From Eledone cirrhosa (taxonomy: Eukaryota): DNA of 64,000 nucleotides. Where the stretch lies: the NCBI GenBank assembly GCA_964016885.1, contig OZ024741.1, positions 139,624,001-139,688,000 on the forward strand, read 5' to 3'. This document shows positions 1-64,000 of this stretch, one piece after another. The position numbers and the translations under genes are program-made. The notes under the pieces were generated by a model. That model saw nothing but the letters and a program-made list of their open reading frames with translations, made no database searches and was not told where the DNA came from. Position 1 is the stretch's first letter. The number at the start of each line of letters is the position of its first letter.

Positions 1-1779
1 TATCGAAAGCTTTCGACTGATCTAAATTGATCAAGGACCCACCCGTGCCAGGTTCCTTAGCTACCCTCTCTATGATGTATCGCATGAGGTGGAGGTTGTC
101 GTAGATGGATCTGTCGGGAATGGCGCATGTCTGCGCCTCTCCCACCAGACCACCAACGACAAGCGCTAACCTCTTTGCTAGCACCTTGGCCAAAATCTTG
201 AACTCTGTGTTTAGCAGAGTTATGGGCCGGAAATTGTCTATGTTATCCCCCTTGTTCGGATCCTTTCTCAGCAGTGCCACCGCTCCTCGGCTCACAGAAC
301 TGGGAATTCTCCCGTTCTGTTGCCAGTTGCAGTAGACGTCCGCCAAGAGGCCTCCGAATAAGTCTGGCATCTGTACGTAAAGTTCATAGGGCAGACCATC
401 CAAACCAGGCGATTTACCCCTTGTGCAGCCTGTCATTGCCTCCCTTACTCCAGCGGCTGTTATCGGCTTTTCGCAACACTTCGCCTCAGTGGCCGAGAGC
501 CGCGGCAGTCCGTCGAGGTAGACACTAAAGTCCATCCCTCGATCCGGCCCGCCACTGCCCCCGAACAGTTGAGCGAAGTGTCGCTGAAAAGCTTCACACA
601 TTTGCCCGGGATCGAGGAGCATGCGCCCGTCGTGGTCCACCAAAGACCGGATCGTGGCTTTGTTGCCACGACGCGCCTCCGCCACTCGGGCCCATTGAAC
701 GGCTTTCGTCCCCTCGTGTCTGAGAGCACGCACCCTAGCTCTGACAACGCAGCCTTCGTGCTTTGCATTGACGAATTGGTCAAGGGCCAATTTCGCCGCA
801 AGCACGTCGGTCGCAATGCCTTTGCTAAGCCCTCGTCTAATTTTCTCACTAGTTCTCCCTCTGCTCTATTTTTCTCTATTGCTAAAGCCTTACTAAACCT
901 AATCGATTCTATTCTAATCGCTCTTTTCAGAGCAAACCACCACTTGTTGTTGACGATGGCCCCCGTCAACGCCCGCTTAACTAGTTCGCTAATCCGGTCT
1001 CTGTAGGCCTTGCACGCTGGTAAGGACGCGTTTAGCTTCCAGTAGCCGGGTCCTCGTCTATGAAGCCTATCTAAGTCAAGCACACAGGTCACGAATTTGT
1101 GGTCCGTGTAGCTGACTATCTTGAATTGTGGACAGCCTATGCTAGACCTATCTATTTCCCTACAAAATACTCTATCTAGATATGATCTGGATGACCCTAT
1201 GCGGTTTGTCCAAGTCCACATTGGCACATTCGGGAAATCCAATCGGTACCTGTCAGACAGTTCAAAACGCCTGAGCAGGTTGGTGAGGCTCTTGCACCCT
1301 CCACCCCTATCCGCTAATCCCACACAGTCCCAGCGTGCATCTAAGATCCCGTTCCAGTCGCCCACTAACACTAAAGAGCGGGACGTTCCAAGAAAGGTCT
1401 CCAGACGCCGGAAGAAATCAGGCCGCCCTGCTCCTGTCGGGGCATAGACGGCCACTAGCCTGAAAGCTTGCCAGTCTCCGCTGGTCACGTCCAGCACCAC
1501 CAGCTTACCCTCTGGGTCCAGGAAGATGGCCCGTATGGCGAGATCCAAACCTCTCCGAAAAAGCACAGCAACTCCTCCACCGGATCCAGGACGGCTGGGA
1601 GATGCGTACACATCGTAGCCGCCGAAGATCGGTGCGAAGGCCCGTGCTTCGGAGATTCTGGTCTCGTTGATGGCCACTACATCTATGTTTAGTGACCTGA
1701 GGTCGTTGAGCATGTGACCCTGCTTCCATGACGACCCCAAGCCACGCGCATTTATGCTGCCTATTCTGAGTGAGGTCAT
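1..1779 (-). pseudogene. Tx1 ORF2 (APE endonuclease + start of RT), frameshifted
   Basis: APE motifs SINARGL, NETRI, VYAPT, GDWN, SYLDRVF, TDHKFV, GPGYWKLN. The frame is lost near 830 and near 400, and RT motifs continue to position 1. Confidence 0.9.
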
Positions 1780-1814
1780 GTTTAAAATAGAGTGGAAAAG
1801 ATGGGAAAGACCAC

Positions 1815-3908
1815 TTACCGTACTTTTGGTAGAGGAGGGATGGTTTTTATATCCCTTTTCACTTGATCGTCTGGTGAAGGGACCGTTGAATCGTCCCTTC
1901 GGCTGGTCGTCGGCTCTTCTAAGAGAATGTCTGAGTATACTCTTCGATTGATGGTTCCTCCTAGGTCCCTGAAATCACCAACTGCGTTGGGGAATTTCGT
2001 TTTAATGTTTGTGTATTGTTTCTGTGCTATTTTTAGCAGTCTTATGTTAGTTGGCGTTTTGATTGGTGCTGGTATTATGTAGTCCTGTTGTGAAATGTCT
2101 GTGTGTTCAATTATGTAAGTCATTAGTTTCTTGTTGTTTGTATTTATTGCCGTGCATTTGTTTTTCTGGGGGTGGGGTGTGGTTCTGCTATTTTCTTGTC
2201 GTTGTTGCTGGGTGTGTGTGTTTTGTTGTTGTGTTTGCGATGTTGGTGCTTGTGGTGGTGGTGTTGAAGGTGTTGTTGGCGGTGGGGTTGTCGCCGGTGG
2301 TGATGGTGGTGCTAGTGTGGGTGGTGATGGTGTTGGTGTTGTTGCTGCTGTGGGTCTCTTTGCAGTAGACTTTACCCTTTTCTCATTTCTTTCCTCCCTT
2401 TTCAAAGGCGACGATGCGCTGCTTCTGCGTTTGTGCCTTCTTGCGACCTTTTGCCATCCCTCTCCCACCTCACACTCCATGTCTGATTCTGTGAGGTCGG
2501 GGAGGGGTACCAGCTCCACTCTTTCACTTGTTGTTGTTGGTGATGTTTGCACTGGAGTCTCTGTTGCAGCTGCATTTGGTATTGCTGTTGTTGTTGTTAA
2601 TATTTCCACTGCTGCTACTGTTTTTGATTTCCGTGGAGTGGGTATGGGTGCCACGGGCCTATCGTTCCTGGTTGCCGCTTGTCCTGTTGCTGGTAGCCGT
2701 GGAGCCGGATTCGGAAGGAGGGGGGTTTTCTCCTTTCTCAGGGTCTTCTCGTTGCAGAAGGCCCTGAGGTGAGTCTTCGATCCACAGCGAAAGCATTTCG
2801 GGCGTTTGCCCTCAACACTTATGGGCAGTTGAGTGCCGTTATCGAAGTCTATCACATCCGGGATAGCTTCGATGCACTCCTGGTTGGTTTGGATTAGCAT
2901 CTCAATGGAGGAGCCGACCCAATCTTCTCTTACTTTTTTCTGTACTTGCAGTACAGTTGTTTTGTCCTCGATTCCGACGAGGACAGACGCGGCCAGCCAA
3001 GAAGGGGTCATTCCGGGGGGGACGTGGGTCAGTTTGACCCTCACAATTTTTTGCCCGCAGTAGGAGGGCACCAACACCATTTCCTCGCTCCTTAGGGTCA
3101 CTACTGATTGGGACTTTGCCTCCTGGGGTGTGGCAAAAAGTACGTCTACGGTGGCATATTTTTTGCCTCGGGTGATGTGCGTTTTCCGCTGCCACACAGA
3201 CCCCAAGGCTTTTTGTATTTGAGCCTCTGTGGCTCTTTCCACCCTACGGGATTTTGTACTTACTGTATGGTACGTGACCGTACAGTGCTCTTGGGTTTCG
3301 AAAAATTTTTCCGCTGCCTTGCAGATTGCTCGGTGTCCGTTCTTTGTCACCATCTTCTTCGCTTCCTCTAATTCCTCATTTGTTATGAGGATTGTTTCCA
3401 AGTTTTTCGCAATACCTGCAAATGAGATTGGTTTTTCTCTGCTGTTGTTGTCGTCAGAGCTGCTGGTACTTTTGTTGTTGCTGCAGGTACTACGACTACT
3501 GCCTCCGCCGCTGTTGCTGTGGTTGTTGTTGGTGTTGCTGCTGCTAATGCTGTTGTTGTTTATGCTGCTGGTGATGCTGTTGCGGCTGCTACTGTTGTTT
3601 TCATTGTCACTGTTGCTGTTGTTATTACGGCTGCTACTGCTATTATTCCTGACGTCAGACGAATGAACTGGGTTTTCGTATTTCCCGCACACCTGTTTCG
3701 TCGCTGTCGTCGTCGTCGTGGAGAAACCTTGCACGCTTTGCACGAGACTTTTCTTTTCTTTCGTCACTTGCGAAAGAGAAGGGAGGGAGAGAGACACATT
3801 TAAAGAAGGGAGGGAGAGAGACAATCTTCTCTCTGCTGTAGTGATGATTGAGGAAGAAGAAGACGGAATGAGTGGGAGTGACGTATGAAATTTCTTTTTC
3901 GTAGCCAT
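1815..3908 (-). CDS. Tx1 ORF1 (gag-like nucleic-acid-binding protein)
   Basis: Open frame from ATG 3908 (MATKKK). Ser/Asn-rich N-terminus, one zinc knuckle CFRCGSKTHLRAFC, Pro/Thr-rich C-terminus. Ends 35 nt before the ORF2 ATG. Confidence 0.88.
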   Translation of the reverse strand: MATKKKFHTSLPLIPSSSSSIITTAERRLSLSLPSLNVSLSLPSLSQVTKEKKSLVQSVQGFSTTTTTATKQVCGKYENPVHSSDVRNNSSSSRNNNSNSDNENNSSSRNSITSSINNNSISSSNTNNNHSNSGGGSSRSTCSNNKSTSSSDDNNSREKPISFAGIAKNLETILITNEELEEAKKMVTKNGHRAICKAAEKFFETQEHCTVTYHTVSTKSRRVERATEAQIQKALGSVWQRKTHITRGKKYATVDVLFATPQEAKSQSVVTLRSEEMVLVPSYCGQKIVRVKLTHVPPGMTPSWLAASVLVGIEDKTTVLQVQKKVREDWVGSSIEMLIQTNQECIEAIPDVIDFDNGTQLPISVEGKRPKCFRCGSKTHLRAFCNEKTLRKEKTPLLPNPAPRLPATGQAATRNDRPVAPIPTPRKSKTVAAVEILTTTTAIPNAAATETPVQTSPTTTSERVELVPLPDLTESDMECEVGEGWQKVARRHKRRSSASSPLKREERNEKRVKSTAKRPTAATTPTPSPPTLAPPSPPATTPPPTTPSTPPPQAPTSQTQQQNTHTQQQRQENSRTTPHPQKNKCTAINTNNKKLMTYIIEHTDISQQDYIIPAPIKTPTNIRLLKIAQKQYTNIKTKFPNAVGDFRDLGGTINRRVYSDILLEEPTTSRRDDSTVPSPDDQVKRDIKTIPPLPKVR

Positions 3909-4142
3909 GTTGTTTTTTTGTTTAAAATGAAATTTTGGGTACAAAACCCCAATAACTGGTTATTTAACCCCGAAGGGCCAAATAACGGACAGAAAGACCC
4001 CTCTCACGAGGAGGAGGGTGTCTTTATCAACAATTTGGTTCAAGTTTTAAACAATTTACAATTGTTTTAACGGTTAAAAATTACTATACCTTACAGAGCC
4101 GAGCCTCCGTCAACCATGGCATTCAATAATAATAATAATAAT

Positions 4143-7100
4143 GATTTCTTTATTAACCACAAGGGTTTACATAAGGTAGACATTAAGGACAGTGCAGGAC
4201 AATACAGGACGGTGCAAATGGGCATTTCTGCGTGTAAAAAACAAAAACAGAGGATGTAACAAAAAAATAACAATGAAAAATTCGCCAATAGGGGGAGACT
4301 TCGGAGGGACATTTGTGGAGAAAGCCCAGTAAAAGGCCACAGTGACCCTGACCACCAAGGCAAGTGCCCTCTCCCAGTTTTCCACCTTTAATTTACAGAT
4401 ATATACTCACTCGGGTCATTCTTGCTTTTCTCACCCATCTTTCAACAAAATGTTGGGAAGAGAGCACTTCCCTCTCTACTCTGATTTTCCTTTTCAAATG
4501 AAATTTGAAAAAGTCAATCAGAGCATCACCGAAGCGGTAAGTGCTCGTCTTCAGCCCTTTCAAACGTGTCCACCATACTATCTCATTCGCCATGGTCACC
4601 AGATAGATAAAAACTGCCTGCCCTTCCCGGCTAAAGGAGAGGGCGGGGCAATCCTCACGATGGACTCAGATGATAGCCGGATCCGTCCTACACGCGACAG
4701 CAGGTGTTCGACATAAACCCACAAGTCAGCAATTTTCGGACACTGGACGAGTGCGTGCAGGACGGTTTCGTCGCCCTGCGCGCATCTCGGAAATACCCGG
4801 CTGATGGCACCTCCATGCCTGTAGAGTTTATCCCGAACTGGCAAGGCTCCTCGGTAGCACTGCCAGGCCAGAGATTTCTGGAAGTTGTCCATAAGCCCTG
4901 GCTCGAAAGTTCTTCCGAAGAGATTGGCTAGTTGATTTTCGTCGACGCCTAGAGTTTCCCCAAGTTCGTCGTCGCTCTTCCATTCACTAATCCTCTATAG
5001 ACCGCCGAGGTGGAGTTTCCACCGATCACATTGCCCGATTGGTCGAGGGCTGTGAGCGCCTGAAGACATTCCAGTCTCCAGGCGCTCCCTCTCGGTCTTC
5101 GCTTGACCCAGGACTGCCGCTCCGTCAAGGAAACGAGCTGGGGAAATACGTGTCTAGCAAACGGCGACCACACCTGATCACCGACAGAGGAAGAGGTGGA
5201 GATGCCGTAGCCTGAGCGCGTGCCTGCGCATCATCAACCACGGCATGCCCAGCCCTCCACGTAGCGGGTGTTGACAGCAGATGGACCGCTTGACCATCGG
5301 AGCGCGTCCCTTCCACAAAAAGCCAAAAAGCAAACGCTCCAGCGCAGTCAGGCGAGGCTTAGGACAAGGTACGATGGTCAGGCGGTAGCAGATGACAGAC
5401 GCGATGTACGCGTTAGCCCCCTCCGCTCGACCTTTCAGGGATAGCCTCCTCTCCACCCATTTCTGGGTGAGAGAAGCCACCCTGCTCGTCACCTCGTCCC
5501 AGTTTTTGTCCGTCTGGAGGTCCGGACCGAACCAGACCCCTAGCAATTTAACCGGTCCGTCTGTCCAGCGTCCGACGACGCTGTTGGACGGCATGGACCT
5601 GCCTTTCCAGGTGCCGAACTGCAGGCCCACTGACTTTTCCTGGTTGATCATTGCTCCTGTCACCGCTTCGTATTCTCTTAGTGTAGTGCCGATCGCCTCG
5701 ATGTGTTTGTCGTTCGATACCACTACGGTGACATCGTCCGCATATGCTGACACGGATCTTCCGCATCCTAGTTCGCGCGGGACGCCCCTCAACGTCTCAA
5801 GTTCGTGCAGTAATGGCTCGAGAGTCAATACGTACAACAGGGACGAGATGGGACATCCTTGGCGGACCGAGCGCATGATGTTGAACGGTTCCGAAAGGTG
5901 ACCGTTCACTCTCACCGCAGCGATCCAGCCTCTGAAGACGGGCCCAAAGCCAGCCGCCCTCAGGACTGCCGCTAGGTAACGATGGTCGACCCTATCGAAG
6001 GCTTTCGATTGATCTAAATTGATCAAAGACCCACCCTTGCCAGGTTCCCTAGCTACCCTCTCTACGATGTATCGCATGAGGTGGAGGTTGTCGTGGATGG
6101 ATCTGTCGGGAATGGCGCATGTCTGCGCCTCTCCCACCAGACCACCATGGACAAGCGCCAACCTCTTTTCTAGCACCTTGGCCAAACTCTTGAACTCGGT
6201 GTTTAGCAGAGTTGTGGGCCTGAAATTATCTATGTTATCCCCCTTGTTCGGATCCTTTCTCAGAAGTGCTACCGCTCCTCGGCTCACAGAACTGGGAATT
6301 TTCCCGTTCTGTTGCCAGTTGCAGTAGACGTCCGCCAAGAGGCCTCCAAACAAGTCTGGCATCTGTACATAAAGTTCATAGGGCAGACATCCAAACCAGG
6401 CGATTTACCCCTTGTGCAGCCAGTCATTGCCTCCCTTACTTCAGCGGCTGTTATCGGCTTTTCGCAACACTCCGCCTCAGTGGCCAAGAGCCGCGGCAGT
6501 CCGTCGAGGTAGACACTAAAGTCCATCCCTCGACCCGCCCCACCGCTTCCCCCGAAAAGCTGAGTGAAGTGCGCTGAAAAGCTTCACACATTTGCCCGGG
6601 ATCAAGTAGCATGCGCCCGTCGTGGTCCACCAAAGACCGGATCGTGGCTTTGTTGCCACGACGCGCACCGCCACTCGGGCCCATTGAACGGCTTTCGTTA
6701 CCTCGTGTCCTAGCTCTGACAACGCACCCTAGCTCTGACAACGCAGCCTTCGTGCTTTGCATAGAAGAATTGGTCAAGGGCCAATTTCGCCGCAAGCACG
6801 TCGGTCGCAATGCCTTTGCTAAGCGCCTTGTCTAATTTTCTAACTAGTTCTCCCCCTACTCTATTTTTCTCTATTGCTAAAGCCTTACTAAACCTAATGG
6901 ATTCTATTCTAATCGCTCTTTTCAGAGAAAACCACCACGTGTTGTTGACGATGGCCCCCGTCAACGCCTGCTTAACTAGTTCGCTAATCCGGTCTCTGTA
7001 GACCTTGCGCGCTGTTAAGGACGCGTTTAGCTTCCAGTAGCCGGGTCCTCGTCTATGAAGCCTATCTAAGTCAAGCACACAGATCACGAATTTGTGGTCC

Positions 7101-7690
7101 GTGTAGCTGACTATCCTTAATTGTGGACAGCCTATGCTAGACCTATCTATTTCCCTACAAAATAAATACTCTATCTAGATATGATCTGGATGACCCTATG
7201 CGGTTTGTCCAAGTCCACATTGGCACATTCGGGAAATCCAATCGGTAACTGTCAGACAGTTCAAAACGCCGGAGCAGGTTGGTGAGGCTCTTGCACCCTC
7301 CTCCCCTATCCGCTAATCCCACACTGTCTCAACTTGCATCTAAGATCCCGTCCCAGTCGCCCAACACTAAAGAGCGGGACGTTCCAAGAAAGGTCTCCAG
7401 ACGCGCCGGAAGAAATCAGGCCGCCCTGCTCCTGTCAGGGTATAGACGGCCACTAGCCTGAAAGGTTGCCCGTCTCTACTGGTAACGACCCGCACCACCA
7501 ACTTACCTTCTGGGTCCAGGAAGATGGCCTGTATGGCGAGATCCAAGCCTCTCCGAAAATGCACAGCAACTCATCCCCTCGATCCAGGACGGCTGGGAGA
7601 TGCGTACACATCGTAGCCGCCGAAGAATCGGTGCGAAGTCCTGTGCCACGGAGATTCTGGTCTCGCTGATGGCCACCACATCTATGTTTC
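4143..7690 (-). mobile_element. Tx1 copy 2, 5'-truncated and degraded ORF2 with 3' UTR and (ATT)n tail
   Basis: Near-identical to copy 1 over APE/RT. RT motifs RQGCP and YADD in 5178-6362. C-terminal zinc-finger remnant (PRCAQGDETVLHALVQC). 3' end CCTTGTGGTTAATAAAGAAATC(ATT)n. Confidence 0.92.
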
Positions 7691-7691
7691 A

Positions 7692-7830
7692 GAAATTACC
7701 CTCCGATACTTCCTGAATATCCGAGTCTACGGGTAGCAACTTGTTATTTAATAGTTAAATTATTCCGGTTGAATAACGTCAATGACTGAGACATCAAGTA
7801 AAAAAATAACAGAAAAACAACAATAATAAT
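7692..7830 (+). mobile_element. R4/Dong family A 3' tip
   Basis: Diverged match to the family A end (CCCTCCGATAC..CTGAATATC..AATGACTGAGA), followed by an (AAY)n tail. Confidence 0.75.
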
Positions 7831-8075
7831 GATGATTTCTTATTTAGTTACAAAAGGGTTTACAAAAATTACCTTAAGGACAGCACAGGCGGGTACAGGA
7901 CGGTACAAATATGGGTCTGCATGTAAAAAATGAAAGGAAAGGTATACAAAAGATGTAACAAAAAAAAGTAAACAAAGGGAAATCCCTAATAGGGAGATGA
8001 CCACAACTGTGTGTTACTCGAGCAGAAAACCAACAAAAGCTACTGTCACCCAGAACGCTAAGTTGTCCTCCCACA
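7831..8075 (-). mobile_element. Tx1 3' UTR fragment
   Basis: Similar to 4143-4385. Tail-to-tail with the Dong tip across a shared AAT tract. Confidence 0.75.
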
Positions 8076-8129
8076 ATACTACATGCACGTGCACAGCGCA
8101 GCGTCATTCTCACGGGCCATTCTTTACTG

Positions 8130-9172
8130 TCACACCCACTTGTCAATAAATTTGATAAACGTGATGTTGATAGACTCTACTTAAAGAGATAATATCAGCA
8201 TAGAGGACTGGGTTCAGATGGAGAAAACCAACCTGTACGAATATGTGGCTGACAGTAGGGAGCCAATGGTCAAAATTGTACTGAAGGAGAAGACAATAGA
8301 CCAGCGGAGGAGGAGCAACTTTCATGAAAATCGCTTCATAGCACCTTCTTTAAGAAAACAGAATTTAGAGATCCACAGACATTGAACTGGTTGAAAAGAG
8401 GAGACCTTAAAAAAGCTACAGAATTAATGCTAATGGCTGCGCAAGAGCAGGCTCTCAAAACGAAGTGGGTGAAACACTATATTGACAAGGAAGAGGCTAG
8501 CTCACTGTGTAGGATCTGAGGAGAGAGAGCGAAGATTGTGGCTCACATTGTATCCGAGTGTAAACACCTAGCCCAGCCTCACCATAAAGGCTGAAGACAT
8601 GATGTGATAGGCAGGGTGATCCACTGCCATCTATGCAAAGTAAACAATTTACCACATTCTGAAAAGTAGTATGAGCATAAGCCAGATTCGTTGTTAGAAA
8701 AGGATCAGGTGAAGGTACTATGGGATTTTATGATACAGACGGACAAGATATTAGAACACAATAGGCCTGACCTGGTGGTTTCGGACAAGGAAAAAAGTAC
8801 ATGCCTGATTGTAGATGTAGCCTGCCCATTTGACACGAGAGTGCAAGAAAAGGAGAGGGAGAAGATTAAACGATACCAGGACTTAAAGTGGTAGTTAAAA
8901 AGGATTTGGGACTGTCATGAAATCAAGGTCGTCCCGATTGTCATAGGGCCACTAGGTAATATCTCAAAGAGTTTCCAAGGATGGTTAAAGAAGATTAGAC
9001 CAGCCACGCTTTTTGGAACACTTCAAAAGGCATGCTTGCTGGGAACAGCAAGAATGCTCAGATACGTCCTGAATATCTGAGGCTGCAGGTAACGGCTTGA
9101 TATTCATTTAAACAAACTTTCCAGTTAAATAACATCAGTGACTGAGAATCAAAGAACAATAATAATAATAAT
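8130..9172 (+). mobile_element. R4/Dong family A 3' fragment (CCHC + RLE remnant)
   Basis: KVLWDF..HNRPDLVV..IVDVACPFD..RYQDLKW restriction-like endonuclease motifs with stops. (AAT)n tail. Confidence 0.9.
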
Positions 9173-11322
9173 GATGATTGCTTTATTAACCACAAGGGTT
9201 GACACAAAGTATAACATTAAGCATAACACAGGAAATACAAATGGGTATTTCTGCGTCTAATAAAAAACAAAAAGACAGAGTGTGACAAAAGTAAACAATA
9301 AATAATTCCCAATAGGAGGGAGACCTCTGAGGGCTGCTCGTGGAGAAAGCCCACAAGAAAAGCCACGGTTACCCTAACCGCTAGGGCAAATGCCCTCTTC
9401 CAGTTTTCCTCCTACAATGCTACAGGCACATACTCAAGATAGACCCATTCACACCGGCCTTTCTTGCCTCTCTCACCCACCTTTCAACAAACTGACGAGG
9501 GCGTCACCGAAGAGAAAAGTACCAGTATTCAAGCCTTTCAGACGAGTCCACCATACGATCTCTTTTACCATGGCCACCGGGCAGTTTTTATCTACTAAAG
9601 TAAGACGGCGGGGCAATCTTCACGATGGACTCAGCTGGTAGCCGGATGCTTTCTACACGTGACAGCAGAAGTTCGGCATAAACCCACAAGTCAGAAATGC
9701 TCGGACACTGGACGAGTGCGTGCCATACGGTTTCGTCGCCCTGCCCGCATCTCGGATATGCCCGGCTTACGGCACCTCAATTCCTGTAGAGTTTATCCCG
9801 AACTGGCAAGGGTCCTCGGTAGCACTGCAAGGCCAGGGATTTCTGTAAGTTGTCCATGGGCCCCGGTCCGAAAGTTCTCCCGAAGTAATTGGCTAGTTTG
9901 GTGTTTGTCGACGCCTAGAGTCTTCCCAAGGACGTTGTTGCTCTTTCATTCCACTAATCCTCTATAGAAAACCAAGGTAGAGTTTCCAGCGATTGTATTG
10001 CTCGACTGCTCGAGGGCTCTAAGCGCCTGAAGACATTCTAGTCTCCAAGCGCTAACCCCCGGTCTTCGGTTGAGCCAGGTCTGCAGCTCCACCAAGGAGA
10101 AAGCCGGGGAAACGTGTGTCTAGCAAAGGGCTACCACACCTGATCACCGTCGAGGAAGAGGTGGAGATGCCGTAGCCTGAGTGCATGTCTGCGCAACATT
10201 AACCACGGCATCCCCAGCCCTCTGCGTAGCGGGTGTTGACAGCAGATGGACCGCCTGACCAACGGAGCACGTCCCTTCCATAAAAGGTGAAAGAGCTATA
10301 ACGCCAGTGGAGTTAGGCGAGGCTTAGGACAAGTCCCGACGGTCAGGCGGTAGTAGATGATGGACGCGATGTACGCATTCGCCACCTCCGCTCGACCTTT
10401 CAGGGATAGCTTCCTCTCGGCCCATTTCTGGGTGAGAGAAAACACCTTGCTCGCGACCTCCTCCTAGTTTTTGTCCGTCTGGCAGTCCGGCGAACCAGAC
10501 CCCTAGCCATTTAACTGGTCCGTCCGTCGAGCGCCCCACGACACTGTCATGGACCTGCCTCGCCAGGTGCCGAGTTCCAAGCCTACTCATTTTTGCTGGT
10601 TGATCATTGCTCCTGTCACTACCTCGTATTATCTTAGTGTGGTACCGATTGCGTAGATGTGTTTGGCATTCGACACCACTACGGTGATGTCGTCTGCATA
10701 AGCTGACACTGTTCTTCCGAATCCTAGTTCACATGGGATCCCCCTCAATGTCTCCAGTTTTTGCAGTAATGACTGAAGAGTCAATACTTACAACAAGGAT
10801 CAGAGAGGACATACCTGGCGGATCGATCGCATGATGTTGAACGTTTCCGAAAGGCGACCGTTCACTCTCACCACAGAGCAGATATCGCTGTGCATGGCAG
10901 CAATCCAGCCTCTGAAGACAGGCCCAAAGCCAGTTGCTCTTAGGACTGCTGCCAGATAACGATGCTTTTGACTGATCTAAATTGATCAAAGACCCACCCA
11001 TGCCAGGTTTCCTAGCTACCCTCTCTACGATATATCGCATGAAGTGAAAGTTGTCGTGGATGGATCTGTCTGGAATGGCGCATGTCTGCGCCTCTCCCAC
11101 CAGACCATCAACGATAAGCGCCAACCTATTTGCTTGCACCTTAGTCAAAATCTCGAAGTCTATTTTATCCCCCTTTCTCGGATCCTTGCTCAGCAACGCC
11201 ACATACCCTCAGGTCACAAAGCTGGGAATTCTCCCGTTCTGCTGCCAGTTGCAGTAGACGCCGGCCAAGCGGTCTTCGAACAAGTCTGGCATATGTATGT
11301 AAAATTCGTAGGGCAGACCATC
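9173..11322 (-). mobile_element. Tx1 copy, 5'-truncated and degraded (RT to 3' UTR)
   Basis: Homologous to 4143-6390 (EAQTCAIPDRSIHDN, LINLDQSKA), with the same 3' end. Tail-to-tail with Dong at 9158-9178. Confidence 0.9.
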
Positions 11323-11323
11323 C

Positions 11324-14300
11324 AATAATAAAAAAAAACAAAAGAAAATCCCGTGACCAAGAAATACCTGGATGGCGGCCGGTGGGGAATAACCGTGTCT
11401 CTAGGGGAGGACGAACTCTCTAGGCTTGGTTGACACTTGTCCTAGGAGTCGTAACAGGAAATGAATACCTCTTGGCGGGTAAGGCTAAAACGCAACAAAA
11501 TAAAGCCAATGTCAAATGATAAAATCTCAAACCGCATGGGCCATCACCCGGGTCAAAAAGGGCCACGTCTCTCAGAGAGGAACCAGACTTGGGTCGAAAA
11601 ATCAGCTAATGGTTCAAACTACCCATCAATTCGGAGCTGGAGACCACACATGACCGGAATACTCCTACTGTTGGCCCCCCATGTTCACCACCAAGAAATC
11701 CAAAGAAAAAGAGAGAAAATTGGCCAAGGGAAGACAATAAAGAAATGTTTGGGGCGTTCTACACTACCATGTACTACCCATCAAATAGATCGAATACAGA
11801 ATAGACATATATCAACTGGAAAAATAAATATCCCGAAAACAGAGGCTATATTGAGAGTAACAAACTAGCTAATATACGAAGAAATATTGTTAAGAAAAAG
11901 TTACTAACTGATATAGAAATTGATCAGTAAAAGCAATTAGCACAAATTCAGCAAATGAAAAATAAATTGTAACATTTCGAATCCCAGGGTTGGGACGGAA
12001 TCACTGAGAGCAAAATAATTAAGGAAAGGATCGAAAAAGTGGAAGGAGTGCATACTCAAGATGAAACTCAAAATGAAAACAATGAGCTCGTAAATGATAA
12101 TGAAATGAATGAGAATGAACTCGCCAACTTGAAGAATGAAATTATGATCGAATGGATGAAAATGAAAGAATCTGACTTGGGGGAACGAGACACTCTCCCT
12201 AAGATCCGGAACTCCAAACAGAACCAAAGGATAATATACAAGACTAACATAATTCTCAAAAACATTATCATCACAAACAAACTAAACATTACTGATCTAA
12301 ATCATCTCTATTATGCATCGGCCAAAGTCACAACTCACTTATGTGGAGTGAAAATTAAAAAAAAACAGAGGAATTCCCAGAAGTAACCTACTTGGCATGA
12401 GAACATCAATCGCCAAATAAAACCTTCTCCGATCTGACATATAAATGTTCACAAAGAACAAAGTAGGTGAACACGTTAAACAAACTAAACTTAGAAAATT
12501 GAAAAGAAAATACAATATAAAATCAACAAACAACATAGACATGCTGATAGAAACAATCAAGCAAAAAGTGTCGGCCAAAGTTGCTAGTATAAGTCGCTTT
12601 GAAAACGATCTAGATTCTATAAGGACAATAATATGTTCAAAAACAACCAAAAAAACTTTTGGAAGTCAACAATAACTGCTAAATCAATACCACCCGAGGA
12701 GGAAGTGTAAGAATTCTGGGAAAAGGTCTGGGCCGAAGAAAAAGGTCATAATATACATGTCCCATGAATAGACAGACAAAGGAAAGATACAGCTGACCTT
12801 GAGGAACACACATGGGAAAATATAACAGTTGAACAGATGCGTTTAGCTCTTAGAAAATCCGGATGGAAATCACCAAGGAAAGACAAAATACAAACTTTTT
12901 GGACAAATGCCTTCACAGAGTCTCATGAGCTGTTAGCCCAACTTTACAATGAAATAGTTAAGGAGCTAGAAAAGATACCATCATGGCTAGTTAACGGCAT
13001 TACATCCCTACTTCCCAAGAACGATGAGACAAACAATCCCAAAAATGACAGACTGATAACTTGCTTGACAAAAATGTATCAAATTTTAACATCAGTCCTA
13101 AATGAATATACATATGACCACCCGATAACAAATGACCTATTTACCAATGAGCAGAGAGGATGTAAACGAGGCTCATATGACTGTAAATGATCAGCTTTTG
13201 GTTAACAAAATGATACTGGAAGATTGTCATAATAGACACAAAAATCTATCAATTGCTAGGATAGATTACAAAAAAGCATTCGATAGTTTGCCACACAGTT
13301 GTATTGAAAGGTGGTTAGAAATTTTCAAAATATCTCCCGTTGTCAGGAGGTTCTTGTCATTCAGTATGAAGACATGGAAAACGACACTCCTTTTGAATAG
13401 TGAGAAAAATCACTGGAAGCTGGTGAAGTTAATATTAATTGTGGAATTTTTCAGGGTGACTCTTTATCACCGCTTTTATTCTGCATCTCACATATACAAT
13501 TAAGTAAAATGCTCAGTGGATATAAAGTCTATGACAAAACCATTAATTACGTGTTCTACATGCATGACCTGAAACTATTTGCAAAGAATGATGAGCAATT
13601 GCAAGGGCTACTATCCACTGTGAAGCAGTTCAGTGATTATATTAAAATGGAGTTTGGGCTAGATAAATTCCCCAAAGTCACGTTCACCAGACGAAAACTA
13701 CTGAGAAGTTCAGACATTAATCTTGATCGGGGGAATGTGATAAGAGAAATTGATCAAGAGGGAACTTACACATATCTAGGTATTTGTGAAGGAGACGGAA
13801 TCAAGTACTCAACAATGAGGGAAAGGATAAGGAAGGAATGTTACCGCAGAGAAAGAGCAATCTTAAGAACGGAACTGAATGCAAAGAATAGGATCGATGC
13901 CATAAACACGCTTGCCATACCAATAGTAACCTACAGTTTCAATTTCATCAACTGGTTAAAGACAGAGAGCCGTAGGCTCGATACAAAAATTAGAAAATTC
14001 TTAACCATGCAGAGAATGCATGTCAAATGTGTAAGCATTTTGACCTGCCCCATCAAAAGAATTGGTGGGACCATCAACCACCTCCCATACTTTAAAAAGA
14101 TTACGTTTCAATCTTGTGGAACTTTAGCATCCAAACAGACCGAAAAATAGATGCAAATAGACCTGATATAATACTGAAGGACTTTAAAAAGAGGGTATGC
14201 CTGCTAATTGAAATGTCCGTTCCAATAGACAAGAATGTATATATAAAAACATTTGAAAAATTGAACAAAAGTAAAAGGACCTGGAGATAGAAATTGGAAA

Positions 14301-14640
14301 AATGTGGAAATTGAGAACTAAAACAATACCAGTGGTTGTAGGCGCTCAATGAATGATACCTAAGGGGTCTAATGATTACTTATCGCAAATTCCAGGAAAC
14401 CCGCATACAGGAGAAATACAAAAGATAGTACTAATGGGAACTGCCAATATACTAAGGAAGATTCTGTCAATATAGGTACATCACAAGTCTAAACACCTAA
14501 AGATGCATGTGTGTATATGTATGTTCTTTCTTGAACATGAAGGACCTTGTTGTCTCTTGAGTTCACTGGTTGTGACTTGGTGATAACTCATATGAACATA
14601 AAGCAAGATAAATGCAACTATAATTATAATAATAATAATA
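11324..14640 (+). mobile_element. R4/Dong family B, near full-length but heavily degraded
   Basis: RT motifs ([32 protein letters not shown]) and an RLE remnant (RPDIIL.D). The 3' UTR differs from family A. AAT tracts at both ends. Confidence 0.85.
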
Positions 14641-15168
14641 CCAATAGTAACCCACAGTTACAATGTCATCAACTGGTCAAGCACAGAGTTACGTATGCTC
14701 GATACAAAAATTAGAAAATTCTTAACCATTCAGAGAATGCATCACCCTAAGGCAGATACAGATAGAATATATCTCTCTACGAAAGAAGGAGGACGTGCAT
14801 TCATCCAGTTAGATATTGCGTTGAAAACTGCAACAATTGGATTAGCTACATATCTAAGGGAATCACATGATTAGATCATCAAACTCGTTTTGAAGCACAA
14901 AACATCAAATGATAATACTACATTACAAAAGATGCACAAAGATAAAGTAATGGCTTAAACATTTCAGAAGTCCCATTTACTGCTGAAATGGAAAACACAG
15001 AAAAGGCAAAGCAGGTAAAAGTAACTGCAAAGAAAGAACTGCTACAGAAACTGGCTAAGAAATGGCAACAAAAGCCTCTGTATGGAAAATACCCAGAAAG
15101 AGACGACGATCCTAATTGTGACAAAATATTAACCCATCAGTGGTTGGCATCCTCTGGACTGAAATCGG
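14641..15168 (+). mobile_element. R4/Dong family B internal fragment
   Basis: Repeats 13920-14020, then continues HPKAD.DRIYL..EGGR and WQQKPLYGKYP..WLASSGLKSE. Confidence 0.8.
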
Positions 15169-17692
15169 AGAATTGCATAGAACTGTTATGCAATGTTACC
15201 TGAAGAGTAACACCAGGGAAAAAGGCTATAGGAAACGGATGCATAATATCTGGGATGAGATTGGTCTATTTAAATTAGATGAACAAAAATTGGCCGGGCA
15301 GGCCCGGGTAATAAACACTGATGGATGAATAAGCGAGTGGAGTATGCCGGGAAAACGAGTCAGTGGGAAATGAAGATGAAGAGGTTGAGAGACCGGAGAA
15401 AGCATCCGAAGCAGACAATGATCTGAATGCTGACATAGATAATATCTGGAACAAGGATGTGGCCATTGAGGAAATGAATGCTGACGGGCTAGGACAAGAT
15501 TTGGTTGATATCCTAAACTTAGTGGTAGATGAAAAGAACAATGATAGTGGGAAACCTATGAACCTAAGATTTGTAGACAGGAAAATGTTTGATGTCGGGT
15601 GAGGTACCAGAGTGGTTGACAAAGGGTACCACAGTCCTGGTAATGAAAGACCGAATCAAGCGTAATGATGTTACCAAATATATACCTATCACATGCCTAT
15701 CCGTAATGTTGAAACTGTTAACAAGCATTGTGTCTGAGGAATCTACCATCACCTCCACACAAACAACTTGTTACCGAACGAACAGAAAGAATGCCGAAAG
15801 AAGTCCCGTGGTACAAAAGACCAGTTACTTATTGATAAGATGGTAATGAGGAATTGCAAGAGGAGACTCCGTGATCTTGCCATGGGATGGATAGACTACA
15901 AAAAGGCATTCGACATGGTATCTCATTCTTGGAAAACCAAAAGCCTAGAGATCTTCAAGGTGGCAGATAACATCAGACAGTTGTTGAGCAAAAGTATGAA
16001 GTCCTGGAAAACAGAGTTAACATGGGGTGGAGAATCCATGGGAAGCGTGAAGATCAAGAAAGGTATCTTCCAGGAAGATAGTCTGTCCCCTCTGTCGTTT
16101 GTCCTTGTCCTGATGCACCTGACCATTATACTGCGAAAAGTGAGAGCAGGATACAAGTTGGGAAATGGAGAGCTTACCATCAGTCACATCCTCTTCATGG
16201 ACGATCTTAAGCTCTTCGGTAAGTGTGAGAAAGAGTCCGATGTGCTTGTTGACACTGTCCGTATTTTCAGCAATGGTCTATGTATGTAATTTGGTATTAA
16301 TAAGTGTGGAGTTCTAGTGATGAAGAGGGGTAAATTGAGCAGAGGCAACGGAATCCAGGTACAAAAAGGTGAGATGATAAAGGAAATTGACACTTAGGAA
16401 GGATACAAATATTTAGGTGTTATTGACGCTGATGACATCAAGAATAAAACAATGAAGGAATTGATGAGATCTGAATACATTCCGAGAGTAAGGAGCGTAT
16501 TTAAATTACATCTGAACAGTAGGAATATCATAAGTGCATTAAATTCCCGAGCTGTGTCTATTATTAGGTACAGTGCTGGAATTCTGAGATGGAATTTTGC
16601 TGAACAAAGAGAAATGGATATGAAGACTAGGAAGCTATTGACTATCTACAACATGTTCCACAAGAAGAGTGATGTCGATAGACGCTACTTAAGGAGTTCT
16701 GAAGGGGAAGAGGTCTTATCTGCATAGAGGACTGTGTTGAGATGGAGAAAAACAACCTACACAAATACGTGACTGATAGTAGGGAGCCAATGCTCAGAAT
16801 TGTACTGAGGGAGAGCACAATAGACCAGGGGATGTCCAGGGAGGGAATAACAACAAGGAGAAACGGCAACCTTCATGAAAATCCCTTCATAGTACCTTCT
16901 TTGAGAAAACTGAATATAGAGATCCACAGATATGGAACTGGTTGAAAAGAGGAGACCTTAAAATGGTTACAGAAGGAATGCTAATGACTGTGCAAGAGCA
17001 GGCCCTCAAAACGAAGTGGGTGAAACACCATATTTACAAGGAGGAGGCTAGCCCACTGTGTACGATATGTGAAAAGAGAGAGGAGACTGTGGCTCACATT
17101 GTATCCGAGTGTAAACACCTAGCAGAGACTCACTATAAAGGCTGGAGACATGATGTGATGGGCAGGGTGATACACTGGCACCTATGCAAAGTAAACAATT
17201 TACCACATTCTGAGAAGTGGTATGAGCATAAGCCAGAGTCCGTAATAGAAAACAATCAGGTGAAGGTGCTGTGGGATTTTAGGATACAGACGGATAAGAA
17301 ACTGGAACACAAATTATAGTGCCTGATTGTGGATGTAGCCTGCCCATTTGACACGAGAGTGCAAGAGAAGAAAAGGCAGAAAATTAACAGATACCAGGAC
17401 TTAAAGTGGGAGGTAAAAAGGATTTGGAACTGCCATGAAGTCAAAGTGGTCCCGATCGTCATAGGCGCACTAGGTACTATCTCACAAAGTTTCCAATGGT
17501 TGTTAAAGAAAATTGGTTCCGCCCCGCTTTTGGGAACACTTAAAAAGGCACGCTTGCTGGGAACAGCAAGAACCCTCCGATACGTCCTGAATATCTGAGG
17601 CTGCAGGTAGTGGCTTGATATTCATTTCAACAAACTTTCCAGTTAAATAACATCAATGACTGAGACTCAAATAATAATAATAATAATAATAT
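15169..17692 (+). mobile_element. R4/Dong family A, internally deleted degraded copy
   Basis: Colinear with the 47.2-50.7 kb copy apart from a deletion near 15585. RT and RLE motifs, (AAT)n tail. Confidence 0.9.
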
Positions 17693-17925
17693 AAGAGAAA
17701 TACAATAAATAGAACTAATGGGAACTGCCCATATACTAAGGAAGATTCTGTCAATATAAGTGCATCACACGTCTAAACACCTAAATATGCATGCGTGTGT
17801 ATGTATGTTCTTTCTTGAATATGGCGGATCTTGTTGTCTCTTGAGGTCACTTGTTGCGGCTTGGGGATAACTCGTACGAACATAAAGCAAGATAAATGCA
17901 ACTGTAGTAATAATAATAATAATAA
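17693..17925 (+). mobile_element. R4/Dong family B 3' tip
   Basis: Near-duplicate of 14410-14640, with an (AAT)n tail. Confidence 0.85.
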
Positions 17926-17929
17926 AAAT

Positions 17930-18722
17930 AAAGAGACCTTAAAAATGCTACAGAAGGAATGCTAATGGCTGCGCAAGAGTAAACCCTCAGAACGAAGTGG
18001 GTGAAACACCATATTTACATGGAGGGGGCTAGCTCACTATGTAGGATCTGTGGAGAGAGTGAGGGGAGACTGTGGCTCACATTGTATCCGAATGTAAACA
18101 CCTAGCCCAGACTCACTATAAAGGCTGGAGACATGATGTGATAGGTAGGGTGAACCACTGGCATCTATGCAAAGTAAACAATTTACCACATTCTGAGAAG
18201 TGGTATGAGAATAACTAGAAAACGATCAGGTGAAGGTGCTATGGGATTTTAGGATACAGACGGACAAGAAATTAGAACACAATAGGCCTGACCTGGTGGT
18301 TCTGGACAAGGAAAAATGATCGTGCCTGATTGTAGATGTAGCCTGCCCATTTACACGAGAGTGCAAGAAAAGGAGAGGGAGAAAATTAACTGATACCAGG
18401 TCTTAAAGTGGGAGTTAAAAAGGATTTGGAACTGCCATGAAGTCAAGGTCGTCGCGATTGTCATAGTTGCATTAGGTACTATCTCAAAGAGTTTCCAATG
18501 ATGGTTAAAGAAGATTATTCCAGCCCCGCATTTTGCAACACTTCAAAAGGCATGCTTGCTGGGAACAGCAAGAACCCTCCGATACGTCTTGAATATCTGA
18601 GGCTGCAGGTAGCGGCTTGATATTCATTTCAACAAACTTTCCAGTTAAATAACCTCAATGACTGAGATACAAAGAACAATAATAATAATAAAGATAATAA
18701 TAATAATAATAATAAAAATAAA
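17930..18722 (+). mobile_element. R4/Dong family A 3' fragment
   Basis: Matches 16950-17690, with an (AAT)n tail. Confidence 0.88.
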
Positions 18723-21216
18723 GTGTTCCTTATTTAATCCCATTCGTCAGCATTTGAGAAAAATATCGGTAGGATAAAAACGAAATATACTGCATCAATC
18801 GCTTTAAAGTGCTTCCAATTAAACGAAAATTAGAACCGTATCAACATCATAATCGATATCATATTCCTATATCACTCTAATATTTAATTTTTTTTAAATT
18901 TCAATTACATACCAATGTGTACTTTAGAAAATGTATTTAGTTGTTCTGCACAACTGAAGAATTGTTCTAGGAAAATAGCCTGGATGGCTGTCTTATGTTG
19001 ATAATTAGAGTCGATATAGTGTTGTAAACAGAATGGTTGCTATTTGGAAAATGTTCTATTAGTTAATTTGCCCTCTATCTGTTTCAGTCATTAACGACCA
19101 AAATCACTTATTAATAAATGCGAATACGTGTGCATGTGTGCACATCAATTTCTGGCGTCAACAGATTTAAGTATTGTATTCTAGTGTTCAAATGAATAAA
19201 CTGCAAAATTAACTATGCCGTTGCAAGCTTTATCTTTCTCATGCCACGAACCATCTTTCAATTATAAGCAATTCGCTACACTGCGTGATCTTAGAATAGA
19301 GGCTATGGTTGTTCGAGATTCAATATTAAAATGTTATTAAAAAACGGGTACATTTTCGAATATTATCGATGGTACTATTCTCTTCTGTTTCAGTTATACA
19401 ACTGCTTATTACTGGTATCTATGCCTTCGTTGCCTAATTAAGTTGTGAGGGACTCATTTCGTACATAATAAACGTCGTTGTAATAAATTAAATATAATTT
19501 TGTATGAAATATATAGTTGCCAGTTTGTACAATTTACATGTCCAAGATACACTATGAAACGCGCACACAAACATCACAAGACAACTGCTCTGTTGAAGGT
19601 ATTTCTGCCAGTGTTTTCATGTCTTCCTATAAAATATGTTTTCTGCGCATGTGATTTACAGCAATTCAATATTTTATATTTTAGGATAACTGATAAACTG
19701 CCAATAAATAAATATGCTAATGATTTATTTTTCAGTAATTGACATGGTTGATTTAAAAGTTTACGCTCAATTCAATTATGACAATGTCATTCAAACTGTA
19801 CACAATGCTAGCTTTCATTACAGAAGATATATATATATCAAATTTCAATATATATTCAAACGAATGACGTTTACTGTCATTCATTAATGTGCGAAGCTTC
19901 TTGTGTTATTTAAATACAGTTCGTAAACATTTCGGTTCTACTCTTATTGTAATCGATGAAATACGAAACTTTTCATACAATTTAATTACTAGTGTTTAGT
20001 TAGATAATACGTGTGAGGTCTTGTTAAACTCTGTATATGATTATACAATTATCTGGTGAATCATTGTCACTAATGTTTCCCCTAAAACACACTTGAGTGT
20101 GCTTAAAATATCACACCTTGTAGAACACCTTCTGAAAACACAAATATCATCATTCCAAACAAACGAACACGGATATCAAATGAAGTGCTAGAGCAGGTTT
20201 CTCATCGCGATTGCCGCCATCAGTGTTCTCTTATTTCCTCATGTACTTACCAAATCATTCTAATACAAACTTTACAATGGTAGTCTAAGGGAAATGAGCG
20301 GATTTTACAACAAATATGATTTTGAAGACCTTATTGCAAATTACTCCGAAATTATCAAAAATACAGTAAATCTTTATTTTTGCAACTATGAAAATATTAT
20401 TAAAACTATTCGCCTATGCTCGCGGTGAAGAAAGGAAATAGCTAATTGTCAGATCTGACAAATTGAACGGTGTTTCGATGATACGATCTGCTGGTTACAA
20501 CACAAAACGCACGGAATATTTTAATTATATATGGATTTTAATCCATAATATAGCATGTACACATGAAAGATAAACGGTAAAACATCAATATTATGGAATC
20601 TAAAATTAAGTAGTGCTACAAGGGATTATGAGTGTATTTTAAATCAATTACGTGCACGTTTCCATTATTAAACTGTTGTACAGGAACTGAATATTTATTT
20701 CATCAACTTGAAGCCATCAAATTTATATACGCAACAAAATAATTCTACTCAAAGATAAAAAAAAAACGCATCTGCAAAGAAAAGAATGTTAATATACATA
20801 TCAGTTTAATTAAAAGACATTTGAAAAGAATATTTAGTTGAATATTGCTTAAAGCAGAACTGCCTGATTATATTTGCTCAGTGCATTGCACAAATGAAAT
20901 ACGTGCTATTGTTTAAGTATGTTTTCTTAACAGGATTTACATAACGGTATGTATTAAGTCTTAATTATGTGTAATAAACGTTAACAAAAGCATGTTGTCT
21001 TGAAAGACAGCAGATTGGAAATCAAATGGGGGAAAAAAACAGTTCTCATACAGAAAAAGAGTCCAAAATTTATATCTAATATATTTCCAGAATATAATGT
21101 ATAACACTCATTAATAAACATAATCAAACAATACATTGGCGACATCGTTTTACATTTCCCAATGCGAATGGTTTTACATATATACGCTCACACACATACA
21201 AATATATACACACCCA

Positions 21217-21278
<62 letters not shown>

Positions 21279-23462
21279 TGTATGTGTATGGGTGTCTGTC
21301 TGTGTGTGTACGTGTGTATGTGTGTATGTGTGTGGGTATGTGTGTGTATGTGTGTGTGTGTGTGTGCAATTGTGCCATATGCAGTATAAACATACGAAGT
21401 TGAAGATATGTAAATACAGAATAAATATAACAGACAATTTAACTGTGTTAGCTCTGATCGATCGACAAGAACCCATATCTCATTCGCTTGCTGGGTGGGA
21501 TGGAACGCTTTAAATCGGACCAAGGAAACAATGTTTCCATTGGTCTTTCCATTACTGACATATAGGTGTGTAATCATGCTAAATATAGGTGTTTATATGT
21601 AGTCATGTCCAAAATATGTATTTAACTGTCAGACGAATATATTATAAAACCCTTTAGCCTGTTTTCAAGACAATACGTAATCGTGGGACTTATATACCCA
21701 ATCAGATATAGTATCAAGATATGGACTTAGTATAAATTGCAAATCATGGTATTTTATATATCTCACAGACAAGCTCATCTCCACGCACACACTCATGCAT
21801 AATCATATAGTTATTTGCATCACACCAAGAGGGTAATACATTAACAGCGGCATACCTGCATACTCACATAACTATACCTCACAAATGTATGAGCATCTGG
21901 TGATGTCCCATGGAGACTGTCATTGATATAACCATTGCAAAAACTAGTTGTTAACATATATATATACTGCAATAAAACAATTATGTAAATGTAATCCTGT
22001 CTTAACCATATTTCGTAATTATATATTTAGAGGGAGACTGACAGAGAGAGAATAGAAGTAACCGAGACTGCCTAAATGTCAATATAGAGTTGCATATTTT
22101 TTATGATACATGCATAGAAACATGACAAATATATGTATTCCCTTGTAAGATAAAAATATGTTGAACACATTTATTTATAATAGAGGTGTACATGAAGGCA
22201 TATATTACATGCTTATGTCAAATAAACGTACAATAATGTGGCTTTGACTCTTTTAATCGGATGTCTTGCCTAGTCTGTATTTCATATCCCAAAAAGTTCA
22301 TTTTGATATAAGCTATATCATTCCCATCTCAGAACCGAGTGTGTAAACGTTGCTGTAGTCGAGCGCGCGGAATTTCTTATTGAATGCATTTTCAATCAAA
22401 AGCTGTAATGTCAAATGGATATCTTATAGATCAGTTCACCCGTTGAAACGCGTTATAGTTATGAGGATCACCTCTACTACTAATCACAAATATTTTTTTT
22501 AAAAACTACTCTATTGTGTTATTATGTTCACGCTATTTCAAGTAGGTCAATTAAACGTCTAGGATTTTCAGGAAGGAATGGAACTGATTTTCAGAACAAA
22601 CTAAGAAAACAATGTTTCCACTTGTATTACAGTTCGTGGTAATATCTCTCGTTCACCTGATAGGAGAAGAAGCGGTAAATATATGATTTTCTTCTGGAGA
22701 ACAACACGCACCATCCTGTCCAGCATTCGAACCGAGGGATTTGTAACCATGTGTCCAATACACTAAGCAATTGGCAGGCACATTAACATACTATTTGTCT
22801 GGTTGTGATATGTAAATTGTTTTTGTTCTGAAATAAGTGTCCTGCAGCAAATACAGATTTACTTTTAGTATAATAGAATATCTATTCAATAACCTTCACC
22901 TTTGTCAAATTCTATCGAGTATTTCCAAGCTGATTTACTGAATTGAGGAGGAAATCGCCAGTAGCAGCTGAAGAAAACAGTTATTCCAGAAGGAGATTAT
23001 CAAAGTAAGAAATCACTCTACTGGAAAGTTCGTCTCTGCTGACATGGAAATGCACATTAATATGTCAAATCTTATACAGCCATTTCATCGTTAGAGATGC
23101 CGAAGAGATTAACTTTACATCAGTTTTCAGCGATATCCTTTAATTTACTTTAAATACTTTTAAATATGGCAAAGGAAAAGTCTTATATAATTCAATATCA
23201 ATATTGATTATTCTTCTAATCTAAATTATTTTCATTTGGGGAATAAATCACTTCCCAGTCTGCGTTGTTCATGCAAATGCGTATTGGAACAGATTAGCTG
23301 CAATGTTTTTTTCTACCTTTGTGTCTATTGTTTCACCAATGTTCGGCTTCTAAAATATTAAAATACATGCAGATATATACTTATGCAAATACTTCCTGTT
23401 CACTAGTATTGCCTCTCCCTACCATTCTGCATCTCTCGGTCTCGATATATATATATATATGG

Positions 23463-23642
23463 GAAAATGTTTAACCCCGACGGCAAAGCTCAAGCGGTTT
23501 CGACGGCTATTTCTGGACCGTCGAAGCGGCTTGAACTCTGCCGTCGTGGGTTAAACATTTTCATATTACCCACTCTACTAGCCTAAGTATTGAGTACTCT
23601 GGTGCGTTATGGTCCATCTGGTTCCTTACCACATTTCCTTTG

Positions 23643-23645
<3 letters not shown>
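23463..23645. repeat. Fold-back hairpin element in (TA)n, probable PLE pseudo-LTR end
   Basis: Imperfect ~100-bp hairpin at 23463-23562, followed by ACCCACTCTACTA..AAGTATTGAGTACTCT. A second family member is at 39065-39225. Confidence 0.6.
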
Positions 23646-23707
<62 letters not shown>

Positions 23708-24184
23708 TGTATATATAGTGTATTTGGCTTAATTTAAAGCATTTTGAAGACATTACGCTATTGGTTTAAAGAATCTTATATTCTATAAGAATCCAAAATT
23801 TATGATTTTCAACAAGCGAACGTATATGTCTTCATATACACCATACTTAGACACCAAACTATTGCTAGTACTAAGTAATCATAACCAATGAAGTTCAGTC
23901 AAGTTCACACTGAATTCAAATGAAGTTCAGGTGATGTTTTATACACAACAAGAAAAATATACAGGAATACAAGTGATCAGCGTATATTTGCTTCAGTACC
24001 GAGTGCTAACATGTCACCGATATCATATAAAAACGTAAAAATAAAATATGTCTGAAATTCTCATACCGCTACTGAGACGGTTGTGACATGATAAAAACTT
24101 GAAATATTCATTCGAGACTCTTATGGGTTTATTTTACACACACACAAACACACACACACACACACACATACACACACACGCGCC

Positions 24185-24250
<66 letters not shown>

Positions 24251-24369
24251 AGGTGAGTTTTATTGTAGTACAATAAAGCAATGCAGATATCGGATAAGAA
24301 GCACTCTACAGTTTGTAGGACTGGAGTATGCATAATATAAGATCAAAAGATGGTTAAAGGAGTTCCATG

Positions 24370-24440
24370 TATTTTATTATGCGCATTTCAAAAACAAACA
24401 TCATCATGCATTAATATTTGTGTTTTCATCAGATAAAACA
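24370..24440 (-). ncRNA. Minimal type I hammerhead ribozyme
   Basis: TTTTAT-CTGATGA-stem II-GAAA-TGCGCA-TA-ATAAAA on the minus strand. Confidence 0.8.
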
Positions 24441-25711
24441 GGAGAACATCATATGAAGGCTAAAAAACACTTGTGGATAGTGCAGTTTTAAATCAACATA
24501 TAAAAAGGGGTTTAAGATTGATGTGTGATATTGGGAAAAATATTTTATTTAGAGAGGGGGGGGTGGAAAGGATGAAAAGGGAAGGAGATGAGAGGGAGAG
24601 ATGGGTGATAGAGAGAAAGAGATAGTTTTTATAACTGAGAGGAGATATATTGTTTTACATAGAGAGGTTGAAAACCGTTGGAAGATAATGTATGAATTAA
24701 AAATTTTGAAAATTAACGAAGGGAGGATATGTGCGAGGAAAAAATATTTTATTTAGGGAGGGGGGGGGGATGAAAAAAAGGGGGAGGAGATGAGAGTGAA
24801 GGTGGAGAGGGAGAGATGGGTGATAGAGAGAAAGAGATAGTTTTTATAACTGAGAAAAAGATATATTGTTTTAACATAGAGAGGTTGGGAACCGTTGGAA
24901 GATAATGTATAAATTAAAGGAATTTGAAAATTAACGAAGGGAATTTATGTATGAAGATAGAGAGAAAAAAAAAATAATAATTGTGGATGAATATTCTAAC
25001 GTCAAAAAAAGAAATGTATGTATTGTGGCAATTTCAAAATTAACGAAGAGAAAAATTATTAAGGTTTGTGTGTAGAAGGATTTGAGAAAAATAATGTGAA
25101 GTTAAAGTTTGTATATTGAAGGAATTGATACTATATGCGAATAAAGAATTAATATGTATTAATAATGAGTTCGTTGATGGGGAGAAAAATGTAATAAATT
25201 AAGGATGAAATTGAGATTAAAAAGATTTATGATAGAGAGAAAAAATAATAATTGCGGATGAATATTCTAACGTTAAAACAACAAATGTATATGTTATGAT
25301 TTTACAAGGTGAAGATAGAATGAGGGTAATGAGTAAACAAGTATTATAGAGTGTATAATGCCCTTTAAAGTAAGGTAGATGGGTATATTTTAAAGAGGTG
25401 TATGTATATGTGCCTTTGAGAAAAGATTCTAAATTGATAAAGAATTGAATATTAACTGTATACTTTGTGAAAAGTTCTATGGAATTTATGCAGGCAGATA
25501 GAAAACAAATCTGTGCGTCTATTTATTATAGAATCTAGGTTAGAGATAATGGTAAATGTTTCATTTAGGCAGTGATTACAGATTTTAGATAGAGAGCTGT
25601 TCAAGGATGAGGATGCAGAAGAAATCTTCTTCCAAAAAATGGTATATTTAATATTTTTGTCTTTTAAGGACCATATGAGTTCTGAGAGAGCAGTGTTGGT
25701 TCTTTTAAGTT

Positions 25712-25966
25712 AAAAGAACCAACACTGCTCTCTCAGAACTCATATGGTCCTTAAAAGACAAAAACATTAAATATACCATTTTTTGGAAGAAGATTTCTTC
25801 TGCATCCTCATCCTTGAACAGCTCTCTATCTAAAATCTGTAATCTCTGCCTAAATAAAAAATTTACCATTATCTCTAACCTAGATTCTATAATAAATAGA
25901 CGCACAGATTTGTTTTCTATCTGCCTGCATAAATTCCATAGAACTTTTCACAAAGTATACAGTTAA
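25712..25966 (+). pseudogene. C-terminal part of a PLE GIY-YIG endonuclease domain (mirror copy at about 25452-25706 on -)
   Basis: Manual translation KRTNTALSELIWSLKDKNIKYTIFWKKISS..KICNLCLNKKFTII..IINRRTDLFSICLHKFHRTF*. The CxxC..R..CxH tail resembles Hydra-type PLE endonucleases. Not in the ORF track because it has no start codon. Confidence 0.75.
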
Positions 25967-26979
25967 TATTCAATTCTTTATCAATTTAGAATCTTTTCTC
26001 AAAGGCACATATACATACACCTCTTTAAAATATACCCATCTACCTTACTTTAAAGGGCATTATACACTCTATAATACTTGTTTACTCATTACCCTCATTC
26101 TATCTTCACCTTGTAAAATCATAACATATACATTTGTTGTTTTGACGTTAGAATATTCATCCGCAATTATTATTTTTTTCTCTCTATCATAAATCTTTTT
26201 AATCTCAATTTCATCCTTAATTTATTATTTTTTTCTCCCCATCAACGAACTCATTATTAATACATATTAACTCTTTATTCGCATATAGTATCAATTCCTT
26301 CAATATACAAACTTTAACTTCACATTATTTTTCTCAAATCCTTCTACACACAAACCTTAATAATGTTTCTCTTCGTTAATTTTTGAAATTGCCACAATAC
26401 ATACGTTTCTTTTTTTGACGTTAGAATATTCATCCACAATTATTATTTTTTCTCTCTATATTCATACATAAATTCCCTTCGTTAATTTTCAAATTCCTTT
26501 AATTTATACATTATCTTCCAACGGTTCCCAACCTCTCTATGTTAAAACAATATATCTTTTTCTCAGTTATAAAAACTATCTCTTTCTCTCTATCACCCAT
26601 CTCTCCCTCTCCGCCTTCACTCTCATCTCCTCCCCCTTTTTTTCATCCTTTCTACCCCCCCCCTCCTTAAATAAAATATTTTTTCCTCGCACATATCCTC
26701 CCTTCGTTAATTTTCAACATTTTTAATTTATACATTATCTTCCAGCGGTTTTCAACCTCTCTATGTAAAACAATATATCTCCTCTCAGTTATAAAAACTA
26801 TCTCTTTCACTCTATCACCCATCTCTCCCTCTCATCTCCTTCCCTTTTCATCCTTCCCCCCCCCTCTCTAAATAAAATATTTTTCCCAATATCACACATC
26901 AATCTAAAACCACTTTTCATATGTTGATTTAAAACTGCACTATCCACAAGTGTTTTTTAGCCTTCATATGATGTTCTCC

Positions 26980-27050
26980 TATTTTATCTGATGAAAACAC
27001 AAATATTATTGCATGATGATGTTTGTTTTTGAAATGCGCATAATAAAATA
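26980..27050 (+). ncRNA. Minimal type I hammerhead ribozyme
   Basis: Stem I TATTTTAT/ATAAAATA; CTGATGA 26988-26994; stem II CAAATATTATT/GATGATGTTTG; GAAA 27031-27034; palindromic stem III ATGCGCAT. Predicted cut after A27042. Confidence 0.85.
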
Positions 27051-27080
27051 CATGGAACTCCTTTAACCATCTTTTGATCT

Positions 27081-27121
<41 letters not shown>

Positions 27122-27124
<3 letters not shown>

Positions 27125-28205
27125 CAGGAAAGAAGAGTGACACGGTTTGCTATACAAAAAAGGTTTTTAATCTCATTGGGGGACAATTGTTTCTCTGAAC
27201 TGGTAGGTCTAGAGATCGCTACTTCTATTCACGTCATTCGATCACCAATACATAGTTGTAACCAGTCAATTCATCGGAGCTTGTGAGAATGAAAGTAATA
27301 TACAGGCATGGCTACTATATATAGTAGTAATGGCATTCAATCAGAACAATAACATCAATACTAACAATGCTAGCAATAAATTATTTGAAATAATCACAAC
27401 ATCAATCTAGGTGAGAAATATAGTATATCTACCAATTTAGCGTGTAAAACTAGCTGACGTGAGACAGATGTATAAAATTGACATGTAAACGCTGTCATGG
27501 GGTGTATTATTGGCAGTATTGGTAGAGGGTTGGACGCCATGCTTTCTAGCATAGTTACGTCCCTTTACAGTCTGAGTTCAAATCCCGCCGAGGTTAACTT
27601 TGCCTTTCATCCTTACGGGGTCGATATAATAAAGTACCAGTAATGTACTGGGTAATTGCTGGCCTTGTGCCAAATGTAGAAATAATTATATATAGTGTAA
27701 AGATAAGCCGGTGGCTTTAAACAATGAACCATTTCCTTTATTGTAGGTTTGGTGACCGTAAGAATCAGTTATTATCTGTATATATGTATATAATACACCC
27801 CATGACAGCTTTTACATGTCAATTTTATACATCTGCCTCATGTCACCTAGTTTTACACGCTAACATCGTAGATATACTATATTTCTCACCTAGATTATTT
27901 GTGATTATTTCTCACCTAGATTATGTTGTGATTATTTCAAATAATGTATTGCTAGCATTGTTAGTATTGTTGTTATTGTTCTGATTGAACGCCATTACTA
28001 TATATAGTAGCCATGCCTGTATATTCCTTTCATTCTCACAAGCTCCGATGAATTGAATGGTTACAACTATGTATTCGTGATCGAATAACGTGAAAACAAG
28101 CGGGTAGCGATCTCTAGACCTACCAGTTCAGAGAAACAATTGTCAGCAATGAGATTAAAAACCTTTTTTGTATAGCAAACCATGTCACTCTTCTTTCCTG
28201 ATTTA
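27122..28205. repeat. Inverted repeat of ~390-420 bp arms (27122-27510 / 27788-28205) with a SINE in the spacer
   Basis: AAATCAGGAAAGAAGAGTGAC.. versus ..GTCACTCTTCTTTCCTGATTT. Both strands give the same DNCFSELVGLEIAT peptide in the ORF track. Confidence 0.88.
27511..27690 (+). mobile_element. tRNA-derived SINE (octopus-type)
   Basis: A box TGGCAGTATTGG, B box GAGTTCAAATCC, body GCCGAGGTTAACTTTGCCTTTCATCCTTACGGGGTCGAT, tail CCTTGTGCCAAATGTAGAAATAATTAT. Confidence 0.85.
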
Positions 28206-28417
28206 TCATTACTCCAAGTGTTAACAACATAGAAATTACCGCGTGCTCGCAGCATCAATATGGAAACGATTCGTTGAGTCAATCTTAGCCAAACGTTGAT
28301 ATCATCCACTACTCGGAGTACCATAACTGAACTACACTTAAGTGGACTACCTATAACAATAACCTGTTACCCCGTATATATATATATATATACACATATG
28401 TAGGTAGATGTATTAAT

Positions 28418-28528
<111 letters not shown>

Positions 28529-28731
28529 TTGTATATATGTGTGTGTGCGCGCGTGCGAGCGTGCATGTGTGTGTGTGTGGGTGTGTGGGTGTGTGTGTGT
28601 TAGTGTAAAATAAACCCATAAGAGTCTCGAATGAATATTTAAAGTTTTGATCATGTCACACCCGTCTCAGTAGCGGTATGAGAATTTCAGACATGTTTTT
28701 ATTGTTATATATATATATATTTATATATATA

Positions 28732-28785
<54 letters not shown>

Positions 28786-28912
28786 GAAAGTTATATTTAA
28801 ATTGTTGTGATATAACAAGCAAACATTTTTATAACTGATATAAAGCACTCAACAAATATTTTGAGTAAAAATACGATATTAACAAATGGAAACTATATTT
28901 ATAAAACCATAT

Positions 28913-28980
28913 TTATTTCATTATACATATTTCAAGGACACCAAGTTAAATTACGGCGTGCTTTCATCAGATACAATATA
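28913..28980 (-). ncRNA. Minimal type I hammerhead ribozyme (core intact, stems eroded)
   Basis: CTGATGA-AAGCACGCC..GGTGTCCTT-GAAA-TATGTA-TA-ATGAAATAA on the minus strand. Confidence 0.7.
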
Positions 28981-29109
28981 ATATAGATCAGTTTTATAAA
29001 TAAGTATTGCTGGAAGCTCCCGGATAGTCACTATCCGGAGATATACCAACAGTAATGGTTGCATTCTTTAAGGGTATGTCAATATTTATTTATAAAACTG
29101 ATCTATATT

Positions 29110-29178
29110 TTATTTCATCTGATGAAAGGACACCATAATCTAACTTAGGTGTCCTTTAAAATATGTATAATGAAATAA
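29110..29178 (+). ncRNA. Hammerhead motif, probably inactive (GAAA replaced by TAAAA)
   Basis: Stem I TTATTTCAT/ATGAAATAA (9 bp), CTGATGA 29119-29125, perfect 9-bp stem II AAGGACACC/GGTGTCCTT. Confidence 0.7.
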
Positions 29179-29216
29179 ATATGGTTATATAAATATAGTT
29201 TCCATTTGTTAATATC

Positions 29217-29515
<299 letters not shown>

Positions 29516-29557
29516 TAGGTAAATATACACGGGTGTGTATGATTGTGTATAGAAGAT

Positions 29558-29707
29558 TATATTAATAAGAGGAATTCCAACTTTGTTGATTTACTCGTTT
29601 TATTTACAATCCTTTAAAATATATATAATATGGTATTATATATATTTTAAAGGATTGTAAATAAAACGAGTAAATCAGACAAAGCAGGAATTCCTCTTAT
29701 TAATATA
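29558..29707. repeat. 150-bp palindrome adjoining (TA)n
   Basis: Arms 29558-29630 / 29634-29707 around TGG. No hammerhead core. Probably a folded-back PLE terminus (inference). Confidence 0.8.
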
Positions 29708-29759
29708 TATATATATATGTTGTATATATATATATATGTTATATATATATATATATGTT

Positions 29760-29795
<36 letters not shown>

Positions 29796-29837
29796 TATAT
29801 ATATGTTATATATATATATGTTATATATATATATATG

Positions 29838-29916
<79 letters not shown>

Positions 29917-30290
29917 GTTCTCAATGTCGTTTCTACATTCTGTAATATTTGTCTTTCGTGAACATTTTAGAAACCCATTTTTCCTCTCCAGACAGTTTGT
30001 AGCAGATGTAGGCTGAGTAATCATACAGTTATTGATCAGATGGCCATCACAATGGACATATTTCCAATATCACCACCGCACACACAGCTATATACAATCA
30101 CACACATATTTCTGTAGACATCTGGAAATAAAATCTGTCGCACATTCACTTAAACACATACACAAACAGACATGGGTATAGTCACTTACACATCCACCGA
30201 TACAGACACATACATACCTTCTCGTACATAAACCACCTCCAGACACAAACACAAACACATACAATGTGTACACTGAATATGCATATATAC

Positions 30291-30328
<38 letters not shown>

Positions 30329-30364
30329 ATGTGTGTGTGTGTGTGTGTATAATATGTATATATG

Positions 30365-30454
<90 letters not shown>

Positions 30455-31456
30455 CGTATATCCATACGTACAGACACCCATATATACATACAAATATATT
30501 TATAATTATGTATATATAAATGTGTGTGTATAGGGTATTTGTGAAAGCATTTACTAAGATATGTCTAAAGCGTTCATTTATATCGACTGTCTACTGACTA
30601 TTCTTATGTACTTCTGTCCATATGTTTGTATTTATATGTATTCCTAAAGAACAAGCCAATAACCAGTCTGCCTATAACTTGACGCTGTTGAAAGGAAACC
30701 AAAGATGAGGTGACATAATGTTAGAAGATCGAACATTATGCATTGAAGTATTTCGCAACTGTTGCTGCAGGCGGTGTATCGATGAAGCTATTAATCTCTT
30801 ATTAATCTGCATGAAGTGTGCCATCGATTAATGCATATTGGGCGTAAATTATAGTGTGAGGACACAGAACAAATACTTGAAGTTTGGATAGAGAGTTTCC
30901 TTTACAATGATTTGACTAATCAAGTGCACAGGATCAAATAACCTTACTTTACACGAAGAAGTATCAAATATGAAAGAAAAGAATAGGTAGAAAAAAAGGT
31001 TTTGCAACTTGATCTTAATTTATTCACTGTTATATTTTTCGATCCATTTTGGCAACAAGGCATAGAATAACATTTAATTTCCTTTTATAGTTATATTGCT
31101 GTAAATAGTTAGAAGAAAATGTGAGACCGTTGCTTCATATCAGGTTAGCACTGCATTGCTGAGGAGTGATAACTCTGTAAATAGGTAGAAACAATCGTGT
31201 GGCTGTTTATTCATATCATGTTATCACTACTCCGATGAACATATGACCATGACACACAATTATCCGCGTAGCCTTATTTCTCACAATCGTTCTAGTGACG
31301 CACACTGTATTTAATGAGCAATTTAGAACCATATATTAATGTATTGGAGATTTTATTACAATGGTTCTTAGACACAATACTCTTGCAAGTGTTTAGTTGA
31401 AACAGACACCATTTAAAATTATAGGTTTGTCTAGTTATAGGAGTCGATAATCCAGA

Positions 31457-31522
<66 letters not shown>

Positions 31523-31778
31523 ATATGTGTGTGTGTGTGTCTGTGTACGTGTGCGTGTGTCTGCACATGTTTGTGCCTGCATGTGGGTGTGTGTGTGTGC
31601 GCGCGCGTGTATGTGTGTAAATTTATATATTACCTGCCATCTAAGCATATGATTTCTTCGGTACCCAGTTGTCAGATGGTATACGTTTAAACGTAACAGA
31701 TTACTCTTATGTGAACTATCTCTCTTCAGTATTTATGGAAAGTATATGACCTTCCGGAGATGTTTACTTTTGTCTGAT

Positions 31779-31986
31779 TTAGGGTGGGAGATTGGCAGCA
31801 TTGATATAGCGTCGGACAACATGCTTCGCTGCGTAGAGTTACGGCAATTTGCGTTCTGATTTCAAATCTTGCTGAGTTTAGTTTTGCCTTACGGGATTGA
31901 TAAAGTACCATCGCCCACATAACTCGTTTTTATCGAATTTCCCCTCCCTCAAAATTGGACTTACGCCTAAATAAGAAACTATTACT
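31779..31986 (+). mobile_element. Diverged SINE copy
   Basis: GATTGGCAG head, degenerate B box, TTTGCCTT..GATAAAGTACCA, tail CCTAAATAAGAAACTATT. Confidence 0.65.
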
Positions 31987-32214
31987 CTTGTCTGATCTAT
32001 GCGTGGTGAGTCATGGGGTAATATTGCTCTTTTCTGCCGGATGTATTTACACACATGTATAAAGGGGAGTTTTTTTTGGTATTAAGTAGACTTTTGTAAA
32101 AAAATAATAATAATAAAAAGAGAGAGAGAAAACAAAATTCAGAAATATTTGTTTTAAATAATTGATTTAGCACTGGAAGTATACAAAACTACAACATCAT
32201 AACTAAATTTTTTG

Positions 32215-32990
32215 ATAATGGCTGAAAGTTGGTGTAACTGGATGACCTCAATTGTGCTGAAGACCTGGCTGAAAACAGGACACAACTGGATGTCCTCAAT
32301 TTTTACTGATCACCTGGCATCCTTGTCACATAGTTACTTTCAGATACAGGACAAGAATTCACGCTTCGAGACCACATCATTCGGGACATGGCTCAAGATA
32401 AACAAGAGAAAAACCGAGCTCATGAAAATCAACACCACTTCTAATACACCAGTCGCAGTCGTTGAAGAGCCTATCACATATGTGGAATCATTTGTCTACC
32501 AGGGAAATGCGGTTCATCAACGTGGGTGGACCGACCAATACGTCGCAATCAGGAATGGCAAGGCAGCTTCCATCATGCTAAAGAATGCTTGGACCCAATG
32601 AGATATACCCAAGAACTAAACATTGCAACTTCAACACCAACGTGGATGCGATACTGCTGTAGGGATGTGAAGTTTGGGAGACAACAAAGAAGATGCAGCA
32701 GAAGATCCAGACATTCTTTAACACCTGTCTGAGGCGCATCTACAACAACCAATGGCCGGAGAAGGTCAGAAACGAAGATATGTGGGAGCGAACGAGCGGG
32801 ACAGGAACCAGTGACAAAGCAGATTCTCCAGAGTAAGTGGAGCTGTTTGGACATACTCTCAGGAAACCAGCATTCAACACCACATGCCAAGCCCTGACCG
32901 CAGTAGCTGGGAATGGGACCCTGAGGATGAGTTAAGAAAGCTGAAGCCAACTGAAGAGGAGTAGTGAGAGTATCTCAGTTTCGTGTTCGA
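32215..32990 (+). mobile_element. RTE-clade LINE 3' fragment, degraded
   Basis: RT C-terminal remnants: LKINKRKTELMKINT, VESFVY.G, QKIQTFFNTCLRRI..WPEKVRNEDMW, GHTLRKP. Confidence 0.85.
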
Positions 32991-33756
32991 TGTCGGAGCG
33001 ATATGGATGAGTCAATGATGAAAATTGATAGTTCACGCTAGAATAATCTGCTTCGAGTAATAAGATAGCGTCATTAGTTGTCATGTGTTTTAATAATATC
33101 AATAAATCCTATGCTTATATATCGACGCTCATTCTTTTGTAGCTACATTTCTTACCCATATAATGATAAGTATATATATATATATAGATATATATATATA
33201 CCATTTATGTCATGTTGTTTACCAATGGATATCATTGGTGAGTCCGGTTAGTAAATGGTGATGCGATAAATTAAAGCACTCAACATCTTACAAATCATCC
33301 ATTATAGTGTGGTAACCCGTCGCTGGTGCAGGAACGGAGTTCAGTATTCGATGAGACAACAGACGGCCGGATTGAAAAATGTCTTTAAAATTTCTATCCC
33401 GCGAAAACACTGTTACATATTTTAATAGCCGAGTTTTATCATGCGATTATGATGCACAATTAGGCGATTTCACTAATTGTTGATTGCAGTATTAGCTACA
33501 TGATATAGCAGGATTACGGAGAACTCAAACAGAGCATAGAAAATAGAGGATAAAATTGTCTCGCCGAAGGCTTACCAATTTGGAGTTATTTTAACGGCAA
33601 ACGATTCCCGAATGTTATATTATATAACTAATTATGCAATCAAAACCTGATGAAATTGCACATCTGGATTGAATGATAAAGCTAGGCCGTTGAAATTATT
33701 TAATTATGATATTAGGGGAAACTTTCCAGTCCGTCCTTCTTTTGTTTTTAATGAAT

Positions 33757-33871
<115 letters not shown>

Positions 33872-35696
33872 AAGAGGAGGGAGAGTCTTCTGTGCTGAGT
33901 CTGGGAAATCCACTGATCGTGGGAGTATTCAATGCATGGAGAAATGCAGAGTGAGTATATAGATTGGCACCGTGCTTGTGAATTTACCTCTCACCCTCTC
34001 TCTCTCTCTCTTTCTCTCTCCTCTCTATATATATATATGTGTGTGTGTGTGTATTACTCTATTACTTACTGTATGAAGTGTTCCGGGTGACAAGCGCAGG
34101 CCATGCTGGGGCATCGCCATTTATATTTTTTGTATTGCTTTTAAATTCTATATTTTAAATATGTGGCTCGATTAATCATACCTAATCTATTTGTCATACA
34201 AGTGTCAACGTCGTTGAGGAGACAAACTTGTTTTAAGATTGGACGACGATGAAGTCGGAACATCTGAACAGTATGTTGATGAAACACTGCACATAGAGCC
34301 GTATTTTCACATTCCTGATTTTTACATTCATGATGTGAATATCATTATCATATGTATGTGAGGGTAGCAGATTCACAAAGTCGTTAAGGCGTCATACAAA
34401 CGTTTGGCATAAGGTGTTCCTGCGTTGTATTCTATCAGCCTTAGTCAATTTGCCTGTCATCCATCTGCGGTCTAGAAGTACAGTATAAGTCAAGTACCCA
34501 GGTCGATGTTCTGTAGTATCCACAGCCCAACATTTCTAGCCTTGCACGATTCATAGAAAACTTTATTAAATGAATGTGAGGATGTTGTATTGACAAAATC
34601 GTTAGAGCGTTAGACAAAATGATTTACAGCATTATTTCGGCTCTTTCTACTCTGAATTCAAATAATGGGGACAATGAAATGGAGAACGATTTCATTAATG
34701 GGTTAGATTTAATTGTTGTTCTCCTCCGCCAAATTACCGGTAATATGTCTAAATTCTTATTGAATATATGTGGCAGACTTTCGTCGTTTTCGACAATAAA
34801 TGTTCCCCGTTTTCTTTTCCTTATTAAAGGAATCGCCAGTTCGGAATATGTATGCACGTTCGTCTGAGAATTCTAAACTCATGTTTAGCATGGATGCAAT
34901 TTTCAGAGTGATAGAGTGAGAACAAACTGTAACGTTGCATTAATGGTAAAATACATTCTCGTCTATATGAGTAGATAGGAGCATTGTGAAACGTTTTCCA
35001 GATAAACGCTTTTCTCGGAAATCCAACTCAATACCTTTTAATCGTAAGCCGAACACATAAACTACTAAGCCGCGCCCGGCTCCTTTACATCGCTATTAAA
35101 AAATGTTTTATTTCCATAATTTATAGCAAGTATGAGTATATTTCCCTTGAAACAGGTGACAAATTAATCGGGGATTTGAATATACTTACTATCATACTGG
35201 CTGTCTGACTAGAGGAAACATCTGCAGAAGAAGGGCAGCATGACCATACATACAAACCAATTAATCAATGGAAATCGATATCGTTTCATGCTACTTTTAA
35301 AAAATCTAAAAATCCCCTCACTTCTCCCACTCCTTCTATTTCTATTTCTCTCCTTCTTTCGCTACTTCTCTCCTTTTCTCTTTACCCCCACTTCTCTCTC
35401 ATTCTCCCTGTCACAAACACACACTTTCATTCCTGTTATTATCTTGTCAATCTGATGTATATATACGTAAGTACACACACACACACACCTGACGCACACA
35501 TACAGACACATGCATACACACATCTATTGACATATATGTATATATGGGTCTATGTATATGTGAGTGTGCGTGTACAATAGTCTTAGTTCCTTATGTGTGA
35601 GTGGATAATTCACTTTCCCATCGTATGTATATATGAAGGTATATATGTATGCATATATAAATATATATATATATATATATAAATATATATATATAT

Positions 35697-35769
<73 letters not shown>

Positions 35770-36335
35770 TATATTGTGAGTGTGTGTGTTCCACATATAC
35801 AAGTGTTCGCGTTAGATAGTCAGCTAAATGACGGCTATAGATTCTTAAAGGAGATTTAAGATGAATTACGCCTTTGCCTGTCGTGGCAGCTGTTCTCAAC
35901 CAAAGAAGATTTAAAAACCACTATCTCGTCAATAAACGCGAAACCTTATATATGGCCATTATCGTCAGCAGGTGTTGATCATGGCATTGCTGAATCGGAG
36001 CTTAATCACCGAAATATTATCTTACGTCCCAAATAAAGCTATTTCTATGTAAAATCATAATTATTTATCGATATCTCGCTCGGAATGAAGTATCAGTGAT
36101 TTGGATAATGCTTCAGCCATTCTGCGGGAGATCTAAAAACCGTGCATACAAAGTATTGATGTTAATTACACACTGTTGTTATGCACGTAATTTTTCTAGG
36201 CGACACGTTGCCAATTCTAGAATATTATGTATCAATATCAAGAATGTGGCATTGCACTCTACATTAAGAAAATAAAACGATTAAATGTGTAGAGGGACAA
36301 CACACACACACACGCACACACACACACACATACAT

Positions 36336-36372
<37 letters not shown>

Positions 36373-36447
36373 GTTATATTTGGGGTGGGTCATATTGTTA
36401 TAATATTGGGAGAAGTAATAATAAAACACACTCACTCTTCGGTTTGG

Positions 36448-36669
36448 ATTGGTTTTAGCTTCTATATATTTTATATCCCTTATAGTTAAATTAGCTGGCA
36501 ATCAATGTTTATCATTGATTGACCAATGGTTAAAAATAAACATATAAATATATATATATATATATATATTTATATGTTTATTTTTAACCATCGGTCAATC
36601 AATGATAAACATTGATTGCCAGCTAATTTAACTATAAGGGATATAAAATATATAGAAGCTAAAACCAAT
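36448..36669. repeat. 220-bp palindrome centred on a (TA)n tract
   Basis: ATTGGTTTTAGCTTC..GCTGGCAATCAATGTTTATCATTG mirrored. A third, diverged single arm is at 38925-39050. Confidence 0.85.
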
Positions 36670-36711
36670 TAATATTTACTAGTTGTAACCCAACAATTTA
36701 AATATAACTTT

Positions 36712-36753
<42 letters not shown>

Positions 36754-36902
36754 TCGTTGACAAATATATCAATATGACCAGACACGCAGATATATTGCCC
36801 TTGGTATGACAGTGTGATTTTAGCTCAATGTAGGATAACTAGTATACTACAGAGCCTACTATAGGAATAAGCAAAGACTGCTTAGAAATACATTGTTTTA
36901 TT

Positions 36903-36949
36903 AGCTAACAGTGTTTCATCCATACCCCATGGCAGGAATCATCAGAGCC
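36903..36949 (-). ncRNA. Minimal type I hammerhead candidate in a probable PLE remnant (about 36751-37265)
   Basis: GGCT-CTGATGA-TTCCTGCCATGGGGTATGGAT-GAAA-CACTG-TT-AGCT. Stem I is only 4 bp. Confidence 0.55.
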
Positions 36950-37269
36950 TATAAACAAGAGTATATCAATAGTTGCATGCTCCATTGAGCTGCGTCGCCA
37001 GAACAAGGTTAAAGAGCCAGCAGGGGGTCCTGAGGCCAGCGCTATATGGAAAAAGACAGAATACATGATGCACATAATGTCATAAAATGTCTTAACAAAT
37101 TACATCAAACATTCTAAATTAAAAATTACACCAAAAATGTATCACTTAAATGGTATAATATATTATAAAGCGGTTGGGAGACGGTAGCAAGGGATAAGTG
37201 AAGGTAATACTCAGCATGATCAAAAACAATTAAAAAAATAATAAAAGAGGAAGTTAATACGTTGGCCCC

Positions 37270-38908
37270 GGATTTGTTGCGGGAAACAGCATATGACATC
37301 GAATCTCTTTCCCAATACTTAGAGAAAATGAGCCCAAACTCCTGTTGGACCAAAGGTTGGCTTATTTAACTATCATTGACGCGGTTCAAAATCAGACTGG
37401 GGGTATTTACTTTCTCGATGCTCCTGGGGGTACCGGACAAACTTTTGTAACGAAATTGATTCTCGCTAAGATTCGTCAGGAGAAAAAGTTGCGTTGGCCG
37501 TTGCATCGTCCGGGATCGCTGCTACTTTGCTGCCGGGAGGCAGGACAGCACATTCAACCTTTAAACTCCCCTTGGATTTAGTAAAAACTGAGACACCTAC
37601 ATGCCATATCAGCAAGAGCTCACACAAAGCTCTGGTTCTCAAAACATGTTGCCTTATTGTTTGGGATGAGTGCACAATGGCACACAAGGATGCCCTTGAA
37701 GTATTGGACTGCAGCCTGAAGACATTAGGAATTCTACGGCTCCTATGGGTGGCGTAACCCTTCTGCTATCAGGGGATTTTCGGCAAACGCTGCCTGTCAT
37801 CGCCAAAGGGACAAGAACTGATGAAGTGCGTTCCTGCCTTAAGTCGACCATGTTGTGGCCCCAGGTGAAGAGTTTGTACCTGAGCACAAATATACGTTCT
37901 CATTTGCATGGTGACAACATGTCTGCAGTATTTGCTCAGAACATTTTAACACTTGGTGAGGCCAAGGTCCCTGCGGATGACAAGGGCGGCATAGCAATGT
38001 ACTCCATGTGTAACATTGTGAGCAGCCCTTCTGACCTTTGGGAAGCAGTTTTTCCTAATGTCTCATCTAACATTAAAAACCTCGATTGGCTCAGCGAAAG
38101 AGCCATCCTTGCTCCGAAAAATGCCATGGTTAATTTTATTAACGAGCAGCTGATTTAGTAGATTCCCGGTAAAGAGCACCTCACATTTCTAAGCTTAGGG
38201 TTGGCTGTCCCATTATGCTAATAAGGAACTTACGACCACCAAAGCAGTGCAACGGTACTCACATGGCCGTCAAGTCACTGACGCCCTACTTGATTGAGGC
38301 CACCATTGTGGAGAGGGGAAAAGTTTTCATTCCAAGGAGGAACCTTTTCCCATCGGCGTCATATATACCGTTCCATTTCCGGCGATCCCAATTCCCAGTG
38401 AAACCATGTTTTGCCATGTCCATTAACAAGTCACAAGGGCAAACATTGTCGGTGGCGGGCATCGATTTTGGGGAGCCATGCTTCTCCCATGGGCAACTTT
38501 ATGTTGCCTATTCCCGCGTAGGGAGCAGGAATCGACTGTTTGCTTACACTCCTCAAGGGATGACACGCAATATCGTCTACAAAGAGGTGCTATAGATGTT
38601 GGTGCACGTGTTGGAACTATGCTGTCTGGAAAAGTATTTCCTGGTATGGACACGCATGGCGGACAGACCTGACACCCAGCGGCATCAGGGCCACCATCTT
38701 GCAAATGTCGTCTGCTAAATTCGTTATTGGAGATTATTAACCCATCATTTATTGTCCAAAATGCTAATTGGTTCGTAACTTTTAATAACCGGTTCAACTG
38801 CTTTATGCACTTAATTGATAAGCTTATTCGCTTTCAAGCAACGTTTACCTGTATGTAACTTTTCATAGCAAATGAACAAACCCGAGCAACGTCGGTCTAA
38901 ACTGCTAG
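37270..38908 (+). mobile_element. Helitron 3' portion: degraded PIF1-type helicase and canonical 3' terminus
   Basis: FLDAPGGTG, VASSGIAATLLPGGRTAHSTFKLP, IVWDECTM, GDFRQTLPV, AMSINKSQGQTL, FSHGQLYVA.SRV. Subterminal hairpin CCGAGCAACGTCGG, then CTAG (38905-38908) followed by T. Confidence 0.93.
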
Positions 38909-39064
38909 TATATATATATATATATTCAACCGTTGGTCCAGCAATGATAAACATTGATTGCCAGCTGAATTAACTATAGGGAATTAAAATATACAGAAAC
39001 GACAACCAATCCAAACCAAACAATGAGTGCATAGGCTTAAGTTTAATAAATAAATATATATATA

Positions 39065-39225
39065 TAGGAAATTGTTCAAGACCCCGACGGTAGTGCTCAA
39101 GCCGTTTCGACGGCTATTTTTGGACCAGAAATGGAAGTCGAAACGGCTTGGGCTCTGCCATCGGGGTCTTGACAAATGTCCTAATACCCACTCTACTACC
39201 CTAAGTATTGAGTACTCTGTTTCCA
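39065..39225. repeat. Fold-back hairpin element, same family as 23463-23645
   Basis: Hairpin 39065-39183 plus ACCCACTCTACTACCCTAAGTATTGAGTACTCT. Confidence 0.6.
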
Positions 39226-39564
39226 GAAAACATGATGGGGGTTTATAAAGTTAAGACCGATATATTTTAGACTATTTAGATTATATCCCCCCAAACTGAT
39301 ATTTTCGACTAAGGTTAAATATATTTTAATACTTCTCTGAGTAGATAATTGATTAATATGTCTTATCCATTCATTGAGATGTTTACGAATTAGAGACAGT
39401 TAAGTTTATAGGTTTGTAAATTAGTATATAAATATGAACCTAATACCTAACACTTTCCTAACAGTAGTCCTTGTTGTTATTATCTACTTATCCAATATTC
39501 ATATATATATATATATTATTCAGAATATTAATAAATGAAGACATTCACATAATCAAAATATATG

Positions 39565-39629
39565 TTTTATTATATATATTGCGAAGGTACTGTGCTGTTT
39601 TTTTCAGTACGTTCTCGTCAGATAAAATA
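39565..39629 (-). ncRNA. Hammerhead motif, probably inactive (GAAA to GCAA)
   Basis: TTTTAT-CTGACGA-GAACGTACTG..CAGTACCTTC-GCAA-TATATA-TA-ATAAAA on the minus strand. Confidence 0.65.
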
Positions 39630-39640
39630 TATAAAATACA

Positions 39641-39708
39641 TGTATATTATCTGACGAGGACGTACTGAAAAAACAGCACAGTACCTTCGAAATATATATA
39701 ATAACACA
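39641..39708 (+). ncRNA. Minimal type I hammerhead ribozyme
   Basis: TTAT-CTGACGA(39651-39657)-GGACGTACTG..CAGTACCTTC-GAAA(39689-39692)-TATATA-TA-ATAA. Confidence 0.8.
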
Positions 39709-40453
39709 TATTTTGATTATGTGAATATCTTCATTTATCAATATTCTGAATAATATTAATAACTCCAGAAAACTTCATTGTAGAGTGCTTTTAATCTATT
39801 GTAAACCTATATTCATTGAGTAATCAATGAACCATATTAATCTTTGGTTATATATATATATATACAGAGAGAGAGAGGGGGAGGGGGAGAGAGACTGGAA
39901 ATACTGAAATGAAATATCTTTCCCACGGATCCAACGTGATGTCACAAACTGGACACACATGCCTGCGTGAAGGGAACCTTCTAATCAGTACGTCACATGC
40001 GTTAATTCTAGATGCGTAACATTAATATGTATCCATCGCTGCTGATTTATAATTTTTAATCAGATACCCTAAGCATCTTCTATTTTTTGTCATGAAAACC
40101 TTGTTGTAAGAGCAATATATTACATATTATGTTTATAAGATGACAATTGTTCACTAATAGTGAGCATATTGTATGACATGCTAAAGCATTAAGACAACCC
40201 GTATCATCTAGAAGCGTTGTCAGCGATATAGTTTCGAATCATAGTTTACCATGTCCCATGTTTCATTTGCAGCGCTAATTAATGGGAAAATATGTATACG
40301 TCAAGCATCGCTCAATCTTTTTTATATATATTTGTAATATTAGATGCGTTTCAATTAGTTCTATGTATGTATGTATGTATGTATGTATGTATGTATGTAT
40401 GTATGTATGTATGTATGTATGTATGTATGTATGTATGTATGTGTGTATATATA

Positions 40454-40530
<77 letters not shown>

Positions 40531-41239
40531 CACGCAAATGTCATTGATAAGCAATTTTCACGACTCCTCATTAAGTAATACATACATATCTATTACAAAA
40601 TAGACAGGAAATTTGACATCAAATTTGTCTGAAACATTAATACAAGGTTGGCAGTAATGATAGGCTTATAGAAACGAATAATGGCAAAACGATTTGTAAT
40701 CACGTAGGGCGTTATTAAGCATTATTAAAGTATAGAAGCATTAAAGGGCCTTCGCCTTGAGATTGTAAGATCGTAAGTACGATTTTCAATTATACGCTGC
40801 CGCTCTTAAGCAGTACAATTTTCCAGTCTATTCTGCTGAATAAATACGATGAACACGTAACACCAAAGTCCAGCCATCTCACAAACTGGAGAATTATGTT
40901 AAGTTTCCACGTCCGTATGGCCTGCTAAGTCCCGTTTTCTGAATTCCACGTCCAGGTTGTTCCGTAAGTTAAACAACTAGATCAATCCAACTCGTAAATT
41001 ACGGTGACAACCACATATACACACGTCCCCAGCACCATACCAGCACTGTTAACATCAAACCAAAAATATGTTATTTTGCAGTAAGTAATCAGAAAATAAT
41101 GTTTGAAAGATTTTCTCAAGAACATTACGAATGTAATGGAATTCAAATGATTATCACCATAATACGAAGGTTCATCTCAACTCTCAGAATTGAGCTACGA
41201 AATGGACTGTTAAATATGCTACATTAATGTCTTTATTTA

Positions 41240-41660
41240 AAGTACTAGTAATACACTGGATTAATTACTGGCCTTGTGCCAAAAGTAGAAACAATTAATG
41301 TCTTTATTTAACGGTGGATTGGCAGTTTCGGTAGAGGGACGGGCGCCATGCTTTCCAGCTTAGAGTTACCTCCCTTTATGAACTGAGTTCAAATCCCGCC
41401 GAGGTTAACTTTGTATTTTATCATTACGGGGTCGATAAAAGAAAGTACCAGGAATGTAGTAGAATAATTGCTGGCCTTGTGCCAAATGTAGAAACAATAT
41501 TTAGTAAAATCGTTATTTGGTTGGATCGAATATATTCGCGTCGTTAGTTCTTGTTCTTTACGTGCTGAGTTCAAATGCGACCGAGATCTACTTTGCTTTT
41601 TATCGTTCGGTATTGATAAGATAATGTATTAGTCAAGCACCGAGGTCGATGTACTTGGCG
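41240..41660 (+). mobile_element. SINE cluster: tail fragment, full copy (41309-41499), older diverged copy
   Basis: Same A/B boxes, body and CCTTGTGCCAAA.GTAGAAACAAT tail as 27511-27690. Confidence 0.8.
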
Positions 41661-43259
41661 TTCAAGGTATATTTTAATATACAGTGCAATTCAAATGATA
41701 GATTGTCATTCTAATGATAGATTGTAATAACCAGCTGTTACAGCTAGATTGAGAGTTTTACTAAAGATTTAGTTCATATGATATTATTCATTATCAGATA
41801 TCAATGTTGTCCTATTACCTCCATGGTTGTGCTAAACGTATTCCTGAGTTTATTACATGCCTAACAAAAATGGCATTTTTTGTTGTGATGTTTCAGACAG
41901 TACATCACGATATATTGGTAGTAGTCACTGCTTAAATACTTCGTTCGATATCGGCGTGACTCCTTCGGTGGAAATACGAAGAATATAACTTGGTTTGATA
42001 CACCTGTGCATTTTTCCACATTAGAAGCTACTACAGTTGCATTGCAGGTATACCTTTGTTTATAGACATGCAGGTGACGGTGTGTTCGGTTTAGCGGCTA
42101 CATACATCAGGTTTGTTAAATGTTTGTCTATTTGTTCTTATTTGGGAAATGTTTGTGCACCTCAATATTAAGAATGCCTTGGTATTCTGGACACTAGATT
42201 TATTCTGAGACGAGAAAGGTATTTTTCCCTTTCTCCTGGTATCCAAGCACCAATTCTATTGTAGCTCACACACCCCTAAATTAAATAAATAATAAACATA
42301 ATTCCCATATCAATGTCGTCCATTAGAAGAAACGTAGCCAAGCATTTCTAGAAGCCGCTGAAATGTATGATGCATTAGAAAACGTTACCATATTAAGTAT
42401 ATATAATTCCCTACGTTTCTATAAGATACTATCGAGTTATCGAGTGTTAATAATAGCCTAGCTTTGAAAAGAGTCACGCACACAATTGTATATTCTAGAC
42501 GGAAACCAAAAAATAAAAACATTTAACAAAGTTAAGGCAATACAGAAAATAGAAACAAGTAGATGCAATACTAGAAATAATAGTAACAGTAACAATAAAA
42601 ACAATATATAAATATCCATCCACAATCTAATCAGAAGTTTCTTAAAATATCATTGCATTACAATCGTGACACTTAGCAAATGTATTTGTTGTTATTTAAT
42701 GTAAGAAGAGTCTCTTCTCCATAACTTTAATGTTTTAGATTTTTATAAATATCTTTCCTCATAATTAATTGATTTTGTTTTTTCGTCGTATTTACAAGTT
42801 CTAACTAATCCGAGATCTGATATGTGAAAAGAAATTTTACAAAATCTCTTGGCGAATTCAATGTTTTCGATCCTGCTATGCCAGTGAATTCGCAGTGTGG
42901 TTAATGATTTTGTTAAAATGCATCGGTATTTTTTCCGGTTTATTCAGTCTCGATTTAAATTTCGCAGACATCTATTTTGAATTTCGTCTTTCGATGGTCG
43001 GTAAAATAATGAACCTGTCAGGTACTAATAACCATTCATTAAATTTTACCTTGATCCAAATTACTGACCGGCTGCCTAATTTAAAAATCACAGACAGTAT
43101 TTGCTGAGGCTCTGTATGTTCAGTGTTCAGATCTCGCAGAGGTCAAATTTTCCTTTCATCCTTCTGGTTTTGATAAAATAAACTACCGGTAAAGTACTAT
43201 GAATAGTTTTAATCGATTTTATTCGCCCCACATCTGTCAAATTATTAGTCGTATGTTTA

Positions 43260-43830
43260 TTGCGTGTCGTCAATGTATTACTGAGCAAAGATAACTGTGC
43301 TTTTGGTATGAGCTTTGTTGTTTCTATCGTATTGAGAGTACTCTTCGAATTACATGTGCAGTGCCTAGTATTGTTATATTCCCTATTCTTTATATATTTG
43401 TCCCGTGAATTTGGTTATGTACCTATCTGTGATATGTTCTCATTCACGAAACATTTTTTTATGTCAAACTCCAGGTTTTATTTTACCGTGATTTTCCCAT
43501 TTCTTTGATACATATATTGCCGCGTGGGGTTTGAAATTTCAATTGCTGGTATTTGGTAGAGTTTGCACATACCCTCCGTCGTGTGTAAATACTAACTCCA
43601 TCATATCTGTGGATATATATATTGTTGGCTAAAACTTAGCAGACAGATAACACGTGGTTAATTGATTCCTCACCATCATATTTTCTAAAGTTACTGCGTT
43701 CATTTTGTAATTTTGGTGGTTTCTGGTGAGGAGGATTTCAAATTTCCTAGCAAACATCTCTTCTCCGCTGTTACTTTGGCGCTCACGTCCACATTTTGTG
43801 AGTTGATCTTGTTCGTCTTATTATTATGAT
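43260..43830 (-). mobile_element. Old R4/Dong-like 3' remnant flanked by degraded SINEs (about 43100-43260 and 43845-44015, +)
   Basis: The minus strand gives GEESINHV and NITILGTAHVIRRVLSI, like the R4-clade C-terminus. TTA tract at 43820. Confidence 0.55.
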
Positions 43831-44134
43831 ATTATTATTGTGGTGGATTAATAATATTGGTAAAGAGGCATATATTTAAGTCTCTTTATGCTCTGAGGTC
43901 AAACCTGTCGTCGATAAAATAAAGTATCATTAACCTACTGGTTCGATTTAATTGTATTTCCCTTTTAAATCGCTGACCTTGTCCAAACATCCGAGGCCAA
44001 AAACAACTTTTGCTTAACATTATTTGAATGAATAAAATTATTTTTCTGTGCATATAAGCTCCTATACATATTGTGGCAAATGGTGTACACCAGGAGCTTA
44101 GGAAAAACAGGAGAGACGAGCGTGTGTGTTTGTA

Positions 44135-44211
<77 letters not shown>

Positions 44212-45149
44212 ATGTGTGTGTGTGTGTGTTTGTGTGTGTGCGTGTGTGTATATATATTTATGTGTGCATCGCTAATGCTATTTATGTCGAATCTATTCAA
44301 CATTCACACAGCATCAAATGAGACTGAGTTGCAATGAACCTATAGGAACAAGAACTTTGATTTCAGTTATTTCTATTGAAATATGTGCATACACAAATTG
44401 TGGAAATATTTTAAAGCATTATCCATTGAATAGATATTTTATGTTTCGTGGATTTATTTTATTTGTGATTCCACTCTACTAGATTATTTTTATCAGCCAG
44501 GGAAATATGTAAATTGTGAGGAAATATATGAGTCAATTTTGATATTTTTCTCTGGCGCTTACGTTTATTTTTATCTTTTCATATTTTGGATTTGATTTAT
44601 TAACCTATGGATTTGTTTTGATCGGGAATGCTGTTAAAATATTCCTGTTGATGCCAGAGCACTAACATATGAGTATAGGTTCAATCACATAACATTTCTA
44701 AATCAAATGTAAGCATGAACGAAATATACCGTGAATTTCACTATATTTCATACACGGAAATCGGAATAGATTATATTTATGTAAAACTTATGCTGTGCAC
44801 CGTTTTTCCTCTAAATGGCAGTTTGTAATAATTTATTTCCATTCTGAATGCCAAGCCTCATAATTAAGAAATCATTCAAGAGTGATTGGATTGCCTATGT
44901 CTACGTATCAATTACGTGCGATATTCTACATTTGCAATGATACAGGATCAGTACATAAACGTAAGTCGACTTAACGACTTAAAGGCAATGAAAAGTACTT
45001 AATAGAATCATTATATTTATAAGGCAAAGACATTTATAAAAAGCAGTTTAAAAAGGGAACCGATAATATATATTTATATGTTTTATCTGTCGCGTTGGTA
45101 GCTTATTATAATGTATAGTTGATTACTTTCATCTGTTAAGCTCTCTCTA

Positions 45150-45210
<61 letters not shown>

Positions 45211-45213
<3 letters not shown>

Positions 45214-46057
45214 CAAAAGTTTAACAAGGTTAATTGATTAATCAATGAATAAAGTTTTACAATAGATTAGAAGCACTCAACAAGAGGGTTTTCTTGAATT
45301 ATTACTACTTTAAAATATTAATAAATATAGACATTCATGTGATTAAATATATTTTATTATACATATTTCAGAGGTACTGAGCTATTTCACCAGTACGTCC
45401 TCATCAGATAAAAAAGATTGATATCTGACATACCTCAACTGTCCTGATGGTTCAATTCCAGTCTTGGCAGTAATTAGTTATGACAAAACTCAATATTTAT
45501 ATACCATAATTTTTAACATAAAAATCTTCATATAATAAAGAGGGTACGTAGGAAAAGATGTATAAAAATATATAATAATAAATAAAATAAGTATATATAA
45601 ATAAGTATATATGAAGGCAAGTAATAAGTATAAACGTAAATCTACATAACTGATAACAATTTAAATAATAAAATATTTATACCTCCGTATTATAGAAGGA
45701 GCAAATGAGAGAGGGAGAGGGCTAACAGGAGGAGAGAGAGAACAGGAAAGAGAGATGATAGTAAAAACAAAGAAAGGGAGATATGTATGGTAACATATAA
45801 TTACATAAGGAGAAGGAGAATCAAGGTATATGATGCGTGATCTTTTTTTTTTAAATATTAATTATTTTTACTATCATCTCTCTTTCTTTTTCTCTCTCCC
45901 CTCCTGTTAGCCCTCTCCATCTCTCATTTGCTCCTTCTATAATACGGAGGTACACATATTTTATTATTTAAATGTTTAACAGTTATGCAGTTTTACGTTT
46001 ATACATATTACTTGCCTTCATATATACTTATTTATATATACTTATTTTATTTATTAT
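45211..46057 (-). mobile_element. PLE 3' remnant with hammerhead and a 5' inversion (inverted arms about 45575-45770 / 45860-46057)
   Basis: Starts at (TA)n. AAGCACTCAACA motif at 45271, hammerhead at 45351-45414, ~190-bp inverted repeat. Confidence 0.7.
45351..45414 (-). ncRNA. Minimal type I hammerhead ribozyme
   Basis: TTTTAT-CTGATGA-GGACGTACTGG..CAGTACCTCT-GAAA-TATGTA-TA-ATAAAA. Confidence 0.82.
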
Positions 46058-46099
46058 GTCTGTGATCTGTACTGTAATTTTTCGACTTGTTGCTTATCA

Positions 46100-46647
46100 T
46101 TATTTTGCTGGCCTTGTGCCTAAAGTAGAAACAATTATTATTATTATATTACGGGGTCGATAAAATAAAGTACCAGTAATGTACTGGTGCATTACTGGCC
46201 TTGTGCCAAAAAGTAGAAACAATTATTATAATAGGGCCGTGGATTGGCAGTATCGGTAGAAGGTCGGACGCCATGCTTTGACGCATAGAGTTACGGCCCT
46301 TGCAATTCTGAGTTCAAATCCCGCCGAGGTTAAGTTTGCCTTTCATCCTTACGAGGTCGATAAAATAAAGTACCAGTAAAGTACTGGGTAATTGCTGGCC
46401 TTGTGCCAAACGTAGAAACAATTATTATTATATTATAGTTTGAAAAGGCGGTGGATTGGCAGTATCGGTAGAGGGTCGGACGCCATGCTATAAAACATAG
46501 AGTTACCTCCATTTATGATATGAGTTCAAATCCCGCCGAGGTTAACTTTGCCTTTCATCCTTACGGGGTCGATAAAATAAAGTAGCAGTAATGCACTGGT
46601 TAATTTCTGGCCTTGTGCCACAAGTAGAAACAATTATTATATTATAG
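46100..46647 (+). mobile_element. Head-to-tail SINE array: two 3' fragments and two full copies (46234-46437, 46445-46647)
   Basis: Four successive CCTTGTGCC..GTAGAAACAATTATT tails. A box TGGCAGTATCGG and B box GAGTTCAAATCC in the full copies. Confidence 0.9.
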
Positions 46648-46769
46648 TTTAGATTTGACATCGTTTAAACGAAACATTTTGAGAGAGTTTAGAGATACAC
46701 AACAATAATTATTATGGTGTTGTTAGGTCTTTGACCGGGTCACTAAATCAGTCTATTTATATCTACTAC

Positions 46770-47202
46770 CATCCCTCTCTTAACATGAAGTAGTGAGGGA
46801 ATAGTGATGGTAGCGATGATGCAGTGGTGGCGATGGTGATGGGATAGTAGTAATCTAGGGATGGTGTTGTTGTAGCTGTTGGTTTGTATCTAGCTAAATT
46901 TTCTGTGGTGGTGGTGGCGGCGGCGGTGGTGAATTGTTTGGCTGTTCTTTTCTTCCATTTGTGAACATTTGTAACCATTTTCTTTTCTGACTATAACATT
47001 TCTAAAACAAAATTAAGTATTAAATATTGTAGCCCTATACAATAATTTTATGCAATGTCACTTCCTGAGAGTCAGGACTGGTATCTTATGTTCCAATTGT
47101 AATAAGAATTATTCTATCACAATTGTTTTAAATATGTAAACAAATCCAAAACTTACGGGAGCGGTTCCATAACACTCTATCCACTATGTGCGTGTTCTTC
47201 CC
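46770..47202 (-). mobile_element. 5' fragment of a Tx1-related element (family X)
   Basis: Diverged homologue of about 51500-51950. Shares the 5' motif ..GCTCCCGTAAG.. and a Thr/Ala-rich ORF1-like start. Confidence 0.5.
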
Positions 47203-50200
47203 TTATTATTATTATTATTATTATTGTTATTGTTATTCCTTGAATCTCAGACATTGATGTTGGTTAACTGGAAAGTCCGTTGGATTGAATATCAAGCCAC
47301 TACCTGCAGCCTCAGATATTCAGGACGTATCGGAGGGTTCTTGCTGTTCCAAGCAAGCATGCCTTTTGAAGTGTTCCAAAAAGCGTGAAGGGGCCGATTT
47401 TCATTAACCATCCCTGGAAATCTTTGGAGATAGTCCCCAGTGCGCCTATGACAATCGGGATCACTTTGACTTCATGGCAGTTCCAAATCCTTTTCACCTC
47501 CCACTTTAGGTCCTGGTATCGGTTAATTTTCTCCCTCTCCTTCTCTTGCACTCTCGTGTCGAACGGGCAGGCCACATCCACAATCAGGCACGATCTTTTT
47601 TCTTTGTCCACAACCACCAGGTCAGGTCTATTGTGTTCCAGTTTTTTGTCCGTCTGTATCCTAAAATCCCACAGCACCTTCACCTGACTGTTCTCCATCA
47701 CCGCCTCTGGCCTATGCTCATACCATTTCTCAGAATGTGGTAGATTGTTTACTTTGCACAGGTGCCAGTGGATCACCCTGCCCATCACATCGTGTCTCCA
47801 GCCCTTATAGTGGGTCTGGGCTAGGTGTTTACACTCGGACACAATGTGAGCCACAGTCTCCTCTCTCTCTCCACAGATCCTGCGCAGTGGGCTAGCCTCC
47901 TCCCTGTAGATATGGTGCTTCAACCACTTCGTTTTGAGGGCCTGATCCTGCGCAGCCATTAGCATTCCTTCTGTAGCCTTTTTGAGGTCTCCTCTTCTCA
48001 ACCAGTTCCATGTCTGTGGATCTCTAAATTCAGTTTTCTCAAAGAAGGTACTATGAAGGGATTTTCCCTTAAGGCTGCTCTTCCTCCTTGATGTTATTTC
48101 CTCCTTGGATATCCCCTGGCCTACTGTCCCCTCCTTCAGTACAGCTCTGAGCATTGGCTCCTTACTATAGGTCACGTATTTGTATAGGTTGTTTTTCTCC
48201 ATCTGAACACAGTCCTCTATGCTGATAAGACCTCTTCCACCCTCAGATCTCCTTAGGTAGAGTCTATCGACATCACTCCTCTTGTGGAACATGTTGTAGA
48301 TAGTCAATAGCTTCCTAGTCTTCCTATCCATTTCTTTTTGTTCTTTATGCCATCAGCCTCCAGAACGCCCAAATACTTGTATCCTTCCTCAGAGTCAATT
48401 TCCTTTATCATCTCACCTGTTGGTATCTGGATCCCGTTACTTCTGCTCAACCTACCCCTCCTCATCACAATGACTCCACATTTACCAATACCAAACTGCA
48501 TACATATATCACTGCTGAAAATACGGACAGTGTCAACAAGCACATCCAACTCCTTCTCACTTTTCCCGAAGAGCTTAAGATCGTCCATGAAGAGGAGGTG
48601 ATTGATGGTAAGCTCTCCCCTTCCCAACTTGTATCCTGCTCTCACTTTTCGCAGCATAATGGTCAAGGGCATCAGGGCAAGGACAAACGACAGAGGGGAC
48701 AGGCTATCTCCCTGGAAGATACCTCTCTTGATCTTCACGCTTCCCAAGGATACTCCAGTTGATGTCAACTCTGTCTCCCAGGACCCCATACTCCTGCCCA
48801 GCAACTGTCTGATGTTATCTGCCACCCTGAAGATCTCCAGGCTTTTGGTGATCCAGGAATGAGGCACCATGTCAAATGCCTTTCTGTAGTCTATCCATCC
48901 CATGGCAAGATCAGTGTGTCTCCTCCTGCAATTCCCCATTACCATCTTATCAATAAGCAACTGGTCCTTTGTACCACGTGACTTCTTTCGGCATCCTTTC
49001 TGTTCGTCCGGCAACAAGTTGTTTGTGTGGAGGTGATGGTAGATTTCCTCAGACACAATGCTCGTCAACAGTTTCCACATTACGGGCAGACATGTGATAG
49101 GTCTATAGTTGGTAACATCATTACCCTTGATTCGGTCTTTCATTATCAGAACGGTGGTACCTTTTGTCAACCACTCTGGCACCTCACCCGACACCAAGCA
49201 GTCATTGAACATGGCCGTCAGCTTTGGGTGGAGGGATGTTAAATGTTTAATCCAATACCCCTGCACACCATCTGGGCCTGGTGATTTCCAGTTGGTTAGT
49301 TTTTTGGCTTGCCCCTTAAGAGTTTCAACTGTGATACTCAAATCAGTCTGTTGTTGTGCCTGCTCACCGATCTCCCTCTGTACTGTCTCAATCCACCCTG
49401 CCTGGGCATTGTGTCTAACATCCTGCTCCCATATTCCTCTCCAGAATGTTTTAGCTTGTTCCGCCCCAGGGATCAAGTCGTTGCCTCTTTCTTTCCCCTC
49501 AAGCTGTCCAAACAGCATCTTCTGGTTGTTGTCGAACATGCGGTTCTGTTTATACTGACTGACTCTGTTCTCGTATCGCCTGATTTTGGCACTCTTTGCT
49601 ACAATGCGTTGCTTCAATTCCTCTATGATAATATTTAGCTTTTTACTCCTAGTTTTGTATTTTATTTCCAGTCTATTTTTAGTGCCTATGTTTTTTAGTG
49701 TCCCATTCAGTAGTGACTCAAGCTTTCCTATGTCATTTCTCATTTCCCCGATTTGCCCACTCAGTCGCTTCTTCCACCACGGCTCTGCTCTTTCTTGTCT
49801 GTTGTTTCCTCTCGCTTTTATACCAAGTAGTTTCCTCACCGTATTTGCTGTTGCTTTGAGGATATTGTTGCACTGGTGAAGACTCCTCGCCTCAAGGTAT
49901 GGGATGACTTTGTTTACCTTAGCTGTTGTTTCTTTTAACTTTTTCCTGTCTACAAATCTTAGGTTCATAGGTCTCCCACTATCATTGTTCAACTCATCTA
50001 CCACTAAATTTAGGATGTCAACCGAATCTTGTCCTAGCCCGTCAGCATTCATCTCCTCAGTGGCCGTATCTCTGTTCCAGGTATTATTTATCTCAGTATT
50101 CAGATCATTGTCTGCTTCGGGTGGTTCCTCCGTTCTCAGGACCTCCTCACCTTCATTTCCCGCCGGCTCGCTTGTCTGGCATACTACACCCGCCATCTCC

Positions 50201-50720
50201 AAGCCATTCTCTCTGCTCAGTTCCTCCAGTTCCAGCTCGCTTATCCACCCATTAGTTCTTATTACCCGAGCCTGCCCGGCCAATTTTTGTTCATCTAATT
50301 TAAATAAACCAATCTCGTTCCAGATGTTATGCATCCGTCTCCTGTAGCCCCTCTCCTTGGGGTTACTTTTCAGGTAGCATTGCATAACAGTTCTATTCAA
50401 TTCTTTCGTCCAGTTGGTTCTGGCCCCTTTCCTTCTTCTTCTTCCTCCAACATCAGCAGTATTTCGTTGACAGTCAGGTTCCTGCTGCTGAGCCAGGGGG
50501 CACCTGTTGGGTGAGAGTCTGTCACATGACGTTCTAGTCTCCATTTCACCGTTATTCGAACTGTTTATGTTCGATATTTAAACACTCTTATCGAGGATTG
50601 GCGAATGTATGTTTACATAGCCATCTGTGGATCCGCCATCCCACTTGGCCCTTGTGTGGCATTATCACCACGCTGTATACGGACACACATAAACAAACAA
50701 ACACACGGGCAGAAAGGGCC
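47203..50720 (-). mobile_element. R4/Dong family A, near-intact full-length copy
   Basis: Single RT-RLE ORF in two pieces, 5' UTR 50545-50720, 3' UTR and (AAT)n tail. Confidence 0.95.
47312..50544 (-). pseudogene. R4/Dong RT + CCHC + restriction-like endonuclease ORF broken by one deletion near 48335
   Basis: 746-aa and 339-aa frames. KSPGPDG, NYRPITCL, QGDSLSP, LFMDD, RHD, RPDLV..D..EK..Y motifs. Confidence 0.93.
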
Positions 50721-50729
50721 CCAAAAATG

Positions 50730-51949
50730 AATAAGCATAAGTTTCATTGTAATGTAGTATTCGAATGTCTGACTTAGTTTTTGATTTTTAAGTTTTACTT
50801 TTTAAACCCTCTTCTTTTCTGTCCGTTCGCCTGCTTCTCTCTTCATTCTTATTTTCTTTACGTTTTTGGGGTTTCTTTTTTTGTTTTTGTTTTTCTCTGT
50901 TTGTTTTTCTCGTTTTTTGCTGTTGTTGCTGTGCTGCTGTGGTTTTGTTGTTTGTTTTTTCTTTTTTCTTTTGAGTCTATCTATATATTTTGATGCCTTC
51001 CTCTTTGTTAGTAGTAGGAATTCTATAATGTGGAAGTGGCAGCCAGCAGAGACTGGCGGCGTTGGCGATACTGAGACAGTGGTGGTGGTGATGTCGACAC
51101 CGAGGCAGTGGTGGCGGTGATGCGACCGTATTACTGTAGTGATGGTGCTGTAGCGGTGGCAGCAGCAGTGAAGGAGTCAAGGGGTGGTGGCGGCGGTGAT
51201 GGGATAGTGGTGGTAATGATGGCCGTAGTGAGCGGTGGCGGTGAAGGTGAAAATGCTGTTGTGTTTAGTGTACACAGATGATGGGGTGGGTGGTGTATCT
51301 AGTTTCTGGTGTTGGTGAGTTTAGCTGTCCTATATAGTGTAGCCAGAGGAGAGGAGGGGGGGGGGGTTCTTCTTCTTCCATTTATAGCCATTTTATTTAT
51401 TTTTTTTTTTTTTTGGATATACAGTGTACAATACAAAGTTGAATATTTGAATATTTGAGCCGTATTACTGTAGTGATGGTGCTGTAGCGGTGGCAGCAGC
51501 AGTGAAGGAGTCAAGGGGTGGTGGCGGCGGTGATGGGATAGTGGTGGTAATGATGGCCGTAGTGAGCGGTGGCGGTGAAGGTGAAAATGCTGTTGTGTTT
51601 AGTGTACACAGATGATGGGGTGGGTGGTGTATCTAGTTTCTGGTGTTGGTGAGTTTAGCTGTCCTATATAGTGTAGCCAGAGGAGAGGAGGGGGGGGGGG
51701 GTTCTTCTTCTTCCATTTATAGCCATTTTTTTTTTTTGGATATACAGTGTACAATACAAAGTTGAATATTTGAATATTTGAGCCTTATAACAATATATTT
51801 TGGGTCCGAATTTTTTGGGGCTCAAGCCGGGTGCTTTACGTAGCATTTGTACTAAGAGTTGTTATTTCACAAATGATTTAAATATGTTAAAAATTCAAAA
51901 CTTACGGGAGCGATTTCATGACCTCCGTCACCTCGTGCGTCTTCTTCCC

Positions 51950-51950
<1 letters not shown>
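50730..51950 (-). mobile_element. 5' fragment of Tx1-related family X with a ~330-bp tandem duplication (51126-51459 / 51460-51785)
   Basis: 5' end GAAGACGCACGAGGTGACGGAGG..GCTCCCGTAAG..AATTTTTAAC resembles both Tx1 5' ends. Low-complexity ORF1-like remnants. The duplication is directly visible. Confidence 0.55.
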
Positions 51951-52027
<77 letters not shown>

Positions 52028-52028
<1 letters not shown>

Positions 52029-52594
52029 CTTGAATCTCAGTCATTGATGTTGGTTAACTGGAAAGTCCGTTGGAATGAATATCAAGCCACTACCTGCAGC
52101 CTCAGATATTCAGGACGTATCGGAGGGTACTTGCTGTTCCCAGCAAGCCTGCATTTTGAAGCGTTCCAAAAAGCGTAAAGGGGCCGATTTTCTTTAACCA
52201 TCCCTGGAAACTTTTGGAGATAGTCCCCAGTGCGCCTATGACAATCGGGATCACTTTGATTTCATGGCAGTTCCAAATCCTTTTTACCTCCCACTTTAAG
52301 TCCTGGTATCGGTTAATTTTCTCCCTCTCCTTCTCTTGCACTCTCGTGTCGAATGGGCAGGCCACATCCACAATCAGACACGCTCTTTTTTCTTTGTCCA
52401 CAACCACCAGGTCAGGTCTATTGTGTTCCAGTTTCTTGTCCGCCTGTATCCTAAAATCCCACAGCACCTTCACCTGATCGTTCTCCATCACCGCCTCTGG
52501 CCTATGCTCATACCATTTCTCAGAATGTGGTAAATTGTTTACTTTGCACAGGTGCCAGTGGATCACCCTGTCCATCACACCATGTCTCCAGCCC
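52028..52594 (-). mobile_element. R4/Dong family A 3' fragment embedded in (ATT)n
   Basis: 158-aa RLE frame at 52102-52578. Long (ATT)n tracts on both sides (51951-52027, 52595-52639). Confidence 0.93.
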
Positions 52595-52639
<45 letters not shown>

Positions 52640-55600
52640 CTGGATCCACATGTATGAAGACGTACAAGTCCTCGGAGGAAAAGGTTCGTAACTTTAAGCT
52701 GTTATAAAGTATCAGTTTTTGTATTTTCTTTTCGTTAACAAGGCATAAGGTACATACATTGGTTCCAATGGAGGGAGACCTCTCAATATTCGGGTTATAA
52801 GCCCGAATATTCAGATTTATTTTTAAAAATTTCGAAACAGTCGCTTTCCTACCCCCAAAAAATGGAAATGTTCGACCTTGACACGGTAAACAACGTTCAG
52901 GTCAACAATTCAAAAACAGCCACTACTACTACTACAAACATGCTTGTCGACCATTCCACTGAATATGAAGGCAAAGCACAAAAGTTACCATCACAACCGC
53001 TCCCTTCTGTGATAGTAAAAGTATCATCTCAAAACGACATCACCACCACCACTACAACAACAACAACAACAACAACTTAGAACATCAACGACAATAACAC
53101 CGATAGCCTCAATATAAACACGGATGGCGCTGGCAATAGCAAAAACAAACAAAACGACAACAACAACACCAACAACAACAGCATGTACGACAACACCAGC
53201 AACAAGAGCAAGAGAGGCACCACCTTCGCAGTGGCAGCAGCGAAAACACAGCAGTTATTGAATGTTGATATTAGCGAGAAAATCTAACAGTTGCTCCAGG
53301 CGTAGAGGTTAATTAAACTGTAGAAGTGCTGGGCAAACCCGATCATCCCGGACTGGGCAATAGGGGCCATGCAAAGGAGGACGGTGTACTTTCGATGCAT
53401 TTCAGTGCAAAGATGCAAAGTGGAACTTGCCAGCCAAGCAGAGGTCGAGGCTGCTTTGAAGTGCATCGGAAGTGACATAGCGTATAAAAGAAGGGCCAAG
53501 ACGTTCGGTACCAACTCGGTACTGTTCAACCGAGACCCTTGCTATTAAGTACTCGTTTACCCCTGCAGAACGGAACGCATTATCATGCACCCGTCCTACA
53601 TGGGCAAAATGACAGTAAAGGTCCGCATTCCCAGGATCCGACCAGGAATGTACATATGGTGGCTCCTGGGATGCGTAGTCGAGGAGGGGATAGACACTAC
53701 CCTCCTGGATATCAAAAGGACAGAGAGAGAAGAATGGTCCGAAATGGATTTGGAGATTTCTCTCCGAATGAAACCAGAGGACATCAACAACATACCGGAT
53801 TTTGATCGCCTGCAGGACGGGACAACAATCCAATTAATCGCTGAGGGAAGAAGGCCGAAACTGCTTCGTCTGCGGGAATGCAAGGCATCTGCAAGGCCTC
53901 GGCTCAATAATGCAGGTGGTCGCAAACCTCCTTTGTTGCCAAAACCAGTGTCAACACTGAAAGCTGCATCTCAACCCCACCACCAAGACAACACCAACAA
54001 TGTCACGGAAAACCACACCAACATCAAAAACAGTCGGACCACCACCAACACCAAAACCATTCCAAAGGGAAAACGAGGAAATATATCCCACTACCCCTAA
54101 ATATGCCAGATTTGTTCTCCGATCTCCTCGACGCACTCTACTGCAACTGGCAGCATAATGGGAGTATTCCCAGGTCTGTGAGCAGGGTAGTGGTGACGCT
54201 GATAAGGAAAAACGAGAACGAGAGGGATACATTAATCAACTTCAGGCCCATAACTCTGCTAAACACAGAGTTTAAGATTTTGGCCAAGGTGTTAGCAAAG
54301 AGATTGGCGCTTATCGTCGAGGATTTGGTTGGAGAGGCGCAAACTTGTGCAATCTCAGCCAGGTCCATACACGACAATCTCCACCTCATGCGATCCATCA
54401 TAGAGAGGGTAGGATGTAAACCTGGCTTCGGTGGGGCACTGATCCATTTAGATCAATCGAAAGCATTCGATATGGTCGACTATCGGTATCTGCAGTTTGT
54501 CCTGAAAGCAGCTGGCTTCAGCCCTGTCTTCAGAAGCTGGATCGCTGTAATGCACAGCGGCACACGCTCGGTGGTCAAGGTTAATGGCCACCTTTCGGAA
54601 GCATTTCGGCTCTCCCGATCTGTCCGTCAAAGGTGCCCTCTCTATTCCCTTCTGTAGGTATTGACTCTCGAGCCTTTACTGAGGAAGCAGGAGCTGTTGC
54701 AGGCATCCCACTCGAACCGGGACTTGGAAAGGCGGTATCGGTATATGTCGGACACCTCAAAATTCGAGGTGGTCGGCACTTTATTGAAGGAATATGACAG
54801 GTTGACAGGAGCCAAACTTAACCCGGAAAAGTCGGTGGGCTTGCAGCTCGGAACCTGGAAAGGCAAGCCTATGCCGTCTAACAGCGTCGTGGGGCGCTGG
54901 ACTGATGGACCGGTAAAGTTGCTCGGGGTTTGGTTGGGACCAGACCTCCAGGTGGAAAAGAATTGGGACGAGGTAACGAGCAGCCTAGCCAGTCTCACCC
55001 AAAAATGGGCTGGGAGGAAGCTATCACTGAAAGGTCGCGCGGAGGTGGCGAATGCGTACACGCCTCCGGCATCTACTACTGCCTGACCGTCGTTCCTTGC
55101 CCCTGTTCGCGCCTCGTAATGTGGGAAATGCTCCTCTTCAAATTCTTGTGGAAAGTACAAGTTCCGTTGGTGAGGCGGTCCATCTGCTGCCAGCACTCTC
55201 TACACTGAGGGCTGGGCATGCCGTGGCTAATGATGCGCAGACATGCGCTAAGGCTGCGACATCTCCAGATATTCTGCCTAAACGGTGAACAGGTGTGTTC
55301 GCCGTTTATCAGAGGGGCCTTTCCGCAGTTGGTTGATTTAACCGAGATGCAGTTCTGAGTCAAGAAGAGACCAATACTGTGTGACTGGCACCTGGAATGC
55401 ACTTACTGCCTTCTATTAATCGATCAGTGGAACTTCCACTCTCCAGTTCTATAGACGATTGGTGGTGGGCAAGTGCGATGACACACTCAGAGAAGCTTTG
55501 AGCCTCGACGAAGTCGAACTGACCAGTCTGTACCGGAGGACTTTCAAGCCAGGGACGATAGACAATTTTCAGAAATCCGTCGCTTGGCAGTGCTACCGGG

Positions 55601-56125
55601 GGGCACTGACGGATCGGGATAAACTCTACAGGCACGGAAGTGCTGTCAGACGGATCTGCCCAAGATGCGCACAGCGCGACGAAACCGTCCTGCATGCACT
55701 TGTCCAATGTCCGTGGATTACTGACTTGTGAAGTTATGTCGAACAGCTACTGTCGCGTGTGGAACGGATCCGGCTATCAGCCGAGTCCATAGTGAAGATC
55801 GACCCGCTGTCTTCCTTAGGTCAGGAAGAGCACGCAATCTTCCTCTGTCTGGTGGCCGTTGCGAAAGAGGTTATATGGTGGACCTGATTAAAAGGACTGA
55901 AGACAGGCACTTTTCTCTTCGGCCAATCCCTCATCAACTTCTTCAAGTTTCACCTGGAAACGAAGGTGAGGGTGGAGAGAGAACTGCTGCCCACCCAGTA
56001 CATTTGCTAAAAGGTGGATGAATGTGGCGAGAATGGCCCGTGTGGATGGGCCTACTCAGATCATGCGCCTATAGGCTAAATAACTTGAGGAGAGGGGTGC
56101 ACTCACGGGGGGGGGTTCCTAGAAG
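52640..56125 (+). mobile_element. Tx1-clade element (second subfamily) with degraded ORF1 fused to RT, APE deleted
   Basis: Starts right after (ATT)n. ORF1 remnants (IQLIAEGRRPK) join near 54095 to MPDLFSDLL. RT and C-terminal CPRCAQRDETVLHALVQC. The 3' end is lost in (TA)n. Confidence 0.88.
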
Positions 56126-56142
56126 CGCAAATATATATATAA

Positions 56143-56261
<119 letters not shown>

Positions 56262-56262
56262 A

Positions 56263-56313
<51 letters not shown>

Positions 56314-56346
56314 CATATATATATATATACATATATATATATACAC

Positions 56347-56377
<31 letters not shown>

Positions 56378-56442
56378 TAAATGAAAGGTATAGAAAACAT
56401 TGTAGCAAAAAGCCAACATACATACATATATATATATATATA

Positions 56443-59400
56443 TAAGAGGGTGTTAAAGTTTGCTTGAAGCATTGTGAAATATGTAAAATATGTAGTTTAG
56501 AAAGCCATGACGATGCAGATGGGAAATCTCGAGGTAGGAAGTGAGTAAGAAATAGGAGAAAAGTGAAAAATGAGAGAAACGAAAACAAGACAAAGGTAGA
56601 AGGGTTACCGTAGTGGAGATTTAATCCCAATATTTCGGGCTCACGCCCATCAACGGGGGGAAAGTTCCAAAAGGAGGGTGGAACAGGCTAAGCCGGAGAA
56701 AGTTGTTGTATTGTCGTTAAAACATAGGAATGCCGTTATGGGGAAAATTCAAACGAGGGAAAGAGTGCGCGTGCGCGTGATAGGCTGTGGCAAAAGCTAC
56801 TACCAATTGGGTTAGATCAATAGGGTGCGTTAGCGGGTGAAAGCCGTAAAATATGTGTGTGTAAATATATATGTGTGTGCAACTGTGTGTGTATATGTGT
56901 ATGTGTGTATGTATGTGAGTGTGTGTGTGTGAAAGATAGTGGGCCGTAGAAGCTGGAATTCAAAGGGTGTGAAAAGTGTTAGGTTGTATAAACATGTGTG
57001 CGTGTATAAATATAGGTGTGTGTCTGTGTGTGTGTGTGTATGGGTATACATATAAGTGCGTGTGTGTGAAAGATAGTAGGCCGTAGGGGCTGTTACTGGT
57101 CACTATGGTTAGATTAGCCATGTCAGTTCATTTCTCTCAGCCCGGTTGTTAAGTAGGGGTCTGAGGTTCTTAATAACAAGTGCTTCCTTTATCCTTAAGG
57201 ATCCGATGCTGCGGTCAGTCGCTAGGACTGTGACCAAGGGTCTGCCCTGTCGGTTTCCGCATTTATGGATGTGTTTACGGAAGGAAGATGCGTTGGTGTT
57301 GACATGTTCCTTGATACGAACATGTAGGGGTCAGATGGTGCTACCTATGTAAAACTTGTTACATTTATCGCATTGCATCTTATATACGACATAGGTGCGT
57401 AGGCTATGTTGATGGTGGTTATGTCGTAATATTTTCTTGATACACGTGCGTTGAATGTGGCGGATGGTGTTTTCGAAGGATGGTACAACAACTTTCTCCG
57501 GCTTAGCCTGTTCCTCCCCTTTTGGGAACATTCCCCCCATGATGGGCGTGAGCCCGTAATATTGGGATTAAATCTCCACTACGGTAACCCTTCTACCTTT
57601 GTTTTGTTTTCGTTTCTCTCATTTTTCACTTTTCTCCTATTTCTTTCTCACTTCCTACCTAGAGATTTCCCATCTGCATTATTGTGGCCTTCTAAACTAC
57701 ATATTTTACATATTTCACAATGGTTCAAGCAAACTTTAACACCCTCTTATCATTACACCTGAGCCAGGACTTGTTTGCACCTATAGGGGACTTATTCAGA
57801 CTATCGGAGAATCGTGCCAAACTCGGTTGCCAAATTACTTTCTTAAAACGCTGCCTAAAGAACAACATCATTCCAACCACCATCAGGAATATACATTTAC
57901 CCGAATGTTTACGATTACCATCCTTCGAAAATACCATCCGCCACCTTCAACGCATGTGTATCAAGAAAATACTACGACATAACCACCATCAACTGCGACT
58001 CCATATACAAACTCTCTCCGAGCACATAGATCGTATAGCTCCAACCCTCACCCCTGACCACCAGGTCCAGAAAATACGTGAAGCTATCGATCAGTGTTAC
58101 CACACCAGCGTCAAATACGATAAACATCGCCTTATACGGAAATACGAATGGACTGTAAACAAATACTACAATGACAACATCCGCTCCCACAGACGGACCG
58201 ACTACAACCACACCAGGGGCAACAGCGATACAACACTCTCCGCTACACCCCCTAACAGCGATCTACCTACCAACGATGCGTCACACCTCGTTACCTAACC
58301 GGTACCCTCACCAACGACGAACTCGAACTGCTGCGCCTCGGACCCAAGTTCATCATTACACAGCGTCTCGATGATAGACTGAAACTCGACATTGAAACCA
58401 ACTTCTGTCGGACAGCGTATCAACTAAAATGGCTAACCGCCATCCAAAACAACACAGAGATCGATTACTACCCCACAACCCACCCCACACTCCCCACGTA
58501 CCACCTCGACATCCCACTCCACCCCCATACACCAACCACGAACTTGACACTAAACTACTCAGGTTGAAACATTCTATCTCTAACATCCTTTCCCAACACA
58601 CACTCACACACAATAAACGCAACCTCACCAATGCACAATTTAACATTCTCACCAACCTAAGATCCATGAACCTTGTTTACCTTCCCTCTGACAAGGGGAA
58701 ATAATTCTGTCTCATCTTGAGAGAGACCTACAACAACTTAGCTCTCCAACATCTCAATGACGACAGCCTCTACTCGAAAGTCATAGGGACCTCCTCGACT
58801 CTAATCGAGGAAGGCGTTAACACCATATGGACTAACATCTGTGCCCAACAACTGCCAAAGAAGGTAAACAATAACATAACGACTAGAAACAGCTAACCAC
58901 CTGGTGAAAACCCATAAACAAGGACCCGAATTGAAAATCAGGCCCATTGTCTCTAGCGTGGAGGGCCCACTTTACAAAATATCGTGGCTGCTCTCCACAC
59001 TACTGAAACCCATTCTACACACACTACCAGCCCATGTCTGCAGCTCAAAGGAGGTCTTGGAGCGACTACACCATTTGGCGCCCAACACCAGAAAGGACAA
59101 CGGATATGCCTTCAGTCTTGATGTGGTCGCCCTTTATACCTCCGTACCAGCATCCCCAGCCGTCGACCTGTTAACCGAACGAGTCCGATCATCTAACTTA
59201 CACTACTTCGGACTCACACACACGGACATCCACCAACTCCTCTCCTTCGTTGTGGATAATGCATTCTTTAATTTCCTCGGCCACACGTACAAACAAATCT
59301 CTGGGCTACCTATGGGCTCTAGTCTGTCCGGCATACTTGCGATCTCGTACATGGACCACCTGGAACGCAAGGCACTCAACACCTGCCAACCCAACGCCGT

Positions 59401-60896
59401 CGCCTTCTACTCCAGATACGTTGATGACATACTGATACTCACTTCTTTCCGGGAGATGGCGAATGAAATTCACCAAATCTTTAACGACACTGACCATCAC
59501 GTCGATTTCACCATCGAAAACCCTGAAGAAGATGGGTCACTCGCCCTCCTCGACTTCCGTATCAACATCTCGGAAGAAGGAGACATAAACACCACCTTCT
59601 ACCGCAAGGTAGCGTGCAAGGATTTATTTGTGCATTACAACTCAGCCCTCCCAACAACGCTAAGAGAGGCTATGTCCAAAATGAATTTATACGGATCACT
59701 AATAGATGCAGCGACTCGATGGGTGGTCTCACCCATACCACGCAATTCCGTAATCTACTCAAAGTCTAACGGATATCCCAAGCGACTGATTAACGGAATT
59801 AGAGACCCCAGACCCAATAGACAGACACCCACTAGAAACTTAGATAAATAGAAGTGCTTCTTTAAAATCCGTCACCTGAGTGAATATACCACGAACGCCA
59901 TCCGCAGGGCCATACGGAGGGAGGGACTTGATATACATTTGGCCCACACAGGACCTTCGCTCCGAAGATGCCTCTCCACCAAACCCGACGAGTCAGATGG
60001 GACGTGTTCCCTCAGCAACTGCCCGATACGGGGGGCAGATTGCCTACGCACCTATGTCGTATATAAGATTCAATGCGATAAATGTAACAAGTTTTACATA
60101 GGTAGCACCATCCGACCCCTACATGTTCGTATCAAGGAACATGTCAACACCAACGCATCTTCCTTCCGTAAACACATCCTTAAATGAGGAAACCCACAGG
60201 GAAGACCCTTGGTCACAGTCCTAGCGACTGAACGCAACATCGGATCCTTAAGGATAAAGGAAGCACTTGTTATTAAGAACCTCAGACCCCTACTTAACAA
60301 CCGGGCTGAGAGAAATGAACTGACATGGCTAATCTAACCATAGTGACCAGTAACAGCCCCTACGGCCTACTATCTTTCACACACACGCACTTATATGTAT
60401 ACCCATACACATACACACACACACACACACCTATATTTATACACGCACACATGTTTATACACCTACCACCTTTCACACCCTTTGAATTCCAGCTTCTACG
60501 GCCCACTATCTTTCACACACACACACTCACATACATACACACATACACATATACAGACACAGTTGCACACACATTTATATTTACACACACATATTTTACG
60601 GCTTTCACGCGCTAGCGCACCCTATTGATCTAACCCAATTGGTCAGTAGCTTTTGCCACAGCTTATGACGCGCACGCGCACTCTTTCCCTCGTTTGAATT
60701 TTTCCCCATAACGGCATTCCAATGTTTTAACAACAACTTTCTCCGGCTTAGCCTGTTCCCCCCCCCCCTTTGGGAACTTTCCCCCCGTTGATGGGCGTGA
60801 GCCCGAAATATTGGGATTAAATCTCCACTACGGTAATCCTTCTACCTTTGTTTTGTTTTCGTTTCTCTCATTTTTCACTTTTCTTCTATTTCTTAC
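56443..60896 (+). mobile_element. Penelope-like element: inverted 3' fragment (56443-57405), short inverted internal piece (57405-57485), 5' pseudo-LTR, ORF, 3' pseudo-LTR
   Basis: Three copies of the same pseudo-LTR sequence (one minus, two plus). The left end lies in (TA)n. Confidence 0.92.
57720..60337 (+). pseudogene. Penelope RT + GIY-YIG endonuclease ORF with stops and frameshifts
   Basis: PSDKG, KTHK..IRPIVS, SLDVVALYTSVP, GLPMGSSLS, RYVDD, Cys linker CSLSNCPIRGADC, VVYKIQCDKCNKFYIGST.R.L..RIKEH, EALVI..P.LN. Confidence 0.93.
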
Positions 60897-61865
60897 GACA
60901 ATAATAAATTATATCTTGCAATCATAGAATTATAAGAACCTTCAAATAATATAAACCTAATTAATATACACCTTACACTTATATTTTACATATTATTATA
61001 ATTAGTTTTTTTTATTTAGTTAACCTATAATTAGTATTTTACTACAGAGATCTTCATAATTTTATTTCCCTCTTACAGCTCTCTTTTCCTAAAATTAATA
61101 CCTAAAAGTATACATATAAATTAATTGAATTCTTCGTTATGAATCTAGATTCCTTGTAGTTTATATAAGATTGGTAGTTCTCACTACTACCCTTATCCCA
61201 AAATGTTATTTTTCTTCATTTTTAACAACATTCTTTAAAAACATCTAATTCTTATTTATCACATCCATATGAATTAATAAAAATGTATCCCTATAAGTAT
61301 ACCTATCGCTTAATTTAATTTCTTGTTATAGATCTAGATTCCTTGTGGTTTAAATAAGATTGGTATTTCTCACTAATACCCTTACCCTAAACTGTTACTC
61401 TTCTTCGTTTTTAACAATATTCTTTAATAACATCACATTTTCGTGTATCCTTCACCGGCTTGACCTCTTTTCATCCCCAAATATTCTTTTCATTCAAAGT
61501 ATTTTTCCATTCAAAACATAAGTCTGCACTCCTCTAGCCCTAAATTAAATTTCTGCTACTACTATTCTATCAACTTGACCTCTTACTACTTTTCTATTGG
61601 TCAATTCAAAACCTGTTACCAAACATACCTATTATATTAAATCTTTGTTGTTTTTTTTTCAATAAACAAATCTCATCATTTCTGAAGACAGCATATATAT
61701 GTGCAGGTATGTACATTTCCTCTGATAGTTTGTAATAATTTTACATAGATGCACATGATATACATACCAACACACATATATATCCTAGAAACGATCGTAA
61801 AATGATGAATATTTTAATTTAAAGGAACTTGTTCTTTGTTTTTATTCATTGTGTTTTATTAATTT
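60897..61865 (+). mobile_element. 3' remnant of a second Hydra-like PLE
   Basis: Starts with SCNHRIIRTFK* (compare SICLHKFHRTF at 25920). AT-rich UTR with a duplicated block (61125-61255 / 61317-61435), a hammerhead, then (TA)n. Confidence 0.65.
61673..61808 (+). ncRNA. Type I hammerhead ribozyme with a 99-nt stem II
   Basis: Stem I TCATCATTT/AAATGATGA (9 bp), CTGAAGA 61682-61688, GAAA 61788-61791, palindromic stem III ACGATCGT. Predicted cut after A61799. Confidence 0.8.
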
Positions 61866-61901
61866 ATATATACATATATATATATATATATACATACACA
61901 A

Positions 61902-61979
<78 letters not shown>

Positions 61980-62045
61980 ATCCCAAGGCTCTGATACCAT
62001 CAACACCATAAACACAGAAGAGCTGGCATATCTAAGAACTGACTA

Positions 62046-62101
62046 ACTGCCTGAGGAGGTCATAGCCATTCAATGGCTATCATCGAAATATATATACCAG
62101 T
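62046..62101 (+). ncRNA. Minimal type I hammerhead in a ~170-bp PLE tip (61977-62150) between TA tracts
   Basis: ACTGC-CTGAGGA-GGTCATAGCCATT-C-AATGGCTATCATC-GAAA-TATATA-TA-CCAGT. Confidence 0.75.
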
Positions 62102-62155
62102 ACATAAAGGATTATGAGTTTATGCAATTGACTTATGTTGCGTCACTATATATAT

Positions 62156-63238
62156 ACCAAATAGAAAAATGCGTACAGCATAAAAAAGTAACATTGTTGG
62201 AATATAAACCTTTAAAAATACAGGACAAGAAACTAAAATAAAACTTTAAAAGAATAGGACAAGAAACTAACATAAAACTTTAAAAGAATAGGACAAGAAA
62301 CTAAGATAAAACTTTAAAGAATTGGAAAAGAAATAAAAAAATTTACAATAATATTAGTGGCAAAATTGTTATCGAGTTACACATTCATAGGCTCTGGGTT
62401 CCACATTCAGAGGTCGTCGTCAGACCGAGGGGATCATTAGATCCTGTTATGAACACCAATTGGGCCATAACCATACCCCTATTTCATCATTCGGCGACAC
62501 GCCTCATGTGTCATGCATAATGTGAATGGACCCATGGGACATGAGCACAGATCTTGAGCAGCAGCGGACGGTCTTGTCGTCCCGCTCATCCTTGATATTG
62601 ACCAACCCGTCCATCTTCTCCTTGCATCTTGTCCTTGACTTCAAGTCCGGCAGTCCAGATGAATGCGTGCCACAGCTTTCTGGTACAGGAAGGGGGAGCA
62701 GGAGGACTGGAGAGATGATGGGACGGAGGGAGGATGGACCGGTGGTTGAGGGAGGTGCCGTAGTCGGTGGTCAGAGTCGACATCTTGTCCCGGTCGTCTT
62801 CTCCATCTTCGTCTGGTTTTGCGGGACCAGAAATGTATTCTTGGAGGAGACCTGCAGCTGCATCGGCCAATTCTTCTTGCAATGGTCATTCTGACGGAGC
62901 AGAACTGCTCAGCCAACCAACCCCAACTAGAACCAACCGCTCAGGGGCAACGCACAATGAGAGCATGACAATTATTATGCACTAATCAAGAAGATACTGG
63001 GGCATAGCACAGAAAACAAATAAAAAAATGTTGCCACTAATATTATTGTAACATTTTTTATTTCTTGTCCAATTCTTTAAAGTGTTATCTTAGTTTCTTG
63101 TCCTATTCTTTTAAAGTTTTATGTTAGTTTCTTGTCCTATTCTTTTAAAGTTTTATTTTAGTTTCTTGTCCTGTATTTTTAAAGGTTTATATTCCAACAA
63201 TATTACTTTTTTTGGCTGTACGCATTTTTCTATCTGGT
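62156..63238. repeat. Inverted repeats of ~210 bp (62156-62367 / 63027-63238) with internal 34-bp tandem units, around a GC-richer 660-bp core
   Basis: Unit AGGACAAGAAACTAA.ATAAAACTTTAAAAGAAT at 62222, 62256 and 62290, plus a degenerate fourth. Mirrored on the right. Confidence 0.85.
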
Positions 63239-63410
63239 CTTCTATTGTTTAAGGCAATGCAAGCAACAACTATCTAATAATTAAATGATAATAGTGAATT
63301 ACTGACAAGTGATTGACATTTTAAAGTTCTTTTGAGTATAATTGCAATCTAGTTGAGGCAACTGGCTTGATGACAAAGCTAGTATATCATGAATGCATTT
63401 GAGATGATTA

Positions 63411-63870
63411 GTGTATAATAGTGAATTGGTGAAACTTGTGCATGTCAATGGTGTTACAACAATAGATGTAAGTTATATCGTAGTAATACTTTATCATTTT
63501 AACTTTTTAGAATGGACAAAACCCATGCAAAGAAATAACTTTGACTGCAGTGATTCTCTCCAATTTACTTACAAAGCAAAACGTGGTCAAATACCTTATC
63601 ATCTCTGATAAAATGCCCATTGAATCACTGAAAATCGGATGCATGGAATTCCTCATAAATTGCACCTATGAATCGGAAGCCATCACATATATCAATGGAT
63701 ATAGGGAGTTGTTCACACTGGAAGACCATCACTTCATTTGTGACTTCATCAGTTATCTCCACGATTATCTCAGACACCCAATGCCATTGATGAGAGGTGA
63801 TCCAATGTGTGAGCATGTAACTAATCTTATAGAAGTTGTTATTGACCACCTGGCTTTTAGTGACATTTGA
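63411..63870 (+). CDS. Possible small two-exon ORF of unknown function
   Basis: GTAAGT at 63468 and TTTTTAG at 63510 join frames 63411-63467 and 63511-63870 in phase. No clear start codon, and the intron is only 43 nt. Confidence 0.3.
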
Positions 63871-64000
63871 CTGATTTGACTGATAATGATGTATTTTTAA
63901 AAAGTATGTGTACATTCTTGTTACTATTTAAGGCAATGCAAGCAACAACTATTTAATAAAATTTAAATTTAAAAATGACCATTGTGCATTACTAGTATGA

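Follow-up and report, generated by a model that had tools for sequence, protein, structure and literature searches.

Tx1-like and Dong-like LINEs occupy a common (TAA)n/(ATT)n microsatellite in opposite orientations in the genome of the cephalopod Eledone cirrhosa

INTRODUCTION

Dong elements of the R4 clade (Bombyx Dong, DongAg, and DongBg) are described as specific for TAA microsatellites and as carrying a TAA tail (PMC3812793). Kibi, Koshi, and the crocodilian Tx1 families are APE-type LINEs of the Tx1 clade that are likewise described as microsatellite specific, with tails made of the target unit, and the vertebrate targets reported for this clade are (TC)n, (TTC)n, and (TTCC)n/(TTTC)n (PMC4494074). 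Convergence of the two endonuclease types is represented by Keno (Tx1 clade, APE) and Utopia (RLE), to which parallel specificity for U2 snRNA genes is ascribed (PMC4640811). The sharing of a 3' tail between a LINE and a partner SINE is presented as a general principle (PMC3747384). An octopus annotation gives the name “Dong-R4” to abundant active RLE LINEs and counts 421 insertions of 13 “L1-Tx1” families with recent activity (PMC13282606). Cephalopod LINEs are also being investigated for activity in the brain.

The RLE elements of E. cirrhosa resemble Dong in having an RT, a CCHC motif, and an RLE and in starting after (TAA)n and ending in (AAT)n, but two families with 30-46% protein identity coexist here, and their target is common with that of an APE lineage. 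This APE lineage works like Kibi and Koshi without being one of them: those families insert into (TC)n or (TTC)n of vertebrates, and the lineage described here inserts into (ATT)n of a cephalopod. As with Keno and Utopia, APE and RLE lineages converge on one target; those two are described as using the same gene site with identical 3' flanks, whereas the repeat described here is strand symmetric, is used on opposite strands, and would be recreated by each insertion. A SINE-like repeat has the 3' hairpin, spacing, and repeat tail of the LINE, as in known LINE-SINE pairs, but the partnership here is suggested by sequence and polarity only. The (TAA)n/(ATT)n target is known for Dong and appears to be new for a Tx1-type element. 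We found no paper in the literature on a Tx1-clade family targeting (ATT)n; one may be listed in Repbase or in the supplement of PMC4494074. The Tx1 clade would gain a new microsatellite target, and a natural APE/RLE pair acting on opposite strands of one simple duplex would offer a clean system for the study of target-strand choice by LINE endonucleases and RNA tails.

RESULTS

Opposite orientations in the window

The window is a 64-kb stretch of contig OZ024741.1, and its first 18,722 nucleotides form a stack of LINE pieces (Table 1). The first-pass annotation had placed all four Tx1-like pieces of this stack on the minus strand and all seven Dong-like pieces on the plus strand, and blastn against reference elements together with tblastn with their ORFs returned the same 4/4 and 7/7, where the count of seven takes positions 14641-17669 as two pieces, backed by protein matches. 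The Tx1 and Dong reference elements have no mutual DNA similarity by blastn at an E value of 1e-5. An AAT tract lies at the 3' end of 10 of the 11 pieces, and all eight junctions previously named as AAT tracts (4125, 7822, 9158, 11324, 14620, 17672, 17908, and 18678) do carry an AAT-type tract. The one at 11324 amounts to AATAAT followed by an A-run. No repeat tract is present at the head-to-head junctions 7689|7690 and 8160|8161. The stack extends 1.9 kb beyond the left edge of the window, where copy A1 is completed to 6030 bp.

TABLE 1 Repeat features of the window (positions within the 64-kb stretch)
Feature	Position	Strand	Remarks
Tx1-like copy A1	1..4124	minus	5' 4.1 kb of full-length 6030-bp copy; 98.9% to reference positions 4128-1
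A1 5' end	4124	minus	GAATGCCATGG
A1 ORF1	1815-3959	minus	
A1 APE	about 1070-1779	minus	
A1 ORF2 frameshift	near 814-865	minus	
Remainder of A1	left of window		L032 6111-8000, then (AAT)8
(AAT)6 tract	4125..4142		separates A1 5' end from A2 3' end
Tx1-like copy A2	4143..7689	minus	5'-truncated within APE; reference positions 2438-6030, 94%
Dong-like 3' terminal fragment	7690..7821	plus	directly abuts truncated A2 5' end
(AAT)3 tract	7822..7830		tail-to-tail junction
3' fragment, divergent Tx1-type subfamily	7831..8160	minus	71%
Dong-like 3' 1 kb	8161..9157	plus	CCHC + RLE region
(AAT)5 tract	9158..9172		tail-to-tail junction
Tx1-like copy A3	9173..11325	minus	5'-truncated in RT; older, 75-83%
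D' (second Dong-like family)	11340..14619	plus	RT + RLE 30-46% protein identity to first Dong-like family
ATA/AAT tract	14620..14640		tail of D'
D'-like internal fragment	14641..~14904	plus	3' end missing
Dong-like copy, internal deletion	~15155..17669	plus	reference positions 1547-2014 and 2751-4711
(TAA)7 tail	17670..17691		
D' 3' terminal 216 bp	17692..17907	plus	
(TAA)8 tail	17908..17931		
Dong-like 3' 745 bp	17933..18677	plus	
(AAT)14 tail	18678..18721		right edge of stack; unrelated sequence beyond
Dong-like copy, first 237 nt	46966..47202	minus	5' end only
(TTA)n on plus	47203..47237		(TAA)n tail of the Dong copy on its right
Full-length Dong-like copy, 4713 bp	47238..51950	minus	5' end AGGGAAGAAGACG directly after (TAA)n
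RT of full-length Dong-like copy	48304-50577	minus	
CCHC + RLE of full-length Dong-like copy	47312-48352	minus	
(TTA)25	51951..52027		
Dong-like 3' 567 bp	52028..52594	minus	
(TAT)15, (ATT)n on plus	52595..52639		directly 5' of plus-strand Tx1 copy
Divergent Tx1-like copy	52640..56071	plus	ORF1 32%, ORF2 57-67% identity to reference

A mirror arrangement had also been claimed farther to the right, and it is real at 46.9-56.1 kb, with Dong-like pieces on the minus strand, a Tx1-like copy on the plus strand, and (TTA)n or (TAT)n on the plus strand at 47203, 51951, and 52595. It is incomplete in one respect: the plus-strand Tx1-like copy has no (ATT)n tail, its 3' UTR being lost in (AT)n at 56131-56379. 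The same copy lacks the APE and the first part of the RT. The full-length Dong-like copy has one frameshift between the RT and CCHC/RLE regions and a 333-bp tandem duplication in its 5' region.

Perfect ATT/AAT runs of at least 12 nt number 12 in the window, of which 10 mark LINE junctions, another comes after a SINE-type 3' end, and only one (32103) is free. Neither blastn nor tblastn detected a Tx1 or Dong piece in the many (TA)n arrays at 18.7-46.9 kb, which argues for a specificity beyond AT-richness.

The Tx1-like pieces differ in age (98.9, 94, 75-83, and 71% identity) as well as in truncation point, and since both vary among them, the pieces are best read as independent insertions. Could the stacks instead be, for the most part, products of local duplication, unequal crossing-over, or inversion that acted on a few founder insertions, and not of successive retrotransposition events into tails? 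Rearrangement of this kind would fit the arrays at L001-L003, in which units and (ATT)6 spacers are identical, as well as the polarity switches and fused fragments at three loci (L040, L142, and L032), and some full-length neighbors may indeed be tandem duplications. The pieces in the window, however, all differ in family, age, and truncation point, and many other loci have different subfamilies across a tract, so that we consider this origin highly improbable for the stacks in general. Contigs of four sequencing runs over positions 3500-4800 break at the repeat, with the lowest coverage at 4116-4159, and because of these breaks neither the junction nor an empty site is readable from them. The sequencing runs listed as containing the sequence include no RNA run.

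Structure and affinities of the two LINE types

The Tx1-like element is 6030 bp long and consists of ORF1, with one CCHC knuckle, and ORF2, with APE, RT, and zf-RVT. It starts with GAATGCC directly after ...ATT and ends in ...AATAAAGAAATC(ATT)n. Pfam assigns Exo_endo_phos, RVT_1, and zf-RVT to ORF2, which together with a separate ORF1 is the architecture of the Tx1 clade, and the element shows the target-specific insertion that is common in this clade though not strictly defining. An intact 6030-bp copy (L031) encodes an ORF1 of 698 amino acids (one CCHC) and an ORF2 of 1139 amino acids. The family is young, as many of its 5' ends are 100% identical (at least 40 among 412 candidates), one copy is intact, and tandem arrays occur with a spacing of 6048 bp. 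One copy (L043) has an inverted 5' part resembling a twin priming product, which we read as a signature of TPRT.

Among named relatives outside cephalopods, Xenopus Tx1 (YTX2) is the closest, with a phmmer score of 329 bits and 29% identity over 980 amino acids, and the named matches to ORF2 are YTX2-type proteins. Human L1 ORF2p scores 182 bits and aligns over 850 residues, endonuclease included. The low identity to Xenopus Tx1, taken from a pairwise comparison, would also suit another L1-group lineage outside the Tx1 clade proper, in which case the new Tx1 target would be a labeling error. This seems improbable given the excess of the Tx1 score over the L1 score, the YTX2-type names, and the published count of 421 octopus “L1-Tx1” insertions (PMC13282606), which is close to our 412 5'-end candidates. 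As far as tested, the score pattern of the APE element agrees with membership in the Tx1 clade. Metagenome relatives were recovered at 34 loci, the best segment being only 24-48% identical; none of the 11 loci read had an ATT tail, and one had poly(A). They are uninformative on the age of the target choice.

The Dong-like element is 4.7 kb long, with the order RT, CCHC, and RLE; it starts with AGGGAAG after (TAA)n and ends in ...CTCAAAGAAC(AAT)n. The CCHC motif and RPDLVVVD...DVACPFD, a PD-(D/E)xK nuclease motif, fall within 47312-48352, a region that aligns to the R2 nuclease region with an E value of 0.0018, and the nearest solved RT is also that of R2. Pfam found no APE. At L157 the RT and RLE share a reading frame; neither of the two copies retrieved in full (L157 and L158) has an intact ORF. 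A single ORF with RT, CCHC, and a PD-(D/E)xK RLE but no APE is the architecture of the Dong/R4 clade, and the association of that clade with (TAA)n, both as target and as tail, was seen here too, at 29 of 30 3' ends and all 30 5' ends. None of the 1753 relatives is named R4 or Dong or has an informative name, and the names in the protein atlas are generic only. The Dong label appears to hold as far as tested, judged by architecture and target.

Target and polarity across the genome

Flanks were tabulated, as the first-pass annotation had proposed, in samples from the same genome, comprising 120 loci with the 30 best-scoring matches per query; because the best-scoring matches were taken, the sampled copies are young. 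All 29 Tx1-like 5' ends read follow (ATT)n, and 28 of these junctions end in ...ATT and one in ...GTT. The set includes the copy in the window itself (L020) and several arrays (L001-L003 and L022-L023); a 30th locus, without the exact 40-mer, was left out. The Tx1-like 3' end is followed by ATT at 29 of 30 loci, the exception being L075, where (CTT)n follows. For Dong, AAT follows the 3' end at 29 of 30 loci (L051 has AATAA only), and every one of the 30 5' ends follows (AAT)n. The same holds for all blast-detected 3' ends in 90 loci, with ATT at 58/60 Tx1 ends and AAT at 39/41 Dong and 3/3 D' ends. The repeat is retained on both sides of each insertion.

Of the 31 loci that contain both types, 29 have them in strictly opposite orientation; the other two are locally rearranged, yet each of their pieces fits its own tract. 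The neighbor across the tract could be classified at 72 of the 120 junctions, and the polarity rule is kept in 71. Tx1 ends face Tx1 in sense (17), SINE in sense (7), or Dong/D' in antisense (11) orientation, while Dong ends face Dong/D' in sense (19), Tx1 in antisense (8), SINE in antisense (9), or Dong in antisense (1) orientation. More than half of the sampled ends thus have another repeat-targeting element across the tract. The sense strand is always (ATT)n for the Tx1 type and (TAA)n for the Dong type. Neither Tx1 5' flanks devoid of (ATT)n enrichment nor a random orientation was seen in the samples, and the sampled flanks and polarity support the earlier proposal of an (ATT)n-specific APE lineage that uses Dong's target from the other strand.

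A loosely specific, L1-like APE that cuts T/A steps could be associated with the repeat mainly through pairing of an (AUU)n tail with nicked or broken AT-rich repeats. Such an enzyme would be compatible with the alignment to human L1 ORF2p through the endonuclease and with the T/A step in each (AAT)n unit; pairing is always possible, because tail and target are identical in sequence, and the L075 3' end abuts (CTT)n. Pairing of the tail on the 3' side nevertheless leaves unexplained why 28 of 29 loci have the 5' junction in a single phase (ATT|G). Insertions are also absent from the window's abundant (TA)n arrays, and other Tx1-clade families are held to be endonuclease targeted (PMC4494074). 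We therefore regard a loose APE as unlikely. Tx1-type (APE) and Dong-type (RLE) LINEs sit precisely in one (TAA)n/(TTA)n repeat, very probably through TPRT in which each type would nick the opposite strand.

Common 3' module of the Tx1-like element and a SINE-like repeat

A SINE-like repeat has the 3' module of the Tx1-like element, in which a small hairpin with the loop CUUGU precedes the tail by 16 nt. This spacing is kept in 46 of 55 Tx1-type ends and 28 of 32 SINE-type ends. The stem comprises 3-4 bp, and its covariation is 0.427, compared with 0.196 in shuffles (0/500 reach 0.427), in an alignment preselected for CTTGT; the changes stem from about three lineages, so that independent compensatory events are few. 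The head of the repeat has no tRNA or Rfam match.

A model for stack growth

The assignment of nicked strands follows only from the TPRT model, in which the APE would nick the (AAT)n strand, probably at the T/A step, and the (AUU)n RNA tail would pair with this strand to prime, while the RLE would nick the (TTA)n strand. The CUUGU-loop hairpin may be the recognition mark of the Tx1 RT, and possession of this module would allow the SINE-like repeat to be mobilized as well. Every new tail, being a duplex of the repeat, would be a target for both kinds of element, and stacks would therefore grow. That tails regenerate landing sites, as had been claimed, fits the 72 of 120 junctions with a repeat-targeting neighbor; the order of insertion between the clades is the part that we infer.

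Tentatively, and as somewhat short of probable, we suggest a self-feeding consortium on a single microsatellite whose members are the APE LINE, the SINE-like repeat as its passenger, and two families of RLE LINEs, with every insertion renewing the target for all. Two unrelated endonucleases would read the duplex from opposite strands, the CUUGU hairpin and (AUU)n tail would be the entry ticket on the Tx1 side, and most (TAA)n tracts would be both products and substrates. The association of both LINE types with one repeat would also explain the origin of 20-kb mixed LINE stacks and of much (TAA)n content in a cephalopod-type genome.

A (CTT)n repeat adjoins the tract in 4 of 60 Tx1 junctions (L016, L026, L075, and L078); at L075, (GAA)n/(CTT)n takes the place of the expected repeat beside both families.

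Opposed LINE stacks in the window

Element calls from Pfam searches of stop-to-stop open reading frames (ORFs), from self-comparison, and from comparison with four reference elements by blastn and with the ORFs of these elements by tblastn were all concordant. The APE-type, Tx1-like element has two ORFs, ORF1 and ORF2; in the window, Pfam identifies APE, RT, and zf-RVT domains in ORF2. The RLE-type, Dong-like element lacks APE; its RT sits in mid-ORF, with a CCHC motif and then a PD-(D/E)xK nuclease downstream, and it comprises two families (Dong and D') with 30 to 46% protein identity to each other. The first-pass annotation described the two types as stacked with opposite polarity in one (TAA)n microsatellite at 1-18722, and blastn and tblastn together reproduce the strand split, with 4/4 Tx1-like pieces on the minus strand and 7/7 Dong-like pieces on the plus strand. 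All eight junctions that it named as short AAT tracts are AAT-type. The 3' end lies on such a tract in 10 of the 11 pieces, the exception being the fragment at 14641-14904, and the tract is gone from the head-to-head junctions 7689/7690 and 8160/8161. Perfect ATT/AAT runs of at least 12 nt number 12 in the window, with 10 at LINE junctions, one after a SINE-type 3' end, and one free. Many (TA)n arrays occur at 18.7-46.9 kb, where blastn and tblastn detected no Tx1-like or Dong-like piece.

The Tx1-like copy at the left edge of the window (1-4124) is 98.9% identical to the reference, but its ORF2 is frameshifted. Adding the 8 kb that precede the window (L032) brings this copy to 6030 bp and shows that it ends in (AAT)8. 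Positions 1-4701 of L032 hold an opposite-polarity stack (Tx1 plus, (ATT)n, and a nearly full Dong minus); 1.4 kb without annotation separates it from the stack in the window.

The proposed mirror arrangement stands in its strands, with Dong on minus and Tx1 on plus, and in its plus-strand tracts, which read (TTA)n or (TAT)n at 47203, 51951, and 52595. At its 3' end, the Tx1 copy meets (AT)n at 56131, which leaves no (ATT)n tail visible. The full-length Dong-like copy contains a 333-bp tandem duplication (95.6%) in its 5' region (51126-51791).

Tx1-like and Dong-like pieces in the stack and the mirror block (window positions)
Piece	Position	Strand	Block	Support	Remark
Tx1-like	1-4124	minus	stack	blastn, tblastn	
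Tx1-like	4143-7689	minus	stack	blastn, tblastn	
Dong-like	7690-7821	plus	stack	self-comparison, blastn	
Tx1-like	7831-8160	minus	stack	self-comparison, blastn	
Dong-like	8161-9157	plus	stack	blastn, tblastn	
Tx1-like	9173-11325	minus	stack	blastn, tblastn	
Dong-like	11340-14619	plus	stack	Pfam, tblastn	
Dong-like	14641-~14904	plus	stack	blastn, tblastn	
Dong-like	~15155-17669	plus	stack	blastn, tblastn	
Dong-like	17692-17907	plus	stack	self-comparison, blastn	
Dong-like	17933-18677	plus	stack	blastn, tblastn	
Dong-like	46966-47202	minus	mirror		
Dong-like	47238-51950	minus	mirror		full length, 4713 bp, one frameshift
Dong-like	52028-52594	minus	mirror		
Tx1-like	52640-56071	plus	mirror		divergent, without APE region

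Genome-wide flanks and polarity

Flanks and strands were tabulated on samples from the 3.0-Gb genome, taking the 30 best loci for each of the four element ends (120 in total). The Tx1 5' end, GAATGCCATGG, lies directly behind ATT repeats in 29/29 loci examined (28 ending in ATT and one in GTT), a sample that omits one further locus without the exact 40-mer and includes the window itself (one locus) and five loci from two arrays. The Tx1 3' end, ...AATAAAGAAATC, is followed by ATT units in 29/30 loci, with just two units in L070 and degenerate ones in L088; the exception is L075, where (CTT)n follows. The Dong 3' end, ...CTCAAAGAAC, runs into AAT units in 29/30 loci, with just AATAA in L051, and the Dong 5' end, AGGGAAGAAGACG, sits behind AAT units in 30/30 loci, in variable phase and sometimes with a few extra letters. 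The sampled ends agree with the earlier claims that the Tx1 sense strand begins after and ends in (ATT)n and that Dong ends in (AAT)n. Among all blast-detected 3' ends in the first 90 loci, ATT follows Tx1 in 58/60, and AAT follows Dong in 39/41 and D' in 3/3. In 31 of these 90 loci both types are present, and 29 of the 31 have them strictly opposed. L040 shows a polarity switch and a fused fragment, and L043 shows an inverted Tx1 5' part; every piece in both loci still agrees with its own tract.

Of the 120 sampled ends, 72 had a classifiable element on the far side of the tract; the other 48 flanks were unique or unclassified. Tx1 ends face 17 Tx1 elements in sense, 7 SINE-like repeats in sense, and 11 Dong or D' elements in antisense, while Dong ends face 19 Dong or D' elements in sense, 8 Tx1 and 9 SINE-like in antisense, and 1 Dong in antisense. 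The sole exception to the polarity rule among the 72 is a rearranged copy (L142). At L130, Tx1 and Dong point in the same direction, yet each sits in a tract of its own; the two tracts are opposite in polarity and lie 185 bp from each other. Runs of (CTT)n/(GAA)n adjoin or replace the ATT/AAT tract at six loci (L075, L078, L016, L026, L042, and L156), and at L075 the 3' ends of Dong and Tx1 face each other across (GAA)n. Koshi targets (TTC)n, which these runs call to mind, but simple repeat mutation may account for them.

Tail reuse and a probable insertion mechanism

Tails had been proposed as landing sites, and for insertions of the same polarity their reuse is directly visible. Young Tx1 5' ends of 100% identity lie behind tails of older subfamilies at L005, L008, L012, L018, L021, and L024, and young Dong 5' ends lie behind Dong or D' tails in 11/30 loci. 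The arrival order of cross-clade, tail-to-tail pairs is not legible from the sequence. Both element types are placed precisely, and with polarity, in one kind of duplex repeat; insertions keep the repeat on both sides, and the stacked pieces are graded in age and varied in truncation. Since tails consist of duplex repeat, each would offer a target to either kind. Under the target-primed reverse transcription model, the primer strand would be the (AAT)n strand for Tx1, with which its (AUU)n RNA tail could pair, and the (TTA)n strand for Dong. In 28/29 Tx1 5' junctions the phase is the same (ATT followed by G), which suggests that each strand is cut at T/A steps. At L043 (1846-2132), a Tx1 3' part lies beside its adjoining upstream part in reverse direction, a pattern as from twin priming in L1.

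Dong is a known TAA-specific element (PMC3812793), and the Tx1-clade microsatellite targets described are (TC)n, (TTC)n, and (TTCC)n/(TTTC)n (PMC4494074). The Tx1-like element here occupies (ATT)n, in contrast to the (TC)n/(TTC)n targets of Kibi/Koshi-type families. A described case of an APE and an RLE lineage converging on one target is that of Keno and Utopia, both inserted in U2 genes (PMC4640811), whereas the shared target here is a microsatellite. Our literature search found no paper that places a Tx1-clade family in (ATT)n or pairs such a family with Dong, although Repbase or Fig. 3 and the supplement of PMC4494074 might list one.

Identity and age of the elements

A full Tx1-like copy of 6030 bp (L031) has intact ORF1 (698 aa) and ORF2 (1139 aa); its ORF1 contains one CCHC knuckle and matched no Pfam family. 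Among database proteins, the closest either lack a name or come from Argonauta hians (69%), and further relatives (P0003-P0066) are 40-44% identical. Outside cephalopods, the top named match, Xenopus Tx1 (YTX2), scores 329 bits and is collinear, with 29% identity across 980 residues; human L1 ORF2p scores 182 bits. These scores, which are pairwise and not a phylogeny, agree with the Tx1 label. The family is young, with at least 40 of 412 candidate 5' ends identical at 100% over 250 nt. Head-to-tail arrays spaced at 6048-6085 bp (G000:C28:122873603-122885948, or L001-L003; C2:43449687/43455772; C4:53827824/53833894) consist of full-length, 100%-identical copies with identical short spacers and could have originated by repeated insertion or tandem duplication. 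At least half of the sampled 31-letter words from the young Tx1 copy (window 1-4400) are present in eight sequencing runs under five organism labels, so the presence of this family, or of a very close one, extends beyond a single sample label.

R2 is the nearest solved structure to the Dong-like RT, and the nuclease of R2 aligns with the C-terminal part of the element across PD...D...K (E 0.0018); RT and nuclease share one frame in L157. Relatives number 1753 matches, of which the best 120 have 53-68% identity and uninformative names. Octopus repeat annotation lists, among active LINEs, five "Dong-R4" families with 1129 recent insertions and 13 "L1-Tx1" families with 421, and its passages on active LINEs do not mention their insertion targets (PMC13282606).

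A SINE-like repeat with a shared 3' module

Tx1 subfamilies and a SINE-like repeat of ~215 bp have in common a hairpin before the tail, with a CUUGU loop and a stem of 3-4 bp (AACC/GGTT or GGCC/GGCC in Tx1 and (T)GGC/GCC(A) in the SINE). In an alignment of 36 distinct sequences chosen beforehand for CTTGT, 77.8% of cells pair. Covariation in this preselected set is 0.427 versus 0.196 in shuffles (0/500 reach 0.427) and at most 0.209 in slid controls, modest evidence since the changes stem from about three lineages. The loop-to-tail distance is 16 nt in 46/55 Tx1-type and 28/32 SINE-type ends, and all 16 classified SINE neighbours have Tx1 polarity. Such sequence features support, without proving, the possibility that Tx1 machinery moves the SINE. 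ATT follows in just 8/18 of the SINE 3' ends found by blast, and the SINE head had no match in tRNA or Rfam searches. Copies occur at window 46103-46640, 27509-27693, and 41238-41506 and in L071, L077, and L087, with tandem dimers at 46235-46640; many end as the Tx1 element does, in the CUUGU hairpin, 16 nt, and an (ATT)n tail.

Other repeats in the window

Inverted repeats at 56545-57407 and 60039-60896 (867 bp, 95.5% identical) enclose a plus-strand ORF with an RT domain (58880-59851), possibly a DIRS- or Penelope-like element. A plus-strand ORF fragment at 37700-38158 with a PIF1-like helicase domain (E 2.8e-16) is probably a Helitron remnant. A second inverted-repeat pair (62156-62370 and 63024-63238; 95% identical), with about four copies of a 34-bp tandem unit in each arm, looks like a foldback or MITE-like element.
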